Of a stretch of 64,000 nt of DNA, positions 1 to 64,000 are shown in pieces (within the stretch, counting starts at the first letter, position 1; the number at the start of each line of letters is the position of its first letter). Under the pieces are notes generated by a model. That model did not search any database. It was not told the DNA's origin and worked only from the letters and a program-made list of their open reading frames with translations. The DNA is taken from positions 80,484 to 144,483 of the forward strand of contig CANFEB010000001.1 in assembly GCA_947445775.1 (NCBI GenBank). The letters run 5' to 3'. Source of the stretch: Oligoflexales bacterium (GTDB lineage: Bacteria > Bdellovibrionota_B > Oligoflexia > Oligoflexales > RGVZ01). The position numbers and the translations under genes are program-made.

Positions 1-1773
1 CCGCGAGGGATCCGTGGCGCTGACGTCGGCATCAATGAGGCAAATCCATTCAGAGTTTGCCACAGATTTGGCGTGGGATTTTTGGTCAGATTTGTGTTCA
101 GATTTGTGTTCAGATTTTTTTTGGTATTTTTTTTCGTATGTTTTCAATGATACGGTTCGCCCATCGACGAGCCGGTAGATCCCGTCGCCTCCGCTAGGCT
201 CCAACCGACCCACACGGTCCGCATAGCCCGCCAGAATCAATTTCGTGATTAGCTCAGATGCCCTGCCTGTTGCTGTCAGATCAACTGGCTCAAGATTTTT
301 TTCCCCAGCAATGCGGGCAATCTGCGCAAAGGCAGACGCCCTTCCCGCCTGGGCTCCCTCACTGACTCGGGCGGCAAACGTCACGGCCGCGCCCAGGGCC
401 TTCAACCGTTTACCCTCATGAACAATCCTGGCGAGGCGAGGATGCAGCGGGTATTTTGCCATCTCCCTTCCAATTTCGGTCAAATGGCCTGCTTGATCCA
501 GAGCACCCAAGGCCCGCAACAAAGTTGCGCTGCCTGCAAAACGGACCGCTTCCGGCGGATCCACCCAGGGCAAGTCCCTGACGATATTCAAAACGGGCTT
601 TGGTCCCGGCACATCGACTACACAGGCAACTTCTAGCAAGGTTTGACTCAAATCAAGGCGCATGATTTCCGGAATTTCAAAAGCAGCGCGACTGCGAAAA
701 TCAAATTCTGAGTACAAGCGGAGCACCACCCCAGGCCCGCGTCGCGCCGCACGACCCGCACGCTGTATGCATGACGCCTGGCTGACGCGTTGAAGTTTCA
801 ACGTCGGCAAACCAGCCCAATTTGAAAACGACGGAATTTTCGCCAGCCCGGCATCGACAACGATGTTTACGCCTTCAATTGTCAGCGAACTCTCGGCAAT
901 ATTGGTCGCGAGGATTATTTTTGAACGTTGGGAAATTTCAAAAACTCTGCGCTGTTCTTGTGGTGGCAAGGACCCATGCAACTTGCAAATCAGGTCACTT
1001 GAAAAACCAGCGATGCTCGCCAACTGGTCGGCACAGCGGTCGATCTCGGGGGCACCCGGCAAAAAAATCAAAACGTGACCAGGAACAACACCCATTGCGG
1101 CGAGAGCTTTGCGTCCGCTTGAAATTGCAGCGGTGATGCGCTCGTAGATGCGCCCAGAAAACATCTCCACCGATTCCGACTGGGTGGCACTGACCTCATG
1201 GATAACCGTCAACGGATAATTCTCTGCGGCCGTGGTCACCACAGGAGGGTGGCCCAGAGCCTCCGCCAGTTTTTCAACATCAAGCGTTGCCGACATGACT
1301 ACTAATTTCAGGTCAGGACGCAGGCCCGCCTGCAACTGGCGCACTGCCGCAAGGGCAACATCTGTGTGCATGTGGCGTTCGTGAAATTCGTCAAGAATAA
1401 CGACACCAGCTCGGGACAGTTTCGGATCGGCGATCAGGTAACGTAGCAGCATCCCCTCGGTCATGAATAGAACACGCGTTGCGGATGTGGCCTCATGTTC
1501 AAAACGAATATGATAACCGATGGTTTTACCGCAAGGTTCTCCGCATTCAAAGGCCACGCGCTGTGCTGCCAGACGCGCAGCAAGGCGCCGCGGTTCCAAA
1601 ACGATGATTTGCAATCCCGGTTGAATGCAATCCATGAGGGCTGGCGGGACGCGGGTTGTTTTTCCGCTGCCAGGAGTCGCCTTGATGATGAGGGTGTTTG
1701 CAGAAGAAAGATTTTCTTTGACCTGCGCCAAACATGCATCGATGGGCAGTGAAATGTTCTCGGGCAAAGTCAT
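1..1773 (-). CDS. hrpB: ATP-dependent DEAH-box helicase HrpB, N-terminal ~590 codons (3' end runs off the window)
   Basis: Absent from the ORF track because it is edge-truncated. My translation from ATG 1773-1771 gives MTLPENISLPIDACLAQVKENLSSANTLIIKATPGSGKTTRVP (P-loop) and VVILDEFHERH (DEFH box). The frame stays open to position 1. The ATG overlaps the tdk stop (ATGA). Confidence 0.8.
   Translation of the reverse strand, partial: MTLPENISLPIDACLAQVKENLSSANTLIIKATPGSGKTTRVPPALMDCIQPGLQIIVLEPRRLAARLAAQRVAFECGEPCGKTIGYHIRFEHEATSATRVLFMTEGMLLRYLIADPKLSRAGVVILDEFHERHMHTDVALAAVRQLQAGLRPDLKLVVMSATLDVEKLAEALGHPPVVTTAAENYPLTVIHEVSATQSESVEMFSGRIYERITAAISSGRKALAAMGVVPGHVLIFLPGAPEIDRCADQLASIAGFSSDLICKLHGSLPPQEQRRVFEISQRSKIILATNIAESSLTIEGVNIVVDAGLAKIPSFSNWAGLPTLKLQRVSQASCIQRAGRAARRGPGVVLRLYSEFDFRSRAAFEIPEIMRLDLSQTLLEVACVVDVPGPKPVLNIVRDLPWVDPPEAVRFAGSATLLRALGALDQAGHLTEIGREMAKYPLHPRLARIVHEGKRLKALGAAVTFAARVSEGAQAGRASAFAQIARIAGEKNLEPVDLTATGRASELITKLILAGYADRVGRLEPSGGDGIYRLVDGRTVSLKTYEKKYQKKSEHKSEHKSDQKSHAKSVANSEWICLIDADVSATDPSR
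86..118. repeat. 12-bp tandem repeat TCAGATTTGTGT x ~2.7
   Basis: Read directly; lies in-frame inside hrpB and encodes (SEHK)n. Confidence 0.8.
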
Positions 1774-2384
1774 TTTCCTGCAGACCCTGCGATTTTCGCA
1801 TCGTAACATCCCGCGCAGGTGGGCAAATATTTTTCCTCGCAGCCAAGATCCACCACAGACTCCGGGTTTTCCAAATCATCAGGGTCGTTTGAACTTGCGC
1901 CGCCAACGGCGCGGCCCCCGACCATTTTCAGATTATAGACCGCCTTTTTGTTGCAAAAAGCACAAGTCGTCTTCACTTCCTCGATGGCATCGGCAAGTTC
2001 AAGAAGCCTTAGACTTCCGGGGAATAGCCGCCTGCGAAAGTCCGTGCGCAGACCGTAGCAAATAACGGGGACGTTAAAATCTGTGGTGATACGCCGTAAC
2101 TGTTCAATCGCCTGGGGATCAAGAAACTGGCATTCGTCCACGAGCAAGCAGTCAATCCCGCCCAGGAGCGATTCGTTGATTCGCTCACCGGCCGCCAACA
2201 CAATATCAGCCTCTTGTTCTAGGCCGGCCCGCGAACGAACTCGATTAGCGCCAAATCTGGTATCCAAGGCTGGCTTGAGAATCAGAATTCTTTTTTCTTG
2301 TTGCCGGTAGTTGTGGGCCACCGCCAGTAGATTAAGGGTCTTTGCGCTGCCGACTGCACCGTAACGGAAATATAATTTAGCCAT
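1770..2384 (-). CDS. tdk: thymidine kinase
   Basis: ORF 1770-2429. The internal ATG at 2384 gives MAKLYFRYGAVGSAKTLNLL (P-loop). Also LLVDECQF and the C-terminal Zn pairs CAFC / CAGC. The start overlaps the upstream stop by 8 nt. Confidence 0.9.
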   Translation of the reverse strand: MAKLYFRYGAVGSAKTLNLLAVAHNYRQQEKRILILKPALDTRFGANRVRSRAGLEQEADIVLAAGERINESLLGGIDCLLVDECQFLDPQAIEQLRRITTDFNVPVICYGLRTDFRRRLFPGSLRLLELADAIEEVKTTCAFCNKKAVYNLKMVGGRAVGGASSNDPDDLENPESVVDLGCEEKYLPTCAGCYDAKIAGSAGK

Positions 2385-3828
2385 GAGGCGCCTTTGCAAT
2401 TGCTGTCTCGTTTGTGGAATATTCGACAATGGTTTTTTTATTTTCGATGATCAATGGCGCAAGTCCGCCGCCGGTTCCGATGTTGACCACGGGGCCGGCT
2501 GAGAATCGCGAAACGCCGCCACCACACAGTGGCGGTGTCCCGGAATTTAAAAAAACAGAGGCATCAACGTAGCCATGAATGACCTCGTTACTGGCCTTGC
2601 TGCTTAAGATGACTTGACTCTTGTGGCGCCGCCCGGCCATGCGTCGCTGAATAATCCAGACGTCGGAAGATTCTGCGGTGATCCAGCGCCAAAAAAGCGC
2701 AGGTGTAACCGTGTGAGAAACCTTCAAAAGATTTTTTAGCCGAACTTGATTTTCATGTTGATCCAATTCACTGCCAACAAAAACTAGATGGCCACCGTAT
2801 CCCGATGAACCCTTGATTACGAAATCGGCGCAATTTCCGACGAAGTCGGCCTCGGATTCACCAAATTCAGAGCTGATCTGCGCAATGGAGAATTTAGCAG
2901 ACGCAATGACTCGCGTCCAAGGCACGCGCCCGCAGATTGCCGCGCGTTGCTCTGGCGAAAGGCCCGCGGCGGCAGAAAGGCTGTCGTTGCTGGCCAGCAC
3001 CGACACCATCGCCAAAAACGCCTTGACCTCATAGTGGGCACTCACGGGATTGTAAATCCGGTGACGACGCGCATCACGCAGGGCAGTCAATAATTGCGAA
3101 TGACCTGATAGGTGCGATAGGCGCGATGCAAATATATGCCGGTATACGAAATCGGCGGGACGCTGACCCCACTGCGCAGGGGTCACCCGAAAGGCCTCGA
3201 CACGGCCTTGCCAGCGGTCTTCCAAGTACATCAATTCGGCCAACTGAGAATCGCCTTCACGGTGCAGTATGGCAACGCGGGGGCGGGCTGTCCGACCTTG
3301 GCGACCATCGCCTTTGGTACGGACATCATTACCGCCGCCGTCACGGTGCCAACTCTCCAGCAAACTATCAAGAAGGTCGTCGCTGTTGCCGCCAATGGGC
3401 GCGGCCATGCCACTAGCAGCCGACCATGCATTCATAACCATGTCACTATAAGCCTGCATGGCTGGAATGGTGCAATTGGCCTCAATCACCTTCAAGTCAT
3501 CGCCGTGCCAAAACAAATCAAAGCGCATGGTCGCAAAACCAGAATTGGCATCGGGACTGCAACGGGCCGCTTCGCGTTCAATGCCGTCCAACCCACCAAA
3601 AATTCGCTGCCAAAGCCCCTGATTTTCAGGACGTTGGATCCAAGACAATACACGCGGAAAACAAGCAAGGATCAACCGAGCATCGTGGACTAGAAGTTGC
3701 CAGTCACTGTTAGCGACGACAACCGGACTCAAGGCGACGGGAATCGGACGCCACGTTGCAGAAGATTTGTCCCAGGTGGACAGATTTTGCCGCCGCAATT
3801 CACTTTGAAATTTCGATAGGTCCAACAT
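2377..3828 (-). CDS. ATP-grasp superfamily protein (glutathionylspermidine-synthase-like or circularly permuted ATP-grasp; family uncertain)
   Basis: ORF 2377-3882, probable start M19. Motifs MRFDLFWHGDDLKVIEANCTIPAM, FVIKGSSGYGGHLVFVG and C-terminal GGGVSRF..NIGTGGG resemble ATP-grasp elements. Confidence 0.4.
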   Translation of the reverse strand: MLDLSKFQSELRRQNLSTWDKSSATWRPIPVALSPVVVANSDWQLLVHDARLILACFPRVLSWIQRPENQGLWQRIFGGLDGIEREAARCSPDANSGFATMRFDLFWHGDDLKVIEANCTIPAMQAYSDMVMNAWSAASGMAAPIGGNSDDLLDSLLESWHRDGGGNDVRTKGDGRQGRTARPRVAILHREGDSQLAELMYLEDRWQGRVEAFRVTPAQWGQRPADFVYRHIFASRLSHLSGHSQLLTALRDARRHRIYNPVSAHYEVKAFLAMVSVLASNDSLSAAAGLSPEQRAAICGRVPWTRVIASAKFSIAQISSEFGESEADFVGNCADFVIKGSSGYGGHLVFVGSELDQHENQVRLKNLLKVSHTVTPALFWRWITAESSDVWIIQRRMAGRRHKSQVILSSKASNEVIHGYVDASVFLNSGTPPLCGGGVSRFSAGPVVNIGTGGGLAPLIIENKKTIVEYSTNETAIAKAPHG

Positions 3829-4579
3829 CAGAGACCGCCTGTTTTTCTGCCTGCATCCCCACGGCATCAAATATGACATCAAGGCGCAGCGATGGGAAAT
3901 GAGAAGGATGAAGGCCCGCGCTGTTTGAAGCGAGGTACTCCGCCAGCCGTGCGTCTGGCGAATCTTCCTGGCTTGCGCCTAGGAGCACAGCAAAAGCGCC
4001 GACTTTGAGCAGGGTTTCGGGCCGCAGCACTAGGGATTCAAATAGTGCGTGACCGAAGATGCTCAGGCGCGCATTCGCGGCGGACAGAACTCGTTTGATT
4101 TCCCCTGGATATGCGTGCGGATCGCCCTGGCGGATGCGCCTGATTTCGCCCGCCAACCAAAAGGCAGCACTTTGATCATCCACCAGCACAATGACACCAG
4201 CCTCATCCACAAGGGTCAAAAAATCACGGCGTGGGCCGCGTTTTCCGGGCAGCTCCGTGGCCATGGCCTCCATGTGGATTCGGTTGATGGCGCGTTTAGA
4301 ATGCGGAAAAGTCCGCCAGGCCAATACATTGAAGAGGTCGTGAAGGGAGTTTTTGCGAACCGGCAGGACGCCTTCGGTAAAGATGCGAACTTCATAATTG
4401 CCACGTCCCACAGCGAAATCCACGCGCAATGGCGGTGGGCCAGAGGGGTTTTGCGGCAACAAATCACTTAAAATGGCGTCGAGACTTGCAGCCGATCCTG
4501 ATTCAAAAGCAGGCCAAAGGACTTGCGGCGGCACCGCAAGCCCTGCGAATTCCCCTCGGTCTGCCAATAAAGTGAGCAT
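3800..4579 (-). CDS. DUF3025-like protein
   Basis: 259 aa. SLHDLFNVLAWRTFPHSKRAINRIH recalls the DUF3025 signature. First gene of the overlapping four-gene operon. Confidence 0.4.
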   Translation of the reverse strand: MLTLLADRGEFAGLAVPPQVLWPAFESGSAASLDAILSDLLPQNPSGPPPLRVDFAVGRGNYEVRIFTEGVLPVRKNSLHDLFNVLAWRTFPHSKRAINRIHMEAMATELPGKRGPRRDFLTLVDEAGVIVLVDDQSAAFWLAGEIRRIRQGDPHAYPGEIKRVLSAANARLSIFGHALFESLVLRPETLLKVGAFAVLLGASQEDSPDARLAEYLASNSAGLHPSHFPSLRLDVIFDAVGMQAEKQAVSDVGPIEISK

Positions 4580-4688
4580 CAGCGGTTACAAACTTCCAAT
4601 AATTTCATGCAATTTAGATTGATTTAAGTATTCAATGCGAATTTGATCAGATAGTCTGCCCACTCAACTTTTGCAGGAGAATTGTGTC

Positions 4689-4907
4689 ATGGATCAACCG
4701 GAACTTTGGTGGAGCAAGGTTTTTGGACCTGCTGATCCCGATACGATCTTAAATCGCATCGATGAATCCATCGAACTCGAAGACTACTGCGACCGCGCAG
4801 AGGGCTTCATGGACCTCGTCGAAGAAGCGCTTGGCAAAAGCATTCCGGCCCCCCAAATCAAAGATATCGCCCTTGGGCTGATGACTTGGGCCGAAACTCA
4901 AGAATAA
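4689..4907 (+). CDS. small acidic hypothetical protein
   Basis: ORF 4671-4907. The ATG at 4689 is preceded by GGAGA. No recognisable motif. Confidence 0.35.
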   Translation: MDQPELWWSKVFGPADPDTILNRIDESIELEDYCDRAEGFMDLVEEALGKSIPAPQIKDIALGLMTWAETQE

Positions 4908-5075
4908 TACAACCAGTTGATTTAATTGGTTTTATAATTATTTCCTCATGCTTTTCCAAAAGCTTCCGAAGATCTTAGTAATGAGCGCCGGCTTGCCCCA
5001 GGCGGGTGGGTTTTTTGCACCCGCTACGTCTGGACTAAGGCTTCTGGCAGCTCGCCAAAGGAGGCATTGGGGATT

Positions 5076-5381
5076 ATGAAGAAACCGCTGACGTACAATG
5101 AGAATGTGTACTTTTTCCAGCGCGACCGCGAGCTCATCCATAACATGGAAGAGAAGCGGCGGCAGGTGGAGCACCGACGTGAAATGCACGATCACGTAGG
5201 ACATTGCACCGCTTGTGGAGAAGACACCATCGCGGTGTTGTTGGAGACTGCGCACATGCATGTCTGTCCAACTTGCCACGGTGTGTTTGTTGAAGGTGAG
5301 GCTGTGTCGGAGTTGATCCGGCGCGACGCCGTCCACATGGTAACGGGCGGAAAACGGAGGAGACGAAACAATGCCGCATAA
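5076..5381 (+). CDS. zinc-ribbon protein (TFIIB-type zf-like)
   Basis: ORF 5067-5381. ATG 5076 lies 11 nt after AAGGAGG. Two CxxC pairs (CTAC...CPTC) followed by HGVFVEGEAVSEL. Confidence 0.5.
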   Translation: MKKPLTYNENVYFFQRDRELIHNMEEKRRQVEHRREMHDHVGHCTACGEDTIAVLLETAHMHVCPTCHGVFVEGEAVSELIRRDAVHMVTGGKRRRRNNAA

Positions 5382-5614
5382 GGTTTTAGTTTCGGTTTTG
5401 TTTTAGGTTTTATTTTAGAATCCGTGCTCAACGAGCGTCTGGTGCAAACACTGTGCTAGGCGCTCGTCGGCGTTTGTTCCCGGAATTATTGTAAATTTCC
5501 CTTAAAAACCCCACCCGACCAAAGCCGCCGCCATAGTTTTTCTCCAGTCTTTCTGTAGTTTACCGATAACGAAGACGGTGGCGTTTTGTTTTTGAATCAA
5601 TCGGGAGTAAAACC

Positions 5615-7795
5615 GTGGCCTTAGCCAAAGCACTGCAACCACAGCCACAAAACCTGTGGCCCATGTCCCTTGCCGGATCAGCGCACATGCGCCCCTGCAT
5701 CGTCGTGGCCAGAGACTCCGAAGGCAAATACTTCGCGATTCGCGCAACCTCAGGCGGCCCAGGTCTGGACATAACCAAGCTTGAGGCGTTCCTCTTTGAA
5801 CAACTCCGGGCTAATGGGGTTCAGGCGGTTTTGCAGTCGAAATTTGGGTCTCAGGGCGGCAATAAAAGCATCGAGCCAACGGTGGACTTTATTCTGAGGC
5901 TCCACGAACACGGACTCCTTGAACCCCTCAGCAATCACGATTTGATGCAAAGCATCGAGATGCTGGCATCGCAACACCGGGACGCGGTAAAATCCGGTCC
6001 CCGCGTGGATTCGGTGGCAAATTCCACGACCACCACAACCTTTCTGAGAATTGCGGGGCACCCGGCCGTTTCATGGCTGATCGGCGCAGCGTTGATTACC
6101 CTTTGCATCAATCCTGTGATGGGGACGACCCTTAGCATCGACTCCGCCGTGCGCCTTTTGGAAACCCCGGCTGCGACCCTAGGGGGACTTTGGTTGGCGA
6201 TCCTTGCCACCTCGACCATTTACGGGCTCTGCGCCAACGCCATGACCCAAGGCGCGCTCCCGGCCTCGTTGCGCACTGAAACCGTTATCAAGTTCGAACG
6301 GCGCGGCCTGTTTTTTCTAATCGCCAATTTCGACTCGAATGCCGTCGACATGTTGACCCGCACCGAAGAGCTGCGCCTGCGCGCCAGTTTTTTAGCGCTG
6401 CCGTGGATTGGGTGCGGCTTGGCTGCAATTGCCAGTGGCGGTGGCATTGCAGGTGAATCGTTTTTGATAACCTTTGCCTTTGCCTTTGCCTTGGTCGGCT
6501 TGCGTGAAACCAGCCCCCTTGAACGCGGCCAACTGGTCGCCTTTTTGGAAGCCTGGACCCTGCGATCGAATTTGCTGGAAAGCACGCGGTCTTTCCTGCG
6601 CAAGGGGCTCTTACGATTTGATCACGAGATTGCCGGCGGTGAAGGCGTCCTCGCCACCACGATGATTGCCTGGATGGCGGCTTTGACCTTTTACGGTTCT
6701 GAAATATTGATTTCAAGTGTGTACGAACTTGGCAATCAAGTATCGACGTTGGCCTCTGACAAAATCACTCGCCTCGACATTGCCAATGCGGCAGCGTCGG
6801 TCGCATGGCTAATCATGTTGGCCATCGTTTCGGTTGGCGGCATGATCCGCCTTGCCGCCATTCCGTTTCAAAATGTTTTCAATCTGGCCGCAATTCCTCT
6901 CAGAGCCTTGCGTCCAAAAGCACTTTTGGCTTTGACCAACAAAATGACGCCCCAAAATCTGATCCGTGTTTTGAGCGGCATCCCAATATTTAGCGACTTA
7001 AGCACGGCCCTGATGGCCCAAGCCATCAAGCTCTCCGAAATCCTTCAAACGATCCCTGGTGAACTCATTGTAAAACAGGGCGAATTGGGTCAAGACTTTT
7101 ATGTCATCCTTGAGGGTGATTTTCTGGTCGAGGTTCGCGATGAAAATGGCCAACTTTTGCACCATGAGCTACTGATCGCCGGTGATTCATTCGGCGAAAT
7201 AGCCATAATTCAGCATGGGGCGCGCACCGCCACCGTCAAATCAATGGGGCATGGAGTGGTCCTTTCCGTGTCTGAAGCTGCCTTTGATTTGATGTTTCCA
7301 AAAAACCTAAAAACGCGAGAGGATCTGACCCGAATCATGCGCATCGTAAAACTTCTGCGGGAATCTGACGGGCTGTCGTATTTGACGGCGACACAAACCT
7401 TGAACGTTGCGCGGGCCGTAACCCCCAAGTCATCTAAAGCTGGCGACGTTTTAATTGTTGAAGGAGATCCCAAGGCGGACTTTGCACTGCTCATCAATTC
7501 TGGTTCAGTGAAGGTCACCCTCAAGGGGCAGGTGCTTGCAGAGAATTTATCCCGCGGGCAGCTGGCTGGCACCACTGCCTTGATGAACGATTCGCCACGC
7601 ACTGCAACGGTTATCTGCACTGAAGACGCGACATTTTTTGTACTTGGTCGCCAAGACTTTATGAACGCATGCAGCTCTAACGCAGTGATTGCAATATTGC
7701 TCGGCAACATGACCGGAGCCCACCTGAAATCTCAAAAGACTGTTGGTCAGGATGGCGATCCAGCGCCACAGAAAACAGAAAGGAGCGCGGCATGA
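5615..7795 (+). CDS. polytopic membrane protein with two C-terminal cyclic-nucleotide-binding domains
   Basis: 726 aa; GTG start 7 nt after GGGAG. Hydrophobic core of about 300 aa. Tandem CAP_ED motifs: FGEIAIIQHGARTATV and TTALMNDSPRTATVIC. Confidence 0.75.
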   Translation: MALAKALQPQPQNLWPMSLAGSAHMRPCIVVARDSEGKYFAIRATSGGPGLDITKLEAFLFEQLRANGVQAVLQSKFGSQGGNKSIEPTVDFILRLHEHGLLEPLSNHDLMQSIEMLASQHRDAVKSGPRVDSVANSTTTTTFLRIAGHPAVSWLIGAALITLCINPVMGTTLSIDSAVRLLETPAATLGGLWLAILATSTIYGLCANAMTQGALPASLRTETVIKFERRGLFFLIANFDSNAVDMLTRTEELRLRASFLALPWIGCGLAAIASGGGIAGESFLITFAFAFALVGLRETSPLERGQLVAFLEAWTLRSNLLESTRSFLRKGLLRFDHEIAGGEGVLATTMIAWMAALTFYGSEILISSVYELGNQVSTLASDKITRLDIANAAASVAWLIMLAIVSVGGMIRLAAIPFQNVFNLAAIPLRALRPKALLALTNKMTPQNLIRVLSGIPIFSDLSTALMAQAIKLSEILQTIPGELIVKQGELGQDFYVILEGDFLVEVRDENGQLLHHELLIAGDSFGEIAIIQHGARTATVKSMGHGVVLSVSEAAFDLMFPKNLKTREDLTRIMRIVKLLRESDGLSYLTATQTLNVARAVTPKSSKAGDVLIVEGDPKADFALLINSGSVKVTLKGQVLAENLSRGQLAGTTALMNDSPRTATVICTEDATFFVLGRQDFMNACSSNAVIAILLGNMTGAHLKSQKTVGQDGDPAPQKTERSAA

Positions 7796-8187
7796 TCGAA
7801 CGCCTTCTCCCCTTGGCCCTGATGAGCGGCATGGGCGCCAAAGGGTATGAAAAAAAGGACGTGGTCACCGACAAGATGAAGCAATTTGTCACGAGCATCG
7901 AACGGGTGGTGAATTATCAGCGTATTTCAACTGTGGCCCACGCCATAGAATTGGCGATGATCGACGAAAATCCGCCGAAAATCGAAGACCCAAAGATTTT
8001 CAAGGCGACCGTCAGAGAACTCGTCGGGATCGGCAAAAAGGGCAAGGGTGACGCCTCGAAAGATTACTGGGGATCAGAATTGCGCATTAAAGTAAAAGCC
8101 AACACCTTTGTCGTCTTCTCGGCTGGGCCGGACAAAAAATGGAGCACCAAGGACGACCAATCGGTCATGGCCGAGATCATTCGTTGA
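7792..8187 (+). CDS. soluble T2SS GspG-C-like (pseudopilin globular domain) protein lacking a prepilin N-terminus
   Basis: 131 aa with an ATGA overlap onto the upstream gene. KDYWGSELRIKVKANTFVVFSAGPDKKWSTKDD resembles the DPWG...SxGxDG...DD motif of GspG. Confidence 0.4.
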   Translation: MIERLLPLALMSGMGAKGYEKKDVVTDKMKQFVTSIERVVNYQRISTVAHAIELAMIDENPPKIEDPKIFKATVRELVGIGKKGKGDASKDYWGSELRIKVKANTFVVFSAGPDKKWSTKDDQSVMAEIIR

Positions 8188-8197
8188 TCATTCGTTG
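8176..8197. repeat. 11-bp tandem duplication ATCATTCGTTG x2 spanning a stop codon
   Basis: Read directly; covers the TGA at 8185-8187. Confidence 0.8.
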
Positions 8198-8218
8198 ATC
8201 AAGAGATGATCTCAGCGC

Positions 8219-8500
8219 TTAAATTTTGGTTCCATAGACTAATCGGATTGCTTGGGTTCTGCTCTTAGAATCCGAGGAACCAGTGCCGCTGGATTTAGAA
8301 ACAGAGTCATTCAATTCAATTCCAACCCCGACATTGTCCTGGCGCCCCACTGCAAACCGAGCCTGAAAGTTGATGCCTTGACTTGAACTTGAACTTGAAC
8401 TTGAACTTGAACTTGAACTTGACCCATCATTTACGGCCCCAACAGATTCTTTCCCTTTTTTTATGGCGACCGCAGCCTCAATATTCAGGGTTTTATTGCC
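8219..8500 (-). pseudogene. start-less 3' remnant of a beta-strand-rich envelope protein gene (tentative)
   Basis: Open frame with no start codon: ...AAVAIKKGKESVGAVNDG(S)14QGINFQARFAVGRQDNVGVGIELNDSV...RTQAIRLVYGTKI*, stop at 8219-8221. Not in the ORF track because it lacks a start. Confidence 0.25.
8381..8422. repeat. hexanucleotide microsatellite (ACTTGA)7
   Basis: Seven perfect units read directly. On the minus strand it encodes poly-Ser in the remnant frame. Confidence 0.9.
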
Positions 8501-9349
8501 ATGACCAATGCCCGCAATAACCTCTGTGCTATTGATGAAGTTAAAAAAATACCGGCACTACTAGACACCATTCACCAGATTATTTTCAAGAAGAAGCAAA
8601 AATTCGCCCTAACTGGATCGAGCGCCAGAAAGTTAAAAAGGGTGGCGCAAATCTTCTGGCGGGTAGAGCCCTCGTATATCATTTGTATCCCCTGACCTTT
8701 GCAGAGATGGCAGATGACTTTGATTTGTTAGAGACCCTTCAGTATGGCAGCCTGCCAGAAATCGTAAACGCTTCATCACGAGAGGAAGCGCAAGAAACGC
8801 TTCGTGCGTACGTTAACACGTATCTGCGCGAGGAAATTCTCATCGAACAACTCGTACGTAACGTGACCCCTTTTCGTAAATTTCTTGAGGTCGATGCCCA
8901 GTGTAATGGGCAAATCATCAATTACGCGAAAATCGGCCGCGACTGCGGCGTCGATGGGACCGCTATTGAACGGTATTTTCAAATTCTTGAGGACACTCAT
9001 GTGGGATTTACGCTGCAGCCATTTCATCTATCAATCCGCAAACGGCAGGCGCAAAAACCGAAGTTTTATTTTTTTGACCTTGGTCTTCGACGGTTTTTAG
9101 AGGGGCTGATTTCATTTCCCGCAGTTGAAGGTAACTTTCAGTTTGGAAAGATATTCGAGCATTTCATTATTTTGGAAATCATGCTGTTGACTGAATATTA
9201 CAAAAAGGACTTTCGCCTTAGTTTCTTGATGACTAAGGAAAACGCCAAAATTAATTTAATTGTGGAACGACCTGGTCAAAAAACTCTCGCGATCGAAATT
9301 AAATCAGCGAAATTCGTCGATGAAGTCGAAATCGCGAAAATGCAACGCC
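8501..9349 (+). pseudogene. AAA_14/DUF4143-type ATPase fragment 1 (no P-loop, frameshifted, 3'-truncated)
   Basis: Starts at Walker B (CAIDEVKKIPALL). A 1-nt loss in the G-run near 8640 splits ORFs 8501-8695 and 8683-9387; the expected reading is SSARKLKRGGANLLAGRALVYHLYPLTF. Ends at IEIKSAKFVDEVEIAKMQRL. Confidence 0.75.
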
Positions 9350-10303
9350 TGGGCAGTGCTCATCGACGAAGTTCAAAAGATTCCTGAATTATTAGATGTG
9401 GTTCACCGACTGATTGAAGACAGGGGCATCAAATTTGGGCTTACCGGGTCAAGCGCCCGCAAGCTTAAGCACGGTGGCGCAAATCTTCTCGCCGGTAGAG
9501 CATTTGTCTATAATCTATTTCCCTTCACGTCATTTGAACTCGGTGATTCTTTTCGCCTTGAGGATGCCTTGATGTGGGGCACTCTTCCGAAAATCCATGG
9601 GTTACAAAACGCGGATGATAGAATTCAATATCTCAAATCTTACGCTAATACGTATATTCAAGAAGAGGTTTGGGAGGCTCATCTCATTAAGGATTTAGTC
9701 CCATATCGGCGCTTTTTACAAGTTGCGGCTCAAACCAACGGGGCCGTCATAAACTATTCACACATCTCAAACGACACACGTGTTGACCCCAAAACTGTTC
9801 AACGTTATTTCCAAATCCTTGAGGAAACGTTACTTGGTTTCTTTTTAGAACCATTTCATCGATCCCTTCGAAAGAGGCAGCGTGCCAATCCCAAATTCTA
9901 TTTTTTTGATATTGGCGTCCAGCGCGCGTTGACAGCTGATTTCGCGATCGATTTTGGGCGTGGATCTTTGGGTTTTGGCAATCGATTTGAGCATTTTGTA
10001 ATTTGTGAAATTGTCAGGTTGAATCACTACCATCAATCCCGGTTTGACATTTCATTTATTCGCGAAAATGACGACCTCGAAATTGATGTTGTACTCTCTC
10101 ACCCAACGGGGAAACTTTGGTTCATCGAGATTAAATCGACGGACTTCGTGCAACAAACTCATTGCGAAGCCCTTGAGTATTTCGGCGAAAAATTTCACGA
10201 CGCAAAATGCGCTGTCTGGTCTTGTGACAAAATAGCCAAATCATTTGGAAAAATATCCGCGCTACATTGGCAAAACGGACTTCAGGACGTCTTTGGAATT
10301 TAA
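9350..10303 (+). pseudogene. AAA_14/DUF4143-type ATPase fragment 2 (5'-truncated at Walker B)
   Basis: In the frame of ORF 9260-10303, homology begins at VLIDEVQKIPELL...GLTGSSARKLKHGGANLLAGRAF, with C-terminal LEIDVVL...WFIEIKST (nuclease-like D..E.K). There is no Walker A anywhere upstream. Confidence 0.75.
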
Positions 10304-10327
10304 TCAGGGGGCAAGGCATGCAAAAGC

Positions 10328-10353
10328 CCCGAGGAAATTTCTCGGGTTTTTTT
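10328..10353 (+). terminator. rho-independent terminator
   Basis: CCCGAG-GAAATTT-CTCGGG followed by T7, 25 nt after the stop at 10303. Confidence 0.7.
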
Positions 10354-10368
10354 GCAATTTGCTTGTGA

Positions 10369-11355
10369 CTATTTTTTGTAAATAACAACCAGCTCGTCGG
10401 TTTCCTTTGGCGCGGAAGCTTCGACGATGGTTAGAGAGTTATTTTTTGCATCGTACTGCCAGGTTGATGATGGCAATGTGACTCCGTTTACCGAAACGCT
10501 TATTGATGCTGAATTGGCTGACTTATGAGTAAGAATAAATTCTTTTTTGGATTCCTTGGTGATAATTGCCGCCGCAAGTTGATTTAGAAGTGCTGTCCAG
10601 TCTTCCTGGCAAAGGTCCAATACAGTGCCTTTTGTTGCGGCCGCCAGGGTTTGGTACTCGGCACCAACTGCAGCGATGTCGCACTCGGCGTTATTTGAGC
10701 CATTTTTAAGACCAATTAATCCGTGGACAAAAGTCTTATCTTTCATCATGGCATTTCCAGTGATGAATGATTGGAAAACACTAGAGGTCGTGCCACGGGC
10801 ATTGTCATCGGTCACAACGATAATGTGCTTGTTGGCTTCGGCCCGGAGCGACGAAGTACCAGCAGCACTACTAATATAGTCTTTAAGAACTTTGAGCGCG
10901 TCATTACTATTTACCATGGTGTTCACCAATAAAATTTTGTCGTCGGCCGCAGGGAATTTGAAGTTCTTACCGATCATGATGATCTTGAAGTCCAGAGCTT
11001 TTGCTTTTTCTTTGAGGGTCGTGATGAAGGTAGCCATGTTTTTTTCAAGCCGGGTCTTCTCTGAACCCATGCTACCGCTGGTGTCCATGGCAAAAACAAT
11101 ATCAACGGCAGCTACTTTTTCAGTTAAAGCGCCCTTGAATTTTTCAGTCACGGTGCCGTCGCCAGCGACCGCTATATCCGCGTCACCTTTATTGGGAGCG
11201 CCATCGGTCGATTTCTTCATAGTGCCGTCACCGGCAAAATTACTGTCCGAGCAGCTCATTATCAAACCAACCCATAGTATTGCACCAAGTGATGTGAAGA
11301 AACGCGCTGTACCAAGGCGGACTAAAGAAGTCTTTTCACTTTTGGCGTTTCTCAT
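10369..11355 (-). CDS. von Willebrand factor A domain lipoprotein
   Basis: Lipobox LIMSC and MIDAS motif VDIVFAMDTSGSMG. The gene is AT-richer than its flanks. Confidence 0.75.
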   Translation of the reverse strand: MRNAKSEKTSLVRLGTARFFTSLGAILWVGLIMSCSDSNFAGDGTMKKSTDGAPNKGDADIAVAGDGTVTEKFKGALTEKVAAVDIVFAMDTSGSMGSEKTRLEKNMATFITTLKEKAKALDFKIIMIGKNFKFPAADDKILLVNTMVNSNDALKVLKDYISSAAGTSSLRAEANKHIIVVTDDNARGTTSSVFQSFITGNAMMKDKTFVHGLIGLKNGSNNAECDIAAVGAEYQTLAAATKGTVLDLCQEDWTALLNQLAAAIITKESKKEFILTHKSANSASISVSVNGVTLPSSTWQYDAKNNSLTIVEASAPKETDELVVIYKK

Positions 11356-11566
11356 TGGGCGATATCCTTGCTGGCATGTTTTTAATTACCGATAAAAAAC
11401 TGAGGTAAATGCTCCGAGAACTCTCTTATCGGTTAGATGCTCAGAAAATTTCGCGATAACTCGTAAATACCCGATAATACTGATTTTAGGAGCGCCTGAT
11501 TAGGATGGGCAAGGGGAGGGGTTTTTGTTGAAGAAAAGCGATTGTAAGAAATGCAAGCACACTTCA

Positions 11567-12175
11567 CTACGGCGATAGAAGGCTGGTTTTCCAGTCGCCA
11601 GTACTGGCCTTTTCGTAAACCACGCGTTCGTGCAAGCGGCTTGGTTGTCCCGTCCAAAATTCAATGCGCGTCGGCGTCACACCAAAACCGCCCCAATGCG
11701 GCGGACAGGGCACGGGAGCATCCTTGAATTTGGCTTCGAATTCCGCAACGCGGCTTTCGAGGTCCGCATAACTGGCAATCTCGCGGCTTTGCTTTGATGC
11801 CCAGGCCCCAACCTGACTACCACGCGGGCGAGTCGCAAAATAGGCTTCGGATTTTTCGCGAAGGAGTTTCTCGGCAGTGCCGTCAACCCGGATTTGACGG
11901 TTAAGTGTCGGCCAAAAGAAGATCAACGTCACAAACGGATTGGCGGCAAGTTCGCGGGCCTTTCGGCTCTCGTAATTCGTGAAAAAACAAAATTTGCCAT
12001 CTTCGACAGCCTTTAACAAAACAATGCGGGCCGATGGCCTGCCATCAAGGGCGATCGTGCAAAGCGTCATGGCGTCGGCATTGGCGAGGCCACCATTCAA
12101 GCCGTCCTTGAACCAGGTATCAAACCACTCGAAGGGGTCGCGTATGGAATTGGTTGAGGCGTTGGAGGGGGGCAT
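11567..12175 (-). CDS. pdxH: pyridoxamine 5'-phosphate oxidase
   Basis: 202 aa. Motifs RIVLLK, FFTNYESRKAREL, YFATRPRGSQVGAWAS and HWGGFGVTPTRIEFW. Confidence 0.9.
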   Translation of the reverse strand: MPPSNASTNSIRDPFEWFDTWFKDGLNGGLANADAMTLCTIALDGRPSARIVLLKAVEDGKFCFFTNYESRKARELAANPFVTLIFFWPTLNRQIRVDGTAEKLLREKSEAYFATRPRGSQVGAWASKQSREIASYADLESRVAEFEAKFKDAPVPCPPHWGGFGVTPTRIEFWTGQPSRLHERVVYEKASTGDWKTSLLSP

Positions 12176-12202
12176 GGCGGCGTTCCTTAAAGAAAGAGAC
12201 GA

Positions 12203-13870
12203 CTAGTTGATCCAATTTGGCAAGGCAACCGAATCTCGCGCAGAATCATCAAGCACTGCACGGCCAATGCGCACGCCATCGAGGGCCGCACTCACAATAC
12301 CGCCTGCAAACCCAGCACCCTCACCGGCAGGAAAAATCCCAGGATGACTGACCGATTGCAACGCGCGGTCGCGCACCATGGACACTGGCGCCGAAGTTTT
12401 TGATTCAAGGCCCACAACAACCGCTTCAGGGGATAGATATCCACGCATGGTCTTGTTGTAATCGTGCATCGCCCCGCGCAGGGCTTTAACGATAAAATCA
12501 GGCAGGATCTGATCCAGGCGCGCATTGGTAATGCCAGGCTTGTAGGTCGACATGATGGCGCCCTTGGAAGCGCGCCCCTTCATGAAATCAATCAACCGCT
12601 GCGCCGGAGAGTTGTAATTACTGCCGCCCGCCGTAAATGCCTGGCGCTCCAAGGCAGCCTGATAGTGCATGCCGTCCAAGGTATGACCCTTGAAAAAATC
12701 TTCGCGCAACACATTCACAACCACAGCGGCATTGGCAAAACCACTTTTGCGGCCGTGATAACTCATTCCGTTGATCGCCAGGTGGCCAGGCTGAGCGCCG
12801 GTGGGCATCAAATGACCGCCGGGACACATGCAAAAGGTCCAAATGCCGCGCGAGGTCGACGTTGGATTGAGGCCACCTGCGGCGTGGGGCGTGCTCTCCA
12901 CCTGGGCGGCAAGTTTGTATTCGGCGGCAGCCGGCAGGGAACACGATCCAAACTGGATGCGATTGATTTGTTCTTGAGGGTGTTCAATGCGAGCCCCCAT
13001 AGCAAAGGGCTTGGGCACCATGGCCAGGCCCCTATCGAAAAGCATCTGGTAGGTGTCGCGGGCCGAATGCCCAATGGCGATGATGAAATGGTCCGTGGGA
13101 AGTTCGCGGCCGTCGTCAAGTTTAACAAGCCAACGCGCCGTTCTGCCGCCTTCAGAAAAATCAATGAAACGGTGGCCGAAAATAAATTCCGTTCCGAGGG
13201 ACTTCAAATACTCGCGCATGTTCCAGGCAACGCGCATCAAAAAGTCGGTTCCGATGTGAGGCTTGGCATCGTAAAGGATGTCGGCCGGCGCACCATGGCG
13301 GACAAACTGCTCGAACACATGACGGATCAACGGATGGTTTTTACCGCACGTTAGTTTGCCGTCAGAGAAAGTCCCGGCGCCACCTTCGCCAAAGCAGTAG
13401 TTGCTCTCCCCCTGAAAAGTCCCCGTGCGCCGCAGTTTATTCACCGTGCGCATGCGGCCTTCGACCGATTCACCGCGTTCGACAATGATGCACGGCTGGC
13501 CAGCAAGGGCCATGGTCAAAGCGGCAAAAATCCCGGCGGGGCCGGATCCAATGATGACCGGCTTGTGACGCACGCGCACCGCACCATGATCCAAGCCAGC
13601 AAGGGGATCGGCAACATTGATACCGGGAGATTTCTCGGCAACCGCCTGATTTCGCGAGAGGATTTGATCTTCGTCCTCTAGGTCCACGTCGACGGAATAC
13701 TTATAGACGATGGCCGATTTGCGGCGGGCATCCAGGGATTTTTTAAGGATCGTCATGGCCTTAAGGTTCGCCTGCGACACCCCCAGCATGCTGGTGACAG
13801 CTTGCTGCAGGGCATCCGGTGGAACATCCGTTCCAGCAGGGATTACAACCTCTTTGAGGCGCAGGGTCAT
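12203..13870 (-). CDS. FAD-dependent oxidoreductase (COG2509-like)
   Basis: 555 aa. Dinucleotide fold VIIGSGPAGIFAAL, CFGEGGAGTFSDGKL, C-terminal FPAGEGAGFAGGI. Confidence 0.7.
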   Translation of the reverse strand: MTLRLKEVVIPAGTDVPPDALQQAVTSMLGVSQANLKAMTILKKSLDARRKSAIVYKYSVDVDLEDEDQILSRNQAVAEKSPGINVADPLAGLDHGAVRVRHKPVIIGSGPAGIFAALTMALAGQPCIIVERGESVEGRMRTVNKLRRTGTFQGESNYCFGEGGAGTFSDGKLTCGKNHPLIRHVFEQFVRHGAPADILYDAKPHIGTDFLMRVAWNMREYLKSLGTEFIFGHRFIDFSEGGRTARWLVKLDDGRELPTDHFIIAIGHSARDTYQMLFDRGLAMVPKPFAMGARIEHPQEQINRIQFGSCSLPAAAEYKLAAQVESTPHAAGGLNPTSTSRGIWTFCMCPGGHLMPTGAQPGHLAINGMSYHGRKSGFANAAVVVNVLREDFFKGHTLDGMHYQAALERQAFTAGGSNYNSPAQRLIDFMKGRASKGAIMSTYKPGITNARLDQILPDFIVKALRGAMHDYNKTMRGYLSPEAVVVGLESKTSAPVSMVRDRALQSVSHPGIFPAGEGAGFAGGIVSAALDGVRIGRAVLDDSARDSVALPNWIN

Positions 13871-14165
13871 TGGCAGGGAATCCTTATTAATAAAATACGT
13901 CGAATACTATTAGAATGACCATCGAAATAGGTCAAGATTATTAATTGGCTTTGAATATGCCTCATCGGTCCCGATTTAGGCACCGAGGGTAATGGGTCTG
14001 GATTGAGAGAAACCGCATAAGTCGCCAAAGATATGGCCAAAAAGTCAATTCGACCCGTGACGCAATACGGCAGTGCATCAAACATGCAGGTTGACTTTAC
14101 CTAATAATATCATAGAGTTGGAATATCTGAAGCATAACTTCTAATTTTCTAAGGATTTCAGCATT

Positions 14166-15346
14166 ATGACCTCTCAAATCAAACGAGACTTCAATCTGGC
14201 TTCGAGAATTTCAGTTAAGTCCCTGTTTTTATTCGGACCAAGGGCCACCGGTAAAACCACGCTGATCAAGGAACAACTGACCAGCAAGGTTTTTTTAATC
14301 GACCTTTTGAAATCTAAATATTTCTTGCCACTGAGCCAAAGACCATCTGAATTAATTGAAATGATCCGGGCCGAGAAGCCAGAAATTGTGGTTATCGATG
14401 AAGTGCAGAAGCTACCAATTCTTCTCGACGAGGTGCACAACCTCATAGAATCCACAAACATTCGTTTTCTACTGACTGGCTCCAGCGCTCGGCGACTAAA
14501 GAGACAAAACGCCAATATGCTCGGAGGACGAGCCTCAAAAGCTGCATTATACCCGTTAACGTGGTTTGAACTAAATCGAGATCAGAAATTCGACCTCAAT
14601 CGCTACATTCAATTTGGAAGTCTGCCACGCGTGTATTTTTCTGAGAATCCTGCCGAAGAACTTTATGACTATGTTGATGTCTCTATCTGAAAGATGAAAT
14701 TCAGGCTGAAGCCGCCGTTAGAAATTTACCAGCGTTCAGCAGATTTCTCAAAATTGCCGCACTCAGCAGTGGCGAAGTTTTAAATTACTCAAACGTTGCC
14801 AGCGACGTAGGCCTCTCCGCAAATACGATCCGAGATTATTTCGCTATTTTAGACGACACACTTTTGGGATTTCAACTTGAACCTTGGAAATCCGCAAAAT
14901 CAAGAAAGTCCATCGCCAAAGCAAAACACTACCTGTTTGACTGTGGAGTCTTAAATACACTTTCTGGCAGCAAAAGTGTCGACAGAAACTCAAATATATA
15001 CGGCACTTGTTTTGAACATTTTATTTTGTATGAAATCCGGGCGTATAGTTCTTATCGACAACGGCGTTGGGACTTGAGCTTCTGGCGCACTGAACACGGT
15101 GTCGAAGTCGATTTAATTATCAATGACCACATAGCGATCGAAATTAAATCCACGGTCAATATCACTGCCAAAATGAAGCGCGGCCTTGAAATCATTGCGA
15201 TCGAAGCATCGTGGAACATGCGCATCATGGTAAGTCACGATCCCATCAAAAGGTGCGATGAAAATGGAATTCACATGATCCCGTACCCTGACTTTCTGGA
15301 GACACTCTGGAACGGCGGCTTCGACGACGCTGCAGAAAGCAAATAG
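14166..15346 (+). pseudogene. AAA_14/DUF4143-type ATPase, full length but frameshifted
   Basis: Walker A GPRATGKTT, Walker B VVIDEVQ, C-terminal VEVDLIINDHIAIEIKST. The frame breaks at about 14682 (GTC-TC-TATCTG, an apparent +2 TC). Beyond the break the frame reads YLKDEIQAEAAVRNLPAFSRFLK, continuous with ORF 14864-15346. Confidence 0.8.
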
Positions 15347-15361
15347 AAGAAACCTAACGGA

Positions 15362-17572
<2,211 letters not shown>

Positions 17573-17690
17573 TTAAAAAATCGCTATTTGAGCGTTTCGA
17601 AAGTTTAACCTAGTTCGACCTATAAGTCTTAATGCCCCAAATTCCACGACAACGACCACTTTTGTGATTCATGCCATAAGATTTGGCGGT

Positions 17691-18767
17691 TTATTGACAA
17701 GCCTGCGCCTCAAAGGTAACCGCCGAGGGTCGCAGCTGAAAAGCGGCACATTCGCCGCTGGGCCGATTAAAAATTAATTTAATATTTGTATCTTGCGACG
17801 AAAACCGGGTGGACGCCGCCCAACCATTCACCTGGACGCCTAAGTCCCCGTCGGTGAAGAGGCTGGCATTTTTAGTTCGGACCGACGCCGCGGCCTTCAG
17901 CAGGCGCCCCGCCTTGGAATTATCGACTAGGTTGAGCAACTCCGAGCGCTCGAAAAGGCGGCAAGCCCCCAAGCGGTCACCAGCCGACTCTATTGCGGTA
18001 CTGCCACGACTCAACAAACAAGGCCTGCCGTCAGATCCGTCGTCATAACCACGCCAGAAACGTTGCTGGACAGGAACCTCGCTGCGCGGGCCAACATACC
18101 GCCCGTCAACGCGCCCGGCATACCGGTAGGCGCGGCCTGTGATGGGCTTGGACTGCCCGCTGGCGGGGCAGGAAAATGCGGCACTGGTCGCCATGACGCT
18201 GCTCGCCTTGCGGTCCTGAACCGCCTTGGAAAGGTCCCGCGAACTGCATGCAAATGTCAGAGTAAACGCTGCGATCTGGCGGTCAACAATCATGGTGTCG
18301 TCACCGGCCAATGCGATGCTGTCTGGGGGCATAAAAATGGCAAGCGGCTTAGCGACACATGCCGTTACGTCAGCCTCGAATCTTAACTTGAGCTGCCCTG
18401 CAGACTTGCCCTCAGGCGGAACATGCCAGGCCTCATCGGTCACAACAAATTCGCCATCACAGAAAATGGAGTTTTGAATATCAGCTGCCGTGCCACCAGC
18501 TGCCGCGGCCATTACGCCATCATCAAAATCAAACATTCGTCCAAGGGACGCATCGGCGAGGGCCCTCGATCCCTGGATGGTCGTGTCCAATTCGGCCTTG
18601 GAGGCCACTGAAAATCCTGTGCCATCCATCACATTGCGATTGTCATCAAGGACGTTACCGCCATCTTGGACTTTGCGCTTGGAATCGCTGCCCTTACCGC
18701 ACGAGGTTGCCAATGCCGCCAGCAAAACCGTTGCGCTCAAGAACGACAAGAACGAATGGAATCTCAT
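17691..18767 (-). CDS. Cys-containing lipoprotein, unknown function
   Basis: ORF 17691-18854. Start M30 gives MRFHSFLSFLSATVLLAALATSC (lipobox). Confidence 0.55.
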   Translation of the reverse strand: MRFHSFLSFLSATVLLAALATSCGKGSDSKRKVQDGGNVLDDNRNVMDGTGFSVASKAELDTTIQGSRALADASLGRMFDFDDGVMAAAAGGTAADIQNSIFCDGEFVVTDEAWHVPPEGKSAGQLKLRFEADVTACVAKPLAIFMPPDSIALAGDDTMIVDRQIAAFTLTFACSSRDLSKAVQDRKASSVMATSAAFSCPASGQSKPITGRAYRYAGRVDGRYVGPRSEVPVQQRFWRGYDDGSDGRPCLLSRGSTAIESAGDRLGACRLFERSELLNLVDNSKAGRLLKAAASVRTKNASLFTDGDLGVQVNGWAASTRFSSQDTNIKLIFNRPSGECAAFQLRPSAVTFEAQACQ

Positions 18768-18948
18768 GTGATCACGCCACCTGGGAAAGTTCGCAAAGAA
18801 ATTTTCGGTAATTACGCCTGGTAATATCATCTCGCAAAACGGGCTCGGCTTCAATTGCGAACCAATTCCAGTCGCGTTGCCTTAAACTGGTGGCTATCAA
18901 AGATTCTGGTATAGTTTTAGTTGGGGCGAAAATCGGGCGAGGACACCC

Positions 18949-19653
18949 ATGATGCAGGCTAATGTGAACGCTGGAAATCGTGGTGTTGGATGTTTGATTG
19001 TTTTTTTCGTGACAGGGCTGACCCTGTTGGGCTGTGGCACTACTGCGCATGCAATGCCCGGCATAGGCAACGACCGCGAATCAACAGGCACCCCAGCAGC
19101 AACTAATGCCCCTGAATCAACTGGCGCCCTCGAATCACCAGACGCTGGCGGATCGGGTGTGACCGACGACGGGCGCCTTCTGGCCCCACGAAAAAAATCG
19201 GCCCGGCGCGGGCGAGAACCCAGACTTTGGAGCATCGGGGGGCGGGTGGGCAGCCTTGGCAATATGGGCATCCTCACCCAATACATTGGCGAGGGTGCTG
19301 TCGCCTGGAATTTCGGCATAAATTTTAAGGACTATGGTGGCAACCCAGCCCTTGGAATGACTCTGGAGCGCCTGCATCTATTTGACGACGACTTTAATTC
19401 GCTGACCTGGGGAAACCTGCCCAAGTGGCATGAAAGTCGCGGCAAAATCGTTTACCTGGCTGGCCCCGGAGTCCAAATGGACGCCCAAGGGCTTTACCCG
19501 CGGATCTCAGCGGGAGCGCAGTACACGATGGTGGGCGACCCGCTCACCTGGTCGGCCCAGGCAACGCTATTTGTTGGGCAATTGGCCGGCACCAAGCCCG
19601 AAGTCGGCTTGGGAATAACCCCGGAAATCGGGGTTAGGTATGTCCTAGAATGA
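18949..19653 (+). CDS. hypothetical lipoprotein with a beta-rich C-terminal half
   Basis: Signal peptide with LLGC lipobox, a Pro/Thr/Gly linker, then alternating beta-like segments. Confidence 0.45.
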   Translation: MMQANVNAGNRGVGCLIVFFVTGLTLLGCGTTAHAMPGIGNDRESTGTPAATNAPESTGALESPDAGGSGVTDDGRLLAPRKKSARRGREPRLWSIGGRVGSLGNMGILTQYIGEGAVAWNFGINFKDYGGNPALGMTLERLHLFDDDFNSLTWGNLPKWHESRGKIVYLAGPGVQMDAQGLYPRISAGAQYTMVGDPLTWSAQATLFVGQLAGTKPEVGLGITPEIGVRYVLE

Positions 19654-19828
19654 ACTCTCAAGGGACTTGGGTGATTTTTTGCTTGCCGAACGGCGGCCGG
19701 TGACATAGTTAGCCTTCGAATCCAGTTTTTGAAATGACGCGAATCGAATTGTTTTTCCCATATAAGCCAGCGATTGGGCTGGTGTTTCTACAGGGCGCCG
19801 CAAATGCCCTTCTATGAGGAGACCGAAG

Positions 19829-20401
19829 ATGATCTGTTTCAGCACCCGTACGTTCTTGTCCCGCACTGTCCTAGTCCTGGCCTCTATCTTGCCTTCGTTT
19901 CTGACCTCATGTGGAGAGGCACCGAGTGAATCGGCTGCCTACCTTGCTAGCATCTCCTCGAATAACAAGCCTGGTTTTCAAAACGATTCCCGCTTTCCGA
20001 CCACCCCAGATTCCGAAATGACCCCGGGCAGCAAGTGCAGCAAGCCGGATTCTTATCGCTACAGCGAAAGAGTTCCCTACTGTGAACGCGACGTGGAAAC
20101 CTCCCGCAAGGCCCGCCTTTTTGTGGCTTACGACCGCGAGCTTGGCTTTACGACGGGCCACATGCAACGTACCCAGTTCAAGATCGACCATCACATTCCA
20201 TTGTGCATGGGCGGCAGCAATGAAAATGACAACCTGTGGCCCCAGCACAGCACGGTCTATGAGCTGACTGATCCAGCAGAAGGCTACCTGTGTGAGCAGA
20301 TGTCATCTGGCCGCTTGCGCCAAGCTCAAGCCATTGCGATCATTCGCGAGATGAAGCAGGCGCCAGATCGCGCCCGTCAAATCCTGCCCGACGCTTTCTG
20401 A
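19829..20401 (+). CDS. exported HNH nuclease-like lipoprotein
   Basis: ATG 19829 lies 7 nt after GAGGAG. Lipobox FLTSC. HNH core FKIDHHIPLCMGGSNENDNLWPQH. Confidence 0.6.
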   Translation: MICFSTRTFLSRTVLVLASILPSFLTSCGEAPSESAAYLASISSNNKPGFQNDSRFPTTPDSEMTPGSKCSKPDSYRYSERVPYCERDVETSRKARLFVAYDRELGFTTGHMQRTQFKIDHHIPLCMGGSNENDNLWPQHSTVYELTDPAEGYLCEQMSSGRLRQAQAIAIIREMKQAPDRARQILPDAF

Positions 20402-20424
20402 ACAGACTTTAAGATTATTTTTTA

Positions 20425-20456
20425 ATAGCCGCTGGCGCGAAAGTGCCAGCGGCTAT
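20425..20456. terminator. 12-bp perfect hairpin between convergent genes
   Basis: ATAGCCGCTGGC-GCGAAAGT-GCCAGCGGCTAT. It contains the TAG stop (20453-20455) of the 829-aa gene. There is no clean U-run on either side. Confidence 0.45.
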
Positions 20457-22942
20457 TTACTTATTACGTCAAGGCGCCGCAAGTTCAGTGGCACCATGAT
20501 TCTGGAAGCAAGGCCTTGATCTTGGCGCCAGGCACTGTATTCGGCCCCCAACAACCACGCCTCAAAATCACGCAGCACGGGAAGTCCGGTCCGCATTTGT
20601 TGCAAGGACTGCAAGGCTTGACTGTGATCTGGATGGATCAACGTGGTCAGGCGTGCCAGCAATTGCCCCAAAAGAACCTGCGCCTCTTGATCGGTGAAGT
20701 TGCGGCTCTCTTGGGATAAATCTTGCCAGGCAATGCGTTCTTCGGCGGAGAGATCTCGCAACCACCGCGCAACCTTCGAGGTCTGAGCCTTGTATTCAGG
20801 GACTTGAGCCACTCGGGGAATCATCTCTGAAACAAATGAAGCCAGGCGTGTCACCTGCCAGTTCCAGGCACTGATGCCCAGGCGATGCCCCAAAATCACA
20901 TAGAGCAAACCCCAAGCAGATGCCGGAGCAACCTGCACAAACGGAGGCAACGCCACCCCGCCAAACCCAGCTTGTTCGTGAGAGAACCGGTAAAGTTTGG
21001 GGCTCGCCGGCAACCATTTAACAGCCTTCAATGCGCCGTCGACCTGGGTCTCGATCGACCCTGCAGGGGAAGAAATGGATTTCAGAATGCGCGCCCGGCT
21101 GTCAAAGAGGCTGAGCAACTCCGGCAGGCGTGGACCGATGCGCAACAAGGCGCGGAAAAACCTGGCCTCGCGCGGCGCAAGATTTGCCAGAACTGCAGGC
21201 TCGATTGTCGACAAGGGAGACGCTAAAAAAGGGCAGAACCCGCGCTTTTCTCCGGATATCTGGAGCGCATGATGCGCCGCGGGAACAAGCACCTGACGCA
21301 TCGACAATACCGTCGCCACGCGCCATGCCAGGTCGGTTGATTGGGTGGCGTTGGCCGACTGCCAGATGGAATCAAGATCATGATTGGTCAAACCAGCGAC
21401 TGCCGCCTTTTTGAGAATCGCCAGGCGACGGACATCGGGCGATTTTTTTTGGTTTGCAATTCGCTCAAGCTCGTTGAGAACGATCAGAGGCGTGCGCCAG
21501 CTCGTTTTCAAATAACTTTCAATATCGTGGGCACTGAACGAATCGGATTCGCCGGCAATGGTCAATTGCGCCAGCATGGAACGCTTCTCGCCATCACCAG
21601 CCAAGGCATGCCGGGAAACATGGTGCGTCGCGGCCCGTAGCAAATCACTCCAGCGAAATGGCAAGGCAAAGTCGGCATCTGCAGACACATTCATGATCAT
21701 GCGGCGACTCTTCCAAAGGGTCTCCTCATGGCCACTGCCGTGAGCAATATACTGATGAAGCAAGGCAACCCCATGCCACCAGGCATCAAGCAATCTCGTG
21801 GCGTCACCCTCGACTTTGAGGGGGCCCTGCCAGAGCGCAGCATCCAACGGCGCCGGATGAAACGTCAGTGCGTTCGTTTGGAGCGAGGCATAAAGCGCTG
21901 GCAATACGCCGGCGAGGTCGCGATTCAAGACAATCATTTCGGACAACTGCCCCCAAATTTCTGGCAGCTGCGGAAAATTGCCCAACACACCCTTGAGAAC
22001 TTCATTCAGGCGGGCACGTCCTGAATCGCGCGAACCTGCCGATTTTCGGGCTGCGGTTAGGCGCTTGTCGAGAACATCAAAGCGTTGTTGCCAAGTCCCT
22101 TCGGACATTTGGACTTCCAGGGGATCTGCCGCGGCGGCGGGGGTATCTTTTATCGTTTCATTGAGCATGGCAACGGCATCAGGATGGCGCTCGCTTGCGC
22201 GCGAAATCAAGCGGACTAGATCACGGACATCGAAGTCAAAACCAAGGTCCAGTGCAATCCGCGCAGCTTTCAAGACAACATCTTCGTAGGAATTTTCCTG
22301 ACCTGACTCAGAAATTTTGGAGGCTTCAAGAATTGCGGCCCGGTTGGCGCGGAAATACATGAATGCTGGGGATGGGTCAGATCCTCCGCTAAGAAAAAGA
22401 AAGATCACGAGACGCTCGGCGGGCAACAACTGGGCAGCATCCCGTGAACGAACGAGAGTTTCTGCGACTAAATCAAAACGTCCGGCACCCCACGCCATGG
22501 TGGCCAAGCGCTCGCGGACCGACGGGTGCAAGTGAAAATAATAGGCGAAGCGTCCTTCGCGCAAGGTCGCGGCTAGATCCAACAAATCCTGGCGGGTGCC
22601 GTGAATTGCACATAATTCAAGGAAATGCGCCGCCGAAATATCGGCTGGTGCAAGCATGAAAAGGTTCCAGGCGACCGGCTGGAGCTGCGGCCACCTTGCG
22701 CCAGAGTTAATCAGTGCAGACAACACCTTGCGGTGCTGGGCATCGGGCGAAGGTGCAGATGATGGCGAAGCAACTGTTGGTGCTGATGGCGGCGACGTGA
22801 TTATGGGTTGCGCTGCCCGTGGCTTTATTGCGGCCAAGCCGCGTTCAATAACCTCGGCCATCGGCGCACCATTGGCACGCGCCTCACGCAGGATGCGCGC
22901 AAACTGGGTGGCAGACATGTCGGGCTTGTCATGCAAAGGCAT
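20453..22942 (-). CDS. large hypothetical protein (829 aa, predicted helical, no recognised domain)
   Basis: Long uninterrupted ORF with no signal peptide and no motifs I recognise. Confidence 0.5.
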   Translation of the reverse strand: MPLHDKPDMSATQFARILREARANGAPMAEVIERGLAAIKPRAAQPIITSPPSAPTVASPSSAPSPDAQHRKVLSALINSGARWPQLQPVAWNLFMLAPADISAAHFLELCAIHGTRQDLLDLAATLREGRFAYYFHLHPSVRERLATMAWGAGRFDLVAETLVRSRDAAQLLPAERLVIFLFLSGGSDPSPAFMYFRANRAAILEASKISESGQENSYEDVVLKAARIALDLGFDFDVRDLVRLISRASERHPDAVAMLNETIKDTPAAAADPLEVQMSEGTWQQRFDVLDKRLTAARKSAGSRDSGRARLNEVLKGVLGNFPQLPEIWGQLSEMIVLNRDLAGVLPALYASLQTNALTFHPAPLDAALWQGPLKVEGDATRLLDAWWHGVALLHQYIAHGSGHEETLWKSRRMIMNVSADADFALPFRWSDLLRAATHHVSRHALAGDGEKRSMLAQLTIAGESDSFSAHDIESYLKTSWRTPLIVLNELERIANQKKSPDVRRLAILKKAAVAGLTNHDLDSIWQSANATQSTDLAWRVATVLSMRQVLVPAAHHALQISGEKRGFCPFLASPLSTIEPAVLANLAPREARFFRALLRIGPRLPELLSLFDSRARILKSISSPAGSIETQVDGALKAVKWLPASPKLYRFSHEQAGFGGVALPPFVQVAPASAWGLLYVILGHRLGISAWNWQVTRLASFVSEMIPRVAQVPEYKAQTSKVARWLRDLSAEERIAWQDLSQESRNFTDQEAQVLLGQLLARLTTLIHPDHSQALQSLQQMRTGLPVLRDFEAWLLGAEYSAWRQDQGLASRIMVPLNLRRLDVISK

Positions 22943-23096
22943 CCACCCTTTATTGGCGCAACCGCTCTTGGCGACTTAGACCGGTCTCGAGTTTAGTTTT
23001 CATGATATTTCTAGTTTACCATGAAAGCCGGATTATTCACGGTTGCGGCCGCCCCCCTGAGTCCGGTAGAATTCCTGAAACAAAAAGAGGCAAAAA

Positions 23097-23882
23097 ATGC
23101 TGCCATATCCGGACATTGACCCTGCAATCTTTACCATCGGCTGGTTTCAACTGCGGTGGTATTCCCTGATGTACATCATCGGCCTTGTTGCCTCGTTTCT
23201 ATTTCTACGGCGCGCGGCACGGAATGGCAGACTTCAGATGACCGACGAACAGATCGAAACCAGCCTCGTTTACGCGTTGATTGGAATGATCCTCGGTGCC
23301 CGCATCGCCTACGTCTTCATCTACAACTTCGATTACTACCGCAATCATTTGAGTGAAATGCTCATGATCTGGCAGGGTGGACTGTCATTCCACGGTGGTT
23401 TTGTCGGCTTGATCACAGGTCTGTTCATTTTTTGCCGCCTCAATAAAATCGAATACCTGAATGTTACCGACAACGTTGCTGCGATCATTCCCGTCGGCCT
23501 CGGTTTCGGCAGGCTTGGAAACTTCATCAACGGCGAATTGTGGGGGCGGGTAACGGATGTTCCCTGGGCGATGGTATTTCCAACTGGCGGACCACTTGCA
23601 CGGCATCCATCACAAATTTATGAGTCGTTTCTCGAAGGCTGGTTTTTGCTGGCACTGACGCTGTTCGTATACTCGCGAAAACCAAAAACCGGGGTGGTGT
23701 CAGCAACTTTTATCCTTGGTTATGCAAGCTTCAGATTCATTGGGGAATTTTTCCGCGAGCCCGACGCACAGCTCGGCACAGTCCTTGGTCCCTTTTCAAT
23801 GGGTCAGGTCCTGTGCGCCGTGATGTGGCTGTTTGGAGCTTTTATCTTTATGTTGTCCCAGTCAAAGACCCGGCGAGCCTGA
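23097..23882 (+). CDS. lgt: prolipoprotein diacylglyceryl transferase
   Basis: 261 aa. WQGGLSFHGGF and GRLGNFINGELWGR. Confidence 0.9.
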   Translation: MLPYPDIDPAIFTIGWFQLRWYSLMYIIGLVASFLFLRRAARNGRLQMTDEQIETSLVYALIGMILGARIAYVFIYNFDYYRNHLSEMLMIWQGGLSFHGGFVGLITGLFIFCRLNKIEYLNVTDNVAAIIPVGLGFGRLGNFINGELWGRVTDVPWAMVFPTGGPLARHPSQIYESFLEGWFLLALTLFVYSRKPKTGVVSATFILGYASFRFIGEFFREPDAQLGTVLGPFSMGQVLCAVMWLFGAFIFMLSQSKTRRA

Positions 23883-24800
23883 CGCGGGTGCTGGAGCAGC
23901 AACTGGCGCTGGCGCTGGAGCAGTAACTGGCGCGGATACTGGCGCTGGAGCAGTAACTGGCGCGGACGCCGGCGCAGCAACTGGCGCGACAGCCGGTTTT
24001 GCGGCCGGATCGACCGCACCCAAGGCAGCAGATTTAGCAGATTCCTTTTCAACGGGAAGATCATCTTTCGGCAGACCTTTGCAATCAGCAAATTCCTGCC
24101 GCAACGATGAGTTCATCTCCTTGAGCAAGTCGTATTCCTTGCCCGACCGAACCCGACCAAAATACTCACTCAACTTCACCGACTTATCGGCACTCATAGT
24201 TTCAAGGATCAACGTCACTTGCTTCTGACGCAGGCGCTTGAACATGGCAACCACGAGGTCGTCATCCATCTTTTCGAATACTGGGGCGGCCTTTTTTGGC
24301 TCCATCTTGTCGTACAACTGCACGAGTTTATCGAGGCGTTCGCCCTTCAAATCCTTTTCTTGCTGAATATTCTGGGCGAAAAACTTGCGTTCCTCCTCCA
24401 GACGTTTCAGCTTGCCGTCGATCGACTGTTCAAGACCCTGAAGTTGCTTTTCGCGTTTTCCAAGCAGCATGACTCGTTCATCGATTTGCTTTTTTTTGCG
24501 GTCCGCCATGGACAGATAGCGGGCCACGTCTTCTTTCTGCAACTTATCCCGATTAAGGGTCGGCAGCTCTAATAAATCATCGAGAAAACTTTTGCGACCA
24601 GCGTCAGCCGGCGCGGCGCCCTGCGCGCTGCCGCCACCTACTGGATCACCGCTGCCCGCAGCATGCAGGTCCGCCTCGCCAAAATGAAGATAGCCTGATT
24701 GGACTGCCAAAAAAACGCCCAGAAGACCGACCTTCGCGCCGGCAACCCATTTGATCCAGGCAGGAAACCCGCTGCGAGACTTTTCAAATACATGAATCAT
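23862..24800 (-). CDS. flagellar MotE/FlbB/YlxF-like protein (MgtE_N-type domain) with an Ala/Pro-rich tail
   Basis: KLVQLYDKMEPKKAAPVFEKMDDDLVVAMFKRLRQKQVTLILETMSADKS. Sits after fliJ, as ylxF does in fla operons. Its 3' end overlaps lgt by 21 nt. Confidence 0.65.
   Translation of the reverse strand: MIHVFEKSRSGFPAWIKWVAGAKVGLLGVFLAVQSGYLHFGEADLHAAGSGDPVGGGSAQGAAPADAGRKSFLDDLLELPTLNRDKLQKEDVARYLSMADRKKKQIDERVMLLGKREKQLQGLEQSIDGKLKRLEEERKFFAQNIQQEKDLKGERLDKLVQLYDKMEPKKAAPVFEKMDDDLVVAMFKRLRQKQVTLILETMSADKSVKLSEYFGRVRSGKEYDLLKEMNSSLRQEFADCKGLPKDDLPVEKESAKSAALGAVDPAAKPAVAPVAAPASAPVTAPAPVSAPVTAPAPAPVAAPAPASGSPGL
23887..23994. repeat. degenerate ~30-bp tandem array (2 near-perfect units plus partials)
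   Basis: GGCGCTGGAGCAGTAACTGGCGCGGA occurs at 23911 and 23941. Encodes (APVTAPAPVS)n in the MotE-like tail. Confidence 0.75.
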
Positions 24801-24806
24801 AATTCG

Positions 24807-25256
24807 TTACCTCGAATTCAAGAATCTACGGAGTGCAATGTCGTCATGGCCCTTTTGCTCATTGCGAGAAATTTCCTTTTTAAATCTTTCGCGATGGGTT
24901 TCCTGGAGTTTCTCTACCGCACTGAGTTCACGCTGGACAATGTTGACCCGCATCACTTGGGCCTGTTCAGCAAGGTCCGCCTCTTTGAGCCTCTGAAAAA
25001 AAACAAATAGAGTCTCACGTGCGTGATCAACGGCCGCCTCAAGAGCCAACAGCATCGGCCGTTCTACCGACTCGCGTTCCGCATTCAATCGCGTCACGCC
25101 GTTCAAATACTTTTGCTGCCAGGCCATCAATTCCGATTCCAACTTGACCTTCTCGCGCAAAATCGCTGCCAGTGCGACGGCTTCGGCATCTACCCGTGTT
25201 TTTTTTATGTCCAACACTGGCACGAGCCGGGCAATTTTTTTAAGATGCTTCTGCAT
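24807..25256 (-). CDS. fliJ: flagellar export chaperone FliJ
   Basis: 149-aa coiled-coil protein immediately downstream of fliI. Confidence 0.55.
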   Translation of the reverse strand: MQKHLKKIARLVPVLDIKKTRVDAEAVALAAILREKVKLESELMAWQQKYLNGVTRLNAERESVERPMLLALEAAVDHARETLFVFFQRLKEADLAEQAQVMRVNIVQRELSAVEKLQETHRERFKKEISRNEQKGHDDIALRRFLNSR

Positions 25257-25289
25257 TCAGCGTTTCCATCTTCAGCAACGAAATCAAAA

Positions 25290-26663
25290 TTACATTCGGC
25301 CAGCCAAAATCCCGCGCACCGCAACCAGTGCCTCATCAAAGGTCGAAACCTCATCGATATCCTGACGCAAAAAACGTTCAATCTGCGGCATCAATTGAAT
25401 GGCCAGATCAAGCTGAGGATTTGTTCCCTGCTGATACGTTCCGATCTGAATGTAATCGTAATTTTCTTCGTAAACACCCAACAGCGACCGCAGTTTGTTG
25501 GCGATCGCCCAATGATCCTTCGAAACAATGTCGAACATGACGCGGCTGGCACTTGTCGGGACATCGATAGCCGGAAAATGGCCCTTGGACGCCAAGGATC
25601 TTGACAGGTTGATGTGGCCATCAAGGATTGATCGGGCAGCATCTGGAATCGGGTCGTTGAAGTCATCGCCGTCGACAAGGACGGTATAAAGTCCACTGAT
25701 ACTTCCTGAGCCTTCTGGCATTGGCCCGCAACGCTCCAATAGTCTTGGCAGCAATGAAAACGTCGACGGCGGATAGCCCTTGGTCGTGGGCGGTTCACCG
25801 ACAGCTAGACCAATTTCACGTTGCGCCATGGCCACGCGGGTCAGAGAGTCCATCATCAATAGAACGCGTTTACCTTGAGCGGCAAAATACTCAGCGATTG
25901 CCGTCGTCAGCTTTGCCCCACGTAGGCGCATGAGGGGAGATTGATCTCCCGTCACCACCACCACCACAGATCGTGCCAGGCCCTCTGGGCCCAAATCGCG
26001 CTCAAGAAATTCCCTGACTTCCCGACCGCGCTCACCGATCAAACCAATCACGTTGATGTCGGCAGACGATCCCCGGGCAATCATGCCCATCAACACGGAT
26101 TTACCGACCCCAGAGCCGGACATGACGCCAATGCGCTGCCCCTCGCCAAAGGTCAAAAGACCATCCATGGCGCGAATGCCCAGGGTCAAGTGACGATCAA
26201 TCCTCTTTCGTTCCATCGGGTTAGGCGCCGCTCGATCCAACGGCACCGTGGCGCATGACCCCGGAATGGCCACCCCCAATTTTCCCGTGAGCGGTTGCGC
26301 CATCGGATCAATGACCTTACCAATAAGATGATCGCCAACCACAACATTGTCAAAACGGTGGATTGCGGTCACGGCGCAACCAGGAGCAATGCCGCCAAGG
26401 TTGTTGTAGGGTAAAATCAGAGAACGATCCCCGTGGAAGCCGACCACTTCACCCAAAACCTCTCCCTGTTGGCCACCAATGGCAATGGAGACAATCGTCC
26501 CCAACTGAGATCCGGGCAAAAAAGCCTCAATGACGGTACCGACAACATCGCAAACCTTGCCGCGGGGATCCCAGTTGATATGGGAAAATGAACGGGCCAG
26601 ATCACCCCGAGAAAATTGCCGCAGATTCACTGAATTTTTTGCGCTGTCTTCCACTGGCATCAA
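25290..26663 (-). CDS. fliI: flagellum-specific ATPase FliI
   Basis: Walker A GSGVGKSVLMGMI and Walker B LLMMDSLTR. ATGA overlap with fliH. Confidence 0.95.
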   Translation of the reverse strand: MMPVEDSAKNSVNLRQFSRGDLARSFSHINWDPRGKVCDVVGTVIEAFLPGSQLGTIVSIAIGGQQGEVLGEVVGFHGDRSLILPYNNLGGIAPGCAVTAIHRFDNVVVGDHLIGKVIDPMAQPLTGKLGVAIPGSCATVPLDRAAPNPMERKRIDRHLTLGIRAMDGLLTFGEGQRIGVMSGSGVGKSVLMGMIARGSSADINVIGLIGERGREVREFLERDLGPEGLARSVVVVVTGDQSPLMRLRGAKLTTAIAEYFAAQGKRVLLMMDSLTRVAMAQREIGLAVGEPPTTKGYPPSTFSLLPRLLERCGPMPEGSGSISGLYTVLVDGDDFNDPIPDAARSILDGHINLSRSLASKGHFPAIDVPTSASRVMFDIVSKDHWAIANKLRSLLGVYEENYDYIQIGTYQQGTNPQLDLAIQLMPQIERFLRQDIDEVSTFDEALVAVRGILAGRM

Positions 26664-27964
26664 CTCGCTTTCCCGGTCTTATCGTCTTTGGCAAACAACG
26701 TGACATCGGCCTGGCTGAGAAGATTCTTCACCATCTTTTTTGCCTGGACATCCACCACACTCAACTGGGATTCGAGGCGGAATTCCCACGGAGCAATATT
26801 TTGGTCCTTAACCAAGTGAGTTTCCAGATCCTTGATGCCAGCTTTTGCCATGGCGTCAGCCGTTTCTGGATTCACGCGAATTTTGAACTGGTCGCCCTTA
26901 ACAGTTTCCGAGACGGCCTTACGCATGATCGTTGCAAATGAATCTGGGCGGATCTCGAATTCGCGCTCCAAAAGCGCCTCGCCCATGGCCTGGCAAAGAT
27001 CAAAAAAGTTCTGCTGAACATTGTCCAGAATCTGACCTTTCAAGGACTCAAACTCCCGGATCAACTCGGTAGCCCGACCGAAAAACTGACTAGCAGTCTG
27101 ACGCGCGCCTAATTCACCCTTTTCCTCGCCAGTTCTGAAACCCGTCTGATAGCCTTCCTGGAACCCCGCGTCCTGTCCGGTTTTACGTCCCTCTTGTTCG
27201 GCAGCATCCTTGGCCTCGGCCACAGCCTTAGCCATCTCGCCCTCCATCTCCTTACGGACTTTCCAGGCTTCGGCCGCCGTCTTCTCAACCGTGTTTGCCG
27301 ATTCACCTTCGCCACCAGAAGTTGCGAGAGGAATGAAGGAACCTGATCCCACGGCTGTGGTTTTCGTCTTTTCATCGCGATTGATGCGAAATGATCCTGC
27401 CTCGCGCTCGAGCGAGGTAACCTCCTGGCGGGGGGTATCCGAAGCCTCTTTCGCACCCTCAGCGGTCTCGGACCAGCCATCTACCGCTGATGTCGCGGCA
27501 GTGGATGGCGCAGCCTCGGATGATGATGCCCCAAAATCCTGTGGGCTCGCATGGCCCGCCGAATCACCCTCACCAAAGATCATTGCAAGCTGGCGCTGGC
27601 CCTCGTCACTAAGTTCCATGGCGTCGTCACCTCGTCCTATCCGGCGCCGCCGACCGGTTGAGGGAGAAATGGCGTCACTCCATTCCGGCGTAAAATCGAC
27701 CGGCTTGATGATAAACCGGTCGCCGTCTTGCGACTTCAACGCCTGATCAAATTTTGGATGCACCAAGACCGTTTTCTTCAAATCCGCATCGGTGTGCAGG
27801 CGGGCATGAATGATGGTCGAGTCCTCATTGTCAAATGAGGCCATGGGTGTCGGGCAGATCTCTTCAAACGAATAAGCGACCACCGCAACATGTTTGATTA
27901 ACCGGTCATTGGCCTTGATGAAGCGGCCCGCTCGTTTTTGACCATCCGTGTTCATCGTTGCCAT
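26660..27964 (-). CDS. fliH: flagellar assembly protein FliH with a ~230-aa N-terminal extension
   Basis: C-terminal ~200 aa: GFQEGYQTGFRTGEEKG...FKIRVNPETADAM...RLESQLSVVDVQAKKMVKNLL. ATG at 27964 (M4 of the ORF). Confidence 0.65.
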   Translation of the reverse strand: MATMNTDGQKRAGRFIKANDRLIKHVAVVAYSFEEICPTPMASFDNEDSTIIHARLHTDADLKKTVLVHPKFDQALKSQDGDRFIIKPVDFTPEWSDAISPSTGRRRRIGRGDDAMELSDEGQRQLAMIFGEGDSAGHASPQDFGASSSEAAPSTAATSAVDGWSETAEGAKEASDTPRQEVTSLEREAGSFRINRDEKTKTTAVGSGSFIPLATSGGEGESANTVEKTAAEAWKVRKEMEGEMAKAVAEAKDAAEQEGRKTGQDAGFQEGYQTGFRTGEEKGELGARQTASQFFGRATELIREFESLKGQILDNVQQNFFDLCQAMGEALLEREFEIRPDSFATIMRKAVSETVKGDQFKIRVNPETADAMAKAGIKDLETHLVKDQNIAPWEFRLESQLSVVDVQAKKMVKNLLSQADVTLFAKDDKTGKAS

Positions 27965-27969
27965 GATGA

Positions 27970-29586
27970 TCAAGCCCCCTGGTTAGGAGTAAGGATCATT
28001 CTGATGGCCTCAACGGTCCGCTTGGGATCGTTCTTGGCCACGTACATGATTTGGTCTTGAGGCGTCATTTTATCAAAAGGCACTTCTTCTTTAACGTGGA
28101 GCGACTGGACCATGGACTGCTCTAGATCGGGCCTGTACTCCTCGATCACGGTGGCCTGGTGTTTGCGTTCATTATCGTAAGTCAACCAGCGGAAGTAGGG
28201 GCGTACTATAAAGGCAAAAAACAGAATCAACGAAACAGCAACCGCTATTGAAGTCGCAATGGTCGAGAAATATTCCCGCTTTTCTTGCGTCTCCATTGAG
28301 ATGACCTGGCGCTGTGCATTGTCGAGCTGAAACATCATGTTGGAAACTTGAACTTCATCGCGACCGTCTTTGAATCCCATGGCGCGCTTGACTAGTTCTT
28401 CAAGCTTTTTCATTTCCTCATCTGATCGCGGGTCAAATGCCGGTTTTACCCCATCACCAATAACCTCTTGTTTTCCGTCAACTAGAACTGCCGCTGTAAG
28501 GCGCCGAACGGTTCCAACAGGCATCAGCTTTTTGCTGACAGTCTTGGAGACTTCAAAGTTCACAAGTTCAGAGTCACGTTTATTTGAGGACGAATTTCCC
28601 GAACTGGACGGGGTTTCTTGTTCTCCCGGAACGTTGGACTTGCTTCCCGGAATGCCGGTCGGATTTAGCCCAGCCCCTTGCATGGCTTCCCCCGATGTGT
28701 TCCGGGAAACCACCGCTGTCTTGTCAGGGTCAACATCAGAGATGGTTTGCTCTTCTTGGGTAAAATCCACGGTGGCATCCACCTTGGCATCCACGCGGTC
28801 GTGACCAACGACCTTGCCAACGATGGAACGAATTTTTTCCTCGATCTCCCGTTCGACGGCCTGCTTATAGGCCAGCATTTCTTTGGTCATCTTGGTGGCA
28901 AAGTCCTCGGATTCAATCTTGGTCAGGAGCTTTCCCTCCTGATCGATAATGGAAATATTGTTGGGCTTAAGGCCCTCTACCGCCCGGGAAACAAGATGCT
29001 GGATGCCCCGAATTTGCTTTTCTTCAAGGGAAGATCCCCGTTTGCTCTTGATGTAGACAGACGCCGTGGGTTCTTTTTGCTCCTGCACAAACACCGATTG
29101 CTTTGGCAAGACAATATGCACGCGCGCCGAGTTGATGCCGTCAATTGACATTATGGTCCGAGATAGTTCACCTTGAATGGCCCTAAGCCGGTTGATCTGC
29201 TGTTCGAATTCTGTTCGGGCAAACTCTTGTTTGTCAAATTTTTCCCAGCCGACTACGCCATGCGCCGGAAGGCCTTCTTGGGAAAGTTGCAGGCGCAGGC
29301 TAAGTACGCGCTCTCTGGGGACCTTAACACCCTTGGAATCAACGACAAAATCATTGACCCCATTGCGCTTGAAGTGTTCCACGATGGCCTGAGAGTCCTC
29401 GGCGCTTAGGTCGATAAAAACATACTCGTACGGATCCTCACGCCCGGTGATCAAAAGCCCGGCCATAACCGCGAGCAACGCTGCCGCAATGACCCCGACG
29501 GTCATTTTGCGGGGCATTGACTGCGCATTCCAGAACGCGCTCGTCTGGGCCCAAACTTTGATGATGAAATCGCGAAGATTATTCAC
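27970..29586 (-). CDS. fliF: flagellar M-ring protein FliF
   Basis: 538 aa with an N-terminal TM segment, a YscJ/FliF-like region (LSAEDSQAIVEHFKRNGV...) and a C-terminal TM. Confidence 0.85.
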   Translation of the reverse strand: MNNLRDFIIKVWAQTSAFWNAQSMPRKMTVGVIAAALLAVMAGLLITGREDPYEYVFIDLSAEDSQAIVEHFKRNGVNDFVVDSKGVKVPRERVLSLRLQLSQEGLPAHGVVGWEKFDKQEFARTEFEQQINRLRAIQGELSRTIMSIDGINSARVHIVLPKQSVFVQEQKEPTASVYIKSKRGSSLEEKQIRGIQHLVSRAVEGLKPNNISIIDQEGKLLTKIESEDFATKMTKEMLAYKQAVEREIEEKIRSIVGKVVGHDRVDAKVDATVDFTQEEQTISDVDPDKTAVVSRNTSGEAMQGAGLNPTGIPGSKSNVPGEQETPSSSGNSSSNKRDSELVNFEVSKTVSKKLMPVGTVRRLTAAVLVDGKQEVIGDGVKPAFDPRSDEEMKKLEELVKRAMGFKDGRDEVQVSNMMFQLDNAQRQVISMETQEKREYFSTIATSIAVAVSLILFFAFIVRPYFRWLTYDNERKHQATVIEEYRPDLEQSMVQSLHVKEEVPFDKMTPQDQIMYVAKNDPKRTVEAIRMILTPNQGA

Positions 29587-29597
29587 TGGTCACTCCG

Positions 29598-29951
29598 TCA
29601 GACAGGCATCCGCATAACTTCTTGGTACGCTTCAAGGGCACGATTTCTGACTTGGACCATGAGATTGAAGGTCAGCTCTGCCGTCGATGTGGCGAGCATG
29701 GCCTCATGCAGATTCTCAGACTTTCCCGTAGCCACCGCCGTGGTCATCTTGTCTGCTGTCTTGGCACTTTCATTGACCTCAGAGACGCGGGCTTGCAACT
29801 GGTCAAAAAAAGACATTTTTCCGGTGGAAGCCGGAGTGTCCTGCTGAACAGGGGACGGCATGCCCGTCGTTGGACCTTCGCGACGGATTTCATTGAACCT
29901 CGCGAACAGGTCTTCTGCTGCTTTCGCTGAAATTGACATTTGTGAAGCCAT
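29598..29951 (-). CDS. fliE: flagellar hook-basal body protein FliE
   Basis: 117 aa. C-terminus TAELTFNLMVQVRNRALEAYQEVMRMPV. Confidence 0.75.
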   Translation of the reverse strand: MASQMSISAKAAEDLFARFNEIRREGPTTGMPSPVQQDTPASTGKMSFFDQLQARVSEVNESAKTADKMTTAVATGKSENLHEAMLATSTAELTFNLMVQVRNRALEAYQEVMRMPV

Positions 29952-29973
29952 GTCAGTCCTCCATCATTTCGGA

Positions 29974-30417
29974 TCAACGACCAATTTCCAGAGCCTTCAT
30001 CGCCATTTGCTTGGTTTCATTCAATGCGGTTGCATTCGCCTCATAGGCGCGCGTTGCCGAAATCATGTTCACCATTTCACTCATCACTTGAACGTTGGGC
30101 ATTTCAACGTAGCCATCAAGATCTGCATCTGGGTGCGACGGATCAAGAACCCGTCTCGGTGCGCCTTGATCCTGGTGGATTCCCGTCACTTGCACTTTGG
30201 CAAGCTTTGCATTGTAGGTTCCATCAAGGTAATCGCCGAACTGATCGCCCGTCGGTTTTGCCGTAAAAATAACGTCGCGGCGGCGATAGGCTCCGCCCTC
30301 TTCCGTGCGAGTCGTTTGGGCATTTGCCAGGTTAGTGCTTAATACGTTCATGCGCAGGCGTTGCGCCGACAGTGCGGACGAGCTAATCGCCATCGACTTG
30401 AAGGTGCTCATGCTCAA
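29974..30417 (-). CDS. flgC: flagellar basal-body rod protein FlgC
   Basis: LSAQRLRMNVLSTNLANAQTT; 147 aa. Confidence 0.9.
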   Translation of the reverse strand: MSMSTFKSMAISSSALSAQRLRMNVLSTNLANAQTTRTEEGGAYRRRDVIFTAKPTGDQFGDYLDGTYNAKLAKVQVTGIHQDQGAPRRVLDPSHPDADLDGYVEMPNVQVMSEMVNMISATRAYEANATALNETKQMAMKALEIGR

Positions 30418-30839
30418 CGGCCTCCACTGATGGCATACCGGAGCATGCCGAGTTTACGATTCAAAGTCTCCACGGATGCCCGGTACAAAATCTGGTTCTC
30501 AGAGAACTGGGCCATTTCCGTGTCGATGTCCACCGTGTTGCCATCGTGCGCTACAGATTCTGTTGGCCTGACGAAGACGTCTGGCCTGATCGTTCCGTCG
30601 GCCTGAGTGAAAGCGTTATGCAAATGTTTGGGGTTGTTGGTGCGAACTGGGATAGCCTCGCTGCCACCAGTCACTTCTTGCAGCTGCTTTTCAAAGTCAT
30701 AGCCAAGGGCGCGAAATCCCGGTGTCTCTGCATTGGCAATGTTGCTGGTGATCACCTGGCTGCGTCGCATCCGGTGACCCAATGCCGCGACTTGCACCTT
30801 GTCATTGAAATCGAACAAGCTATTAATGGCTTGGCTCAA
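30414..30839 (-). CDS. flgB: flagellar basal-body rod protein FlgB
   Basis: SQVITSNIANAETPGF; 141 aa; 4-nt overlaps on both sides. Confidence 0.85.
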   Translation of the reverse strand: MSQAINSLFDFNDKVQVAALGHRMRRSQVITSNIANAETPGFRALGYDFEKQLQEVTGGSEAIPVRTNNPKHLHNAFTQADGTIRPDVFVRPTESVAHDGNTVDIDTEMAQFSENQILYRASVETLNRKLGMLRYAISGGR

Positions 30840-31960
30840 GTTGCCCTCCCTGTCAGCGGTGCGATCACGTCGATCCCTTCCGCTGAAAACTCATTGATCT
30901 TATTGCGCAACGTGCGAAGGCTGATTCCAAGCGTCTTGGCTGCGTGAGTCCGGTTGCCCTGATGATGCTCAAGGGTCCGCAAAATGAACTGAGTCTCGAC
31001 AGCCTGCAGGGTCCGTCCGACGGGAAGGGCTTCAATCCATGCGTTGGCTGCGGAGTCTTGAAGGCCACCAACTCCCTCAAAGCCGAGGTCCACAGCCTGA
31101 ATGACGTCCGTTGTAGAAGTAACCACCGCGCGCTTGATGACATTCTGCAGCTCACGAACGTTGCCCGGCCATGTGTAGGCGCGCAAGGCCTTGCGAGCAT
31201 CGTCAGTAAGGCGAACGGGACTGCGCCCGGCCGCAATGCATTCTTTTTCAGCAATATGTTGCGCGAGCGCCTCAATGTCTGCCGGGCGTTGGCGTAGGGC
31301 CGGAACTTCGATGTGAAGGACATAAAGTCGGTAGTACAGGTCCTGCCTGAATTCACCCCTGGCAACCATTGCCATTGGGTCGACGTTGGACGTGGCAATG
31401 ATGCGGCCATTGAGAGAAACGTCGGAGTTGCCACCAAGACGGCGGACTTTGCGCTCTTCAATGACTCGCAGCAATTTTGACTGATTGCCAGCATCTATAT
31501 TCGTGACCTCATCCAAGAGTAGCGTGCCATTGTTGGCGCTTTCAACGAGTCCAATCCGGTCAGCAATGGCACCAGTGAAGGCTCCCCTTTGGAAACCAAA
31601 AAGTTCACTTTCAAACATCGTTGACGGGATTGCAGAACAGTTCACTGCAACAAACGGACCAGCAGAAAATACTGACCGGGCATGAATGTACCGGGCAATT
31701 GTTTCCTTGCCGCAACCCGACTCACCAGTGATTAGAACTGGTAGGTTAACGGCTGCAATCTGGTCGGCAATTTCTTTGATACGGCGCATGGCTGGATCGG
31801 CAACAAGCCAACCACCATCGCAAATGAACGACTCGATGGGCGCGGGGGCTGCTTGCTTAGCCCGCGCATAGTCGACATAGGTAGCAGCAGATTCTGGCTG
31901 GCCAGCCGGCCTGGAACCTGCCTGCGAAACAAGATCTTTACGAAGGGCTACGTTGTTCAT
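30836..31960 (-). CDS. sigma54-dependent transcriptional activator (AAA+ plus HTH, no receiver or sensor domain)
   Basis: LITGESGCGKE, ELFGFQRGAFTGA (GAFTGA), LLLDEV, C-terminal HTH NRTHAAKTLGISLRTLRNKI. Only about 55 aa precede the AAA+ core. Confidence 0.85.
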   Translation of the reverse strand: MNNVALRKDLVSQAGSRPAGQPESAATYVDYARAKQAAPAPIESFICDGGWLVADPAMRRIKEIADQIAAVNLPVLITGESGCGKETIARYIHARSVFSAGPFVAVNCSAIPSTMFESELFGFQRGAFTGAIADRIGLVESANNGTLLLDEVTNIDAGNQSKLLRVIEERKVRRLGGNSDVSLNGRIIATSNVDPMAMVARGEFRQDLYYRLYVLHIEVPALRQRPADIEALAQHIAEKECIAAGRSPVRLTDDARKALRAYTWPGNVRELQNVIKRAVVTSTTDVIQAVDLGFEGVGGLQDSAANAWIEALPVGRTLQAVETQFILRTLEHHQGNRTHAAKTLGISLRTLRNKINEFSAEGIDVIAPLTGRAT

Positions 31961-31990
31961 CGAATCACTCCGTTCGATATTTTGTGCGGC

Positions 31991-32012
31991 GCGGAACTCA
32001 CGCGGAACTCAC
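31991..32012. repeat. 11-bp tandem direct repeat GCGGAACTCAC x2 in the activator leader
   Basis: Read directly, 31-52 nt upstream of the activator ATG (31960). Confidence 0.8.
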
Positions 32013-32024
32013 ATTGTTTGAAAA

Positions 32025-34334
32025 CTATTTCTTCTGGATCTGGGTCAGCCTTTCGGTGGCCAGATTTGCATAAAAAAGATTGTTGCCATCAGCCTTAGCC
32101 TTCTCAAGTGCAGCCACGGCCTCATCCTTGCGGCCGGCCCGGTAGAGCAGCAAGCCGGCTTTGTAGAGCGTCTCTGCGCGTCCCTCCCAATTTTCGCTTT
32201 CGGCGGCAACTAGGCTGAAAATGCGACCGGCATCTAGGTATTCATTGTCCTTGCGGTATTCCTCGCCCAGCTCCAACAACTGGTCCATCCAGGCTTTACG
32301 CGCCGCCTTGTCATCGCCAAATTGAGATGGTTTCATCTCACGCAACATATCCAGAGCAGCGCGGCGCTCTTTTTCCATTCCAAGAACAGAAAATCGCGCG
32401 GCAAGACTGGAAATCAATTTTGCAGAAGCCGCCGATGGCGCGAATTCATTTTTGAGGTCCGGAGTCGCCGGTCCAGTCGATGTTGTTTGGCGGGCGCTGA
32501 AATTATCCTTCCATGACGACAGAATCAATTTGGCAGGGGTGCGCAATTTGGCGGCCAAGCCGAGTGATGACTCCAGTGGCTGGCGAAAGGCTGCATACAA
32601 CTGTTCGCGCTCTGTTGGTTTGAGCCCTGCCAAGGTGGCCGCCATTGCGCGGTCAGCTTCGATCATGTGGCGGTTGAAGGGAGAGATCTTAGTCTGACCT
32701 GATTTGATGCGAGTCAATAATTCAACGGATTCAGACGCCGTTTGGGCCAACCAGAATTGCGCCTTGAAACGGTCAACTCCCGTGCCTTCCTTGGCAGCCG
32801 AATCGTAGAAGTCAACGGCGGCTTGGGGCTGACCAATGCTTCGGTATGACTCGCCAAGTGCCCAGGCCGTCTTAGGGTTTTTGCGGACCGATTGCAGGGG
32901 TCTTGGCAACAATTCAAAAGTCTGTACGGCCTCCACATGACGCCCTGCCAGCGATTGCTCCTGAAGCAATCCATCCAGACGAAGGCGCAGGCGCGTCAAG
33001 AGTTCAGCGCGCATCGGATCAAATTCTGCGGTTTTGTAATCACGAAAATAATTTGCGGCGAAGTTTCCAGCATCCACCGTCCAATTGCGACGACTATCTA
33101 GGCGGGCGGCCAACAAGAGGGATGCCGTCAAAAATCTTGTCCTAGGATGAGTCAGACTAGGAAATGCTGATTCAAGATCACGGACCTCCATCTCGTCCAG
33201 TTCGGGAATTGGTGATTTAGTTTTCGCAGAGGCGTTACGCCAAAAAGATGTTCTAAGGACTTTGCCGGCCCGATAGTCTGGGGAGGCCGTCGCAACGTCG
33301 AGTGCTGCCAATGCCGGGGCAACTTTTGGCAAAATATCAGTTTCGCCAGCGATTGCGGCCTCCGTGGCGTGGACGTCGATCAGACGCATGGCGGCCAGGG
33401 AATGAAACGGCGTGCCTGGAAATCGTTTCGTGATCGTGTCGTAATAGCCGCCGGCTAAAGATAAATTCCCCTGGCCAAGGTGGATCTCCGCCATGCGCCA
33501 AAGGCTGGCCGGGTCCCGTTCAATCGCTAGCGGATCATGGAATAGCAGTTGCTGATAGACGGACATCGACCGGAGCTCTTCGCCGTTGGCAAACAGGTCC
33601 GCGGCGAGGTCCGACAAACCTTTTGTCGATGCCATGGCCTTGGCACATGCCTCCACCGGAATTTCGCCGGCGTACTTGGATTTTGCGGTAAGGGAGTCAA
33701 ATCGGTAAACGGGATCGCTCAAACGATCCCACGAAGCGGCGCGACCGGGCTTGGCCTGTTTCAACTGGCTGCACAGGTCAGCCGCATTTTCGAACTTTTT
33801 TGGGGCAGGCTGAAAAATTCTGCGCTGAGAGGCCGGTTCTGTTGGTTTCGCGGCAGGCACATTCTGCGCAAGGGCCGGTTTGAGGTCATTGCCCGTCACT
33901 GGCAACCCATCTGTGGTTCGTGCTGGGGTGTATCCCCGTTTGAAAATCGCGACCACGAGCCGAAATGGCTCCTCGAAATCATTGACCGTTGCGACGACAT
34001 CGCGAGACTTCAGCTTCATCATGATCTCGACACCATCAGCGCCTCTGTCTTTGACCAGAAGGCGGCGAATGAGGTCCTCGTCGTAGCGCTCAAGGGCTTG
34101 CAATTCTGTCGATGAGGTTTTTAGGATTTCGATCCTGACCGTGTTTTCGACTGCGTCATACTTCGCCGTGTAGGGGCGGGTGTCGGGAAAGGGCAGGACA
34201 ATCTCCGAATAATCGGCTGCGATCGCGGGGGCACTTTGCAGACAAAGCACCATTGCAGTCACCGGCGCCAGAGCTTGGGACGCAAAGCGCAGGGTTTTAA
34301 CATGGAGAATCCATGACCGTGAACGGGAGCCCAT
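32025..34334 (-). CDS. secreted TPR-repeat protein (769 aa) heading the flagellar cluster
   Basis: Signal peptide ...SAPAIA-AD and an N-terminal beta-module (possibly AMIN-like, PFRLVVAIF). TPR-like C-terminus (AETLYKAGLLLYRAGRKDEAVAALEKA). Confidence 0.6.
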   Translation of the reverse strand: MGSRSRSWILHVKTLRFASQALAPVTAMVLCLQSAPAIAADYSEIVLPFPDTRPYTAKYDAVENTVRIEILKTSSTELQALERYDEDLIRRLLVKDRGADGVEIMMKLKSRDVVATVNDFEEPFRLVVAIFKRGYTPARTTDGLPVTGNDLKPALAQNVPAAKPTEPASQRRIFQPAPKKFENAADLCSQLKQAKPGRAASWDRLSDPVYRFDSLTAKSKYAGEIPVEACAKAMASTKGLSDLAADLFANGEELRSMSVYQQLLFHDPLAIERDPASLWRMAEIHLGQGNLSLAGGYYDTITKRFPGTPFHSLAAMRLIDVHATEAAIAGETDILPKVAPALAALDVATASPDYRAGKVLRTSFWRNASAKTKSPIPELDEMEVRDLESAFPSLTHPRTRFLTASLLLAARLDSRRNWTVDAGNFAANYFRDYKTAEFDPMRAELLTRLRLRLDGLLQEQSLAGRHVEAVQTFELLPRPLQSVRKNPKTAWALGESYRSIGQPQAAVDFYDSAAKEGTGVDRFKAQFWLAQTASESVELLTRIKSGQTKISPFNRHMIEADRAMAATLAGLKPTEREQLYAAFRQPLESSLGLAAKLRTPAKLILSSWKDNFSARQTTSTGPATPDLKNEFAPSAASAKLISSLAARFSVLGMEKERRAALDMLREMKPSQFGDDKAARKAWMDQLLELGEEYRKDNEYLDAGRIFSLVAAESENWEGRAETLYKAGLLLYRAGRKDEAVAALEKAKADGNNLFYANLATERLTQIQKK

Positions 34335-34392
34335 GGGACCTCTCGCGTGGTTCGCAAAGTGAACATTTCTAGTCTCTGAGTCTTTTAGCTAG

Positions 34393-34408
34393 AGCAAGGG
34401 TCGTGCCA
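34393..34408 (-). promoter_or_regulatory. sigma54 (-24/-12) promoter
   Basis: Minus strand reads TGGCACGACCCTTGCT, an exact match to TGGCACG-N4-TTGCW. The GC element lies about 60 nt upstream of the TPR gene ATG (34334). Confidence 0.75.
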
Positions 34409-34645
34409 ACGGACAGACCAGCGCAAGTACCGTTGAACCCTGCACATTTTTCACCCGAAAGTTTCTTCCGGCCAAAATTCTGCAGGGTGCAATTTTGGCA
34501 CAGGAAGGTTCTGCCTCTGCCAAAGATCCGGCGGGAATTGGCCATGGCTCGTCAAGTCACTGACGCATTCGCCAAAGTTCTGGCTGCTTAAGAACACTCC
34601 GGGTCACATTGGATGGGGAACCTGATTTTTTTTTGAAACTTTTCC

Positions 34646-34672
34646 TAAAGTGACGACAAGATTGGTCGATAA
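34646..34672 (+). promoter_or_regulatory. sigma28 (FliA)-type promoter
   Basis: TAAA-N15-GTCGATAA, against the consensus TAAA-N15-GCCGATAA. Lies 56 nt upstream of the PilZ ATG at 34728. Confidence 0.55.
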
Positions 34673-34727
34673 GTATCTAGGCGTTGGTTTTGGTTTATCG
34701 GGCAAACATCAGGATCATTGGGATAAA

Positions 34728-35087
34728 ATGACACAATTCCGAATCAGGTCAAAACGAGTGGAGACCCGCCGATTTCGGGTATCCGGCCGCGCCGTTGGGC
34801 GTATTGTGACCTTGTCCGGCGACCGTTTACTCACCGTCAGGCCAACGGATGTTTCTCGGCGGGGCCTGGGCTTCATCGCCAAGGAACCGTTGCCTCATGG
34901 CGGCCAGTTTTGGTTTGAAATCGACGAGGCCCGCCTGCGGGTCGAGGTCATCCACTGTCATTCACACCTTGGCATTGAAAACATGTATCACTGCGGAATT
35001 TTCACCCGGGATCCCGACATCGACTTGGAGCAAGTCTTTGCACAACTGGGGTTGCTGGAAGAAGCCCTTCAGGCTGATGGCTTTTGA
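34728..35087 (+). CDS. single-domain PilZ protein (c-di-GMP receptor candidate)
   Basis: RRFRVSGR...TDVSRRGLGF matches RxxxR...D/NxSxxG. ATG 34728 was chosen because the ORF-track GTG at 34650 lies inside the putative promoter. Confidence 0.65.
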   Translation: MTQFRIRSKRVETRRFRVSGRAVGRIVTLSGDRLLTVRPTDVSRRGLGFIAKEPLPHGGQFWFEIDEARLRVEVIHCHSHLGIENMYHCGIFTRDPDIDLEQVFAQLGLLEEALQADGF

Positions 35088-37444
35088 ATCGCAGACATTA
35101 CGCCCGCCAAGGACACATCCCGTTTACGGATCACCGGGAAATCCACGCCGCTTTCCAGATGACTAAGATCCCAGTCGCTGCAAATGACAATATCAAGAAC
35201 ACCCGCTAACCGAGCGCGCTGAGCCAGGGCCACGCCATCCATGCCGCCTCCATCAAACTGATAATCCGTGACGAGAATGGGAGATCGCGACAAGATTCCG
35301 ACGTCTTCCGCAAGGTTCACCAAAAATTCATCGGGTGTCCCGAATACAATGATGTCGGCATCGTTTGACTGGCGCTCCCACATGTCGCGCACAAAGGGAC
35401 TGTCGTCAACCACAACAAGAAGCCTGCGGCGAAGCATCTGGTCACGCAGTCCTGAGAGTGGCCCACTGCGCATGATCAGATTCATGTCCGGTAGGCCGCG
35501 GTCAACTGGGATGGAAACCTCTATGGTCAGAATGCCGGTTGCCGGGACATGATTATAGCGGACTAGACCGCCCATGGATTCGGCCAGGCGCTTAATGATC
35601 ACCAGACCAAGGCCCCGGGATTCCTTACGGCCCCTGATCCGTCCTTCCTCAAAAACGGAAAAATCGGCGGCGGAAAAATCAGGCGCAACATTGCTCACCG
35701 TCAGCAGACAACATGGGGTTGAGTTATCGTCGTTGTTTGGGTTGTTAATTGCGCCTTCACTCGTCAGAATTTGAATGACGGAACTTCGAGGCGATGCCGC
35801 CGCCGCATTGTCCAGCAAGTTATCGACGATTCGACGCATCGCCACCGGATCACCACACAGCTTGGAGCGATGTCCCCAGGTGGTCTTGAAATCAACCCCA
35901 CGCCCCTCAAAGGAAGGCAGCAAAGCCGCCAGCGAGGCCTCGGTAATATCCAGCACCGAAAAACTTTTTCGTGTTGGATTGTGGCCTATCAGGTTTTGGT
36001 CCTGTTCAAGGGCAGTCAATTCAACCAAAAATCCGTCAAGGTAAGCCAAATTTTGGGAATCTTTGAGTTTCACGATGCGACGAAGGTCGTGGACAATCAT
36101 TCGGGCCTGGCGGGCCATGGCTGATTTCGCAATCTGCGTGGCCGACAAGTCCAAGCCAATCTTGTCCATCCGCGCGTCGCGGCGGGCTGACCTTTTGATC
36201 AGCTCAAAAAGAAATGGAATCAGCGCAGCGAGAGCCGCCGAGGTCGCAGATAACCCGGTTAAATGTTGCGTCCACAACGCCCCCACAAAACAAAGACCCG
36301 TCCAGATCAGACCCAGAATCATTGCCGCAGCCAACTTGTTTATCATTGCGATCAACAGACCAATCACTGCCATCAGGACAATCGCAAAGGGCGACCAGTT
36401 TGAAACTGGAATAGAAAATATTCCATCAAGGCTTGCCGAGCTGATCACCGCAAGGCGCGAAAGCAGTGGTGAGTCAGCTGGGCCGACGATAACCAGCAGG
36501 GGAATCTGATGCTGGGTTTGCCCATCTGACTTTCCCTGCTCCAACAAGGCGTCGATTGACTCGGGTGCAAATGCTAAAAAATCCCGCTGTGACAAGGCTG
36601 GTGCTGCTAATAGACCCTTATGAATGGCGACTTCCCGGACACCGACCATGACCCTGCCATTAGATATCGAAGCCCCCAATAAAGCCTCGCGGGGCGTCAA
36701 AGCCAAGTCTGCGACGAATCGGTCTTCCCGCCAGCGTGCGATTGGCATCAAAAAATCAGAGTCGCCGCCCACCAAACCATAGCCGGCTAAAACATCTGCA
36801 AACTCTGGAGAAGGCCCAACTAAGATTCTGTGGGAAATATCCGGGATTTTCTGCAAATCCATAAGGGTGGTTGCCTGCCTCGAATTGGCCAGATCCTGAA
36901 TGAACCTTTCCACCGGTGTGCCAAACAGCAATGGGTCAGCAGAAATAACTCCTGGCCGAGGATCCACGAACCTCAGTGGTGCATAGACTTTCATGCCCGC
37001 TGCCGCAGCCTCGCGAAAAACATCAAGAAATCCAGGCGTGGTTGCGTTGACTCTGGAAAAAATGGACTCCTCGGGAATCACGACCTGGGTGGCGCCCAGC
37101 GAACGGATGGCCGCAAAAATCTCCCGCCAGTCTTCAACCCCAGGTGACAACCGCCCAGTGCGTCTACGCCAGGGCTCATCCCACCCAAAAGACCGGATTC
37201 GGGAATCAGGTTTACGAAAATTTAAATCCTGAAAATCTTTTGAAAAAAAGCGCCGCGTGCGAATTTCCACTGTGTCACGCAAGCCGATACCAAGGGACGA
37301 AAATGCCAAATAAGACGCGCCAAAGGCCGCCATCGCGGTAACGGCAAGCGAGGTCTTTGAAATCCGGGTGAACCAGCGGATCCAGTCGTATGGATTCATG
37401 CGTAATATGGACGTCATGGGTTTCATGGGTTTCATGGGTTTCAC
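35069..37444 (-). CDS. hybrid sensor histidine kinase (CHASE2-like periplasmic domain, HK core, C-terminal receiver)
   Basis: H-box region ARMIVHDLRRIV, N-box IVDNLLDNAAAAS, G-box SRGLGLVIIKRLAESMGG, REC LLVVVDDSPF...LVTDYQFDGGGMDG. Confidence 0.65.
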   Translation of the reverse strand: MKPMKPMKPMTSILRMNPYDWIRWFTRISKTSLAVTAMAAFGASYLAFSSLGIGLRDTVEIRTRRFFSKDFQDLNFRKPDSRIRSFGWDEPWRRRTGRLSPGVEDWREIFAAIRSLGATQVVIPEESIFSRVNATTPGFLDVFREAAAAGMKVYAPLRFVDPRPGVISADPLLFGTPVERFIQDLANSRQATTLMDLQKIPDISHRILVGPSPEFADVLAGYGLVGGDSDFLMPIARWREDRFVADLALTPREALLGASISNGRVMVGVREVAIHKGLLAAPALSQRDFLAFAPESIDALLEQGKSDGQTQHQIPLLVIVGPADSPLLSRLAVISSASLDGIFSIPVSNWSPFAIVLMAVIGLLIAMINKLAAAMILGLIWTGLCFVGALWTQHLTGLSATSAALAALIPFLFELIKRSARRDARMDKIGLDLSATQIAKSAMARQARMIVHDLRRIVKLKDSQNLAYLDGFLVELTALEQDQNLIGHNPTRKSFSVLDITEASLAALLPSFEGRGVDFKTTWGHRSKLCGDPVAMRRIVDNLLDNAAAASPRSSVIQILTSEGAINNPNNDDNSTPCCLLTVSNVAPDFSAADFSVFEEGRIRGRKESRGLGLVIIKRLAESMGGLVRYNHVPATGILTIEVSIPVDRGLPDMNLIMRSGPLSGLRDQMLRRRLLVVVDDSPFVRDMWERQSNDADIIVFGTPDEFLVNLAEDVGILSRSPILVTDYQFDGGGMDGVALAQRARLAGVLDIVICSDWDLSHLESGVDFPVIRKRDVSLAGVMSAIQKPSA
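37415..37441. repeat. 9-bp tandem repeat CATGGGTTT x3 at the kinase 5' end
   Basis: Encodes MKP-MKP-MKP-M; each unit supplies an in-frame ATG. Confidence 0.9.
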
Positions 37445-37619
37445 GCGTTTCTTGCAGCCTGAGAAAGAAAATCAATACAAAAAAACTGGAACGGCATCCC
37501 TCCGTTGTTTCGGCCTACGCTTCGCCTTCTGAAGCCCTTTACCCGGCCGTATCACGCCGCAAATTTGTCCAAAGACCAAAAATCGGTGATAATCACCCTT
37601 CATTCTGGAAGGTTGCTCC

Positions 37620-38342
37620 ATGACCAAGTCCATCACAATCAATGCCTTGAAATTTGCCTATCCCAGCCACGAGGATGTAATCGACATCGACCACCTCGCC
37701 ATCTCGTCCGGAGAACGGATTTTTGTCCATGGACCATCGGGGTGCGGCAAGACGACATTGCTTGGATTGATGTCAGGAATCCTCACAGGGCCGCGCGGAA
37801 GCATTGAACTTCTCGGCCGTGATTTGCAGGGCATGACGCCAGCACAACGCGACCGTTTCCGGGGCGAACATATCGGTTATTTATTTCAAATGTTCAATCT
37901 GCTGCCCTATTTGAGTGTCATAGAAAATATTATTTTGCCCCTGAGATTGAACCGTGGGCGGCTTGGAAAAATATCTGGGTCACGGGAATCTGCCCCGAAA
38001 AATCTAGCTATAAATCTAGCTAAATCTCTGGCCGAAACTCTGGGCATCGATCACCTACTGGATCGCAACGCGACAGAGTTGAGCGTCGGCCAGCAGCAAC
38101 GAGTTGCCGCCGCACGGGCCTTGATTGGAAATCCTGAGATCCTCATTTGCGATGAACCAACTTCCGCGCTGGACTCGGTTCATCGCGACCGTTTTCTGGA
38201 CCTTTTGTTGGGCATGAACGTCACCGGAAAAACCACCGTGATTTTTGTCAGCCACGATCAAAGCCTGGCTCACAGGTTTGATCGGACCATCGATTTGTCC
38301 ACGCTCAACCGCAGATTTCGTGCATCGACCGGCGACGATTAA
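37620..38342 (+). CDS. ABC transporter ATP-binding protein (MacB/LolD-like)
   Basis: GPSGCGKTTLL, LSVGQQQRVAAARAL, ILICDEPTSALD. Confidence 0.85.
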   Translation: MTKSITINALKFAYPSHEDVIDIDHLAISSGERIFVHGPSGCGKTTLLGLMSGILTGPRGSIELLGRDLQGMTPAQRDRFRGEHIGYLFQMFNLLPYLSVIENIILPLRLNRGRLGKISGSRESAPKNLAINLAKSLAETLGIDHLLDRNATELSVGQQQRVAAARALIGNPEILICDEPTSALDSVHRDRFLDLLLGMNVTGKTTVIFVSHDQSLAHRFDRTIDLSTLNRRFRASTGDD

Positions 38343-38353
38343 GGAGTAGACCA

Positions 38354-39619
38354 TTGCCAACGATCATTCATCTTGCCTTGCGATCAATCATGAACCGGCG
38401 CGTCACCAGCGCCCTGACTATATTGGCCATCGCCCTGAGCATGTCGCTACTCTTGATCGTCGAGCGATTGCGCACCGGCGCGCGCGAGGGTTTCACGGGT
38501 GTCATCAGCCAGACGGATGTCATTGCTGGGGCCCGCAGCAGTGCAATTCAACTTTTATTGAACAGCGTTTTTCACATCGGCAATGCGTCGAATAATGCTT
38601 CGCCAGAAACCTGGGAGCACTTTCGCAGACATCCAGCTGTGGCCTGGACCATTCCCATCGCCATGGGGGACAGCCACAAGGGCTTTCGCGTTATCGCCAC
38701 CAACACCGACATGTTCCTGCATTATCACTATCAGCGCGACCGTCGCCTGGAGTTTGCGTCTGGCCGGGAATCTTCAAACGACCACGAGGTTGTCATCGGT
38801 GCGCGTGTCCGTCAGGATTTAGGTTATAGCGTTGGCACAAAACTGGTTCTCGCCCACGGACTGGCGGTGGAATCTTTCGTTAAACATGAAGACCATCCGT
38901 TTGTGATCACTGGAATTTTAAAATCAACGGGAACGCCCTTGGACCGGAGCTTGTTTATCACTTTGGCCGCCATGGGGGAGATGCACGCAGATGGCGCGGA
39001 GCATCAGGAGCATCAGGAGCATCAGGAGCATCAGGAGCATCAGGATTCTAAAAATACGAGCCACCTGCCGGGACTGACCGCGTTTTTTATCGGCACCAAA
39101 TCGCGAACTGATGCCTTGGCCCTGCAACGAGAAATCCAAACCTATGAATCCGAACCCATGACCGCAGCCCTGCCCGGCCTGACCCTGGCCCAACTATGGA
39201 GCACGCTATCCTATGCCGAAGAGGCTCTGCGAGCCGTGTCGATGCTGGTGATTGTGGTCGGCCTGTTGAGCATGATCATAGCCCTCTACAATTCCCTTAA
39301 CGAACGCCGCCGGGAGATGGCTATTTTGCGTGCCCTCGGTGCTCGACCTTGGATGATCACCGCCATACTTCTTGTCGAGGCCGGTCTGTTAACGGGCATT
39401 GCAGTGATCACCAGCATTGCCATGACCTACACCGCATTGGCTGGGGCGACGGGGCTGATTGCCGCCAACTTTGGACTGGCCTTGCCGGTGACGGGACTTT
39501 CTGGCGAAGAGTGGCTACGCCTTGGGGTCATGTTTCTGACCGGCCTGGCCATGGCCGCCCTGCCAGCATGGCGCGCCTACCGCAATGCCCTTGTGGACGG
39601 GCTGACAATCCGGATATGA
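38354..39619 (+). CDS. FtsX-family ABC permease
   Basis: TTG start 7 nt after AAGGAG. N-terminal TM, a large periplasmic loop and three C-terminal TMs typical of MacB/LolC. Confidence 0.75.
   Translation: MPTIIHLALRSIMNRRVTSALTILAIALSMSLLLIVERLRTGAREGFTGVISQTDVIAGARSSAIQLLLNSVFHIGNASNNASPETWEHFRRHPAVAWTIPIAMGDSHKGFRVIATNTDMFLHYHYQRDRRLEFASGRESSNDHEVVIGARVRQDLGYSVGTKLVLAHGLAVESFVKHEDHPFVITGILKSTGTPLDRSLFITLAAMGEMHADGAEHQEHQEHQEHQEHQDSKNTSHLPGLTAFFIGTKSRTDALALQREIQTYESEPMTAALPGLTLAQLWSTLSYAEEALRAVSMLVIVVGLLSMIIALYNSLNERRREMAILRALGARPWMITAILLVEAGLLTGIAVITSIAMTYTALAGATGLIAANFGLALPVTGLSGEEWLRLGVMFLTGLAMAALPAWRAYRNALVDGLTIRI
38999..39043. repeat. 9-bp tandem repeat GAGCATCAG x5
   Basis: Encodes (EHQ)5 in the permease periplasmic loop. 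Confidence 0.9.
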
Positions 39620-39629
39620 CTGGAATGCC

Positions 39630-40160
39630 ATGAAAACGCCTCAAATCATGATGATCGTCGCCCTTATACTTGCCCCGGTTGGGGGAATGCTCCTGCATAC
39701 CTGGATGTCTAACCCCACGCCTCAGCCGAAACCTGCCGACTTGTCCAACGGGGCGGCTCCAGAGACTGCCGGCGAAGGTGCCTCTGGCGCCGTCAAAACC
39801 ATTGAATGGCCCGATCTCGCGCAGTATGACCTAAAAACAGGTAAACCATCGGAACTATTGAAGAATCTAGACGGCCGCCTAATCCGCCTGCCGGGCTTCA
39901 TGGTGCCCTTGGAAGACAACATGAAACTGGTCAAAGAGTTTCTGTTGGTGCCCGATCCCCAGGCCTGCATCCATTATCCGCCGCCGCCCCCCAATCAGCA
40001 GGTTTTGGTTCAGATGGTGGGCGAAGAATCTGCGTCGGTTGATTGGAAGCCAGTTTGGGTCGAGGGCCACCTGCGAATCACTGCGGGAACAACCAAATAT
40101 GGAACGGCGATATTTCAAGTCAAAGCCCGCCACACGGAAACTTACAAGGCCGGGTTTTAA
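39630..40160 (+). CDS. DUF3299-like exported protein
   Basis: FLLVPDPQACIHYPPPPPNQ motif; N-terminal TM or signal segment. Confidence 0.6.
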   Translation: MKTPQIMMIVALILAPVGGMLLHTWMSNPTPQPKPADLSNGAAPETAGEGASGAVKTIEWPDLAQYDLKTGKPSELLKNLDGRLIRLPGFMVPLEDNMKLVKEFLLVPDPQACIHYPPPPPNQQVLVQMVGEESASVDWKPVWVEGHLRITAGTTKYGTAIFQVKARHTETYKAGF

Positions 40161-41203
40161 TGAATCAATCTGGCGGACTCAGCATTCATTCCGGGCGATG
40201 GGCGGTAAAGCTTGCGTCGCGCCTGCGTTTTTTATTTCATCCCATTTCGCTCTTTGTTGGCCTGCAAATCCTTTCTGTGACCACGATTGTCTTGTGGGTC
40301 GTCTGGTTCACAAAGCAGGAAGATCGCATCAAACAACTGGTCGGCTCCCGCCAATGGGCCAGCATTGAGGGCGGAACCACCGTCGTGATCCTCGTGATTG
40401 GGTGCATCCTCCTGGGTGGCATTTTGGTTTTGACGGTGGTCTGGTTCCTGAATGGCCTACGCCAGAGTGCGATCATCAAACAACAAAGAAACTTCCTGTC
40501 GAGTGTCACCCACGAAGTGCGCTCGCCCCTGGCCAGCATCCAACTGGCGCTGGAAACCCTGGGCAGCCGGGTTTTGGAGCCGCAAATCCGGGACCGTTTG
40601 CTGGCCGGAGCCCATCAAGACATTGCCCGCATGACGCGCCTTGTGGACCAGATTCTGATTGCAGCACGCTTGGACAGAGGGATCACCTTATTTGCAGAAG
40701 GCCCTGAAACCATTGATTTAAGTGAATGGCTCCCGGCCCTCGTTACCGACATCACGAGTCATGCTTTAAAACTGGGAAACATCGAAACACCGGGCCAGTC
40801 GCAGGTCCTGGTGGATGTGACCCCTGGAGCGCTGCTCTGGGTGCCAAGTGAGACCCTGCGCATCGTCGTTGAAAATCTGATTCAAAATGCCCTTAAATAT
40901 TCGCCGGCCAATGCCGTGGTGCTGGTCCGGGCGGCACATCAACACAACGGCAGCAAAATTCTCATTTCGGTGATTGATCAGGGAATGGGCTTGGACCCAA
41001 AAGAAATCAAACAGGTCTTTCGGATCTTTCGCCGCGGCAAGCGGGCCGTCAAAAAAGCCATTCCCGGCACTGGGCTTGGGCTTTATATTGTTGATTCAAT
41101 GACTCGGATTATGGGCGGACGTGTCCGGGCTGAATCCCCCGGCATCAATCAAGGTTCGACCTTCACCATTGAGTTGCCGTCAGCAGCGGGGCGCAAAACA
41201 TGA
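40160..41203 (+). CDS. sensor histidine kinase
   Basis: ATG at 40160 (TAATG overlap). Two TMs, H-box SSVTHEVRSPLASI, G-box GTGLGLYIV. Confidence 0.85.
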   Translation: MNQSGGLSIHSGRWAVKLASRLRFLFHPISLFVGLQILSVTTIVLWVVWFTKQEDRIKQLVGSRQWASIEGGTTVVILVIGCILLGGILVLTVVWFLNGLRQSAIIKQQRNFLSSVTHEVRSPLASIQLALETLGSRVLEPQIRDRLLAGAHQDIARMTRLVDQILIAARLDRGITLFAEGPETIDLSEWLPALVTDITSHALKLGNIETPGQSQVLVDVTPGALLWVPSETLRIVVENLIQNALKYSPANAVVLVRAAHQHNGSKILISVIDQGMGLDPKEIKQVFRIFRRGKRAVKKAIPGTGLGLYIVDSMTRIMGGRVRAESPGINQGSTFTIELPSAAGRKT

Positions 41204-41985
41204 CCACCAACACGACAACCAACCGGCGAAGCGGCACCGTTTTGCTCGTTGAAGACGAACCCAATTTGGCGTTCACCCTGGAACTCAACCTGAAGGCCGA
41301 AGGTTTTAAAGTCACAGTCTGTATGGACGGTGAGGCTGCCGAAAATTTGATCCGCACATCGATCGAACCATTTGACTTGTACTTGTTGGATGTCAACTTG
41401 CCGGGGCGCAGCGGTTTTGAAATCGCGGCTGCGATCCGGGAAAAAAATCAGCACGCAGGGATTATCTTTTTGACGGCGCGAGCCAGCGAATCCGATTCGG
41501 TTCACGGCCTGTCACTAGGCGCTGACGATTACATCACCAAACCCTTTCGCCTAGCCGAGCTACTCCTCAAGGTCAAACGAACCCTGGCCCGATGCGCCAT
41601 GTTTGATTCAGGAGAGTCTTTAGCTGCTGGCCCGTTGGCGTGGGGACCGTTTCAACTGGATCCAGAAAAACTAAAAATCAGTTCGCCATCTGGAGTTGCG
41701 GATTTGACGCGACTTGAGGCCGACATGCTCAGGGAATTTTTTGTAAATCCCGACAAGGTTTTAAGCCGTCAACACCTTCTCGCAAAAGTCTGGGGTGTCA
41801 GTCAGGATGTTGAAACCCGCACGGTCGACAATTTCGTGGTCCGTTTGCGCCGCCTCATTGAAAGCGACCCGACAAATCCTCGTTATTTGAAAAGCGTTCG
41901 GGGTCGCGGCTATGTCCTTTCCGACGAGGACGCTGCCAAGGACGCTGCCAAGGACTCTGGCAAGGACGCTGGCTATGCACCTTGA
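41200..41985 (+). CDS. OmpR/PhoB-family response regulator
   Basis: VLLVEDEP, LYLLDVNLPG, and a winged-helix C-terminus (RTVDNFVVRLRRL...RGRGYVL). Confidence 0.9.
   Translation: MTTNTTTNRRSGTVLLVEDEPNLAFTLELNLKAEGFKVTVCMDGEAAENLIRTSIEPFDLYLLDVNLPGRSGFEIAAAIREKNQHAGIIFLTARASESDSVHGLSLGADDYITKPFRLAELLLKVKRTLARCAMFDSGESLAAGPLAWGPFQLDPEKLKISSPSGVADLTRLEADMLREFFVNPDKVLSRQHLLAKVWGVSQDVETRTVDNFVVRLRRLIESDPTNPRYLKSVRGRGYVLSDEDAAKDAAKDSGKDAGYAP
41929..41973. repeat. 12-bp tandem repeat GACGCTGCCAAG x ~3.7
   Basis: Encodes the DAAK-DAAK-DSGK-DAG tail of the regulator. Confidence 0.85.
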
Positions 41986-42889
41986 ATTTGAAAAATGGCA
42001 CGGCTGCAACAACGACTTCGTGGTGGCGTGGATCCAACGCACTGACAAAGATCTTATCATTCCAAGTTTGCAGCGCCAGGCGGCGCGAATTTGCAGCCGC
42101 ACAGGATCTGGCATCGCCGCCGACGGCCTGTTGATTTTGGTGACGCGAGACCGTCGGGAACTTTACCCGGAGGAACTCATCGTCATCAACTCGGATGGCA
42201 GCCTGGCAAAAAACTGCGGCAACGGATTGCGCTGCGCCGCCCGCAGCGTGCTTCGCAAATTACAAGCAGCGGGCACAGCACCAGGTGACATGCCTCCGGC
42301 TTTTGAACTTCAGATTCAAGGTCGAGTATTTTGGTGCAAGGTCTTTGACCAAAAAGTTTTTGGCGCCAAGGGTTTTATCGGGGTCGGCATGGGCGAGGCC
42401 GAGGTCGAAGCCATCGGAGCAGGCCACCGCCTGCGGGCTGCCCTTGAACTGGCCCTTATGTCACCCCGCGCCGATCAACTTGCATTTTACCGAGTCGTCA
42501 TTGGAAATCCGCACTTGGTTTTGCTTGGCATGCCGCCTGATGCAATGCGACTCGCGGCCTTTGCTGAGGCGATTCAAAATCTTGACGGTTGGGATGGCAT
42601 CAACGTCCACTTTGCGGAAGAATCTGCCACGGTCAAAAACGTGAGCGTCCAAGTGGACCAATCGTGGACGGTCCTTCCGTGGGAGCGCGGCGTTGGTCTG
42701 ACCCAGGCGTGTGGCAGCGGGGCCGTGGCTGTCGCAGCCGCCGTTGCAGCCCAAGACGCCATGGGCGAAAGCGAGGGCTGGACCATGATTCGCATGCCCG
42801 GGGGCGATCTTTTTATTCAAATCGCCGAAGAAAATCATACACTGGCTGGACCGGCGGAGCTTGCCTTCACTGGGGCGTTGGAAATCTGA
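41975..42889 (+). CDS. dapF: diaminopimelate epimerase
   Basis: ATG 41975 gives MHLEFEKWHGCNNDFVV. Also NSDGSLAKNCGNGLRCAA and ACGSGAVAVAAA. Confidence 0.8.
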   Translation: MHLEFEKWHGCNNDFVVAWIQRTDKDLIIPSLQRQAARICSRTGSGIAADGLLILVTRDRRELYPEELIVINSDGSLAKNCGNGLRCAARSVLRKLQAAGTAPGDMPPAFELQIQGRVFWCKVFDQKVFGAKGFIGVGMGEAEVEAIGAGHRLRAALELALMSPRADQLAFYRVVIGNPHLVLLGMPPDAMRLAAFAEAIQNLDGWDGINVHFAEESATVKNVSVQVDQSWTVLPWERGVGLTQACGSGAVAVAAAVAAQDAMGESEGWTMIRMPGGDLFIQIAEENHTLAGPAELAFTGALEI

Positions 42890-42899
42890 ACCAGAAATC
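42851..42899. repeat. direct repeat copy 1 (dapF 3' end, includes the stop codon)
   Basis: CCGGCGGAGCTTGCCTTCACTGGGGCGTTGGAAATCTGAACC... recurs at 43351 with 1 mismatch in the first 42 nt. Confidence 0.9.
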
Positions 42900-42920
42900 C
42901 GAAATCCGAAATCCGAAATC
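42894..42920. repeat. 7-bp tandem repeat GAAATCC x ~4
   Basis: Read directly; intergenic. Confidence 0.9.
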
Positions 42921-43045
42921 GTGCATCGGTTACACAGATGCGATGTCGTTAGTAACGATCCTTTGACTAAGGTAGACTTGATAGTAAAGACTTCGTTACT
43001 AGATGAAAACGTTAGTAACGTTCCCGTTACATCACGAGGGCTGAG

Positions 43046-43348
43046 TTGAGCAAGCCGAAGGGATTACCCGGCTCGGTTCGTTCCTCGCAAAACTGGATCG
43101 GTAGAAGTCGACCGGGCTTGGCACAATTTGTCCCTCTACCTCTGCTGGTACGAATCGGCAGATGAGGCCGTCAATATGATCAGCGTACTATTCAAGTTAG
43201 TATCGCGAGACCGGACGACAGCAAGTGTTATGCAGCTGCTCGATATTACGAAGTCGAACATATGTTTACCGGTGAATATGCTCTGCCATATTGGCTCTTG
43301 AACTTGCTAAACGCTCAAGATGTGCCGTATAACGAGCAGCGGGGCCGT
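43046..43348 (+). pseudogene. Fic/DOC-family gene remnant (5'- and 3'-truncated, in-frame stop, catalytic motif degenerate)
   Basis: One frame reads KGLPGSVRSSQNWIGRSRPGLAQFVPLP...R*...AAARYYEVEHMFTGEYALPYWLLNLL. Compare Fic PGxFRxxQNWIG...FVPPP...HxxFExIHPFxDGNGRxxR, which has similar spacing. Confidence 0.4.
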
Positions 43349-43350
43349 GG

Positions 43351-43399
43351 CCGGCGGAGCTTGCCTTCACTGGGGCGTTGAAAATCTGAACCGGAAATC
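43351..43399. repeat. direct repeat copy 2 of the dapF 3' end
   Basis: Exactly 500 nt downstream of copy 1; about 48/50 identical. Confidence 0.9.
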
Positions 43400-43413
43400 T
43401 GAACCGGAAATCT
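43382..43413. repeat. 13-bp tandem repeat AAATCTGAACCGG x ~2.5
   Basis: Read directly; intergenic. Confidence 0.85.
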
Positions 43414-43427
43414 AAAAAGGCCACGGG

Positions 43428-44222
43428 ATGAAATCTAAAGCCAGCGCCCAATCTCAATCCAACAACGTGCCTGCTGTTATACCTGCCATTGAAAAAACGG
43501 GCGAGGTCGCTAAACGGGTTGCGCTGCTGATGCCGCTAGTCCGAACCCTTCAGGCTTATCATCGCCACCAGGTGGTGGGTCTGCGCAACCTGCCAAAGTC
43601 CGGTCCGTTCTTGATCGTCACCAATCACAGTCTGGCCACCTATGACATCATGCTGCTGTTTGCCGCCATTTATCAAAACTCCCGCCGCCTGGTGCGTCCC
43701 CTGGTCGACCGCGCATTCTGGAAAGTCCCGTATCTTGGGGATTTGATGAATTTCTTTGGTTCGGTGCAGGGCAGCAACGATGGCGGCAAGGAACTTCTGG
43801 CCGATGGCAACATTGTCGCCGTTGCCCCTGGGGGAATGCAGGAGGCCTTGCGGCCCTCAGAAGAACGCTATCAAGTGCGTTGGAGCAAACGTCGGGGATT
43901 CGCGCGCATGGCCATGGAGGCTCAAGTTCCCATCATCCTTGCCGCTTGCCCGCGGGCTGACGACATGTTTGAGGTCTATCCGAATTTTCTGACCAAAATG
44001 ATTTACGACCGCCTGCGCTTGCCGCTGCCGTTGATGCGCGGAATTGGCCCGACGATCATTCCGCGTCCTGTCAAGTTGGTGCATTACTTGAGCGAGGCCA
44101 TGCGCCCGCCCAAGATTGACGCCGATCCTGAGGTTAACCAAAAACGCCTCGAAGCCTGGCACCAGAAATTGACCAAGCGCATGCAGCAACTCATCGGAGA
44201 AGCCATTGCCCATGAAAACTGA
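43428..44222 (+). CDS. lysophospholipid/glycerolipid acyltransferase family protein
   Basis: LIVTNHSLATYD (H-x-D acyltransferase block) and VAPGGMQEA. Confidence 0.55.
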   Translation: MKSKASAQSQSNNVPAVIPAIEKTGEVAKRVALLMPLVRTLQAYHRHQVVGLRNLPKSGPFLIVTNHSLATYDIMLLFAAIYQNSRRLVRPLVDRAFWKVPYLGDLMNFFGSVQGSNDGGKELLADGNIVAVAPGGMQEALRPSEERYQVRWSKRRGFARMAMEAQVPIILAACPRADDMFEVYPNFLTKMIYDRLRLPLPLMRGIGPTIIPRPVKLVHYLSEAMRPPKIDADPEVNQKRLEAWHQKLTKRMQQLIGEAIAHEN

Positions 44223-45195
44223 AGCTGTATTGATCTCTGGTGGCTGCGGCTACATTGGCAGCCACGTTGCGCGTCAGTTGTCTGACGCAGGTTACCGGCC
44301 AGTGGTTATTGATACTCTGGTAACAGGATTTCGCGAACTTCTGGTTTGCGACGAGGCCTTCGTCCACGGAAATTGCGCCGACAAAAACCTTGTCACTAAA
44401 ACAATCAATGAGCACAAAATCACGACTGTGATGCACTTTGCGGCATCGGCCGTTGTGCCTGAGTCGGTCGCACATCCCATGGCGTACTACAGCAACAACG
44501 TTGCCAACAGCCTGGCCTTGATTGAGGCAAGTGTTGCTGCTGGGGTGAAGAACTTTATTTTTTCCTCCACTGGATCTGTTTATGGAGAAAATGCCCCGGT
44601 TCCAGCCGGCGAGGACGACCGGGCGGAGCCAACAAATCCGTATTCGCGTTCAAAGCTGATCACCGAGTGGATGCTTAAAGACATTGCCGCCGCCACTGGT
44701 TTGAACCACGCAATCTTGCGCTATTTCAACGTTGCCGGAGCCGATCCGGGCGGGCGCCAGGGGCAAAAATCAAAAACTGCAACCCACCTGATAAAAATCG
44801 CCGCAGAAGTTGCCTGCGGCAAACGCGAATCCTTGAATGTGTATGGCAGCGACTATGACACTCCCGACGGGACGGGCGTGCGGGATTACATCCACGTCGA
44901 GGACTTGGCTTCGGCTCACCTTGCGGCGATGAATTTTCTGGTTAAAGGCGGCGCCTCTGGGACCTTCAACTGCGGCTACGGCCACGGTTTTTCCGTCCTC
45001 GAAGTCATCCGTGCCGTTGAGGCCGTCACTGGAAAACCTCTGCCGGTCAAAATGGCTCCGCGCCGCCCCGGCGACATTTCATCATCGGTTGCCGACAATC
45101 GCAAAATCAAGGACCAGCTGGCATGGCGTCCCAAATTCGATAACCTCGAAACCATTGTCCGCCACGCTATGGCTTGGGAAAAATCCCTCGATTGA
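44212..45195 (+). CDS. galE: UDP-glucose 4-epimerase
   Basis: ATG 44212. ISGGCGYIGSH Rossmann fold and PYSRSK (YxxxK). Confidence 0.85.
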   Translation: MKTEAVLISGGCGYIGSHVARQLSDAGYRPVVIDTLVTGFRELLVCDEAFVHGNCADKNLVTKTINEHKITTVMHFAASAVVPESVAHPMAYYSNNVANSLALIEASVAAGVKNFIFSSTGSVYGENAPVPAGEDDRAEPTNPYSRSKLITEWMLKDIAAATGLNHAILRYFNVAGADPGGRQGQKSKTATHLIKIAAEVACGKRESLNVYGSDYDTPDGTGVRDYIHVEDLASAHLAAMNFLVKGGASGTFNCGYGHGFSVLEVIRAVEAVTGKPLPVKMAPRRPGDISSSVADNRKIKDQLAWRPKFDNLETIVRHAMAWEKSLD

Positions 45196-45334
45196 TTTTT
45201 GCTTCGGTCAAATCGGCCCACAACTCGCGCATTGCTTGACACATTCCAAGGGGGCGACGCCGTGCCAAATGAGTCAGTCGTTACTTCTTTGACAGGGTTT
45301 GAGCAGGTAGGCAAAGAGTGGTTTGACGAGATGG

Positions 45335-45356
45335 GCAACCGTTACATAACGGTTGC
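45335..45356. other. 9-bp perfect hairpin GCAACCGTT-ACAT-AACGGTTGC
   Basis: Read directly. An A-run follows on the plus strand, so this is not a canonical terminator for galE. Confidence 0.3.
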
Positions 45357-45437
45357 ACCAAAAAAATAACTAGCCACCATCGTAAACATTTTTATTTCCT
45401 GGGCGTTTCGCGTGACTCATGCAGGGGCGCCAGCGCC

Positions 45438-46494
45438 CTAAAACCCACAGTCCTTCAACATATCTTGCCAAGGCATGATTTCGATACCATCGCGGTGTAA
45501 ACGCTCGGTCCCCTGATAGGCGACGATGGCGCGATGGGGTTTTCCATAATAGCGCGCGAAACTTGCGAGCCCCGTCAGATCCGAGTCGCCAATATTTCTT
45601 GTGGCTTTGATCTCTAGGGCGATGGTCTCGGTGGGGCGCTCAATAATTAAATCAACTTCAGCGCCATGCTCGGTTCTATAACTGGAAAGCCTCACGCCAA
45701 TTTCATCGCGCGCAGAGATGCTGTGCAAAATCTGGGTAACGACAAGAGTCTCAAAAAGCGTTCCCTTGCGGTCATCACTCACAATGAAGTTACCCAACAA
45801 ACCATTGAGTACTCCGGTATCAAAAAAGAAATATCTGGGATGCTGAACCAAACGCGTGCGCGTGGATTTTGCGAACGCTTCCAATCGATGAACAATCAAC
45901 GTGTCCTCGAGGATCTCAAAAAACCGACGTGCAGTCTGGTGGTTCACCTGAGCCTGTATCGCAAGTTTTTGAATATCTAAAAATTGGCTGGACGTTACCG
46001 CGGCGAATTTTAGAAATCGCGCAAATCCCTCAATATTTCTTGTAAGCGCCTCTGCCTGAATCTCCTCTTTCAGATAAGTCGCCGCATAGGAAGAAAGCGT
46101 TTTAATTTTATCCCTCTCGCTATCCTCGGTATATATCCCCGGCAGCGAACCAAACGCCATCAACGCATTTTCATTCGCCTGGTAATTGAGTTCAGCGGCT
46201 ACGAGTGGCCCCATTGCGAAGGCATGAATGCGCCCGGGCAACAAATTGGCTTGTCCCCGCCGCAGCTTTCGCGCGCTGGACCTCGTCAATAAACACGATT
46301 TGATCGCGGTTTTTGGGATTACTCCGTTGCTCTAATCGCCTCGGATCCGCCGCATAGTCAAGATACTCTCCCTCGTGGGCAAGATTGATCTTCAGTGCAT
46401 TTGGAAAGATTTGACCCAAAAGAGTGGACTTGCCAGTCTGCCTGGGACCAAAAATTAATGGGCTTTTTTTTGGGCGCTTTACACGTCGTGTTGA
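45438..46494 (-). pseudogene. AAA_14/DUF4143-type ATPase, decayed (5' stop, internal out-of-frame deletion)
   Basis: Walker A LIFGPRQTGKSTLL (46423-46449) lies downstream of an in-frame TAA (46495-46497). FIDEVQR is joined directly to ARKLRRGQANLL at about 46272, with roughly 25 codons missing and a frame change. C-terminus AEVDLIIERPTETIALEIKAT. Confidence 0.75.
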
Positions 46495-46596
46495 TTATCC
46501 CGCGTATTTTCAACGCATAGCAACAATATTGATCCGAGTCAGTCCCTTCAATTCGTCCAGGCTACGAGGTCAACCAAACTTCAGCGGCAAAGAAAA

Positions 46597-47478
46597 TCAA
46601 TCAACGGACTTCACAATCGAGTTTTCAACGTCACGTTCTGTCGACTGTGCCGCCGCCAAGTTTGTGACAAACTCCGTCAACAGACTCATTTGTCGTTCCG
46701 TTACATGCTCAAAACTCATGCCGGCACTTGCACCGGTAATGGACAAACGACGCACCCGTGCAGATAGTCGGAAAATTTCACCCTCTGCAGGCGATAGCAC
46801 ATCGGAAATGGGGATCTGAAGGCGAACCTGGGATTGCAAATCAAAACTCAACGTTGAATCACTAGTTGCAATCATGCCCCCATGCAAACTGATGTCGACC
46901 AAGGTGCCCTTGCGCCAGGCATCACTGCCCAACATCTGAAACGAAATGGGAAGCGCGACCTTGAAGCGGCGACTACGCCGCCGATTTTTATACTCAAGCG
47001 CTTGTTTCACTCGGGCAATGAGATTGATCGGAGTCATTCCCTTCAAATCGACGTAATCGTCATTCTCCTGATGGGCGAGAAGGATTTGGCGGTAGGCAGT
47101 TGTCATTTCCTTAGGTTCGCGGGTCAGAAATAAAACCGGCAGGCCTATTGTTGCCTTTTTTTCTTTCATAAACCGAACTAGCTTTAACAACCGGTCTCTG
47201 GGTGCAAACGAATCATCGAGGATCATAAGCTGGATGTGGCGCGATACTTGTCGGGCTAATTCCTCGGGGGTTTCTGGTCGCACGACGACGAAGGCCTTGC
47301 CCAGTTCTTTAAAATATTTCCCAAGAGCGGACTCAAGTTCACCGGAGAAATTTGCGCCCAATGCCAACACAATAAAGGTCTTTTGTTTTTTCTTCGGGGC
47401 CGCGAGGTAATCCGCAACTAGACCGGCACCAGCCCCGCTCTTTTTTTCCTCTCCTGTTGATTCGACATCGTCCGTCAT
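46597..47478 (-). CDS. receiver-like domain plus PilZ domain protein
   Basis: Start M43 (TGATG overlap with the upstream stop). REC-like LMILDDSF. PilZ RRSRRFKV...LVDISLHGGMI. Confidence 0.65.
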   Translation of the reverse strand: MTDDVESTGEEKKSGAGAGLVADYLAAPKKKQKTFIVLALGANFSGELESALGKYFKELGKAFVVVRPETPEELARQVSRHIQLMILDDSFAPRDRLLKLVRFMKEKKATIGLPVLFLTREPKEMTTAYRQILLAHQENDDYVDLKGMTPINLIARVKQALEYKNRRRSRRFKVALPISFQMLGSDAWRKGTLVDISLHGGMIATSDSTLSFDLQSQVRLQIPISDVLSPAEGEIFRLSARVRRLSITGASAGMSFEHVTERQMSLLTEFVTNLAAAQSTERDVENSIVKSVD

Positions 47479-49106
47479 CAAAGGGCTCCCGAGCCAACGC
47501 GTTTTTGAATGCTCCATCCAGCGACATGCTTGAAAAATGAGTAGGGCTCGATCCGGACCCCACTCAGGTTTTCTTGAAACGCTGCGTGATGGGTCAACGT
47601 CCAAAGGAAAATGTAGGGCGTCTCATCAGCGATCACTGCATGTAGCTTGCGATAAATAGCTCTTTTTTTCTCGAAATCGTTGGTTGCGTCGGCTTCGGTT
47701 AACAGGGCGTCAACACCTTTGTTTTTTAATTGAACAAAATTGTTGCCCCAAGGCCCAGCACTGCTCGAATGAAAGAGGCTCATGATGTTGCTGGCGTCGT
47801 CAAAACTCCATGATGCCAGGGTCATGTCATAATCATGTTCGAACAGGACCTTCTTTTTCCAGGCGACCCAGTCCAGAAATTGCAAATCCAACTTAATACC
47901 AGCCTTGGCAAAGTAAGATTGCAAACCCAAAACAATCTTCTTCAGAGTCTCGCCTTCTCCGGACACCGGCACCACCATCGTCAACTGAAAGGGCACGCCC
48001 TTGGCGTCCTCTAAAATCCCGTCGCCATTTTTGTCGGTAAGTCCTGCCGCTTCGAATAATTGTTTGGCACGCGCCAGATCATATGTGACGGATGGAACAT
48101 CCAGGTTGTACGCCCACGATGTCGGGGGAAATGGTCCGGAAATCAACCGACCCCGCCCCTGAAAAAAAGCCTCCAGCATTTCTTTGCGATTGACCGCAAG
48201 TGATAGAGCCTGACGGACCCTGCGGTCAGCTAGGGCCGGCCGGGAATTGTTCAGGGCCACAAAGCTATAAGACAGTGCGTCGTAGGGGAGCAGCAGCAGG
48301 CGCTTGTCGGCCATGATTTCACCAAGGTCTCTGGGGCTGACATAGGTGACAAGATCCAAGGCACTGAACATCAACGACTGCGCCATGACACTTTGATCGG
48401 CGTAGCTCTTCATTACGATGGTTTCGATTTTGGGAGTGCCACCGAAATAGCCGGGGTTGACCCGCAAGAGAACCTCGCCCTGCTTGTTGGACTTGATGAA
48501 TTGATAGGGACCTGTGCCAATTGGATGCTGCGCAAAGGCGCTGTCTCTGAATAACGTGCCTGCCTTGACAGCTGCTAGGGAGGATGCCGGCAGGATTTTA
48601 AACATCAGCATTCGAAGCGGGTCGACGACCGCCCTGCGCAAAGAAATTTTGACTGTGAACGGATCGATCTCCTCGGCCGAGGCAATGCCAGAAAACCGCT
48701 CGAAATTTGGTATTCCAGAACGGGCCTGGGTCAGAAATTTGACTGTGGCAACGACATCACTAGCTTGGAATGCCGGCCCAACATCTTTTGCAGAGGCTTT
48801 GACCGACGTTGCCGTTGGATGCCAGGTAACGTTGTTGCGCAAATGGAAAATAACTTCCGAGCCAGTTTTAGAAACCTCCCAGCTGATTGCCAGGCCGGCC
48901 ACATAGTCACCGCTGCGGCCGATATCCACCAGCCCATCAAAAATCAAATCCGACATTCGTTGAGCCGTAGCCTCGTGGGCCGTATAGGGGTCATAAGTCT
49001 CAAGACGCCCGGTCTCGCCGTAAACCATGCGATTTTCGGCTGCAAGTAATTGCCCGGAGAAAGCAAACGCGGTTATTGCAATGCTAAGACCAAAAATTAT
49101 GGACAT
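47478..49106 (-). CDS. family-5 (Opp/Dpp-type) solute-binding protein, orphan
   Basis: Signal peptide, then LETYDPY...MSDLIFDGLV...VTWHP. No permease or ATPase genes adjacent. Confidence 0.7.
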   Translation of the reverse strand: MSIIFGLSIAITAFAFSGQLLAAENRMVYGETGRLETYDPYTAHEATAQRMSDLIFDGLVDIGRSGDYVAGLAISWEVSKTGSEVIFHLRNNVTWHPTATSVKASAKDVGPAFQASDVVATVKFLTQARSGIPNFERFSGIASAEEIDPFTVKISLRRAVVDPLRMLMFKILPASSLAAVKAGTLFRDSAFAQHPIGTGPYQFIKSNKQGEVLLRVNPGYFGGTPKIETIVMKSYADQSVMAQSLMFSALDLVTYVSPRDLGEIMADKRLLLLPYDALSYSFVALNNSRPALADRRVRQALSLAVNRKEMLEAFFQGRGRLISGPFPPTSWAYNLDVPSVTYDLARAKQLFEAAGLTDKNGDGILEDAKGVPFQLTMVVPVSGEGETLKKIVLGLQSYFAKAGIKLDLQFLDWVAWKKKVLFEHDYDMTLASWSFDDASNIMSLFHSSSAGPWGNNFVQLKNKGVDALLTEADATNDFEKKRAIYRKLHAVIADETPYIFLWTLTHHAAFQENLSGVRIEPYSFFKHVAGWSIQKRVGSGAL

Positions 49107-49115
49107 GCTCGCTCC

Positions 49116-50543
49116 CTAGTTCTGCAAAAAGACTGGCCGCAACTGCTGCAACGCCCGTCCTTGGAGTTGGACACCTTGATTGGTCAGCGCAACGAAAACC
49201 TTGTCCCAGGCGCCGACCTGGGCGCGAAAACTTAAGACACCAAGCTTCGACATCATGATGTCGCGGTTCATCTTGGTGTTGGTCCTGAAATAGTAGGTCT
49301 TACCCTCGTACATGTCGTAGGCATGAATGGGATTGAACAACGATGGATCGCGCTTCACAAAGATGACTTTTCGCGCATCTGGAGTCCAAGCCGGACCAGT
49401 GTTTAGGTCCACAACGACATCTCTGGCCACCAGATGATTGGCGAGGGCTTCATCTGATAGGGGAAATCCCCGAGCATCGGTCGGCACGACATGAATATTC
49501 CAATGGGTGTTCTCATCAAATGAATCTTCGCTTTTTTGGCGTACAGCACTGTAAAACGCAATAAATCGTCCATCGGATGACACCGTCGGCCGCAGCTCAT
49601 CGGCCTCGCTTTTGGTGATATTGAAGGGCTGGCTCCAGCCTTGGCCGCTGCCACCTCCGCTGGTACTGGCCTTGCGCCGCGTCATGACCACATCATGATT
49701 GCGGGCGTCACCACTGGAAAAAACAATCCTCTTGCCATCCGGGTACCACTCGGGAAACAAGTCAGGCTCGCCGGAATTGCTAACCTGCAGCACTTTTTGT
49801 TCGTCAACTTCCACAACGTAAATTTTTGCAGTCCCCTTCCGTGAACTGACAAATGCAATTTCGTTTCCGGATGGATTCCACGAGGCGTAACCATTTTTTG
49901 CGCGACTCGAAGCCACAGTTTTCTCACCGCCCGCCACGCTGCCGACGTAAATATTAAATTCCCCAACGCCGCCATTCGAAACAAAGGCAAAGCGGTTGCT
50001 GTCACGCGACCATCGCAGCCCGGCATTATACGACAGCATTGAACTGCTATTTCCTGACACGTTGCCAGCAACACCCTCGATGAAGCTGCCCCGATCCGAC
50101 ATTGGCAGGACCATAAGTTCCCTGGCGAAATCCCCCATCAAATCCTTCAACAGGATCCGGCGGTTATCGGCGCCGATGATTTCAAAACCAAGGTAGACCC
50201 CATCTGCAGACCAACTTAAATTGGCTTCATTCAGGGAATCATTTCCGTCCGTCAATTTGCGAACCTCCACCATCTGAACGCCTTGGCGTGCCGCTGGCAA
50301 ATCGGCATAGAGCCGCTCAAAGGTCTTCGCCCCAGGAAAAAAGCGCTTAATGAACGCTGGAAAATAGGCGCCATCTGTCGCCTTGAAATCGACCAGTTTG
50401 TCACGTTGATCCCGCTTGAAATATTTCTCGACCCAAGCACGAGGCGCCCACGCCTGTCCACTGGTGGTACAGCCGGTGGCCGTCGCTATGCTGCTGACGG
50501 TGATCGCCGCGGCTATGGCAATTTTTAAGCGTTGAAGACTCAT
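49116..50543 (-). CDS. TolB-like beta-propeller (PD40 repeat) lipoprotein
   Basis: Lipobox ATGC. PD40-like repeats ASWNPSGNEIAFVSSRKGTAKIYVV and PEWYPDGKRIVFSS. Confidence 0.65.
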   Translation of the reverse strand: MSLQRLKIAIAAAITVSSIATATGCTTSGQAWAPRAWVEKYFKRDQRDKLVDFKATDGAYFPAFIKRFFPGAKTFERLYADLPAARQGVQMVEVRKLTDGNDSLNEANLSWSADGVYLGFEIIGADNRRILLKDLMGDFARELMVLPMSDRGSFIEGVAGNVSGNSSSMLSYNAGLRWSRDSNRFAFVSNGGVGEFNIYVGSVAGGEKTVASSRAKNGYASWNPSGNEIAFVSSRKGTAKIYVVEVDEQKVLQVSNSGEPDLFPEWYPDGKRIVFSSGDARNHDVVMTRRKASTSGGGSGQGWSQPFNITKSEADELRPTVSSDGRFIAFYSAVRQKSEDSFDENTHWNIHVVPTDARGFPLSDEALANHLVARDVVVDLNTGPAWTPDARKVIFVKRDPSLFNPIHAYDMYEGKTYYFRTNTKMNRDIMMSKLGVLSFRAQVGAWDKVFVALTNQGVQLQGRALQQLRPVFLQN

Positions 50544-53506
50544 CGGCTGGAAAGTCCTGCCTGGGTTTGTTTCAGATAGACTCTAGCGTTATCGGCCAGA
50601 ATTTTGCTCTGCTTGTCGAGGTCATCGGCCGGCATCACGTTGTCTAGATACTCACGCCAAGCGCGGTTGGCATTATCTAGGGCAGATTGATCATTGATGA
50701 GGAGCCAGCGCCGGTGAAAACTCAGTGCCCGGAAGTATTCCAAATTTTGCACCGACTGCTTGAAGTCCTTTTTGGGAAGAAACCGGGTATATTTTGCAGC
50801 CCGATCAAGTATGGCTGCCGCCTTGCCAAAGCCTTCGGCGGCAGCCTTTGGATTCGACCGCGACGATTTTTCCGCGATCATATGGATCGCCATGCCCTCA
50901 TTGATATGGGCGCCAATGAAGCGCTTATCGATGAAATCACGCACTTCTGGAACTGCCGTAACGCTGGCAAAAAATTGCTCGGCCTTGGCCGGGTCATTCA
51001 ACTTTCCCAAGGCCAATTCACCGGCAATATGGCGACTGACCAAAAAGTCGGTGTGATTTTCCGGAACCTTTTCCAGGACTGCAATGGCTTCTATAGTTTT
51101 TCCCGCGTCGGCCATTTTTTTGGCATTTGTGATCACGTCGGACTCAAGATGAACTGCGCGGGATCCCGTCAGATCTAGCGTTCCAGCCTCGACCTCAAGA
51201 ACGGTTGCATATTTTTTATAGCCATCTGGTCCAGCGATTTCCAATTTTACAAAGGCCCCGGCCCCATCAAGGCGGGTATCAAGAGGCGTCTTGCCGGATA
51301 GTTTTCCCTCGAGAAATACTGAGGCCCCCGCAGGGACAGAATCAACACGCAGGCGCGTCGCCTCTGCTTCGATTGTCACCTCAATTTGCTTTCCAGTGGC
51401 CGGGGTGGCATCCAGGATTGCTTGATTCCATCCGGCCTTCGTCACGGCAACCTTTCCCGTCGCCCCGAGCAACGATCGCGGAAGGTACACAACCCCATTT
51501 GAATTGCTCGTGCCGATCCAGACATCGTTGAAATAGACATTGGCTTGGGGAACTGGACGGGGATCATCACTAGCCCTGCTGCGCACGAGGATCGAAGACG
51601 TTCCATCCTTTGATGACAAGGTCTTCAATGCTCTTGGCGGCTTGGATGCTTCCTTCGCCTCTGGCTTGGCGGTGGTTGCCTCAGGCTCTGCGGCCACGGA
51701 ATGGGTAAGGGTAGACTGGGCTGGCATGCCCCGCATGACCACAAGGTCTCCGCGGCTGATTGTTTTTCTTGAAGGCTCCTCATCGACAACCAAAGCCAAC
51801 TCGGCACCCGCATCGCTGGATGCGGCGCCGCCCGCCGAGGTCATCTCTGACTCGGGAATCCTGGCACTGGCAATGTTTGCGATATTTTGTTTCCGTGCCC
51901 GGACATTCATTTGCGCGCCGAAGACATCAAACCGGTCGCCAGGTTTCACAATCGCAGCCAGTTGCCCGGGCAACAGGACGCGAATCTGCCCCTGTTCAGC
52001 TGCGGTGACCACGCCCTGAAAGGGCAGCGACCGGACGAGGCGTTCAACAACACTGTCGATTTGGGTTTGGATTTGAGCCAGCTTCTCGGGTTTGGAGGCA
52101 TCGCCGCTTATTTCTTCTTTGGCCGCAGCCATCACGATGCCTTTTGCGTCGACTGCCACCAGTTCAAGGAGGGCCCCCCCCGCGTGCCGCGAGAATGACC
52201 GGCGGATCCGCAAGTCTGGATGTTTATGGCCTGGATTTACTTTGGTCATAATTTTCCGCGAGAACACTTTCCGGTCCAAGGCAGCGTCGGTCAATTTCAA
52301 GAGAGCGACGGATGTTGCCTGGTCCAGTGTCGATGATGTTTGGCGTGAGTCTTCAACGACGGCTACAGGCAGCCTTGGATGTCCGCTCACGAAATGGCGT
52401 GCGAGATGAATGTCGCCGTCGGTATTGAATTCCGATTCACAGGACTCGGGCAGAAAGCCTTTTGGTGGTGCCATGTCTACTTTCAAGGTAGAGCCAATGC
52501 CGCGCTTGCCGGCCGTCGACCCTTTGAACGTAAACCTAAATCGTCCAGCCTTGTCGGTTGTCCCTGCTGGCTTGCCATCAATGGAGATCAACACGCCTTG
52601 AAGCGGGACGGTCGAGGTTACTCCGCGCCCATAGGCGAGGATTTGCATCGTCTGACCTTTTTGCATTTGCAAACGCACCAGCTTGTTGTTCGCATCAATA
52701 AGAAGGTCTTGGGTTTCTGGAACGTAGCCTGATTTTGCCAGGCGCAGTTCCCATTCAGTTCCCGGTTCCATTCTGACCGCACAGCGACCTCTGAGATTCG
52801 TTGTGCACAGCAGTTTTTCTGGAATTTCGATTTGGCCTTCACGATCCCCTTCGCCGCCCATTCTTGGAACTGCGCCAATGCGCACGCCAACTAGCCCGGC
52901 ATTGCCAGAGAAAACGTGAAAGGTGACCAGAACATTTTGTGGAGGGCTTGGTTTTTCTTCTTTGGGGGTCTCTTGCTTGGCGGGCTCAGATTTCTCTGGC
53001 GCTAATTTTTCTGGCTCCGTTTTTTCAGGAGCTATGACCGGAGCCGTAACCATTGCCAAAACTTCAGTGGCCGGACTTTCGGTCGGTGCCGGCCTTGCCT
53101 GTGCTGCCTGCGCTGCTGCCGTCAGGCTTGGTGGGTTGGCCTCTACTGTTTTTGGTTTGGGCACGAAATACATCACCGCCTTCACAACAACGGGACGAGT
53201 CGACGATTTGCTGAGGTCCAAGGTTTCGACGTGTGGGGCAAAGTAATAACTGTCGCTGATCTTGGTGATTTCAATTGCAACTTGCGAGCCATCGACTATC
53301 GCAGGCTTTACCTCAAGAATTCCTTTGGCATCGGTTGATCCGAGGATTCGCCCACCAACCCTGACCTGGGCCTCGTGCACCGGGTCTCCCTGATTGGTGC
53401 GAACTTCAACCTTGATTTGCGTGATGGTTTCGCGCTGGCAAGAGGCTGAAGCCAACGCAAGTGTCATGGCCAAAGGCAAACAGCTAAACCAGGAATGTCT
53501 CGGCAT
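50540..53506 (-). CDS. large multidomain lipoprotein (carboxypeptidase-regulatory-like/PEGA beta-sandwiches, LpoB/FlgO-like module, TPR-like C-terminus)
   Basis: ATG 53506 lies 6 nt after GGAG. Lipobox LASASC. PEGA-like RLRVDSVPAGASVFLEGKLSGKTPL. Helical-repeat C-terminus. Confidence 0.55.
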   Translation of the reverse strand: MPRHSWFSCLPLAMTLALASASCQRETITQIKVEVRTNQGDPVHEAQVRVGGRILGSTDAKGILEVKPAIVDGSQVAIEITKISDSYYFAPHVETLDLSKSSTRPVVVKAVMYFVPKPKTVEANPPSLTAAAQAAQARPAPTESPATEVLAMVTAPVIAPEKTEPEKLAPEKSEPAKQETPKEEKPSPPQNVLVTFHVFSGNAGLVGVRIGAVPRMGGEGDREGQIEIPEKLLCTTNLRGRCAVRMEPGTEWELRLAKSGYVPETQDLLIDANNKLVRLQMQKGQTMQILAYGRGVTSTVPLQGVLISIDGKPAGTTDKAGRFRFTFKGSTAGKRGIGSTLKVDMAPPKGFLPESCESEFNTDGDIHLARHFVSGHPRLPVAVVEDSRQTSSTLDQATSVALLKLTDAALDRKVFSRKIMTKVNPGHKHPDLRIRRSFSRHAGGALLELVAVDAKGIVMAAAKEEISGDASKPEKLAQIQTQIDSVVERLVRSLPFQGVVTAAEQGQIRVLLPGQLAAIVKPGDRFDVFGAQMNVRARKQNIANIASARIPESEMTSAGGAASSDAGAELALVVDEEPSRKTISRGDLVVMRGMPAQSTLTHSVAAEPEATTAKPEAKEASKPPRALKTLSSKDGTSSILVRSRASDDPRPVPQANVYFNDVWIGTSNSNGVVYLPRSLLGATGKVAVTKAGWNQAILDATPATGKQIEVTIEAEATRLRVDSVPAGASVFLEGKLSGKTPLDTRLDGAGAFVKLEIAGPDGYKKYATVLEVEAGTLDLTGSRAVHLESDVITNAKKMADAGKTIEAIAVLEKVPENHTDFLVSRHIAGELALGKLNDPAKAEQFFASVTAVPEVRDFIDKRFIGAHINEGMAIHMIAEKSSRSNPKAAAEGFGKAAAILDRAAKYTRFLPKKDFKQSVQNLEYFRALSFHRRWLLINDQSALDNANRAWREYLDNVMPADDLDKQSKILADNARVYLKQTQAGLSSR

Positions 53507-53530
53507 CGCGATCTCCAAATGTTTCACGCA

Positions 53531-54034
53531 TCAAAATTGCGGAAGAGTCAAAACCGCTCCGCCTTCACCGCGGCTGGCAGCAGGATCATTGTTTATGTCC
53601 AATGTTTTTGTCCGCGCTTGTCCGATTGGCTTGAGCACGAGATTGATGCGCTGTGATTTTGTCAGATCGATTTTCTGGGATACAGGTTCATAACCTGGAA
53701 CCAGAGCTTCGATTAGGTATTTGCCTTTGGGCAGGTCATGGGTGCTGACAAACGAGCCATCTTCTTCGGGAACAAGAATCATGGATGCCGTCTCATCCGG
53801 ATTCATTGCGTCACCATTGGTCGGGGCAGCACTCGCATCAAGGCGGGTGACGTTCACCCGGGCGTCACGTAGCGCATCTGGCCCTAAATCTGGCCCTTCA
53901 AGGCGCCCAGAAACGGTGGTGGCGCAGCCTGACAGCATCGCGACAGTAAGGGCGCATGAAAATAAAAATGATCGTGCTGGAAAACATGAGGTTCGGAAAC
54001 ATGAGGTTCGGAAACATGAGGAGTGGCAGGCCAT
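53531..54034 (-). CDS. carboxypeptidase-regulatory-like domain lipoprotein
   Basis: Start M20 of the ORF. Lipobox MLSGC. Single beta-sandwich (KGKYLIEALVPGYEP). Confidence 0.5.
   Translation of the reverse strand: MACHSSCFRTSCFRTSCFPARSFLFSCALTVAMLSGCATTVSGRLEGPDLGPDALRDARVNVTRLDASAAPTNGDAMNPDETASMILVPEEDGSFVSTHDLPKGKYLIEALVPGYEPVSQKIDLTKSQRINLVLKPIGQARTKTLDINNDPAASRGEGGAVLTLPQF
53982..54021. repeat. 15-bp tandem repeat AAACATGAGGTTCGG x ~2.7
   Basis: Encodes SCFRT-SCFRT-SCF inside the signal-peptide n-region. Confidence 0.85.
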
Positions 54035-54167
54035 GGCACTAATCTCCACAAAGGCAACCGGGTCTAATTGATTTTTCCCGCGCTGGGACATTCAATTCTA
54101 CACTTTTATCCCTGTGTTTTTAAGCCTTTGGACCAAATAGATTGAAATTTGCGGGTCGCCCCGGAAT

Positions 54168-55151
54168 TCACCCTTCCTCTTCCGAGGCTTTCGAGGCTTT
54201 CGAGGCTTCCGAGGCTTCGGGAGCGGACGGTACCACTGCGGGCTTAATGATTGCTGTGGGCGCGGCAATGGGCGTGGTGACGGGCGTGGTGACGGGCTTG
54301 GTTATGACAGGTTTTTTCGCTGACAGCGCTTGGCTGCTGGCAAGGTGACTAAAGCGCATGTTCACTGGAATCGTGTAGGAGGAACGGTAATTGTCCCCGT
54401 TTCCCGCAAAGGCAATGTCCACCGTCAGCACCCGCCCCTCAAAATGGGGGGGCAAGGCAAACACAAAACTACGGCGGGAATAACGTCGGATTCCAAATCT
54501 CTGCCCTTGATCCGTATTCAAGGGCTCGCCAGTTGTCGATAGGGTCATGGTTTTGGGGATCGTGACATTCAAGCGTTCCCCACCTAGCTTCTCCAATCCT
54601 GCGACGGCCCAGATGTAACCTTCGGCCTTCAATGTAGCCTCCCGGTTGCGCAGATCAAAAAACAGTTCAAAACCACCGTCGCGGGGAACAATCGATGGAT
54701 TTGATAATGAAACCGGCGACTTATGGTCCTCGCGGACGATGACTTTAGCCTTTTCCGGGGTGTCGGTGATGACTCCCGTGATGCCCCCAATTCCAACTTC
54801 GGCTCCAGTTGGCTTGGCGGCTGGCTTGGCGGCTTGGCCAGAATACCTGCGTTCATTAAGCTCGGGATAGGCTTGCTCAAAAACTCCGTCATGCAGGGTC
54901 TGGTATTCGAAAATGACCGACCTTGAGGTGCTCAATTCGGCTCGCAAATCGCTTTGCTTGGCCTGCATTCTCAGTAACAATGCGCCAGCAAAAAAGGCCC
55001 AAATAACCACAACCGCAGAGGCCATCATTACAATAGAAGCCGTACGCAAACTGACCCTGATGGTTTTCGTCTTGGCGGCGTCGACGAAATAGATCAGGTT
55101 CACGTGGCGTTGCGTGCTAAAAAAAGATTTTAGGTTTCGACGGGTCGCCAT
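54168..55151 (-). CDS. single-pass membrane-anchored periplasmic protein, unknown function
   Basis: N-terminal TM IVMMASAVVVIWAFFAGALLL, a coiled segment, and a repeat-rich Pro/Thr/Ala tail. Confidence 0.5.
   Translation of the reverse strand: MATRRNLKSFFSTQRHVNLIYFVDAAKTKTIRVSLRTASIVMMASAVVVIWAFFAGALLLRMQAKQSDLRAELSTSRSVIFEYQTLHDGVFEQAYPELNERRYSGQAAKPAAKPTGAEVGIGGITGVITDTPEKAKVIVREDHKSPVSLSNPSIVPRDGGFELFFDLRNREATLKAEGYIWAVAGLEKLGGERLNVTIPKTMTLSTTGEPLNTDQGQRFGIRRYSRRSFVFALPPHFEGRVLTVDIAFAGNGDNYRSSYTIPVNMRFSHLASSQALSAKKPVITKPVTTPVTTPIAAPTAIIKPAVVPSAPEASEASKASKASEEEG
54183..54218. repeat. 9-bp tandem repeat CGAGGCTT(T/C) x4
   Basis: Encodes the EAS-EAS-KAS-KAS tail. Further 12-bp duplications occur at about 54271-54294 and 54811-54834. 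Confidence 0.85.
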
Positions 55152-55183
55152 ATTTCTACCGGTTGCAAGTTGATTTTAAATAA

Positions 55184-55212
55184 ATTTTAATCAAATCAGA
55201 AACTTTTATCAA
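55184..55212 (-). promoter_or_regulatory. sigma70-like promoter for the envelope operon
   Basis: Minus strand reads TTGATA-N17-TAAAAT. The -10 element ends about 33 nt upstream of the ATG at 55151. Confidence 0.4.
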
Positions 55213-55234
55213 CTCTAGGCCATTTAAATATATT

Positions 55235-56401
55235 TTGAATAGATTAAGCTCAACAATATCACCCCTGCAAATTGCCATCATCCGCTCATCCAGTATCGGT
55301 GACGTGGTGCTTGCCACGGCTGCCGTCGCCTATGCACGTGCGTGGGGCCGCCGTCGCAATCAGACCCTTACAGTGCATTGGATTGGGCGTGATCCAGCCC
55401 TGAGCCTGATCCGCGCATGCTGTCCTGATGTTGTCTGCCATACGATTGACTCCGTTTTGGATCAGGGATCTGGCGCACTTCCTCCGCGCATTGACATTTG
55501 TGTGGACCTGCAAAGCAACCTGCGCTCGCGCCGCCTAGCTTGGCGTCTGGCGCGGCGTCACGGCGCAGTTGTCACCAGGCCATCCAAACGTTATCTGGCC
55601 CGTTCGCTTTTGGTCCTTGCCGCCAGATTGTTGGGACGAAGCCGCTTGAGTCTGGCGGTGCACGAGGGCCTCACCCAAAAGCAATCGGGCGCACCCCAAT
55701 ACCGCCTTGCTGCCCAGGCGATGGCCCGGGCTTTGCAGAAATTAGATGGCCCATCGGAAACCAAATTAGTGGCCGACGCCCGCCCTGAACTCGTTCCACC
55801 TGCGCCAGATCCACGCCTCAATGACGCCACCACAAAGATCTGGTTGGCCGTGGCGCCAGGCGCGTCGCATCCGACAAAAAAAGCGCCGGTCACAATTTTT
55901 GAAGAGATTCTGATTTTATTGGCCGAAAAAAATCCGGTCTATAGCCCCTATGTAAACTCCACAGCCCTGACTTCTACATCCACGACACCCATAGCCATCG
56001 TCCTGCTAGGTGACAGTCGCGAGCATGCCGACTGTCTAGACCTCGAACGGCGCTTGACCGCCCTACCTTGGCCGGGCCCTGTGCTCAACCTGGCCGGGAA
56101 CACGACCTTGCCGGAAACGGTGGCCATTCTTGCGGGGTGCCGAGCCATTCTGAGCAATGACTCCTCTCTGGCTCACATTGCCGAGGCCCTGGGAAAACCC
56201 GCCTTCACGCTCTTTGGTCCGACGGACGAAGCCTTTGGATTTGGGCCGCACCTGCCGACCAGCCGCGCTTGTTCCGTTGCCCTTGGCTGCCGCCCTTGTT
56301 CAAAACATGGCAAAGCACCGTGCCGATTTGACGACCAAGCCTGCTTTCGCTTGATCGACACCCGAAGCACCGGGCTGGCTTTGAAAAAGGTTTTGTCATG
56401 A
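55235..56401 (+). CDS. glycosyltransferase family 9 (LPS heptosyltransferase-like)
   Basis: IAIIRSSSIGDVVL and LAGNTTLPETVAILAGCRAILSNDSSLAHIAEALGKP. TTG start. Confidence 0.7.
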   Translation: MNRLSSTISPLQIAIIRSSSIGDVVLATAAVAYARAWGRRRNQTLTVHWIGRDPALSLIRACCPDVVCHTIDSVLDQGSGALPPRIDICVDLQSNLRSRRLAWRLARRHGAVVTRPSKRYLARSLLVLAARLLGRSRLSLAVHEGLTQKQSGAPQYRLAAQAMARALQKLDGPSETKLVADARPELVPPAPDPRLNDATTKIWLAVAPGASHPTKKAPVTIFEEILILLAEKNPVYSPYVNSTALTSTSTTPIAIVLLGDSREHADCLDLERRLTALPWPGPVLNLAGNTTLPETVAILAGCRAILSNDSSLAHIAEALGKPAFTLFGPTDEAFGFGPHLPTSRACSVALGCRPCSKHGKAPCRFDDQACFRLIDTRSTGLALKKVLS

Positions 56402-57732
56402 TGCTAAAAAATTCGGCGGGCTGCACGCGCGTCGCGAGAAAATTTGCCGCACTGGGATCATCGCTTCTCATCGAAATTATTTTTCAGGCGATGGCGATGA
56501 CATTGAAAATGACGATGGCGATGGCGATGATCATCCTTGGCCGATTGCCAGCCTTTGCCACAAACTCCCTGGCGCGCCAAATCACCGGGCGCACCCACGG
56601 CGCGGACTCGATTGAGGGCTTGCCTCGCTGCCGCCCGGAGAGTCGTGGCGACCTGCTATTTTTTTGCAGTTCTGCTGGCGAGTTCGAGCAAGCCCGACCA
56701 GTCATTGACCGGCTGAGTGAAAGCCTAGGGCTGGAACCAATGATCCTTTTTTTGTCGCGCTCTGGGCTGGAATATATTCGAGCACGCGGCGAAAAAATCC
56801 GAGCCGCCCTGGCCCCCCCCGACACGCTCTGGAGGTGGCGCCGTTTTGATTCTCGCCACAAAATTTGCGCGTCCGTGGTGATCCGTCACGAATGGTGGCC
56901 GTCATTTCTGAATATTTTCGGCGGAAATCGCCCCATGCTGTTGATTGATGCTGGGCGGCCAGCCGGCTCTCCGAACTCCAAACTAAAAAATCTCGGTCGT
57001 GGATATTTGGCCAGGCAATTCACCCAGATTTGTACGGTTGACGAAGCCAGCCGGACTTTCTTTACGAAACACTTCGCAATTGACCCCGCAAAAATAATGG
57101 CCACCGGAGACACCAAATACGACCGCGTGATGGACCGCGCCGTAAAAACCGTCGTCGGCGACGACCTGCGCCGCCAGATCAGCACGTTTGCCAAAGGGCG
57201 AAAAATTCTTGTCGCCGGCAGCATCTATGCCGCCGACATCGCCTTGCTGATGAAATCCTGGCGAGACCATCCAGAACTTGCGACCTCGTGGGCCATTGTC
57301 GCCGTCCCCCATTATCCAGATCAAGCCACGGCCCAGTCCCTACTAAAACAGATTGGCGGCGCAGGCTGTGATCTCCTCATCGTCAGCCGGATGGGGGTTT
57401 TGGCAGAGCTTTATTCCCTGGCCGATGCCGCGTGGGTTGGTGGTGCCTGTCACAATAAGATTCACAACTCCCTTGAACCGGCGGCGCACGGAGTGAATTT
57501 GGGGTCTGGCATGAAATTCAGTAACAGCCCTGAGGCGGTCCAGATGCACCGGGAAGGCGTTTTGCATGCGCTAGCCGGGGCCGATTCGGTGGCCCAGTGG
57601 CTGAAAACGCTGGAGCTCCCTGCAGCGTCGCCCCCGGGTGAACGTCCCCCTGCGAGCCTGGCCTTTGTGACGGCGCGGACCGGTGCCGCGCAAAAGATCT
57701 GTGACCTACTTGAGGCGAAACTTAATGCTTGA
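56398..57732 (+). CDS. waaA: 3-deoxy-D-manno-octulosonic acid (Kdo) transferase
   Basis: LLFFCSSAGEFEQARPVI and GGACHNKIHNSLEPAAHGV. ATGA overlap with the GT9 gene. Confidence 0.6.
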   Translation: MMLKNSAGCTRVARKFAALGSSLLIEIIFQAMAMTLKMTMAMAMIILGRLPAFATNSLARQITGRTHGADSIEGLPRCRPESRGDLLFFCSSAGEFEQARPVIDRLSESLGLEPMILFLSRSGLEYIRARGEKIRAALAPPDTLWRWRRFDSRHKICASVVIRHEWWPSFLNIFGGNRPMLLIDAGRPAGSPNSKLKNLGRGYLARQFTQICTVDEASRTFFTKHFAIDPAKIMATGDTKYDRVMDRAVKTVVGDDLRRQISTFAKGRKILVAGSIYAADIALLMKSWRDHPELATSWAIVAVPHYPDQATAQSLLKQIGGAGCDLLIVSRMGVLAELYSLADAAWVGGACHNKIHNSLEPAAHGVNLGSGMKFSNSPEAVQMHREGVLHALAGADSVAQWLKTLELPAASPPGERPPASLAFVTARTGAAQKICDLLEAKLNA

Positions 57733-59260
57733 AAAACAACTGATCATCAATGCCAACGAATCCGAAACACGCATCGCGCTTTTGGAGCGCGGCGACCTGG
57801 CTGAACTATACATTGAACGCCATCACGAACGCGCCATGGTCGGCAATATCTACAAGGCCCGGATCAACCGGGTTCTGCCGGGGATTCAGGCCGCGTTCAT
57901 CGATATTGGTGCCGATAGATCCGCATTTCTCTATGCCGGCGAGGTGATCAAAGAAGACATCATTCACGCCAACGAAGCTGATTCCGAAGCTGATTCCGAG
58001 GGCGATTGGCCAGAGGAGGACATGGGAAAACCCGCCCGGGTGAATCGCGGGCCTATTGAAAAAATCTTGTCCGAGGGCCAGCAGATCCTGGTCCAAATCA
58101 GCAAGGAGCCCCTCGGCACCAAGGGGGCCCGTGCCACGATGCATGTGTCCCTGCCGGGGCGCTATCTAGTCCTCGTTCCCGGGGCTTCCAAAATCGGAAT
58201 TTCCAAGAAAATTGCTGATGACGATAAACGCCAGCAACTGAAAAACCTCGTCAAGTCGATGAAACCAAAAGGCGTCGGTGTGATTGTCCGGACTGCGGCC
58301 CAGGATGCCGATGAGCGCAGCCTGGCTAAGGACCTGCGGTTTCTAATCAGAACCTGGCAGAGGATTCAACTGAGGGCCCCACGAGAATCTGCGCCGACCC
58401 TGCTTTACCAAGATTTGGATTTAGTTCGCAAAGTGACCCGTGACCTTTATTCAGCGGATGTCAGCAAGATTGTTATCGACAACCAAGAGGGGTTTGACGA
58501 GCTCTCGAGATTTCTCAATGCGACGACTCCCGGCGCTGCAAAAAAACTGGAGCTCCACACGGCGCAGATTCCGCTCTTTGATCTTTACGGGATCGAAATG
58601 GATATTGGGCGGGCCTTGGGCCGAAAAATTGATTTGCCATCTGGCGGCCATTTGATCATCGACCAGACCGAGGCCTTGACGTCGTTTGATGTGAATACCG
58701 GAAAATTCGTTGGCCACGGCAATGCCCGCGACACCATCGTTAGGACCAACATGGAGGCCGTCCCCCAGATCGTCCGCCAGCTGCGCCTGCGCAACATTGG
58801 CGGCCTCATTGTCCTGGATTTCATCGACATGGAACGCGAAGCAGACCGGGAAAAACTTTTCCTTACACTTCAAGAAGCATTAAAGCAGGACAAAGCCCGC
58901 AGCACGGTTCTGCGCGTCAGCGAACTAGGCCTGGTTCAGATGACCAGAAAACGCACGGCCGAATCACTGGAACGCCAGTTGATGGAACCGTGTCCTTGCT
59001 GTGATGGGCGCGGCAGGATTCGCAGCACCCAAACGGAATCCTACGATTTAATCCGTGAGGTGATGCGGCTGTCGTTGCAAAGCGGCAAAAAATCCCTGCG
59101 GTTGCGGCTGCGCGACGACATCCGCGACTGGCTCCTTCATGAAGAACAGCCCCTTTTTGACCGCATCTTAAAAGACTTTGGAGTGACAGCCATTTTCGAA
59201 GACGCGCCCGTGAGCCGGGCGGATTTAAGCCAAGACGCCTACGAGGTCTTTCCCGCTTAG
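57725..59260 (+). CDS. rng: ribonuclease G (RNase E/G family)
   Basis: ATG 57725. S1 domain VGNIYKARINRVLPGIQAAFIDIG, the DFIDM motif, and a Zn-link CPCCDGRG. Confidence 0.8.
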   Translation: MLEKQLIINANESETRIALLERGDLAELYIERHHERAMVGNIYKARINRVLPGIQAAFIDIGADRSAFLYAGEVIKEDIIHANEADSEADSEGDWPEEDMGKPARVNRGPIEKILSEGQQILVQISKEPLGTKGARATMHVSLPGRYLVLVPGASKIGISKKIADDDKRQQLKNLVKSMKPKGVGVIVRTAAQDADERSLAKDLRFLIRTWQRIQLRAPRESAPTLLYQDLDLVRKVTRDLYSADVSKIVIDNQEGFDELSRFLNATTPGAAKKLELHTAQIPLFDLYGIEMDIGRALGRKIDLPSGGHLIIDQTEALTSFDVNTGKFVGHGNARDTIVRTNMEAVPQIVRQLRLRNIGGLIVLDFIDMEREADREKLFLTLQEALKQDKARSTVLRVSELGLVQMTRKRTAESLERQLMEPCPCCDGRGRIRSTQTESYDLIREVMRLSLQSGKKSLRLRLRDDIRDWLLHEEQPLFDRILKDFGVTAIFEDAPVSRADLSQDAYEVFPA

Positions 59261-59309
59261 CAGGGGCCTTCGCGTTTGCTCAGGGTGACGACAGCATTTT
59301 TCCGACAGG

Positions 59310-59326
59310 TTGGCTCATCGCAACAG
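59310..59326. repeat. 17-bp direct repeat TTGGCTCATCGCAACAG, left copy
   Basis: Identical to 60338-60354. Confidence 0.9.
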
Positions 59327-59416
59327 TGACATTTATCAGCGACTTCGTCCCCTCAACTAGTTTCTGGCGCGAAAGCGCGAGAAACTATCCCGAGCGTAGC
59401 GAGGGATCTCGATGCG

Positions 59417-60282
59417 CTACCCATAGCGTTGTTTGGTCGGCGACCAGTCCGACATAGATTCTTTCGGTCCAACCACTTCACTCGCATGCTTGCGCGCCTG
59501 TGCCATGAAACCGGTGCCGAGTTCCTGTTCGGCAGCAGCTTGATTGTGGCGACGACACCGCAAAGTCAAATTTTCCTCGCTATGTTTACCGCCGCGACAC
59601 CACATTTTAATGTGGTCTAATTCTAGCATCGAACGCTCGGGGCAGCGGCTGCCGCCGGAATGCCTCCACGTGCATTGACCGCGGTCGCGTAGCCATACTG
59701 TGTGACGAATCGCCGCTGGAATTGCTGGACGGGTTGCTGGTTTTTTGTATGGACTCTGACCGCCATTCCCTGGAGAAGCGGGCTCGGAGACTACTTCTGC
59801 GTCGGTCTCTGTCTCTACTTCGGCCATGGCCGTCTTCGCCGGAGAAGGAGAAGGAGAAGGAGAAGGAGAATTTTCGAAGCGCGCCATTGCCCTTTCCGCC
59901 TTCCTAAGTGGGTCACGTTTATCAAGCAAATCTTCGAGAGCCTTAACCAAAATTTCGGGCAGCGACGGCATGCGACCGCCACCCCTCATGTTAGCCAGGA
60001 CCTAGCGGGCTCGGTCCAACAATAGAAGTGCCACCTCTCTTTTTGATTTGTGCTTGATACCATCAAGAAGGAACTCAGAATTTGCCTGAGTGATTTTCGG
60101 CGCAATTAGAGCCAAGTGAGACACTTGAGTCTCGACAGATTCCAGCAGCTTTCGCGCCGTTCAAGTTCACCGATGAGCGACACGGATTGGCGTGGCACAC
60201 ATTTTTTAGAAAAACTTCAAACATGCATCGAGGAACGTACTAATGGCGAAGCCTGACGTTCAAAAATCGTGTCAAGCGACAT
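59417..60282 (-). pseudogene. HNH endonuclease gene (DUF222-like N-region) with an in-frame TAG, upstream frameshift(s) and a probable internal deletion
   Basis: ORF 59417-59989 carries LELDHIKMWCRGGKHSEENLTLRCRRHN. The same frame upstream reads TARKLLESVETQVSHLALIAPKITQANSEFLLDGIKHKSKREVALLLLDRAR-TAG(60002-60004)-VLANMRGGG. Further 5' pieces lie in other frames, up to the ATG at 60282. Confidence 0.65.
59841..59870. repeat. hexanucleotide repeat (GGAGAA)5
   Basis: Encodes (SP)5 in the HNH ORF. Confidence 0.9.
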
Positions 60283-60337
60283 CTCTTGGATAGGAAGAGC
60301 TTAGGGGGTACGGGACGAAGTCGCTGGTGAATTACAG

Positions 60338-60354
60338 TTGGCTCATCGCAACAG
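60338..60354. repeat. 17-bp direct repeat, right copy
   Basis: Spans the last three codons and the stop (60343-60345) of the ATPase gene. Confidence 0.9.
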
Positions 60355-61563
60355 CCCAAAAAGATGCAGTGGAATTCGTCGCCCAGAACTTGCTTCGATG
60401 CCGTCGACAGCCACCACGCGCTTTAGGTCACCCCGCACCGGGTTTGCCGCAAATTGCCGTTCGGTCTTGCCGGAGCCACCAACTTCGACAGCGATCTGGT
60501 CGTCAACGATAAAGTCGATATTACCTAGAGACTTCACCGAATGGTGGGGACGAAGGCTGGTACAAAAGAAGGTCTCGCGAACTGTGCCTATAGATGGTTC
60601 AACTCGATGGGGTGCTGTGATGGCGGCCAGCAAATTTGTATTTTCCAGATAAACTTTTTCTGGTTTGCGGGCAGATTTGATCCCAGTTCCAGCAGCGGCA
60701 ATTGTTTGTAACAAACGGCCATGTTCCAGACAGTCGAGGAAATGATAGGTCGAGGCTTTTGCAATCCCCAAATTTCTGCTCAATGCTTCGATATTCAAAT
60801 GGAATGGTACGGTGGAGGAAACGATCCAAAGTATCTTTTTGAGTGTGTTGACCTTTGCCGCGGAGATCGCGAATTGACTCGTGAGATCTTCGGAAACAAC
60901 TTTGTCTATGATGTTTTGCAAACGCTGGTGATAACCCTCGAGGCCTTGCATAAAAAACGGATAATGGCCGTACTTCAGGTAGTTCCTGAACGCGTTGAGT
61001 AGATTTCCTTTGGCCGCCAGGTCGCGCGCGATGGTCGAGTGATGGGCGATCAAATCATCTAGCGTAATAACGGCTATGTCGCCTTGGCCTGTGAGGTGCA
61101 AATATTCTCGAAATGATAATCCAGGCAAATCGTACCAGAGTACGCGTCGTGACAAATCGGCATTCCCTTTTGTCAGTGCAGACGAAGAGCTGCCGCTGAT
61201 CCAAATCGATTTTTTTGGGTATGTGTCAATTAGGCTTTTAATCTCTGCGCCCCAGTCGGTGGCACGGTGGGCCTCATCAATGATAAGGCCCTCGCCTCCA
61301 CGCTTAAAGTATTCCCGACCGATATTGTAGACCCCAAGGGCTGACACTTCGACATGATCGGCGGAAATATAGAGGCAGCGCTCGTGCGAGCCAAAAACTT
61401 CCCAGTATTTTTGCAGCAACAGGGTTGTTTTGCCGACCCCCCGGCCGCCTGTGAGGCCAATAACGCGAGCATTCCAGTCGATGTCTAGGACGTTCACTCG
61501 CGAATAGGACTTCGGAACCTCTGCGGTGACCAGATCGTGGATCTCTATGATGTTATCGAGCAT
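60343..61563 (-). CDS. AAA+ ATPase with C-terminal nuclease-like domain (AAA_14/DUF4143-type, divergent subfamily), intact
   Basis: 406 aa. Walker A GGRGVGKTTLL, Walker B LIIDEAHR, C-terminal IDFIVDDQIAVEVGGSGK. Confidence 0.75.
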   Translation of the reverse strand: MLDNIIEIHDLVTAEVPKSYSRVNVLDIDWNARVIGLTGGRGVGKTTLLLQKYWEVFGSHERCLYISADHVEVSALGVYNIGREYFKRGGEGLIIDEAHRATDWGAEIKSLIDTYPKKSIWISGSSSSALTKGNADLSRRVLWYDLPGLSFREYLHLTGQGDIAVITLDDLIAHHSTIARDLAAKGNLLNAFRNYLKYGHYPFFMQGLEGYHQRLQNIIDKVVSEDLTSQFAISAAKVNTLKKILWIVSSTVPFHLNIEALSRNLGIAKASTYHFLDCLEHGRLLQTIAAAGTGIKSARKPEKVYLENTNLLAAITAPHRVEPSIGTVRETFFCTSLRPHHSVKSLGNIDFIVDDQIAVEVGGSGKTERQFAANPVRGDLKRVVAVDGIEASSGRRIPLHLFGLLR

Positions 61564-61605
61564 TTTGCGCCCTCATGAATCGTATTATGTAATATACGAT
61601 AAATT

Positions 61606-61639
61606 GAATAAATCGTCTAGTAGAGTAGACGATTTATTC
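61606..61639 (-). terminator. 14-bp perfect inverted repeat (hairpin; terminator or operator)
   Basis: GAATAAATCGTCTA-N6-TAGACGATTTATTC. On the minus strand it is followed by AATTTAT. Lies between the lipoprotein stop (61672) and the ATPase start (61563). Confidence 0.4.
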
Positions 61640-61671
61640 TAGGGAATTGCCCCGCCCGCTAACCTGAGATC

Positions 61672-62568
61672 TCACTTGGTCCGGCACGACACGCGGCTGG
61701 AGACCTCATTTGGCGACAGCCCGGCCACACAGACGCGCATATTCAAATTGAATCTGGCCTGGCATTTGCCGTTGCCATCAGCGGAAAGTTTTACGTTGGC
61801 CACATTTCCAGGATTAGTGTCGACCTCGCAGGCGGCGGGTGTTGACTCGGCCGCATCACACGACGGTTGGATGGGCGGACAATCACCGGCGTAACGGTCC
61901 TGGCCCTGGCAAGAAATATCCTGCAGCAACTCAGGATTCAAATTACGGGAACACGCTTCCCGGGCCAACTCAGTTCGCGCAACACAACTATTTCCGCCCC
62001 AGGCGACTAAGGGTCTCTCGGACGGGGTGGCACTTCCCGCATACCTTTGCGCGGTGCAGCGCGACGGATCAAACAAGGTGATGCACATACCAGGAACCAC
62101 CGGACACTTTTGTCCACTCGCATCCGGCGCGCACTTGATGGCGTCTAGAGCCTTGACGTCCCAGCCCCGATTGCAGGCCTCGGACAACACCGCTTTGCGG
62201 GCCTGACACTCATTCAGCGAAAATGCATAAGGACGATGCCCCGGCGTCAAGATAGTTCCTGAAAATTCACGCAACTCACAAAATGTTGCCACGCCGCCCG
62301 CCGGGCAGACCTTGTCCAATTCCTTGCAAATATCGGGCTTCATCAGCGCTGCACCGCCTGAAGACGCACCCTCGCCAGCTCCGCCTTTCATTCCGGGATC
62401 GACCGGACCAATTGATTCTTGAATGGGGGAACCATTGGCATCACCGCCCAGCCCACGAGATGACCTGACGGTTTGCTTGCCCAAGCAGGCTGAAACCATA
62501 GCCAAGGGCAAGGCCAGAGCGAGGCATGCGGTGGCACAGCGCAGAAAAATTTTAGTTGGCCGCATCAT
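61672..62568 (-). CDS. Cys-rich lipoprotein with three ~65-75-aa Cys-patterned modules
   Basis: Start MMRPTKIFL... with lipobox MVSAC. Recurrent pattern C-x6-7-CP...C(Q/V)AR-x6-7-(A/V)C...(K/S)C. The start overlaps the flgD 3' end by about 14-17 nt. Confidence 0.6.
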   Translation of the reverse strand: MMRPTKIFLRCATACLALALPLAMVSACLGKQTVRSSRGLGGDANGSPIQESIGPVDPGMKGGAGEGASSGGAALMKPDICKELDKVCPAGGVATFCELREFSGTILTPGHRPYAFSLNECQARKAVLSEACNRGWDVKALDAIKCAPDASGQKCPVVPGMCITLFDPSRCTAQRYAGSATPSERPLVAWGGNSCVARTELAREACSRNLNPELLQDISCQGQDRYAGDCPPIQPSCDAAESTPAACEVDTNPGNVANVKLSADGNGKCQARFNLNMRVCVAGLSPNEVSSRVSCRTK

Positions 62569-63592
62569 GGTTCTCCGTGGCGTCAGATTCAGCTTCTTCA
62601 GTTGTCGCAAAAACCACCGGGATATCAAGGCCAACTTGGCCATCAACGTTGTCATTGGCTTCGGAGGCCGATACTTCCATGTCAGCCGCGCCAGCCGCGC
62701 CAGCCGCAGCAACCTTAACCTCGGTCTTAACTTTTTCTTCCGCCATCCGCACCGCCACCACGTCCTTGGCAGAAATTTTGCCGGCCGCCGTCATAAAGGC
62801 ACCTGCGGGATCTTTCAAATCAACGCCGGTGACTTTGATACGCGTCTGCACCGGAACCGGAACGGCTTGCCCCTCATCAGCAGTGGCCGTGATGTTAAAC
62901 GTGTAGGCCCCGTCTTTAAGTCCCTCGCCGTTGCTCCCCAGGCCACTCCATTGCAAATCCTGCTCGCCTTCACGCAATTGACCGAGGTCTTCCGTGGCCA
63001 CGATCTCGCCATTTTCATCTCGGACTTCCAGGGAAGCCCCGGCAATTGGCCGGTCGATATTAAAGCTGACCTGACCGGGGCTGCCCTTGGAAATCAGCGC
63101 CCGCCCGCCCTCTATCGTCACATCACGCCCGACGTAGTCCAGCATGCCGAAATTGCGGCCATTGCTCTGGCCCTTCAGCATTTCTGTCAGCGTCTTGTTG
63201 ACGTTGAGCATTTGCTCGAGGCCGTTAAACTGCGCCAACTGGGCGGCCATCTGGGCGCTGTCGTCAGGTTTCAGCGGATCTTGATTTTGCAATTGGGCAA
63301 TAAACAGTTTTAGAAAATCGTCCTTATCCAACTGGTTCTTTGGACCCCGCTGTGGGTTATTGCGTTCATTGAGGAGCTTATAAAAATCCTCGTCGGTCTT
63401 TGCCCCAGACAAATCGCCTTCCTTGCTGGTTGCACGGTCTCTGGCGGCGTCGATGTTTGAACTCATGAGAATATTTTTGAAGGAGGCGTCTCCTTCACCC
63501 GAAACAACCTTTGCTGGACCCTTGGAATCCGCGGGCCCCGAGGCGGCCTTGCCCGTGTACGGACTGATTTTGTCTTGTAAGGTAGCCTGCAT
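62552..63592 (-). CDS. flgD: flagellar hook assembly/capping protein FlgD
   Basis: ATG 63592 after GGAGAGG. DDFLKLFIAQLQNQDPLKP and a FlgD Ig-like C-terminal region. Confidence 0.85.
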   Translation of the reverse strand: MQATLQDKISPYTGKAASGPADSKGPAKVVSGEGDASFKNILMSSNIDAARDRATSKEGDLSGAKTDEDFYKLLNERNNPQRGPKNQLDKDDFLKLFIAQLQNQDPLKPDDSAQMAAQLAQFNGLEQMLNVNKTLTEMLKGQSNGRNFGMLDYVGRDVTIEGGRALISKGSPGQVSFNIDRPIAGASLEVRDENGEIVATEDLGQLREGEQDLQWSGLGSNGEGLKDGAYTFNITATADEGQAVPVPVQTRIKVTGVDLKDPAGAFMTAAGKISAKDVVAVRMAEEKVKTEVKVAAAGAAGAADMEVSASEANDNVDGQVGLDIPVVFATTEEAESDATENHDAAN

Positions 63593-63674
63593 GGTGTCCC
63601 CTCTCCGTCGCCTATTTAGATTCAATAATCAAATTCAATAAATTCCGAAATTCAAAAAAACTTGACCAGCCAAT

Positions 63675-64000
63675 TCAAGCGAGGACTTTAATCCGCCCAG
63701 AGCCGCCGACCGTACGGTCGCTGAGATCCACAATTCGAAATGACCGCAACGCCTGGCGGCCCACCTGCTCATTCAACGCCTCAATGGACGGCCCACGGCC
63801 CAGGCTTTGCTTTCCAGACTGAGGGCTTCCCTCGCGCCTCTCGTCAAAGCCGCCCGACCAGCCCTGATTGGCCGGGCCACTGTTGGGTCCGGACCAAGAT
63901 CTGGAATCAAATTCACGAAGCTGCAAATTTTGTTCGCCGAGCGATGCCTTTAACTGCGGTAACTCGCGGGTAATCATTTCGCGTAGCTCTTCGGAGCCAG
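63675..64000 (-). CDS. fliK: flagellar hook-length control protein FliK, C-terminal part (5' end outside the window)
   Basis: The frame is open to 64000: ...GSEELREMITRELPQLKASLGEQNLQLREFD..., which is Flg_hook-like. The position immediately upstream of flgD is canonical. Confidence 0.5.
   Translation of the reverse strand, partial: GSEELREMITRELPQLKASLGEQNLQLREFDSRSWSGPNSGPANQGWSGGFDERREGSPQSGKQSLGRGPSIEALNEQVGRQALRSFRIVDLSDRTVGGSGRIKVLA

Follow-up and report, generated by a model that had tools for sequence, protein, structure and literature searches.

In model organisms, the C-terminal cytoplasmic tail of the MS-ring protein FliF binds FliG (FliG_N), and the C-terminal globular domain of FliH binds the export ATPase FliI; the N-terminus of FliH determines the position of that ATPase in the motor and is poorly understood outside enteric bacteria. 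The gene for FliG is not always a neighbor of fliF: in Rhizobiaceae it lies away from fliF, grouped with motA-fliM-fliN. The canonical arrangement is the fliE-fliF-fliG-fliH-fliI-fliJ block of E. coli and of the Bdellovibrio and Bacteriovorax clusters (PMC12827227). The extreme N-terminus of Salmonella FliH binds FliN and FlhA via Trp7 and Trp10 (PMC4185386). FliH N-termini are poorly conserved overall yet are conserved inside bacterial groups, and the GxxxG repeat is of a type documented for FliH (both PMC2674601).

The window analyzed here, a 64-kb stretch of DNA, comes from an Oligoflexales (Bdellovibrionota) genome and has its flagellar operon on the minus strand, to which all coordinates below refer. 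Gene order is that of the canonical block, also found in two control loci from other phyla (L037 and L038), except for fliG; as in Bacillus-type and Bdellovibrio-type clusters, a MotE/YlxF-type MgtE_N gene follows the block. The 538-amino acid fliF (27970..29586; PF01514, 3.5e-58; PF08345, 1.1e-36) has its stop codon at 27972-27970, and the fliH ATG is at 27964, the minus strand reading ...ACT CCT AAC CAG GGG GCT TGA tcatc ATG GCA ACG..., with a Shine-Dalgarno-like AGGGGG run inside the 3' end of fliF. Direct reading of the sequence thus leaves a 5-nt spacer (27965..27969) that is too short for any gene, and fliG is missing from its canonical slot between fliF and fliH, just as the first-pass annotation had stated. 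Its broader claim, that no ORF in the window is FliG-like, also held up: Pfam models PF01706, PF14841, and PF14842 gave no match among the ~50 larger ORFs scanned in the 64-kb window, and the window yielded no hit either to tblastn with E. coli FliG or to a three-sequence FliG HMM (run with --max) on all six-frame segments of at least 50 aa. The same searches detect FliG in both controls, at E values of ~1e-50 to 1e-170, and there the gene lies between fliF and fliH.

Relatives were compared at 29 Oligoflexales-type genome loci (mostly Oligoflexales, Pseudobacteriovorax, and Oligoflexus), together with metagenome contigs. By tblastn and HMM, no fliG was found within ±10 kb of any related locus examined, the only marginal FliG-HMM matches (E 0.01-10) being the clan-related MgtE_N proteins of those loci. 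The order (TPR)-flbD-flgB-flgC-fliE-fliF-fliH-fliI-fliJ-motE recurred in all of them, down to ~28% FliH identity, and the fliE-fliF-fliH-fliI-fliJ-MgtE_N synteny is unchanged up to the most divergent member of the FliH family found. Adjacency of fliF and fliH without fliG is the standard layout of the whole order Oligoflexales.

Flagellar genes are generally dispersed in Oligoflexales genomes. In the window's genome this is shown by fliK and flgD, which form a separate mini-operon (62552..64000), ~35 kb from the main flagellar operon and at the right edge of the window, where fliK runs off and only its 3' part is included; in the canonical block, by contrast, this pair is not detached. FlgD was recognized by its Pfam matches, and in an identical contig (L041) the gene upstream of flgD carries Flg_hook/FliK. 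The pair also stands alone in O. tunisiensis and in a 290-kb contig.

FliF itself has both of its ring-building YscJ/FliF Pfam domains and a conserved C-terminal tail. That tail (the last ~40 aa, ...PQDQIMYVAKNDPKRTVEAIRMILTPNQGA; 27973..28092) is near-invariant over 28 FliF proteins of the clade, whose overall identity is only 50-62%, and is predicted to be the FliG-binding segment. No other part of FliF is as well conserved in the clade, and the tail can be aligned with that of E. coli, SDNDPRVVALVIRQWINND. A rearranged FliF/FliH interface, or a motor without the normal FliG bridge, as the first-pass annotation had suggested, is therefore unsupported, the layout being order-wide, the flagellar genes scattered, and the tail retained. 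Because of these same features, and because a flagellum is borne by an FD111-like Oligoflexales predator (PMC12865303), the genome most likely encodes a normal fliG at another site, its product still bridging FliF to the C-ring. The best explanation as a whole, to which we assign a probability of roughly three in four, is an ordinary Oligoflexales operon with fliG elsewhere and a genuine FliH that has a lineage-specific N-terminal half. In Oligoflexales, fliG would have departed from the ancestral fliF-fliG-fliH block, leaving fliH translationally coupled straight to fliF. Rhizobiaceae-type genomes offer a precedent for fliG lying away from fliF with motor architecture unchanged, although Oligoflexales is a different lineage and the destination of fliG is different. 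The lesson for annotation is that, in Oligoflexales, the absence of fliG beside fliF does not equate to the absence of FliG.

The long fliH (26660..27964) encodes 434 aa from its ATG, or 437 aa from an upstream TTG at 27973, against 228 aa for the FliH of E. coli and 273 and 324 aa for those of the control loci. The 434-amino acid form exactly matches a database protein (P0001). PF02108 matches it only at aa 300-413 (38.2 bits vs a cutoff of 24.1), and seven NCBIfam FliH models align at aa ~176-418, all far below their equivalog cutoffs; existing family models score Oligoflexales FliH far below such thresholds. The canonical portion comprises only residues ~220-428, in keeping with the earlier description of a 434-amino acid protein that is FliH-like over just its last ~200 aa, Pfam and NCBIfam matches being essentially restricted to aa ~220 onward. 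An AF2 model predicts a long helix at residues 223-338 (26951..27298; pLDDT 80-96), which contains the GxxxG repeat (GFQEGYQTGFRTGEEKGELGA) with G275 and G279 near-invariant, and then a strand/helix (alpha/beta) domain (pLDDT 80-97), the C-terminal globular domain (26681..26950) also recognized by Pfam and Foldseek. The best Foldseek matches in the PDB were the FliH chains of the Salmonella structure 5B0O (E 3e-3, probability 1.00), with V/A-ATPase stalk E subunits next; TM-scores were low because of the long helix. PF02108 above threshold, the GxxxG repeat, the long helix, and the alpha/beta domain over ~210 C-terminal aa, as in FliH/SctL (Salmonella, 5B0O), together with a gene directly upstream of, and overlapping, fliI, identify the product by homology and predicted fold as a genuine FliH in its C-terminal half. 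By analogy with other flagella, that half, with its repeat, dimerization helix, and FliI-binding domain, is expected to hold the FliI ATPase in place.

As in all FliH proteins, the N-terminal region is distinct from the core, but the Oligoflexales proteins differ from other FliH/SctL in having there a ~90-aa module (~140 clusters) followed by a linker of 110-220 aa. The earlier characterization of the N-terminal ~220-230 aa as non-canonical, a short conserved segment and then low-complexity sequence, is accurate; residues 1 to ~220 match nothing in Pfam, NCBIfam, or PDB sequences in profile searches. The module (aa ~11-98, GRFIK...F.F.EI...DN...IIH..LH...P.DFT..W; 27671..27934) is marked by invariant or near-invariant columns at G13, K17, D45, N46, H57, P88, D90, F91, T92, and W95. 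It was found in 142 representative clusters, essentially always within residues 1-100 of proteins of 370-490 aa, and its mean pairwise identity of 35% is equal to that of the FliH C-domain. With a 147-sequence alignment its AF2 pLDDT is 85-97, a confidence gained through the depth of the alignment, and the model has little regular secondary structure despite these values. The linker (aa 99-205; 27350..27670) has a mean pairwise identity of 17%, a pLDDT below 50, and a composition of 50% S/A/G/T/P, 18% D/E, and 12% K/R; it varies in length such that the motifs flanking it are 111 to 222 aa apart across the family. Directly before the long helix is a short F-x-P motif (FIPL, aa ~206-216; 27317..27349), of which F210 and P212 are invariant in one alignment (A1) and FxP is still the majority in another (A2). 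That an extension of this kind might be common and disordered in FliH of the clade had been raised in the first-pass annotation: it is indeed common, but the first ~95 aa are more than disordered sequence, being conserved like the FliH core. On the alignments, the module is clade-specific and as conserved as that core.

We infer, from its position in the protein and by analogy with Salmonella, that the N-module is the end of FliH that docks on the C-ring and export gate. The N-terminal half would then be a lineage-specific elaboration of the part that docks FliH2-FliI on FliN/FlhA in Salmonella, with the conserved ~90-aa module, in which the aromatic and acidic residues of DFTxxW are invariant, joined to the core by a flexible linker that sets it nearer or farther away. 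Unlike Salmonella FliH, there is no extreme N-terminal Trp-x-x-Trp; the invariant DFT-x-x-W at aa 90-95 is present instead, alongside the conserved GRFIK, and the NCBIfam models gave no sign of homology with the known N-termini of FliH. Well conserved and unannotated, the module sits at the N-terminus of FliH throughout an order whose members are mostly uncultured and live in freshwater, with algal predators among them; it is a defined target for further study of FliH docking.

A different role for the module is conceivable but unlikely: it could be a new anchoring point for FliH, in direct contact with FliG, with the C-terminal tail of FliF, or with a C-ring component particular to the clade. 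Its gain and the departure of fliG from the operon would then be functionally linked, and the ATPase would be mounted differently in Oligoflexales motors. The module and the fliF-fliH adjacency do occur together in all loci seen, the two genes are translationally coupled, and the module, confined to this family, shows strong conservation and matches no known family. However, one ancestral event may account for the co-occurrence, which for that reason counts for little; the FliF tail retains the pattern of a FliG-binding tail, and the module resembles no FliG or FliF-binding domain in structure or sequence. We give just as little credence to the proposal that it is an undescribed folded docking domain that arose with the removal of fliG and has a partner other than the FliN patch, be it the FliF tail, FliG, or a clade-specific component of the C-ring or cage. 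Were the latter true, these predatory bacteria would have a differently wired switch/export interface.

Far less probable is that Oligoflexales lost FliG, or replaced it by an unrecognizable protein, and that motor and export work without a canonical one. To our knowledge, FliG is needed for flagellar assembly and torque in every system studied. Searches of ~700 kb of Oligoflexales sequence surrounding two flagellar loci yielded no FliG, but this covers little of any multi-megabase genome, and most other flagellar genes, namely fliM, fliN, flhA, flhB, fliPQR, flgE, and motAB, are also missing from the sequence examined. A remark restricting FliG to B. bacteriovorus (PMC13147790) favors a loss, but it appears to be annotation-based and, though not refuted, fits poorly with PMC12827227, in which FliG is among the cluster genes compared between a Bdellovibrio and a Bacteriovorax isolate. 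The strong purifying selection on the FliF tail and the flagellum seen on an Oligoflexales predator (PMC12865303) also count against a loss. O. tunisiensis, the type species, is non-motile according to its description (PMC4179278), and a working flagellum is therefore not required of every member.

Family-wide conservation effectively refutes an artefactual origin of the long ORF, whether through mis-assembly, through a frameshift that fused fliH to a decayed fliG, or through a start codon called too far upstream: its N-terminal half does lack a database family, but the architecture and length (373-486 aa) are shared by 147 diverse sequences from independent assemblies, in all of which the module starts within ~10 residues of the start codon, the FliG HMM gives no match in the N-terminal half, and the AF2 module is not an ARM-like helical fold.

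On the preferred reading, the locus is an ordinary class-II flagellar operon, whose remaining genes are described here from its distal end. The last encodes a MotE/FlbB-like membrane-anchored MgtE_N protein (23862..24800; PF03448, 1.1e-6; a weak NCBIfam collar_FlbB match), its position common to all relatives. It is preceded by fliJ (24807..25256), whose PF02050 match (8.9e-6, 26.4 bits) is slightly below the 28.4-bit cutoff and whose position is conserved, and by fliI (25290..26663; PF00006, PF18269, PF02874), the start of which overlaps the fliH stop (26660-26663) here and in all relatives. Upstream of fliF are fliE (29598..29951; PF02049, 5.4e-27) and the proximal rod genes flgC (29974..30417; Flg_bb_rod and Flg_bbr_C matches in identical gene calls) and flgB (30414..30839; a Flg_bb_rod match in orthologous gene calls, with conserved position). 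The canonical block differs at this end: here a sigma-54 promoter consensus precedes a TPR gene and a receiver-less activator, the first genes of the operon. The FlbD-like activator (30836..31960; Sigma54_activat, AAA_lid_14, and HTH_8) matches the NCBIfam FlbD model over aa 52-372, corresponding to model positions 121-452 of 454. The 769-amino acid TPR protein (32025..34334; TPR Pfam matches) has a signal-peptide-like N-terminus, and relatives have a TPR gene of 750-860 aa at the same position. Sixty nucleotides upstream of it is a -24/-12 type consensus (TGGCACGACCCTTGC; 34394..34408), the one zero-mismatch match to TGGCAC-N5-TTGC in the window, where ~0.12 exact matches would be expected by chance in 2x64 kb.

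The flagellar genes form a compact string on the minus strand, running from 34.4 kb to 23.9 kb of the window. In transcriptional order, it comprises genes for a 769 amino acid TPR protein with a signal-peptide-like N-terminus (34334..32025; a protein of 750-860 amino acids occupies the operon head in all relatives) and a receiver-less, FlbD-like sigma-54 activator (31960..30836), then flgB (30839..30414), flgC (30417..29974), fliE (29951..29598), fliF (29586..27970), the 434 amino acid FliH (27964..26660), fliI (26663..25290), whose start is overlapped by the fliH stop, fliJ (25256..24807), and a gene for a membrane-anchored MgtE_N/MotE-like protein (24800..23862). The sequence, read directly, across the fliF/fliH junction is ...CAG GGG GCT TGA tcatc ATG..., and the 5-nt spacer described in the first-pass annotation is thus real; a Shine-Dalgarno-like AGGGGG sits within the 3' end of fliF, ahead of the fliH ATG. 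The sole perfect match in the window to the sigma-54 -24/-12 consensus, TGGCAC-N5-TTGC (TGGCACGACCCTTGC), is found on the minus strand at 34394-34408, and 60 nt separate it from the TPR gene downstream; on this basis the string has the look of a single operon under sigma-54 control. This unit would extend from the TPR gene through flgB to motE and include its own activator.

Other elaborate motors have TPR proteins, and by analogy with these the 769 amino acid protein could be a periplasmic motor scaffold. At the other end of the operon, the MotE/FlbB-like protein (23862-24800, minus strand) has an Ala/Pro-rich, repetitive C-terminal tail (…APVAAPASAPVTAPAPVSAPVTAPAPAPVAAPAPA…), and the 3' end of its gene overlaps that of lgt on the opposite strand. 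Just past lgt, downstream of the flagellar operon, lies an 829 amino acid ORF (20453-22942, minus strand) that has no match in Pfam or NCBIfam; an 837 amino acid counterpart occupies the same position in a relative with 57% FliH identity, and the ORF is missing there in more distant relatives.

The claim that the window is without FliG-like sequence was borne out by three kinds of search. None of its ~50 larger ORFs matched FliG_N, FliG_M, or FliG_C in Pfam, E. coli FliG (from NC_000913) found nothing in the window by tblastn, and with an HMM built on three FliGs of divergent sequence, that of E. coli and those of two control loci, an unfiltered search gave zero matches among all stop-to-stop segments of at least 50 amino acids. 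The same searches recovered FliG at E-values of 1e-50 to 1e-173 in the two control loci from other phyla (L037 and L038), where it is located between fliF and fliH, showing that the method is sensitive across phyla. No fliG was found within ±10 kb in the contexts of eight FliH relatives, three FlgD relatives, and 31 genome loci. Marginal HMM matches (E 0.01-10) were solely to the MgtE_N proteins encoded after fliJ in related loci, which share a Pfam clan with FliG. These were rejected as cryptic FliGs: they have an N-terminal membrane anchor, match merely at the clan level (E ≥ 0.01), and occupy the MotE/YlxF/FlbB position, as in canonical clusters.

Also missing from the window are fliM, fliN, flhA, flhB, fliPQR, flgE, and motAB; with so many other flagellar genes likewise not in it, the absence of fliG from 64 kb is no evidence of its absence from the genome. 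A separate fliK-flgD pair (62552-64000, minus strand; fliK runs off the end) occupies the window's right edge, some 35 kb away from the fliF operon. It is likewise isolated in the complete Oligoflexus tunisiensis genome and in a closer relative's 290-kb contig, its neighbours in each case being rplU-rpmA-obg on one side and RNase G on the other. The gene flgE normally comes after flgD, and it was found there neither in the window nor in O. tunisiensis or the 290-kb contig. What does follow the fliK-flgD pair, on a comparison of the window with the identical contig L041 and with L042 and L043 (O. tunisiensis and the 290-kb contig), is a small conserved gene without a family match, encoding 297 amino acids here and 178-274 in relatives. 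In the interval from the flgD unit to RNase G, the window also contains genes for a 406 amino acid AAA_14 ATPase and an HNH-endonuclease-like protein (59417-61563, minus strand); the pair is missing at the syntenic site in both O. tunisiensis and the 290-kb contig and thus looks like an insertion.

The 434 amino acid FliH is identical to a database protein present on several metagenome contigs; in an exact-sequence look-up this form was on record, and the 437 amino acid form that would begin at a TTG was not. A scan with the family alignment, using one genome per GTDB species, yielded 31 loci, 29 of which encode the Oligoflexales-type long FliH. These are titled mostly Oligoflexales (an order within Bdellovibrionota), Pseudobacteriovorax, or Oligoflexus, and a few metagenome-assembled genome (MAG) labels are evidently loose. 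Comparison of operons across relatives gave the same order, (TPR)-sigma54 activator-flgB-flgC-fliE-fliF-fliH-fliI-fliJ-MgtE_N, in every gene table inspected, with fliF and fliH uninterrupted at FliH identities from 100% to about 28% and in P0203, the most divergent member found of the long-FliH family. Judged from this shared gene order, the fliF-fliH adjacency is ancestral in a large, diverse clade and not a quirk of one genome. In a FliF search, the best 120 matches listed were all of the Oligoflexales type, with at least 58% identity. A figure legend in PMC12827227, which treats flagellar clusters of Bdellovibrio and Bacteriovorax isolates, includes FliG with FliF and FliH; an operon lacking fliG thus appears to be a derived state in the phylum. 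As to the labels, the contig CAYOEM010000036.1 (L036) comes from a MAG named "uncultured Polynucleobacter sp."; on it lies a complete operon of the Oligoflexales type, in which the long FliH has 423 amino acids and the FliF tail shows exactly the clade's pattern. Mis-binning is probable for this contig, and the labels of two further MAGs, "Bdellovibrio sp. ZAP7" (L016) and "Pseudobdellovibrionaceae" (L032), may be just as loose.

In model organisms, FliG_N is bound by the C-terminal cytoplasmic tail of FliF. The last ~35 residues of FliF (…VPFEKLxPxEQIMYLAKNEPKRTTEAIRMLLNP…) are almost invariant among 28 FliFs of the clade, whose overall identity is just 50-62%, and the E. coli tail (…MSDNDPRVVALVIRQWINND) can be aligned to them. 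Purifying selection this strong on so short a segment implies that its binding partner is conserved. By TEM, a single flagellum is seen on an FD111-like Oligoflexales algal predator (PMC12865303), and the FD111 MAG encodes a long FliH (L033). From the FliF tail and this flagellum, we infer indirectly that FliG exists in Oligoflexales outside this operon. The literature search yielded nothing specific to the flagellar genes of Oligoflexales, and the account in PMC4179278 describes O. tunisiensis as non-motile. A remark in PMC13147790 that FliG was found only in B. bacteriovorus is unsupported in the accompanying text and sits uneasily with the PMC12827227 legend; FliG annotation in this phylum seems unreliable. 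The unusual FliF/FliH interface or missing FliG bridge proposed in the first-pass annotation is not supported, given the clade-wide layout, the dispersed flagellar genes, and the conserved FliF tail. The absence of fliG from its slot reflects a rearrangement of the operon that is shared clade-wide and has precedents elsewhere among bacteria.

The C-terminal half of the long protein is a bona fide FliH. Pfam FliH matches residues 300-413, the NCBIfam FliH models align to residues ~220-418 at scores far under their equivalog cutoffs, and the glycine repeat described for FliH (PMC2674601) is present (GFQEGYQTGFRTGEEKGELGA). AlphaFold2 predicts a helix (223-338) and, after it, a small alpha/beta domain, at pLDDT 80-97. 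In the PDB, Foldseek ranks the FliH chains of 5B0O, the FliH-FliI complex from Salmonella, highest (probability 1.00, E 3e-3), ahead of V/A-ATPase peripheral-stalk E subunits; the fliH stop also overlaps the fliI start.

The N-terminal half was indeed long and non-canonical, with a low-complexity part, but residues 11-98 proved as conserved as the FliH core: mean pairwise identity is 35% for this module, 35% for the C-terminal domain, 36% for the long helix, and 17% for the linker (residues 99-205), which varies from 111 to 222 amino acids between flanking motifs and is rich in S/A/G/T/P and D/E. A phmmer search with residues 1-105 against 1.84 billion representative proteins matched 142; leaving aside a small number of fragments and of false positives among repeat proteins, the match was always at residues ~1-100 of a 370-490 amino acid protein, and the module is thus confined to this FliH family and always N-terminal. 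In an alignment of 147 sequences, G13, D45, N46, and T92 are invariant, K17, H57, P88, D90, F91, and W95 are kept in at least 90%, and the consensus is G(R/K)FIKK…V…FSF.EI……DN….IIH..LH…L…V………L……RP.I.P.DFT.DW. AlphaFold2 gave the module pLDDT 40-60 with a 26-sequence alignment; with 147 sequences, residues 11-100 reached 85-97, yet DSSP shows just four short helices. No match was found in Pfam, NCBIfam, PDB sequences, or PDB folds, weak Foldseek matches to the RNase E catalytic domain (probability 0.1-0.4, TM ~0.1) being disregarded. Residues 11-98 are a genuinely conserved, uncharacterised N-terminal module of FliH.

Salmonella FliH uses Trp7 and Trp10 at its extreme N-terminus to bind FlhA and a hydrophobic patch on FliN, and this binding places the FliH2-FliI complex at the C-ring and the export gate (PMC4185386). 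FliH N-termini are poorly conserved overall and conserved within bacterial groups (PMC2674601), and no homology of the Oligoflexales module to other FliH N-termini was detected. The simplest reading, from its position in the protein and by analogy, is that the module would be an enlarged, lineage-specific form of the FliH docking end, in which the invariant DFTxxW aromatic/acidic motif may be the docking element and a flexible tether would join the module to the standard FliI-holding stalk. It is less likely, and on our estimate improbable, that the module instead contacts something else, be it the tail of FliF, FliG, or a component specific to the clade, in which case its origin would be tied to the relocation of fliG. 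That the N-terminal half is a decayed FliG was rejected, as the FliG HMM was silent and the predicted fold is not ARM-like helical.

Elsewhere in the window, an HrpB-like DEAH helicase that continues past the left end (1-1875, minus strand), a 726 amino acid protein with two cNMP-binding domains (5615-7795, plus strand), a KatG-type catalase-peroxidase (15362-17560, minus strand), and a PilZ-domain protein (46597-47604, minus strand) have no established link to the fliF/fliH finding. AAA_14/DUF4143 ATPase genes or fragments are scattered at 8683-10303 and 14166-14690 on the plus strand and at 45438-46289 and 60343-61563 on the minus strand, some in patches of lower GC (0.45-0.47 at 8-12 kb and 0.48 at 14-16 kb, vs. 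~0.54 elsewhere), which suggests mobile or recently acquired DNA.

Follow-up and report, generated by a model that had tools for sequence, protein, structure and literature searches.

The question raised by this locus is what a gene for a large secreted TPR protein and a gene for a sigma-54 activator are doing at the head of a flagellar rod and MS-ring operon, and how that operon is turned on. The locus belongs to an Oligoflexales bacterium (Bdellovibrionota; GCA_947445775.1, CANFEB010000001.1, positions 80,484–144,483 of the forward strand), and the window, to whose numbering all coordinates refer, is that whole 64-kb stretch. An early flagellar operon of ten genes (~10.5 kb) runs along its minus strand from 34334 to 23862. 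When the promoter, ORFs, spacer, overlap and downstream genes described in the earlier note were re-read from the sequence, that description proved right in all details. The reading considered probable here is that of an early flagellar operon driven by sigma-54, with a PflA/MotK-like protein as its first product and a sensor-less activator that likely acts on its own operon.

The predicted sigma-54 −24/−12 element, TGGCACGACCCTTGCT (34393–34408, minus strand), had been called a textbook one lying about 60 nt before the TPR gene, and it is indeed an exact match to TGGCAC-N5-TTGCW. The GC of its −12 element lies 60 nt from the ATG of the 769-aa ORF, an AGAGG ribosome-binding site is present, and transcription would start near 34383. 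The sequence is the sole exact match in the 64-kb window; the chance expectation is 0.09, and at least one match arose in 9 of 100 shuffles, so that the exact match by itself is weak evidence, and it is position and conservation that make the case strong. Among the related Oligoflexales loci, 47 include upstream DNA, and in every one of them GG-N10-GC stands ahead of the orthologous TPR gene, in the same place and orientation, with 9 or more of the 11 consensus bases (38 are perfect). The N5 spacer bases vary among these 47 loci, and the predicted element is a phylogenetic footprint. Additionally, 44 of the 46 sigma-54 consensus sites in 924 kb of related loci occupy this position upstream of the TPR gene. 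It is extremely improbable that the −24/−12 match is fortuitous and the operon transcribed from another type of promoter. The shuffles lend that idea something, as does the Spirobacillus (Silvanigrellales) ortholog, ahead of whose TPR gene no −24/−12 element was found, but chance would have to account for an element that keeps its place and strand in 47 of 47 loci despite a variable spacer, is almost absent elsewhere in them, and comes in every case with a palindrome upstream and a GAFTGA activator gene. The scanned ORFs of the window included no candidate of rpoN size.

The genes behind the promoter follow one another closely, all on the minus strand. The TPR-protein gene (32025–34334; 769 aa, ORF and Pfam) is separated from the sigma-54 activator gene (30836–31960; 374 aa, ORF and Pfam) by a spacer of 64 nt (31961–32024), the distance originally reported, in which a tandem repeat (GTGAGTTCCGC, two copies at 32012–31991), a GGAG ribosome-binding site and no terminator were found. 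The orthologous spacers measure 8–118 nt, mostly less than 60 nt, and a spacer as short as 8 nt argues that the activator gene is co-transcribed with the TPR gene, as is predicted here. The TGA stop of the activator gene and the TTG start of flgB share TTGA at 30839–30836, which is the overlap that had been noticed before. Family profiles identified flgB (30414–30839), flgC (29974–30417), fliE (29598–29951), fliF (27970–29586), a fliH-like gene (26660–27973; 437 aa, with a long N-terminal extension), fliI (25290–26663) and fliJ (24807–25256), and found no fliG in the stretch of the fliH-like gene, fliI and fliJ. The last gene (23862–24800), recognized by its Pfam MgtE_N domain, encodes a FlgY/FlbB/MotE-type protein of 312 aa. 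Junctions range from −4 to +22 nt in the flgB–fliF stretch and from −4 to +64 nt over the whole operon. The order TPR gene, activator, flgB, flgC, fliE, fliF recurs in all 54 related loci compared for gene order, where protein identity falls to about 30%, and also in Spirobacillus. The co-regulation of the TPR gene with flgB-flgC-fliE-fliF that the earlier note proposed is supported by this order, the short spacers and the lack of a terminator, and the co-conservation that it suggested checking in relatives holds throughout the 54 loci. The regulatory and structural module is well supported as real; its parts are of known kinds and their arrangement is specific to the lineage. A point against the favoured reading is that the locus is present in Oligoflexus tunisiensis, a species described as non-motile.

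The first product of the operon starts with a signal peptide (residues 1–39; A-I-A/A at 37–40, read from the sequence). In its AlphaFold model (pLDDT 82), a beta-sandwich of the AMIN fold (residues 42–132; 33939–34211, minus strand) is followed by a disordered, low-confidence linker (residues 138–175) and by an alpha-solenoid of about 15 helical hairpins, or some 30 helices (residues 184–768; 32031–33785, minus strand); TPR repeats were found with Pfam. The signal peptide, repeats and N-terminal beta domain expected of a secreted TPR/beta-module protein were thus all confirmed. Structurally, the N-domain resembles the AMIN domains of AmiC (TM 0.69) and PilQ (TM 0.64). In the fold search that had been recommended, the top PDB match was 9hmf_K, the Campylobacter jejuni PflA of the in-situ motor scaffold (E 2.4e-8), with a full-length alignment and a low global TM-score (0.21), and generic TPR solenoids came next with E-values only 1–4 orders of magnitude weaker. 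At the sequence level, neither PflA nor any protein of solved structure proved similar, and PDB-sequence profile searches gave generic TPR matches only. The reminiscence of PflA without sequence similarity, as it had been put forward, is supported by agreement in fold and architecture. The hallmarks of PflB are absent, with no strands beyond residue 132 in the model and, as read from the sequence, no hydrophobic segment past the signal peptide. Published accounts credit PflA with 16 TPRs joined by an unstructured linker to a beta-sandwich, its N-domain being called AMIN-like, and give MotK as AMIN plus TPR; the PflA family is reported not to be conserved in sequence. On its model, the 769-aa protein is a predicted periplasmic protein of PflA/MotK-like architecture.

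The PflA of C. jejuni and Helicobacter pylori is alike in secretion, AMIN-type sandwich, linker and about 15–16 TPR hairpins, and its chain in 9hmf has 773 residues versus 769 aa here. The PflA class, as delimited by Drobnic et al. and by Feng et al., who list 'potential PflA homologs', forms in-situ spokes that run from the E-ring to the stator ring and are needed for stator scaffolding. Of its defining features, the Oligoflexales protein has secretion, an AMIN-like beta-sandwich, an unstructured linker and a long TPR superhelix, and its gene lies among flagellar genes (54 of 54 loci) with a FlgY/FlbB homolog encoded as well; it lacks homology in sequence to Campylobacterota PflA. A PflA-like protein in a Bdellovibrio flagellar operon was already proposed by Chaban et al., who allowed for convergent evolution. 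The Bdellovibrio PflA-like protein WP_011165745.1 and the homologs of Feng et al. are similar in AMIN/TPR plan, in flagellar neighbourhood and in having a FlgY/FlbB-type protein in the genome. Compared with PflA, the Oligoflexales gene is distinguished by heading the flgB–fliF operon under a predicted sigma-54 promoter; no PflB-like partner was identified for its product, which is known from genes and a predicted structure, whereas C. jejuni PflA is known from an in-situ motor structure.

A candidate partner is encoded at the far end of the operon. The 312-aa protein consists of an N-terminal transmembrane helix, a charged coiled coil, an MgtE_N (ARM-like) domain (PF03448; 29.5 bits, cut-off 25.9) and a Pro/Ala-rich tail, and its gene starts 6 nt after fliJ, a gene adjoining fliJ or fliK being the synteny described for FlgY homologs. 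The features by which FlgY/FlbB/MotE proteins are recognized (MgtE_N, an N-terminal transmembrane segment or signal peptide, a coiled coil) are all present, and a gene for an MgtE_N protein stands at the operon end in most of the related loci that extend that far. In the literature such proteins are paired with PflA/MotK-type proteins, FlgY/FlbB being the E-ring partner of PflA-class spokes and MotK working with MotE (FlgY-type, MgtE_N) and the stator. Compared by description, MotK (Cereibacter sphaeroides Fla2), MotC (Sinorhizobium) and CC_2058 (Caulobacter), together with MotE/CC_2059, represent the same pair of protein types; their genes are adjacent or in mot operons, whereas those of the Oligoflexales pair lie at opposite operon ends. 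It is unlikely, though worth weighing, that the TPR protein is flagellar without being a PflA-type spoke, serving instead as a periplasmic assembly factor or chaperone, or as an AMIN peptidoglycan-binding adaptor that would aid the passage of the rod through the cell wall or position stators transiently. Its resemblance to PflA would then be convergent, because AMIN and TPR are common building blocks; the missing sequence similarity, the low TM-score with generic TPR proteins scoring nearly as well, weak matches to the YbgF, BamD and PilW families and the convergence allowed for by Chaban et al. are all consistent with this. A spoke, in turn, is favoured by the full-length match to PflA with the same domain order and a similar size, by the strictly conserved place of the gene in a rod/MS-ring operon that also holds the FlgY/FlbB homolog, and by the features shared with the published potential PflA homologs.

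The second gene was examined as the possible source of control. Its 374-aa product, the longest possible ORF at 30836–31960, contains Sigma54_activat (PF00158, 2.1e-60) from residue 54, with the AAA+ core at residues 54–295, the motifs GESGCGKE and LLLDEV (Walker A/B) and GAFTGA, and a Fis-type HTH_8 at residues 318–358 (2.9e-13) that is nearly invariant among orthologs; the assignments are from Pfam, and the protein is a predicted bacterial enhancer-binding protein of the NtrC AAA+ family. The 53 residues before the AAA+ core, for which the earlier note had given about 55, hold no receiver, GAF, PAS, V4R or FleQ domain, and a short conserved motif, Y28-x-x-Y31, precedes the core. The lack of a sensor domain extends to all orthologs, the longest possible activator ORF in the 54 loci measuring 354–402 aa, which leaves room for AAA+ and HTH and none for a sensor. 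An N-terminal regulatory domain is typical of NtrC-family enhancer-binding proteins, yet not obligatory. The best NCBIfam match was the core of FlbD and the best PDB match Vibrio cholerae FlrC. An identity with FlbD was rejected (NF050807 equivalog; 372 bits, cut-off 750, model positions 121–452 only), as was one with FleQ/FlrA, since the protein has neither a FleQ domain nor space for one, and its AAA+ core resembles FleQ no more closely than it does FlrC or NtrC1.

Known activators of this build offer several precedents. In Caulobacter crescentus, flbD lies inside the early MS-ring (fliF) operon, and FlbD is controlled in trans by FliX and not by phosphorylation. Among families, FlbD matches the AAA+ and HTH core best; its receiver-like domain (model positions 1–120) is missing from the Oligoflexales activator, whose early operon is, in contrast, itself under predicted sigma-54 control. 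PspF and HrpR/HrpS have the same plan of AAA+ core and HTH without an N-terminal sensor, PspF being controlled in trans by PspA and HrpR/HrpS by HrpV. They serve other regulons, nothing resembling PspA or HrpV was identified here as a partner, and the Oligoflexales activator differs from them in the short conserved YxxY peptide before its core. FleQ/FlrA, which control early flagellar genes as the Oligoflexales activator is predicted to do, are likewise sigma-54 AAA+ activators with a Fis-type HTH, and the candidate site of the Oligoflexales locus, GTCA-N5-T-TGAC, agrees with the published FleQ consensus in half-sites and spacing; their own N-terminal FleQ domain is wholly missing from the Oligoflexales protein.

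An upstream activator site had been suggested at about 34480–34560, and a conserved candidate was found within 34470–34580. The palindrome GTCAGTGACTTGAC (34551–34564), of the form GTCA-N6-TGAC, lies 156 nt upstream of the −24 element and is regarded as a candidate enhancer from its conservation and FleQ-box layout. The motif was found in 47 of 48 upstream regions, 74–157 nt upstream of the −24/−12 element, with 61 copies in 8.2 kb of upstream DNA versus 13 copies, the chance level, in the remainder of the 924 kb. Its conserved form is GTCA-N5-T-TGAC with nearly invariant half-sites, and half-sites and spacing agree with the published FleQ box, GTCaNTAAAtTGAC. Further conserved upstream elements on the minus strand are TTGGCG (34575–34570) and GGCCAA (34543–34538), which flank the palindrome on either side, TTTGGCA (34524–34518), TGCCAAA (34500–34494) and TTTTGGCC (34477–34470); TTGGC[GA] was seen in 47 of the 48 upstream regions, at 6.7 times the background rate. 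A metagenome scan for the palindrome followed 60–90 nt on by a sigma-54 promoter returned at least 120 loci. Among the matches listed, at least 49 of 105 downstream genes were flagellar, among them fliL, flhA, fliO, fliP, flgB, flgF and motA, together with an SLT-protein gene ahead of flgBC and activator genes ahead of fliEF.

These data bear on whether the activator controls its own operon, a positive loop that is predicted here as likely. A cascade without a loop is a doubtful but tenable alternative, in which a sensor-bearing, FleQ/FlrA-like master activator encoded elsewhere binds the enhancer and turns the operon on, and the 374-aa activator acts only on later hook and filament promoters, as modelled by FlbD in the Caulobacter fliF operon and by FlrC/FleR downstream of FlrA/FleQ. 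The best matches of the activator, the FlbD core (372 bits) and V. cholerae FlrC, both belong to the second tier of flagellar activators; a sigma-54 operon activated purely by its own product has a difficulty in starting up; and the composite precedes many kinds of flagellar gene in other bacteria, which would allow its binder to be a general master regulator. Against the cascade, a second activator turned up neither in the window nor in the 20-kb loci, the palindrome and the activator HTH hardly vary and share one locus every time, and at least five metagenome loci carry an activator gene directly behind the composite, so that self-linked activators do occur.

In the favoured, self-acting arrangement, sigma-54 RNA polymerase would sit on the −24/−12 element at 34408–34393, and an NtrC-family AAA+ activator on the GTCA-N6-TGAC enhancer about 150 bp upstream would open the promoter through DNA looping and ATP hydrolysis. 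The secreted AMIN/linker/TPR protein made first would most likely form periplasmic spokes or a ring round the MS-ring and rod, linking peptidoglycan or stator units to the E-ring, which would be made by the FlgY/FlbB-type protein from the far end of this operon. The activator made second most likely binds the upstream palindrome, which would create a positive-feedback switch, and probably acts on other flagellar sigma-54 promoters too. As it has no sensor domain, its activity would have to depend on how much of it there is or on a partner in trans. A strictly self-activated sigma-54 operon needs a basal source of activator. A weak sigma-70-like match, the sole one seen, lies inside the TPR gene.

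The TPR gene (32025-34334, minus strand; 769 aa), preceded by an AGAGG ribosome-binding site, was found to head a unit of ten genes and about 10.5 kb. It is followed, after a spacer of 64 nt, by the activator gene (30836-31960, minus strand; 374 aa), the TGA stop of which overlaps the TTG start of flgB as TTGA; both gap and overlap had been described correctly in the earlier note made from the sequence alone. Downstream of the activator lie flgB, flgC, fliE, fliF, a 437-aa FliH-like gene, fliI, fliJ and the gene for a 312-aa MgtE_N-domain protein, with junctions of −4 to +33 nt, and beyond them lgt on the opposite strand. A scan of the genome collection for the TPR family yielded 54 loci, distributed among MAGs of Oligoflexales or Oligoflexus, MAGs with broader or unplaced labels and the cultured Oligoflexus tunisiensis Shr3. 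The order TPR gene-activator-flgB-flgC-fliE-fliF-fliH-like-fliI-fliJ-MgtE_N was kept, up to the contig ends, in 54/54 loci, with TPR-protein identities to the window ranging from 82% down to 26%, and from the TPR gene through a 364-aa activator, flgB, flgC and fliE to fliF it was also retained in Spirobacillus cienkowskii; the TPR gene is co-conserved with flagellar genes. No intrinsic terminator was found in the 64-nt spacer, and Rfam returned no RNA family over window positions 23000-38000. Since the TPR-activator spacer measures 8–60 nt in most loci and is often the Shine-Dalgarno sequence alone, the two genes would be co-transcribed and must share the predicted sigma-54 promoter. The window spacer carries a perfect tandem duplication (GTGAGTTCCGC x2; 31991-32012, minus strand) that the orthologous spacers, most of them far shorter, lack. 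In the window (26660-29586) and in 54/54 loci, fliF is followed by fliH with no fliG in between, so that fliG must be encoded elsewhere. The FliH-like protein matched FliH in its C-terminal ~130 residues alone, the N-terminal ~220 being of low complexity or without assigned function.

The -24/-12 element, TGGCACGACCCTTGCT, was read directly from the minus strand at 34408-34393, within a 315-bp intergenic region and 60 nt 5' of the TPR-gene ATG (34334), which confirmed the perfect sigma-54 promoter reported earlier at about this distance. An exact match is weak evidence by itself: TGGCAC-N5-TTGCW occurred once in the 64-kb window, with 0.09 matches expected and at least one in 9 of 100 shuffles. 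GG-N10-GC, agreeing with the consensus at 9 or more of 11 bases, was present in all 47 loci with upstream DNA (perfect in 38, TGGCAT in 6), at a similar distance 5' of the TPR gene and with the five spacer bases free to vary. Additionally, 44 of the 46 sites matching TGGCA[CT]-N5-TTGC[AT] on both strands of 924 kb of loci were the TPR-gene promoter. This retention, together with the concentration of sites at one position, amounts to a clear phylogenetic footprint; on such comparative grounds a chance origin is effectively excluded, and the predicted sigma-54 promoter of the operon is almost certainly functional. No sigma-54 site was found 5' of the activator gene or of flgB in the 924 kb of loci, and no -24/-12 element 5' of the Spirobacillus TPR gene. 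Elsewhere in the window, sigma-54-like sites with one mismatch, among them 18609-18624 (minus strand; inside a 387-aa ORF) and 60018-60033 (5' of an HNH gene), were rejected as lying within ORFs or having a damaged GC.

The search for upstream activator sites suggested in the earlier note gave as candidate a 14-bp palindrome, GTCA-N6-TGAC (34564-34551 in the window). Of 48 upstream regions, 47, the window's among them, have it 74–157 nt 5' of the -24 element, and in the Oligoflexus clade there are two copies 30 bp apart. The upstream regions held 61 copies in 8.2 kb, and the remaining 915 kb of loci 13, which is the chance level; these 13 were rejected as enhancers, lying mostly in genes and otherwise beyond the mapped operon genes, with no nearby promoter. 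The base preceding TGAC was mostly T in the upstream regions, and with it the palindrome matches the FleQ box, for which the consensus sequences GTCaNTAAAtTGAC (P. aeruginosa) and GTCAaAAAAtTGAC (P. putida) are given in the passage of PMC6120874 that quotes them. The motif TTGGC[GA] was also present in 47 of the 48 upstream regions of the Oligoflexales-related loci, at a frequency 6.7 times that of the background. This motif and its complement GCCAA lie around the palindrome (34470-34575, minus strand, in the window), often as an outer inverted repeat.

A metagenome scan for the composite pattern (GTCA-N5-TTGAC, 60–90 nt, TGGCAC-N5-TTGCT) returned at least 120 loci, and in 105 of those listed an ORF of 70 aa or longer lay downstream. 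Among the matches listed, at least 49 of these 105 ORFs were flagellar; at least 21 loci encoded an SLT-domain protein of ~275 aa followed by flgB-flgC, at least six a member of the TPR family and at least five a 400–474-aa activator followed by fliE-fliF. Also among the matches listed, the composite preceded fliL (at least five), fliO (at least three), flhA and fliP (at least two each), one each of flgF, flgB, motA, a sigma-28-like factor and a FleS-like kinase, and likewise type IV pilin and GGDEF genes. The frequency of flagellar genes behind the composite indicates that a palindrome with a sigma-54 promoter is a recurrent flagellar enhancer-promoter design, which would thus not be peculiar to the Oligoflexales locus. 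It suggests that GTCA-N5-TTGAC with a sigma-54 element marks flagellar promoters in many bacteria and could aid the annotation of flagellar regulons.

The 374-aa activator ORF is the longest possible at its position and contains Sigma54_activat (residues 54–218; 2e-60), AAA_lid and HTH_8 (318–358) domains, with Walker A (GESGCGKE), Walker B and GAFTGA motifs. Its nearest solved relatives, FlrC, NtrC1/NtrC4, ZraR, FlrA and FleQ, scored alike, and the best curated family was FlbD, matched by the core alone (model positions 121–452) with 372 bits against a cut-off of 750. In all complete activator genes of the loci the longest possible ORF was 354–402 aa, with Walker A at residue 62–100, which leaves no space for a receiver, GAF or FleQ domain, in agreement with the sensor-less protein first described. 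The N-terminal tail is short and variable except for Y-x-x-Y/F (Y28 in 96% and Y31 in 83% of sequences), and the HTH, GNRTHAAKTLGISLRTLRNKINEF, is near-invariant across orthologs. Because the HTH and the palindrome half-sites are invariant and strictly linked in one locus, self-activation is the most economical reading; that the activator would act on its own promoter is judged about evenly balanced. A serious rival is a FlbD/FlrC-like cascade, with a second activator encoded elsewhere as its driver; this would also explain how a sigma-54 operon that depends on its own product is first switched on. A weak sigma-70-like match inside the TPR gene was the only one seen. Self-activation might be extended to a FleQ-box-binding, sensor-less activator that turns on its own early operon as a sigma-54 commitment switch, gated solely in trans, where a partner linked to assembly state or to a second messenger would act through the YxxY peptide, with the PflA-like spoke made first; this combination is considered rather unlikely. 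The trans partner may then be a FliX-like protein or a divergent PilZ-like protein, and a FlgY-PflA E-ring and spoke scaffold, regulated by a logic of its own, would be placed at the base of the Bdellovibrionota, independent of the Campylobacterota elaborations. The PilZ-like protein is a 145-aa ORF (34650-35087, plus strand) divergent from the operon promoter region, whose PilZ match is weak (E 9e-4) and falls short of the cut-off; it may serve the flagellar module as a partner linked to c-di-GMP. The closest relatives have it at the same position, and several of the more distant loci carry a similar ORF upstream.

A word-indexed search with the TPR protein gave 17 homologs, further such searches with alignments (17 and 16 proteins) remained within this set, and an exhaustive profile search gave 201 cluster representatives at E < 1e-3; by these searches the family is narrow. 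Of the ten most distant representatives that were looked up, one cluster alone was named, Spirobacillus cienkowskii (Silvanigrellales; 16–19% identity). When PDB sequences were searched with profiles of the narrow and the broad family alignment, neither PflA nor another specific relative emerged, and NCBIfam gave weak YbgF, BamD and PilW TPR matches and nothing more. The AlphaFold2 model (pLDDT 82) comprised a signal peptide, a beta-sandwich (42–132), a disordered linker (138–175) and ~30 helices (184–768). When this prediction was submitted to Foldseek, as the earlier note had proposed, the top PDB match (E = 2.4e-8) was to the periplasmic scaffold of the C. jejuni motor in situ (9HMF), namely to chain K, whose 773 residues correspond to PflA minus its signal peptide; the alignment was full-length, but with a TM-score of 0.21, and generic TPR solenoids ranked next (1e-6 to 1e-4). 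Modelled alone (pLDDT 89), the N-domain resembled the AMIN domain of AmiC (4BIN; TM 0.69, probability 1.0) and PilQ (TM 0.64).

PflA itself has been described as a beta-sandwich at the N-terminus, joined through an unstructured linker to 16 TPRs (PMC12222027). Feng et al. described its N-domain as AMIN-like and reported single-copy PflA-like TPR proteins as widespread near flagellar genes, paired with FlgY/FlbB/MotE, an MgtE_N-domain E-ring protein whose gene usually adjoins fliJ (PMC11870540, PMC13023049). MotK of Cereibacter has likewise been described as AMIN plus TPR, and Chaban et al. had earlier pointed to a flagellar operon of Bdellovibrio as encoding a PflA-like protein, and to an inner-membrane-associated ring with 12-fold symmetry (PMC5758724). 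Both partners are encoded here, as the operon opens with the AMIN-TPR protein and closes with a protein that combines an MgtE_N domain with a transmembrane helix and a coiled coil, for which a PDB sequence search gave no meaningful match. All architectural and contextual traits of the PflA class were found in the TPR protein, sequence similarity alone being absent, and in the PflA-class literature such similarity is not expected to hold. The protein is probably a PflA-type motor scaffold; the likeness to PflA without assertable sequence similarity, proposed earlier, is supported by fold and architecture, and the remainder of that description was correct in each element and its interpretation supported. 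Each part belongs to a kind already known: the flagellar promoter is a sigma-54 promoter, the enhancer is FleQ-type, the activator is of the NtrC family, the scaffold protein of the PflA/MotK class and the E-ring protein of the FlgY class. Specific to the lineage is the position of the PflA-like gene, first in the rod/MS-ring/export operon; so are the loss of every sensor domain from the in-operon activator throughout the order and the very clean conservation of the enhancer-promoter module.

PflA-type AMIN-TPR and FlgY-type E-ring proteins are thereby co-encoded, with phylogenetic backing at sequence level, in a core flagellar operon across the class Oligoflexia, which supports an ancient E-ring and spoke scaffold; the earlier published basis was mostly gene proximity and predicted structures, plus speculation for Bdellovibrio. 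FleQ-type box, sigma-54 promoter and sensor-less in-operon activator together form a compact, testable cis-regulatory module. To our knowledge, flagellar regulation has not previously been studied in the Oligoflexales lineage, among whose members are predators of algae and of bacteria. The type strain O. tunisiensis Shr3 possesses the complete operon, the promoter and two enhancer palindromes. This strain was described as non-motile, with flagella not seen (PMC4179278), and an FD111-like Oligoflexales bacterium carries a single flagellum (PMC12865303); expression of the operon may be conditional.

In S. cienkowskii (CP146516.1), a type VI secretion cluster (vipA, vipB, gp25, tssF) comes directly after the TPR-to-fliF module, and a sigma-54-like site, TGGCCTAGAAATTGCT, lies ~80 nt 5' of vipA (14953-14968 of that locus, plus strand). 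Upstream of the window operon, a 791-aa membrane protein (35069-37444, minus strand; N-terminus MKPMKPMKPM) matched HATPase_c alone, with no HisKA, and is conserved at this place in the five closest relatives only. A run of ORFs without Pfam match (17691-22942) comprises products of 829 aa (20453-22942, minus strand), 195 aa, 234 aa and 387 aa, and a PDB sequence search with the 829-aa ORF gave no meaningful match. Three paralogous AAA_14/DUF4143 ATPase genes are scattered in the window (9260-10303, 45438-46289 and 60343-61563), the first of them within a stretch of lower GC at 8–12 kb (0.45–0.47, versus ~0.54 elsewhere).

What the first reader, a model, noticed from the sequence alone, without database searches (positions are those of the whole stretch)
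42851..43399. The dapF 3' end is duplicated 500 nt downstream, bracketing a Fic-like gene remnant: a footprint of an eroded integrated element
The 42 nt at 42851-42892 cover the last dapF codons, the stop and 3 more nt. They recur at 43351-43392 with a single mismatch, and about 48/50 match when extended. Different short tandem repeats follow each copy: 7-mer GAAATCC x4 after the first and a 13-mer x2.5 after the second. The bracketed segment has a composition unlike dapF and contains one frame that reads like the core of a Fic/DOC protein. That frame carries PGSVRSSQNWIG...FVP and, about 43 aa later, EVEHMFTGEYALPYW where the HPFxDGNGRxxR motif should be. It has an in-frame TGA and no ends. 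Duplication of a gene's 3' end is what site-specific integration into that end produces (attL/attR). Most of the element has since been deleted.
Basis: partly seen in the sequence, partly recalled or inferred. Interest (0 to 1): 0.6.

Follow-up and report, generated by a model that had tools for sequence, protein, structure and literature searches.

The report
Shredded Fic gene insert beside dapF

Summary
The repeat is real. 42851-42903 recurs at 43351-43403 (50/53 identical), one of only two direct repeats of at least 35 nt in the 64-kb window. The host is an uncultured Oligoflexales bacterium. The next genera and several more distant relatives have dapF next to the acyltransferase gene with no insert, and two strains of the same species (L093, L180) have an empty site with one repeat copy. 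Other sister strains (L174-L179) carry an intact 385-aa Fic gene at this spot. That gene is flanked by the same dapF-end duplication and the same 16-nt dapF scrap before copy 2. The window's insert is that 1.5-kb cassette minus seven internal deletions (988 nt). The conserved region upstream of Fic survives, 91 of 385 codons remain, and the catalytic HPYLDGNGR motif is deleted. No integrase occurs in the intact cassette or in a second dapF-end duplication found in another Oligoflexales lineage (L048, 6.3 kb). The layout fits a single-crossover insertion of DNA carrying a dapF 3' fragment, as e14 does at icd. The enzyme responsible is unknown. This is a known kind of feature and of low to moderate interest.

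The parts
41975..42889 (+). dapF (diaminopimelate epimerase), intact, 304 aa. Its last 39 nt belong to repeat copy 1.
   Evidence: TIGR00652 131.5 bits (cutoff 114.65) and PF01678. Conserved C-terminus ..LAGPAELAFTGALEI.
42851..42903 (+). Repeat copy 1 (attL-like): the dapF end, the stop and 14 nt beyond. The first 30 nt (42851-42880) are identical in both copies.
42894..42920 (+). GAAATCC x3.9 tandem repeat at the left edge of the insert. It has x3 units in strains L003/L004 and L174.
42936..43037 (+). Conserved region upstream of Fic (TAGTAAC / GTTAC half-sites and TTGACT), retained almost intact. Likely a promoter or operator.
   Evidence: 97/102 identical to L174 3967-4068. Conserved upstream of Fic homologues in four other contexts.
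43038..43271 (+). Fic pseudogene made of six retained blocks joined by deletions. Blocks are 43038-43066 (aa 118-127), 43067-43135 (aa 152-174), 43136-43151 (aa 197-202), 43152-43213 (aa 282-302), 43214-43255 (aa 328-342) and 43256-43271 (aa 367-372). The start codon, the inhibitory motif and the catalytic motif are all deleted.
   Evidence: Global alignment to L174, junction analysis, tblastn and phmmer hits to Fic proteins, shuffle tests.
43272..43335 (+). Non-coding 3' tail of the cassette.
   Evidence: Part of the block window 43272-43387 = L174 5291-5406, 112/116 identical. No similarity to dapF.
43336..43351 (+). 16-nt scrap identical to dapF 42714-42729 (the GSGAV codons). It is the left part of a dead dapF 3' fragment that has lost 122 nt.
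   Evidence: (D3). The same junction is present in L174 and L178.
43351..43403 (+). Repeat copy 2 (attR-like): a dead dapF end (..PAELAFTGALKI*) joined to the native spacer.
   Evidence: The single copy in empty-site strain L093 matches this copy.
43382..43413 (+). 13-mer x2.5 tandem repeat in the native dapF-acyltransferase spacer. It is hypervariable between strains.
43428..44222 (+). Acyltransferase gene (PF01553). In the empty-site conspecific strains and the nearest genera it lies within about 50 nt of dapF, and within about 100 nt in several more distant relatives.

Best explanation
The 500-nt unit is the decayed remnant of a roughly 1.5-kb single-gene Fic cassette. The cassette holds a conserved upstream control region, a 385-aa Fic_N + Fic gene and a short 3' tail. 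It was inserted between dapF and the acyltransferase gene in an ancestor of part of this Oligoflexales species.

Shown:
- The ancestral state is dapF directly followed by the acyltransferase.
- The population now holds three states: empty, intact Fic, and shredded Fic (this window).
- The window version differs from the intact one by seven internal deletions. These remove the start codon and the catalytic motif, so the gene is dead.
- The dapF-end duplication came with the cassette and is shared by the intact and shredded forms. Copy 1 completes the working dapF. Copy 2, together with the 16-nt scrap, is a dead dapF 3' fragment sitting on the native spacer.

Inferred:
- The layout 'gene, insert, dead 3' fragment of the same gene' is what one crossover between the chromosome and a circular DNA carrying a dapF 3' fragment produces (Campbell-type insertion, as e14 does at icd).
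- Whether a site-specific recombinase acting in trans or ordinary homologous recombination made the crossover cannot be told. The cassette encodes no recombinase.
- The later shredding is ordinary deletional decay of a gene that is no longer needed, or that is harmful.
For: - Repeat and 16-nt scrap.
- The same insert appears in six independent assemblies.
- Synteny with a dapF-to-acyltransferase gap of 12-50 nt holds in the next genera (L007-L010, L013-L015, a JGI contig, L094-L097), and adjacency (gap up to about 100 nt) also holds in some more distant Oligoflexales.
- Empty sites with one copy in conspecific strains L093 and L180 (dapF DNA about 97% identical).
- Intact Fic (PF13784 + PF02661) at the same site in L174-L179, with the same flanking repeat and the same scrap.
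- Block-by-block alignment of the window to L174 shows seven deletions of 362, 72, 66, 239, 78, 74 and 97 nt. Retained blocks are 90-100% identical.
- The catalytic motif HPYLDGNGR (aa 214-222) lies inside the 239-nt deletion, and junctions share 1-8 nt of microhomology.
- The Fic origin is also seen without the sister strains: tblastn against plasmids hit 155 records, the listed annotated ones being Fic family protein genes (E about 1e-3). The protein search gave only Fic hits (E 3.9e-5 in 5.8 billion sequences).
- Precedent for gene-3'-end duplication by integration: e14 in icd, 163 bp (PMC6379469).
Against: - No recombinase gene lies in the intact cassette.
- No integrase-bearing element at dapF was found in 80 genome loci, 80 metagenome loci or viral contigs.
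- The insert-borne tail of copy 1 (GAAATCC repeats) resembles the native spacer of strain L180. An in-place duplication followed by divergence is therefore not excluded.
- The 3/53 divergence between the copies is similar to strain-level divergence of 2-4%, so it does not prove that one copy was foreign.
- Empty sites could be secondary precise losses by recombination between the repeats rather than the ancestral state within the species.
Confidence: 0.75

Rival explanations
1. A full integrative element (genomic island or prophage) with its own tyrosine or serine integrase integrated site-specifically into the dapF 3' end. The two repeats are attL and attR, and everything but the Fic gene was later deleted.
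For: - The att-like duplication includes the target gene's 3' end, and empty sites have one copy.
- A second Oligoflexales lineage (L048) has a 345-nt dapF 3' duplication bracketing a 6.3-kb accessory island. This hints that the dapF end is a preferred site.
- e14 at icd is a precedent.
Against: - The least-decayed form is only 1.5 kb with one gene and no integrase.
- The L048 island also has no integrase. It holds a GLUG surface protein, an AAA_14/DUF4143 ATPase, a possible IS-like fragment with no Pfam match, and Kelch and RNase PH fragments.
- No integrase-bearing element was seen at dapF in about 160 loci.
- No inverted-repeat core is evident in the 30-nt identical stretch.
Confidence: 0.2
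2. In-place duplication. The cassette was captured at a staggered break, or at a tandem-duplication junction, in the dapF end. Both copies were originally identical chromosomal DNA, like a very long target-site duplication, and have since diverged.
For: - The copy 1 tail resembles native spacer alleles.
- Divergence between the copies is about the same as strain divergence.
- Homologous Fic genes elsewhere also sit next to duplicated fragments of neighbouring genes: L181/L186 (84 nt) and L182 (78 and 140 nt).
Against: - It requires a duplication of at least 190 nt plus a later 122-nt deletion.
- No known bacterial mechanism gives such long target duplications routinely.
- In L181 the sequence after the second copy does not continue into the duplicated gene, as a simple target duplication would predict.
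Confidence: 0.12
3. Fic was ancestrally present between dapF and the acyltransferase in this species, and the empty sites are later precise deletions. The repeat is a by-product of older rearrangements, not of an insertion.
For: - Fic-bearing strains span the deepest dapF divergence seen (L178 at 96%).
- Recombination between 53-nt repeats could delete the cassette precisely.
Against: - All other genera lack any insert and have a single dapF end. The cassette must therefore have been gained at some point, together with the duplication.
- This rival changes only the timing, not the nature, of the event.
Confidence: 0.1
4. Assembly artefact or chance repeat.
For: None beyond the general risk with metagenome assemblies.
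Against: - The same structure appears in six assemblies from different samples and assemblers, with strain-level SNPs and a 12-nt length variant.
- Intact and empty alleles lie on distinct strain backgrounds.
- Only two repeats of at least 35 nt exist in 64 kb.
Confidence: 0.01

Closest known systems
e14 element / phage 21 integration into the 3' end of icd in E. coli
   Same: Insertion into the end of a housekeeping gene. The incoming DNA supplies a replacement 3' end, so the gene stays intact. A dead 3' fragment of the gene (163 bp for icd) is left at the far end of the insert. The two copies differ at a few positions, including a conservative amino-acid change. Here the change is E/K at the penultimate dapF codon (for e14; here).
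   Different: e14 is a 15-kb defective prophage with its own integrase and excisionase. Here even the intact insert is 1.5 kb with one gene and no recombinase, and excision or integration activity has not been shown.
Fic_N + Fic proteins (PF13784 + PF02661) with the N-terminal inhibitory motif (class II Fic AMP-transferases, own knowledge after Engel et al. 2012)
   Same: The intact sister-strain gene has the (S/T)xxxE(G/N) motif (TSQIEG) and HPYLDGNGRIGR, and both Pfam domains. It is 65-77% identical to hundreds of proteins, many of which carry a source name of 'Fic family protein'.
   Different: The window copy is a pseudogene. It keeps 91 of 385 codons in three different frames, and it has no start codon, no inhibitory motif and no catalytic motif. 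The Pfam profile does not detect it.
Degraded genomic islets / 'grounded' prophage remnants
   Same: There is presence/absence polymorphism between strains, att-like flanking repeats, lower GC than the flanks, and decay by deletion.
   Different: No phage or conjugation gene was ever seen at this site. The decay is unusually patchy, with seven deletions of 66-362 nt in 1.3 kb and only about 4% substitutions in what remains.

Membership tests
Fic/DOC family gene (PF02661) | Significant match to the Fic domain profile | tested here: not met
   Pfam and NCBIfam gave no hit for the 101-aa frame at E <= 10. PDB phmmer returned only chance antibody hits.
Fic/DOC family gene (PF02661) | Descent from a Fic gene (homology to bona fide family members) | tested here: met
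   Retained blocks are 90-100% DNA-identical to an intact Fic_N + Fic gene at the same locus in sister strains. Independent hits went only to Fic proteins.
Fic/DOC family gene (PF02661) | Catalytic motif HxFx(D/E)GNGRxxR present | tested here: not met
The motif (HPYLDGNGR, aa 214-222 in L174) lies inside the 239-nt deletion.
Fic/DOC family gene (PF02661) | Intact reading frame | tested here: not met
   The start codon is deleted, the blocks are in three frames and there is an in-frame stop. It is a pseudogene.
Site-specific integrative element (integrase-bearing island or prophage) | Direct repeats (attL/attR) at both ends that include the target sequence | tested here: met
   A 53-nt repeat with a 30-nt identical core. 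The same repeat flanks the intact cassette.
Site-specific integrative element (integrase-bearing island or prophage) | Empty site with a single copy in relatives | tested here: met
   L093 and L180 within the species. All other genera examined also have a single copy.
Site-specific integrative element (integrase-bearing island or prophage) | Integrase or recombinase gene inside the element | tested here: not met
   None in the window insert and none in the intact 1.5-kb cassette. None in the 6.3-kb L048 island.
Site-specific integrative element (integrase-bearing island or prophage) | Excised circular form or attP junction | not testable with these tools
   This needs read-level data. A search for the junction 22-mer in viral contigs found nothing.
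IS / transposon insertion | Short target-site duplication (2-14 bp), terminal inverted repeats and a transposase | tested here: not met
   The duplication is at least 53 nt and non-identical. No inverted repeats lie at the insert ends and there is no transposase.
Integron gene cassette | An attC recombination site at the cassette end, with IntI and attI nearby | tested here: inconclusive
   The flanking repeat is dapF coding sequence, not an attC-like imperfect palindrome. No inverted repeat lies in the 3' tail. No dedicated attC or IntI search was run.

The most novel reading that the evidence does not exclude
This Fic gene, with its conserved upstream region, may be a recombinase-less mobile cassette that spreads by a mechanism leaving long duplications of neighbouring gene ends. 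Alternatively, the dapF 3' end may be the dedicated attachment site of an as yet unseen Oligoflexales integrative element family acting in trans.

Leads:
- The same Fic lineage sits next to duplicated fragments of adjacent genes in three different contexts: the dapF site, L181/L186 (84-nt ATPase fragment) and L182 (78-nt and 140-nt repeats).
- A distant Oligoflexales genome has an independent 345-nt dapF-end duplication around a 6.3-kb island that also holds an RNase PH 3' fragment.
Probability: 0.12. Interest if true: 0.6.

Novelty: new member of a known kind. Interest (0 to 1): 0.3.

Why it matters
This is mostly a clean worked example rather than a discovery. One small locus in an uncultured predatory-bacteria relative (Oligoflexales) shows all three stages of accessory-gene turnover in one natural population: empty site, intact gene and shredded gene. 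The insertion scar, a duplicated housekeeping-gene end, is preserved throughout.

It gives a caution for annotation. A profile search misses the remnant, and a plausible-looking 'degenerate catalytic motif' turned out to be a deletion junction.

The open point is how a 1.5-kb cassette without a recombinase came to be flanked by a gene-end duplication of the e14/icd type, and why similar scars recur around this Fic lineage and at dapF in another lineage. If that reflects a specific mechanism, it would be of wider interest.

Tried and rejected
- Pfam, NCBIfam and PDB sequence searches of the 101-aa frame gave no Fic hit. This was uninformative because the remnant is a patchwork.
- The 'EVEHMF..' stretch as a decayed HPF motif was rejected.
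- Rfam and promoter/terminator scans of 42600-43600 found nothing.
- A scan of viral contigs for dapF relatives and for the junction 22-mer found nothing.
- I considered that the cassette had spread between strains recently, because it is 99% identical between L174 and L178 while their dapF genes are 95.9% identical. This was rejected. The low dapF identity comes from one divergent 400-nt patch, and the flanks are otherwise as similar as the cassette.
- I considered a link between the Fic remnant and the nearby DUF4143 ATPase pseudogene, because Fic and such an ATPase are neighbours in L181 and an ATPase lies in the L048 island. This was rejected. The three ATPases are only 34-37% identical.
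- I tested whether the cassette's 3' tail is further decayed dapF. It shows no similarity above shuffles.
- A six-frame Pfam scan of the unassigned parts of the L048 island looked for an integrase. It found only Kelch and RNase PH fragments.
- A literature search for dapF as an attachment site found nothing relevant.

Full report
**Observation.** The direct repeat is real. 42851-42903 recurs at 43351-43403, 53 nt with 50 matches. The first 30 nt are identical, and the mismatches fall at repeat positions 31, 43 and 50. Only two direct-repeat families of at least 35 nt exist in the whole window. Copy 1 holds the last 12 codons and the TGA of dapF. dapF is 41975-42889 (TIGR00652 131.5 bits, PF01678). 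GC drops from 0.56-0.64 in dapF to 0.47-0.52 inside the insert. One detail was missed. The 16 nt just before copy 2 (43336-43351) are identical to dapF 42714-42729, the GSGAV codons. Copy 2 is therefore the end of a longer dapF 3' fragment that has lost 122 nt.

**Host and the ancestral state.** The closest genomes in GTDB are uncultured Oligoflexales (Bdellovibrionota) MAGs, with DapF at most 67% identical. Gene order around the locus is conserved: ABC transporter, FtsX, DUF3299, histidine kinase, response regulator, dapF, acyltransferase, (epimerase), PilZ, SBP_bac_5, Tricorn-like. In the nearest relatives dapF is followed by the acyltransferase after 12-50 nt (L007-L010, L013-L015, a JGI contig, L094-L097). 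Several more distant Oligoflexales also keep the two genes adjacent. None of these has a second copy of the dapF end. The 539-nt gap in the window is therefore derived.

**The insert is not an assembly artefact.** Six contigs from different samples and assemblers carry an acyltransferase identical to the window's. The four that include dapF have the same 539-544-nt gap, and all six contain the insert sequence. They differ by a few SNPs, one 7-mer unit and a 12-nt length difference.

**Three states in one species.** The 90%-identity DapF cluster holds several strain groups.
- *Empty.* L093 (dapF DNA 97.1% identical to the window) and L180 (97.3%) have dapF, one copy of the repeat, a short tandem-repeat spacer and then the acyltransferase start. 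The L093 copy matches the window's copy 2, including the A that makes the penultimate residue K instead of E.
- *Intact.* L174-L177 (97.8%) and L178/L179 (96.1%) carry a 385-aa gene with Pfam Fic_N and Fic domains between dapF and the acyltransferase, a spacing of 1544 nt. It has the inhibitory-type motif TSQIEG and the catalytic motif HPYLDGNGRIGR. The same dapF-end duplication flanks it (L174 3877-3929 and 5370-5422, 83-85% identical). The same GCAGCGGGGCCGTGGC scrap precedes copy 2. The duplication and the 122-nt loss therefore predate the split of these strains.
- *Shredded.* This is the window and L001-L006.

**What the window insert is.** A global alignment of window 42800-43470 to L174 3826-5500 shows collinear blocks at 90-100% identity. 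They are separated by seven deletions of 362, 72, 66, 239, 78, 74 and 97 nt, 988 nt in all.
- The 102 nt upstream of the Fic start are kept almost intact (97/102).
- The first deletion removes the ribosome-binding region, the start codon and codons 1-117.
- The retained coding blocks are aa 118-127, 152-174, 197-202, 282-302, 328-342 and 367-372, in three different frames.
- The catalytic motif (aa 214-222) is inside the 239-nt deletion.
- Junction microhomologies are 1, 3, 1, 1, 8, 2 and 1 nt.

'PGSVRSSQNWIG..FVP' is real Fic sequence (aa 152-174). This holds without the sister strains.
- tblastn against plasmids hit 155 records. The listed ones that carry annotation are 'Fic family protein' genes (E about 1e-3).
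- The protein search returned only Fic-family hits (best E 3.9e-5 in 5.8 billion sequences).
- Shuffle tests gave z of about 15 for the core and about 8 for the upstream patch RAELSKPKGLP.
It is Fic codons 367-372 (..RTYVYR..) read out of frame and fused to 3' non-coding DNA.
- The Pfam Fic profile detects nothing in the remnant.

**The upstream region.** The roughly 100 nt before the Fic start, with repeated TAGTAAC/GTTAC half-sites and TTGACT, are conserved upstream of Fic homologues in four unrelated contexts: L181, L182, L183 and L187 (Fic 75-90% identical). DNA homology between contexts starts there and ends a few nt before the stop. The conserved unit is therefore 'control region + Fic'. 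That this region is a promoter or operator, perhaps bound by the protein's own C-terminal domain, is my inference.

**How it got there.** Shown: the layout is intact dapF, insert, dead dapF 3' fragment, native spacer. Inferred: this is the product of one crossover between the chromosome and a circular DNA that carried a dapF 3' fragment. In that case the tail of copy 1 is insert-borne, and copy 2 with everything to its right is native. The known precedent is e14 in icd, which leaves a 163-bp icd' fragment and changes one C-terminal residue (PMC6379469).

The step I cannot show is the enzyme.
- The intact cassette has no recombinase.
- About 160 dapF loci from genomes and metagenomes gave only one other dapF-end duplication, L048. 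There, 345 nt at 93-96% identity bracket 6.3 kb. That island holds a GLUG/CHB_HEX_C surface protein, an AAA_14/DUF4143 ATPase, a possible IS-like fragment with no Pfam match, and Kelch and RNase PH fragments. It has no integrase either.
- Viral contigs gave nothing.

An in-place duplication also stays open. The tail of copy 1 resembles the native spacer allele of L180. The 3/53 divergence between the copies is in the range of strain divergence.

**Checks that changed my mind.** The cassette is 99.0% identical between L174 and L178, while their dapF genes are 95.9% identical. This looked like recent cassette transfer. A position-by-position comparison shows that the dapF value is driven by one 400-nt patch at 7% divergence. 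The rest of the locus is as similar as the cassette, so there is no evidence for separate mobility. The DUF4143 ATPase pseudogene 2 kb downstream is only 34-37% identical to the ATPases next to Fic in L181 or in the L048 island, so there is no link.

**Verdict.** This is an insertion footprint with att-like gene-end duplication around a Fic remnant. The 'element' was a single Fic cassette with no integrase, the supposed catalytic motif is a junction artefact, and site-specific integration is unproven. It is a new example of a known kind of event. The value lies in the complete population series (empty, intact, shredded) and in the unexplained recurrence of gene-end duplications around this Fic lineage.

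Noticed in passing
window 45438-46530 (- strand): An AAA_14/DUF4143 (COG1373-type) ATPase gene that is frameshifted (tblastn matches in two frames). It sits between the epimerase and PilZ genes, where a relative (JGI contig) has nothing. This is a second, independent insertion and decay event 2 kb from the Fic remnant.
   Followed up: partly
L181 7497-7580 and 9174-9257 (also L186 2890-2973 and 4567-4650): A Fic gene 90% identical to the dapF-site one lies divergently next to an AAA_14/DUF4143 ATPase in a polysaccharide gene cluster. An 84-nt piece of the ATPase 5' coding region is repeated (95%) 12 nt after the Fic stop.
   Followed up: partly
L182 1261-1338 / 3510-3587 and 62-201 / 1485-1624: Around a 77%-identical Fic gene, the last 78 nt of Fic are duplicated 2.2 kb upstream (97%). 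A 140-nt repeat (97%) interleaves with it, and a BrnT toxin gene lies in between. This is a tandem-duplication-like scar.
   Followed up: no
L048 10640-10983 and 16984-17341: In a distant Oligoflexales MAG (DapF 38% identical), 345 nt of the dapF 3' end plus downstream DNA are duplicated (93-96%) around a 6.3-kb island. The island has a GLUG surface protein, an AAA_14/DUF4143 ATPase, a possible IS-like fragment, a Kelch fragment and an RNase PH C-terminal fragment, and no integrase.
   Followed up: partly
window 42936-43037; L174 3967-4068; L181 7895-8000; L182 about 2312-2415; L183 about 7898-8000; L187 203-301: A conserved non-coding region of about 100 nt upstream of this Fic lineage, with invariant TAGTAAC / TGACTA / TCGTTAC motifs arranged as direct and inverted repeats. 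It is probably a promoter or operator. It survives nearly intact in the window although the gene is destroyed.
   Followed up: partly
window 42890-42920 and 43387-43427; L093 1268-1308; L180 1010-1050; L174 5400-5459: The short dapF-acyltransferase spacer is a hypervariable tandem repeat built on GAAATC (7-nt and 13-nt units). It differs strongly even between strains whose dapF genes are 99.8% identical (L093 vs L180).
   Followed up: no
window 8633-8696 and 9465-9528: The only other long direct repeat in the window (64 nt, 77%). From my reading of its translation (not tested) it may encode a ..GGANLLAGRA.. stretch like that of COG1373-type ATPases, which would suggest two adjacent paralogues.
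   Followed up: no
L174 / L178 positions 3200-3600 (dapF middle): A 400-nt patch of dapF is about 7% divergent between two strains that differ by 1-2% elsewhere in the locus. This suggests a recombination mosaic inside dapF.
   Followed up: no
window 41912-41985: The response-regulator gene ends in a repeated AAKD motif (..DAAKDAAKDSGKDAG..) encoded by a 12-nt tandem repeat. The repeat overlaps the dapF start and varies between strains (L178 2953-2997).
   Followed up: no

Follow-up and report, generated by a model that had tools for sequence, protein, structure and literature searches.

A conserved Oligoflexales operon combines a putative lipoprotein scaffold and a peptide-type binding protein with a PilZ protein carrying intact c-di-GMP motifs

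The 64,000-nucleotide stretch of DNA analysed here (the window) carries on its minus strand, at 46597-55151, six genes, P1 to P6, which form one conserved operon of Oligoflexales (Bdellovibrionota) (Table 1). All six ORFs described in a first-pass annotation are present, with the tight packing claimed for them: P1 and P2 are 133 nt apart if P2 starts at M20, the likely start within its longest ORF (53531-54091); P2 and P3 are separated by 24 nt when P3 (maximal ORF 50540-53527) is read from the ATG that yields 988 aa; P3 and P4 overlap by 4 nt, P4 and P5 are 9 nt apart, and P5 and P6 overlap by 1 nt. The promoter proposed for the operon is likewise present as a consensus match. It agrees at 10 of 12 positions, is the top promoter-like match within 46200-55400, and sits in an 83-nt divergent intergenic region common to the operon and a heptosyltransferase gene; across the region, promoter-consensus matches show no overall enrichment (10 found versus 6.1 ± 2.3 in shuffles). 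No convincing terminator was found after P6.

Table 1. Features of the operon, with positions in the window and, for P3 domains, residues of the maximal ORF.
Feature	Position	Strand	Residues	Basis
Promoter candidate TTGATA-N17-TAAAAT, sigma-70-like	55184..55212	-		Consensus match only
P1, bitopic inner-membrane protein, 327 aa	54168..55151	-		Alignment of 16 orthologues
P2, small outer-membrane-type lipoprotein, lipobox LSGC/A	53531..54034	-		CarboxypepD_reg/PEGA-like beta-sandwich
P3, multi-domain lipoprotein, 988 aa	50540..53506	-		AlphaFold2 model, Pfam PEGA, alignment invariants
P3 beta-sandwich			31-123	
P3 disordered Pro/Ala/Glu/Lys linker			127-195	
P3 second beta-sandwich			197-290	
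P3 FlgT-like three-domain module	51722..52660	-	~290-602	Fragment model and Foldseek
P3 disordered segment			603-634	
P3 third separate beta-sandwich			636-710	
P3 PEGA			713-790	Pfam PEGA E 1e-8
P3 TPR-like helical repeats			798-995	
P4, TolB/Tricorn-type PD40 beta-propeller lipoprotein, lipobox ATGC/T	49116..50543	-		Profile matches
P5, soluble periplasmic DppA/OppA-type (SBP_bac_5) binding protein	47478..49106	-		Profile matches, alignment
P6, cytoplasmic, 293 aa from MTDDV	46597..47478	-		Domain matches, alignment
P6 PilZ domain	46666..46986	-	165-271	PilZ E 1e-11

The order P1-P6 is identical in 19 of the 19 related Oligoflexales genomes found, a count that covers every related locus with enough sequence (complete loci), with the identity of P1-P3 falling to 24-30%. 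The six genes are thus co-conserved, as expected from the earlier claim of a single gene set. The 4-nt and 1-nt overlaps, junctions of the translational-coupling type, recur in relatives, and in the deeper Oligoflexales clade P1 and P2 are separated by an additional gene that weakly matches SH3_3. LPS-core genes and dapF lie in the neighbourhood of the operon. Elsewhere in the window, at 25290-29586, are FliF, FliH and FliI, so the organism is flagellated.

An alignment of P1 orthologues supports its earlier description as a single-pass anchored protein: a conserved cytoplasmic N-terminus (LNxIYFVD..KTKT) leads into one transmembrane helix (about residues 37-59, W51 being invariant), followed by the conserved periplasmic segment IFEYQT..DGVFE.AYP. 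The rest of the protein consists of an Ala/Pro/Lys/Glu low-complexity linker and, at the C-terminus, a beta-rich domain of about 120 aa. P1 gave no consistent Pfam match and no PDB match. For P2, described as a carboxypeptidase-regulatory-like lipoprotein, the lipobox stands, and the fold is better matched in its relatives: the protein's own PEGA/CarboxypepD_reg matches are sub-threshold, its orthologues score higher, and in BLAST it matches the CarboxypepD_reg lipoprotein of a locus from the sister family described below (E 1e-6). P4 is a TolB-like PD40 propeller lipoprotein, as had been proposed, with four PD40 repeats and a TolB propeller match of E 5e-12. Its profile match to TolB (E 2e-20) covers the propeller blades only; the TolB N-terminal domain was not detected in P4, which scores 84.8 with the TolB equivalog model, whose cut-off is 343. 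The PD40 proteins of the sister operons share 30-32% identity with P4.

The AlphaFold2 model of P3 (mean pLDDT 77) places the domains of Table 1 after Cys30 (ORF numbering), which is invariant, in keeping with the beta-sandwich/PEGA modules and helical-repeat C-terminus first assigned to it. The part that had been likened to LpoB/FlgO/CsgG-type lipoprotein domains is better placed elsewhere: Pfam LpoB gave no match, and in the modelled fragment (pLDDT 83, pTM 0.77) this part is predicted to be a complete FlgT-like module, made up, in the order of FlgT N-M-C, of a beta-sandwich, an alpha/beta domain resembling TolB-N and a small beta-barrel (domain boundaries from bioRxiv 10.64898/2025.12.02.691832). 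Foldseek against the PDB returned the Vibrio LPHT ring (8z5n_0, E 2.1e-8) and FlgT itself (3w1e, E 4.2e-8), each over 319 columns; the next-best match had an E of about 1e-4 to 4e-4, and a TolB chain was matched at E 5e-4. TM-scores against FlgT are low (0.22-0.26, rmsd 14-23 Å), which indicates that the inter-domain arrangement differs. The suggested likeness to Vibrio flagellar disk components therefore holds for one module of P3.

Of the six genes, P5 is the best conserved (50-81% identity across Oligoflexales). It encodes an Opp/Dpp-type solute-binding protein, as annotated: it matches SBP_bac_5 at E 1e-70 and DppA, end to end, at E 1e-48, with a score of 175 against DppA/OppA equivalog cut-offs of 1005. 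Across Oligoflexales and sister clades, 114 of 542 alignment columns are invariant, and 21 of 21 sequences carry the motif W-[SV]-F-D-D. The counterpart of DppA Asp408 is an invariant Asp; P5 has no counterpart of DppA Arg355, leaving the ligand class uncertain. Other ligands of SBP_bac_5 proteins are nickel, heme, glutathione, opines and sugars. The first-pass annotation had noted that P5 lacks a cognate permease or ATPase, and we found none of the Opp/Dpp type in the 64-kb window or within ±10 kb of any Oligoflexales locus. However, P5 is 42-45% identical (E about 1e-155) to binding proteins that belong to complete importers in a homologous operon. By sequence, then, P5 is an orthologue of a binding protein that serves a full importer, and it is 'orphan' only in Oligoflexales; since its closest relatives are of this kind, the operon's parts are not a free-standing invention.

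P6 corresponds to the pseudo-receiver plus PilZ protein proposed earlier. A conserved N-terminal motif, VADYLAAPRKKRK, is followed by a receiver-like domain at about residues 35-160, weakly matched by the PhoB model (E 6e-5) and degenerate, with no beta1 acidic pair and no conservation of the beta5 Lys. In the PilZ domain, the c-di-GMP motifs RxxxR and DxSxxG are invariant among Oligoflexales orthologues. The P6 family is lineage-restricted, since its 48 cluster representatives all measure 286-307 aa and are 33-96% identical.

A metagenome scan revealed that the P2-P3-P4-P5 core belongs to a large sister family in soil and sediment, with at least 376 loci; a profile of the P3 module gathered 202 cluster representatives. 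Sister operons open with a 149-aa CarboxypepD_reg lipoprotein (P2-like) and continue with a P3-like protein, a PD40 protein, a TPR protein of about 490 aa, the SBP, two permeases and two ATPases. On contigs with room for them, the SBP is present at 35 of 35 loci, the first permease at 27 of 27, and all five ABC genes at 17 of 17. No homologue of P1 or P6 was found in the sister operons, P1 being confined to the Oligoflexales version. A REC-(GAF)-GGDEF cyclase lies upstream of the sister operon at 17 of 55 loci, GGDEF being the sole recurrent upstream same-strand family among the 25 listed, and unrelated PilZ proteins are encoded at four sister loci. The predicted link to c-di-GMP is strengthened by its occurrence in two independent forms, the 3′ PilZ protein of Oligoflexales and the GGDEF cyclase of the sister loci. 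Judging from gene content and order, the core is a widespread, undescribed envelope module, of which the four middle genes of the Oligoflexales operon are the local version.

We propose, with a probability of roughly 0.4, that an outer-membrane-tethered periplasmic scaffold works with a peptide-type binding protein, is tied to c-di-GMP, and has been rewired in Oligoflexales with a bitopic inner-membrane protein and a PilZ receptor. The lipid tails of P2, P3 and P4 would anchor them to the outer membrane and long disordered linkers would reach into the periplasm; the lipoboxes with non-Asp +2 residues and the long disordered linkers of P3 fit such tethering. The beta-sandwiches, FlgT/TolB-N-like module, PEGA, TPR and propeller, all protein-protein interaction domains, would build a scaffold that positions, loads or gates P5. 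Its ligand would have a free amino group and would most likely be a peptide, possibly derived from cell wall or prey. In Oligoflexales the importer genes would have left the operon and P1 and P6 joined it, so that the state of the periplasmic complex could be relayed through the inner membrane to a c-di-GMP receptor, or c-di-GMP could set the activity of the complex; P5 might nevertheless serve an importer whose genes lie elsewhere. It is from co-conservation that we infer a physical complex, and its ligand, signalling direction and output are conjectured with it. The trans-envelope machine envisaged in the first-pass annotation, with its flagellar or gliding analogies, is likewise conjectural.

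Another reading, which we consider unlikely, is a Tol-Pal-, Lpo- or PorE-like envelope tether or cell-wall regulator, in which peptidoglycan or its synthases would be connected with the outer membrane through the lipoproteins and propeller, an MppA-like P5 would bind murein stem peptides for recycling or wall-status sensing, and c-di-GMP would tune the system. The P4 propeller is indeed most similar to TolB, but it lacks TolB_N and falls far short of the equivalog cut-off; the P3 middle domain is TolB-N-like and matches a TolB chain, but Pfam LpoB does not match. One sister locus directly follows tolQ-tolR-tolA-tolB-pal-cpoB, yet this adjacency occurs at 1 of 87 sister loci. The SH3_3-like extra gene of the deeper clade and the nearby LPS-core genes and dapF would also suit a wall-related role; against it, OmpA_C, LysM and other recognised peptidoglycan-binding domains are absent from the window operon, and the sister importer is of standard Opp/Dpp type, which is not by itself evidence for murein peptides. 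Should the ligand be a cell-wall peptide, this reading would overlap the scaffold and binding-protein model.

The sister family weakens the case for a flagellar-ring role, which we regard as quite improbable. Here P3, with its FlgT-like module and a helical repeat resembling that of MotX, would join P4 in encircling the LP rings as an H-ring/T-ring analogue, and the CheY-like P6 would act as a c-di-GMP-dependent brake. FlgT is the best structural match of P3 290-602 by four orders of magnitude, with all three domains aligned in order, and two P3-family members have weak Pfam FlgT_C matches; the low TM-scores, however, speak for a different domain arrangement. The organism is flagellated, and PilZ proteins are classic flagellar brakes (YcgR), but a DppA-like binding protein has no known flagellar motor role, and FlgO, FlgP, MotX, MotY and YcgR_N were unmatched among the scanned window ORFs. 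Just past the RNase G block, the window and four further Oligoflexales loci carry FliK, FlgD and a conserved gene of 292 aa; one more locus keeps FlgD and the 292-aa homologue and another only the latter, whereas in two deeper loci the ORFs at this position have no Pfam match. In the window these genes are set apart from the operon by an opposite-strand housekeeping block. The homologous sister operons hold an ABC importer instead, with no flagellar gene within 10 kb at the 7 sister loci with called genes and no flagellar family among the 25 listed for upstream neighbours of about 54 sister loci. Against the scaffold and binding-protein model it can still be said that P3's sole strong structural match is a flagellar ring protein and that flagellar genes lie nearby in Oligoflexales; we would read the former as shared ancestry of a domain module and the latter as synteny. 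Finally, we strongly doubt that P5 is an ordinary nutrient-binding protein for an Opp/Dpp importer encoded elsewhere and that the other genes share its promoter and synteny without any joint machine: orphan SBP_bac_5 genes are common, and RNase G, KdtA, heptosyltransferase and DapF are syntenic across the order, so co-conservation may partly be inherited gene order, but the P2-P3-P4-SBP order is kept, with 25-45% identity and overlaps of stop with start codons, in two clades whose flanking genes differ entirely, which is hard to explain without a functional link.

As the first-pass annotation had supposed, no described system of the same composition was matched in literature and database searches, and the likenesses are to parts. 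P3 shares with FlgT of the Vibrio H-ring (3w1e, 8z5n) a three-domain order and the character of a periplasmic protein-protein scaffold; unlike FlgT, it is a lipoprotein that carries five further domains around the module, its operon has no FlgO, FlgP, MotX or MotY partner, and in other lineages its family goes with an ABC importer. With TolB and PorE (domain list from PMC12204202) the operon has in common a PD40 six-bladed-type propeller, TPR repeats, carboxypeptidase-regulatory-like beta-sandwiches and outer-membrane lipid anchors, but these domains are split over three proteins here and fused in PorE, and the operon has neither TolB_N, a Pal/OmpA_C domain nor TolQRA motor genes. P1 has the layout of TolA and TonB, a transmembrane helix, a low-complexity linker and a globular end. 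The transmembrane helices of TolA and TonB carry a conserved His within an SHLS motif, which P1 lacks. P5 resembles the binding proteins of Opp/Dpp importers (DppA-DppBCDF, OppA-OppBCDF, MppA) in being a full-length SBP_bac_5 protein and in retaining the Asp by which DppA anchors the amino group of its ligand; its nearest relatives are encoded in operons that also supply two BPD_transp_1 permeases and two oligo_HPY ATPases. The P5 locus differs in having no permease or ATPase and P5 in having no Arg355 equivalent, whereas known Opp/Dpp loci are without lipoprotein, propeller, TPR or PilZ partners. YcgR-type brakes, Myxococcus PixA and Caulobacter Cle proteins exemplify the PilZ-domain c-di-GMP receptors with receiver domains that compare with P6, which likewise joins a canonical PilZ domain, with its RxxxR and DxSxxG motifs, to a CheY-like fold. 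P6 differs from them in its receiver, without the beta1 acidic pair and conserved Lys, in having no YcgR_N, and in belonging to a family limited to the operon's lineage and encoded together with periplasmic proteins.

The six minus-strand genes of the operon, P1 to P6 in order of transcription, are kept together among the relatives of the window's bacterium. One genome per species was taken, which gave 19 loci, all from metagenome-assembled genomes and, where the label was specific, assigned to Oligoflexales, Pseudobacteriovorax or Bdellovibrionota. Every locus with enough sequence has RNase G, KdtA and a heptosyltransferase on the opposite strand, followed by P1-P2-P3-P4-P5-P6, and relatives again show the 4-nt overlap of P3 with P4 as well as overlap at the P5/P6 junction. 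Given this recurrence of order in all adequate loci, and of overlaps in relatives, the six genes are co-conserved, as the first-pass annotation of an envelope operon had required. Its gene spacing is also borne out exactly: with the chosen starts, P1 and P2 are 133 nt apart and P2 and P3 24 nt, P3 overlaps P4 by 4 nt, P4 and P5 are separated by 9 nt, and P5 overlaps P6 by 1 nt. The promoter-like sequence it named is present within the 83-nt divergent intergenic region common to the heptosyltransferase gene, where it is a candidate by consensus match only. No convincing terminator was found 3′ of P6. In the deeper Oligoflexales clade P1 and P2 are separated by an additional gene of 200-230 aa, which the window and its closer relatives lack.

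Features of the P1-P6 operon, of the large lipoprotein P3 (ORF residues) and of related or neighbouring genes; positions are those of the window unless a locus (L) is named, and identities are those of orthologues in relatives to the window protein
Feature	Position	Strand	Details
Promoter candidate TTGATA-N17-TAAAAT	55212-55184	minus	10/12 consensus positions; best promoter-like site of the region
P1	54168-55151	minus	327 aa; identity, with that of P2, lowest of the six
P2	53531-54091 at most	minus	start at 54034 suits a lipoprotein signal peptide best; identity, with that of P1, lowest of the six
P3	50540-53527	minus	ATG at 53506 gives 988 aa; identity 24-62%
P4	49116-50543	minus	identity 47-78%
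P5	47478-49106	minus	identity 50-81%
P6	46597-47478	minus	293 aa; identity 34-67%
P3 lipidation site	residue 30		invariant lipidated Cys
P3 beta-sandwich	residues 31-123		AlphaFold2 model
P3 disordered linker	residues 127-195		about 70 residues; AlphaFold2 model
P3 two more beta-sandwiches	residues 197-290 and 292-381		AlphaFold2 model
P3 alpha/beta domain	residues 388-500		AlphaFold2 model
P3 small beta-barrel	residues 504-598		AlphaFold2 model
P3 second disordered stretch	residues 603-634		AlphaFold2 model
P3 beta-sandwich	residues 636-710		AlphaFold2 model
P3 PEGA domain	residues 713-790		
P3 TPR-like helical repeats	residues 798-995		AlphaFold2 model
Extra gene in P1/P2 interval	L001 8885-9571; L005 1992-2630; L024 8937-9542		weak SH3_3 match
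Nine-gene sister operon, example	L026 9421-21696		
Flagellar gene cluster as a whole	23862-34334		
MgtE_N-like protein	23862-24800		312 aa
FliI	25290-26663		
FliH-domain ORF	26660-27973		unusually long, 437 aa; domain only at C-terminus
FliF	27970-29586		
Sigma-54 activator	30836-31960		
TPR protein	32025-34334		769 aa
Conserved gene of about 290 aa	61675-62496	minus	directly after flgD; no Pfam match
Same gene in relative	L006 3604-4482		directly after flgD; no Pfam match

The relatives' gene order is broken in the window by two insertions, one in the P6/epimerase interval and one between RNase G and the flgD block. Three AAA_14/DUF4143 ATPase genes and an HNH endonuclease gene (45438-46289, where only the DUF4143 part is kept, 59417-61563 and 9260-10303) look like recent mobile insertions, these two among them. 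Elsewhere in the window, a purine riboswitch aptamer (19738-19834, plus strand; Rfam RF00167, scoring 53.7 bits where the gathering score is 37) is found at the beginning of a 195-aa ORF (19814-20401), and three minus-strand ORFs, 20453-22942 (829 aa), 17691-18854 (387 aa) and 2377-3882 (501 aa), gave no Pfam match at E ≤ 1e-4.

Word-indexed homologue searches with P3 and P6 returned close orthologues only, so that the P3 family falsely seemed tiny. A profile search with the P3 module (residues 290-602), run exhaustively, gave 202 cluster representatives; 136 lie below E 1e-10. Among the 202 is a subfamily of 850-930 aa that shares the architecture of P3. In the gene neighbourhoods of this subfamily, outside Oligoflexales, we found a homologous sister operon that encodes, in order, a 149-aa CarboxypepD_reg lipoprotein, a P3-like lipoprotein, a PD40 protein, a TPR protein of about 490 aa, an SBP_bac_5 binding protein, two BPD_transp_1 permeases and two ABC_tran/oligo_HPY ATPases. 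Sequence identity to the sister proteins is 42-45% for P5 against the binding proteins (E about 1e-155), 30-32% for P4 against the PD40 proteins and about 25% for P3 against the large lipoproteins. At least 376 sister loci, from soil, sediment and groundwater, were confirmed in a metagenome scan, and 80 of them were fetched. Where the contig had room, 35/35 loci encode the binding protein and 27/27 the first permease, and 17/17 have all five transporter genes, with the permease and ATPase pairs next to the binding-protein gene. This nine-gene operon appears to be undescribed.

P5 itself is a full-length SBP_bac_5 protein (Pfam E 1.2e-70, residues 68-449) with a cleavable signal peptide of the non-lipoprotein type, and DppA structures align with it end to end (residues 7-522, E 1e-48). 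It stays below equivalog level for DppA, OppA, NikA, GsiB and SapA (best 174.8 bits against cut-offs of 393-1098). The equivalent of DppA Asp408, the alpha-amino-group binder, is present (WSFDD aligned to WTGD408); in an alignment of 21 orthologous binding proteins from both clades, the W-[SV]-F-D-D motif that contains it is invariant in all 21, as are 114 of the 542 columns, and the equivalent of Arg355 is not kept. P5 is predicted to be a ligand-competent binding protein of the DppA type. In E. coli, DppA is also a chemoreceptor ligand via Tap, a precedent in the same family for signalling beyond transport alone. The earlier statement that P5 has no cognate permease or ATPase holds for the 64-kb window and for ±10 kb around every Oligoflexales locus, where an adjacent permease pair and ATPase pair are absent, as is a homologue of the 490-aa TPR protein, but it fails for the sister operons. 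Since these homologous operons carry the importer and none in Oligoflexales does, the window operon is probably a derivative of a widespread importer-linked module, from which the importer and the TPR protein would have been lost or relocated and to which P1 and P6 would have been added.

The module is also linked to c-di-GMP signalling. P6 carries a PilZ domain (residues 165-271, 45.4 bits against a cut-off of 22.5) in which R167, R171, D195, S197 and G200, of the RxxxR and (D/N)xSxxG motifs, are invariant in 12 orthologues, so by motif the receptor appears intact, and c-di-GMP binding is predicted. Its N-terminal half is weakly visible as a receiver (PhoB model E 6e-5; no match to Pfam Response_reg) and, in the 12-orthologue alignment, retains Asp88, Asp89 and Thr119. 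Unlike a phosphorylatable response-regulator receiver, however, it does not have the full residue set: the acidic pair after beta1 is missing, with G-A-N at that position, and the conserved Lys position is variable. It therefore looks like a pseudo-receiver, and the description of P6 as a pseudo-receiver plus PilZ was a fair one. The P6 family is confined to its lineage (48 clusters, all of 286-307 aa).

In the same-strand ORFs that immediately precede the sister operons, the one Pfam family that recurs is GGDEF, at 17 of about 55 loci; Response_reg (17) and GAF (10-13) accompany it, and every other listed family is at two or fewer. In about a third of the sister loci the operon is closely preceded by a REC-(GAF)-GGDEF cyclase gene, which stops 300-550 nt short of the first lipoprotein gene, and the sister family is thus linked to a cyclase as well as to an Opp/Dpp importer. 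PilZ proteins are encoded upstream in four sister loci (RHH-PilZ in L026 and L031, REC-PilZ in L030 and L055). No homology of P6 to these four was found, and the c-di-GMP links are therefore independent acquisitions; such genes have become attached to the module at least three times, in differing forms. Repeated attachment of this kind supports the second-messenger control proposed in the first-pass annotation better than the single PilZ gene could, and the upstream cyclases strengthen that idea. Another second-messenger receptor in the window is a 726-aa protein with two C-terminal cyclic-nucleotide-binding domains (5615-7795, plus strand).

P2 has the lipobox LSGC|A and sub-threshold CarboxypepD_reg/PEGA matches that are clearer in its orthologues. 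P1 matched no Pfam family and, as a profile, no PDB sequence; its alignment runs from a conserved cytoplasmic N-terminus through one transmembrane helix and a conserved periplasmic segment to a low-complexity Ala/Pro/Lys/Glu linker and a beta-rich C-terminal domain. A derivation of P1 from an M23-peptidase membrane anchor was considered and dropped, because Pfam searches of 16 orthologues gave scattered noise, with DUF5930 seen once (E 0.037). P4 matches PD40 in four stretches (Pfam E 6e-24), and the propeller it most resembles is that of TolB (E 5e-12 to TolB structures, improving to 2e-20 when a family profile is used).

For P3, an AlphaFold2 model was built from 12 sequences (mean pLDDT 77), and a Foldseek search of the PDB with the whole model ranked a Vibrio LPHT-ring cryo-EM chain and the crystal structure of FlgT highest. 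Remodelled alone (pLDDT 83, pTM 0.77), residues 290-602 matched FlgT at E 2.1e-8 and 4.2e-8 with probability 1.0, in an alignment of 319 columns to a target of 352-356 residues. The next matches were beta-galactosidase (E 4.2e-4, probability 0.18) and a TolB chain (E 4.7e-4, 0.99), with F1-ATPase chains further down the list. According to the 2013 crystal-structure paper, FlgT-M is reportedly like the TolB N-domain and FlgT-C like the N-terminal barrel of F1-ATPase; the alpha/beta domain of P3 is TolB-N/FlgT-M-like by fold. The N, M and C domains of FlgT measure about 86, 167 and 86 residues (bioRxiv 10.64898/2025.12.02.691832). On the model, then, P3 is predicted to contain the three FlgT folds in FlgT order, with low TM-scores (0.22-0.26) indicating that the inter-domain geometry or orientation differs from that of FlgT. 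The label of an LpoB/FlgO/CsgG-type module had pointed to the right fold neighbourhood but not to a family: membership of LpoB, CsgG or FlgO was rejected, with no sequence match at E ≤ 1 in 12 P3 orthologues, and Foldseek favoured FlgT instead. The P3 profile gave no match to PDB sequences. Of the operon's products, two or three are lipoproteins of the outer-membrane type that have long disordered linkers, and its domain repertoire, as assigned, is of a scaffold type.

We give a probability of about 0.4 to the reading in which an outer-membrane-tethered scaffold acts with P5 and is coupled to c-di-GMP; the complex and its output are what we infer. P2, P3 and P4 would form a periplasmic scaffold tethered to the outer membrane, which would position, load or gate P5, and P5 would bind a peptide-like ligand whose amino group is free and which most lineages would then import. 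In Oligoflexales the bitopic P1 would pass the periplasmic state on to P6, the c-di-GMP receptor in the cytoplasm, or, in the alternative direction, P6 and P1 would set the activity of the periplasmic complex. A broader proposal, which we regard as rather doubtful, is that the core of P2, P3, P4 and the binding protein defines an unrecognised envelope apparatus of soil and freshwater bacteria at large, in which a FlgT-like scaffold couples the outer membrane or wall to the binding protein under a c-di-GMP switch. Such an apparatus would work in most lineages through the Opp/Dpp importer and a dedicated cyclase, and in Oligoflexales through the new bitopic protein and the pseudo-receiver-PilZ protein, possibly with the nearby flagellar motor as its output.

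The main rival, with which much of the same evidence is compatible, is a wall tether of the Tol-Pal, Lpo or PorE-like kind, with P5 binding murein peptides. A precedent is PorE, a peptidoglycan tether formed by TPR, propeller and carboxypeptidase-regulatory domains (PMC12204202). In one sister genome (locus L027) the sister operon immediately follows a canonical tolQ-tolR-tolA-tolB-pal-cpoB set (2402-8136). No peptidoglycan-binding domain is present here, however, and we consider this alternative unlikely.

The window also contains FliF, FliH and FliI (25290-29586) next to the sigma-54 activator, and FliK, FlgD and a conserved 292-aa gene (61675-64000), with two inserted genes between the latter block and RNase G. 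The FliK-FlgD block adjoins RNase G in the relatives' loci L006-L008 too; FlgD and the 292-aa gene lie at the contig end in L003, FlgD and a weak 292-aa homologue in L014, and a weak homologue only in L024. This gene of about 290 aa, conserved in L003 and L006-L008, occupies the position expected of a hook gene. FlgO, FlgP, MotX and MotY families were not matched among the ORFs scanned in the window. Nearby flagellar genes, the FlgT-like module and the PilZ protein keep alive the idea that the operon encodes a flagellar scaffold, but this is very improbable, as the flagellar genes lie beyond an opposite-strand housekeeping block, the ORFs in the corresponding position of the deeper loci L011 and L018 match no Pfam family, the sister operons carry an importer instead, none of the seven sister loci with called genes has a flagellar gene within 10 kb, and the families listed upstream of the sister operons include no flagellar one. 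A trans-envelope machine resembling flagellar disks, the most striking suggestion of the first-pass annotation, is not established.

The operon itself is real, and its wider family is both common and unstudied. With 202 cluster representatives and at least 376 loci, the family points to unstudied but common envelope biology of soil, sediment and freshwater bacteria, some of them predatory. The Oligoflexales form is a natural experiment, importer lost and P1 and PilZ gained, that could show how uptake is rewired into signalling. If the co-conserved proteins work together, this would be the first peptide-importer-type binding protein to have outer-membrane lipoproteins, a TolB-like propeller and TPR proteins dedicated to it, and the same protein set would be under c-di-GMP control, by cyclase or by PilZ receptor. 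The P3 module also indicates that the FlgT fold is not confined to Vibrio-type flagellar rings, which bears on how periplasmic flagellar scaffolds were recruited.

As the first-pass annotation had it, a literature search found no described system of this composition. P4 shares the PD40 beta-propeller with TolB of the Tol-Pal system but has no Pfam match to TolB_N, which the genuine TolB of L027 does carry, scores 84.8 bits on the TolB equivalog TIGR02800 (cut-off 343) and stands outside any tolQ-tolR-tolA-pal context, which is absent from the window and the Oligoflexales loci. The P3 module shares the three-domain fold of the flagellar H-ring protein FlgT but not its sequence families, as P3 has no Pfam match to FlgT_N, FlgT_M or FlgT_C at gathering score, and FlgT_C is weak and below cut-off in two relatives (E 0.008 and 0.002). 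In the PorE-type tether of type 9 secretion, OmpA_C is fused to the other domains, whereas none of the six products has a Pfam match to the OmpA family and their domains lie on separate proteins. A dedicated scaffold, if demonstrated, would raise our judgement of novelty. Since all of the parts fall into known domain families and the binding protein is of a known transporter class, we do not judge the operon categorically new: we see in it a periplasmic system that depends on a binding protein and has novel accessory envelope proteins and coupling to c-di-GMP.
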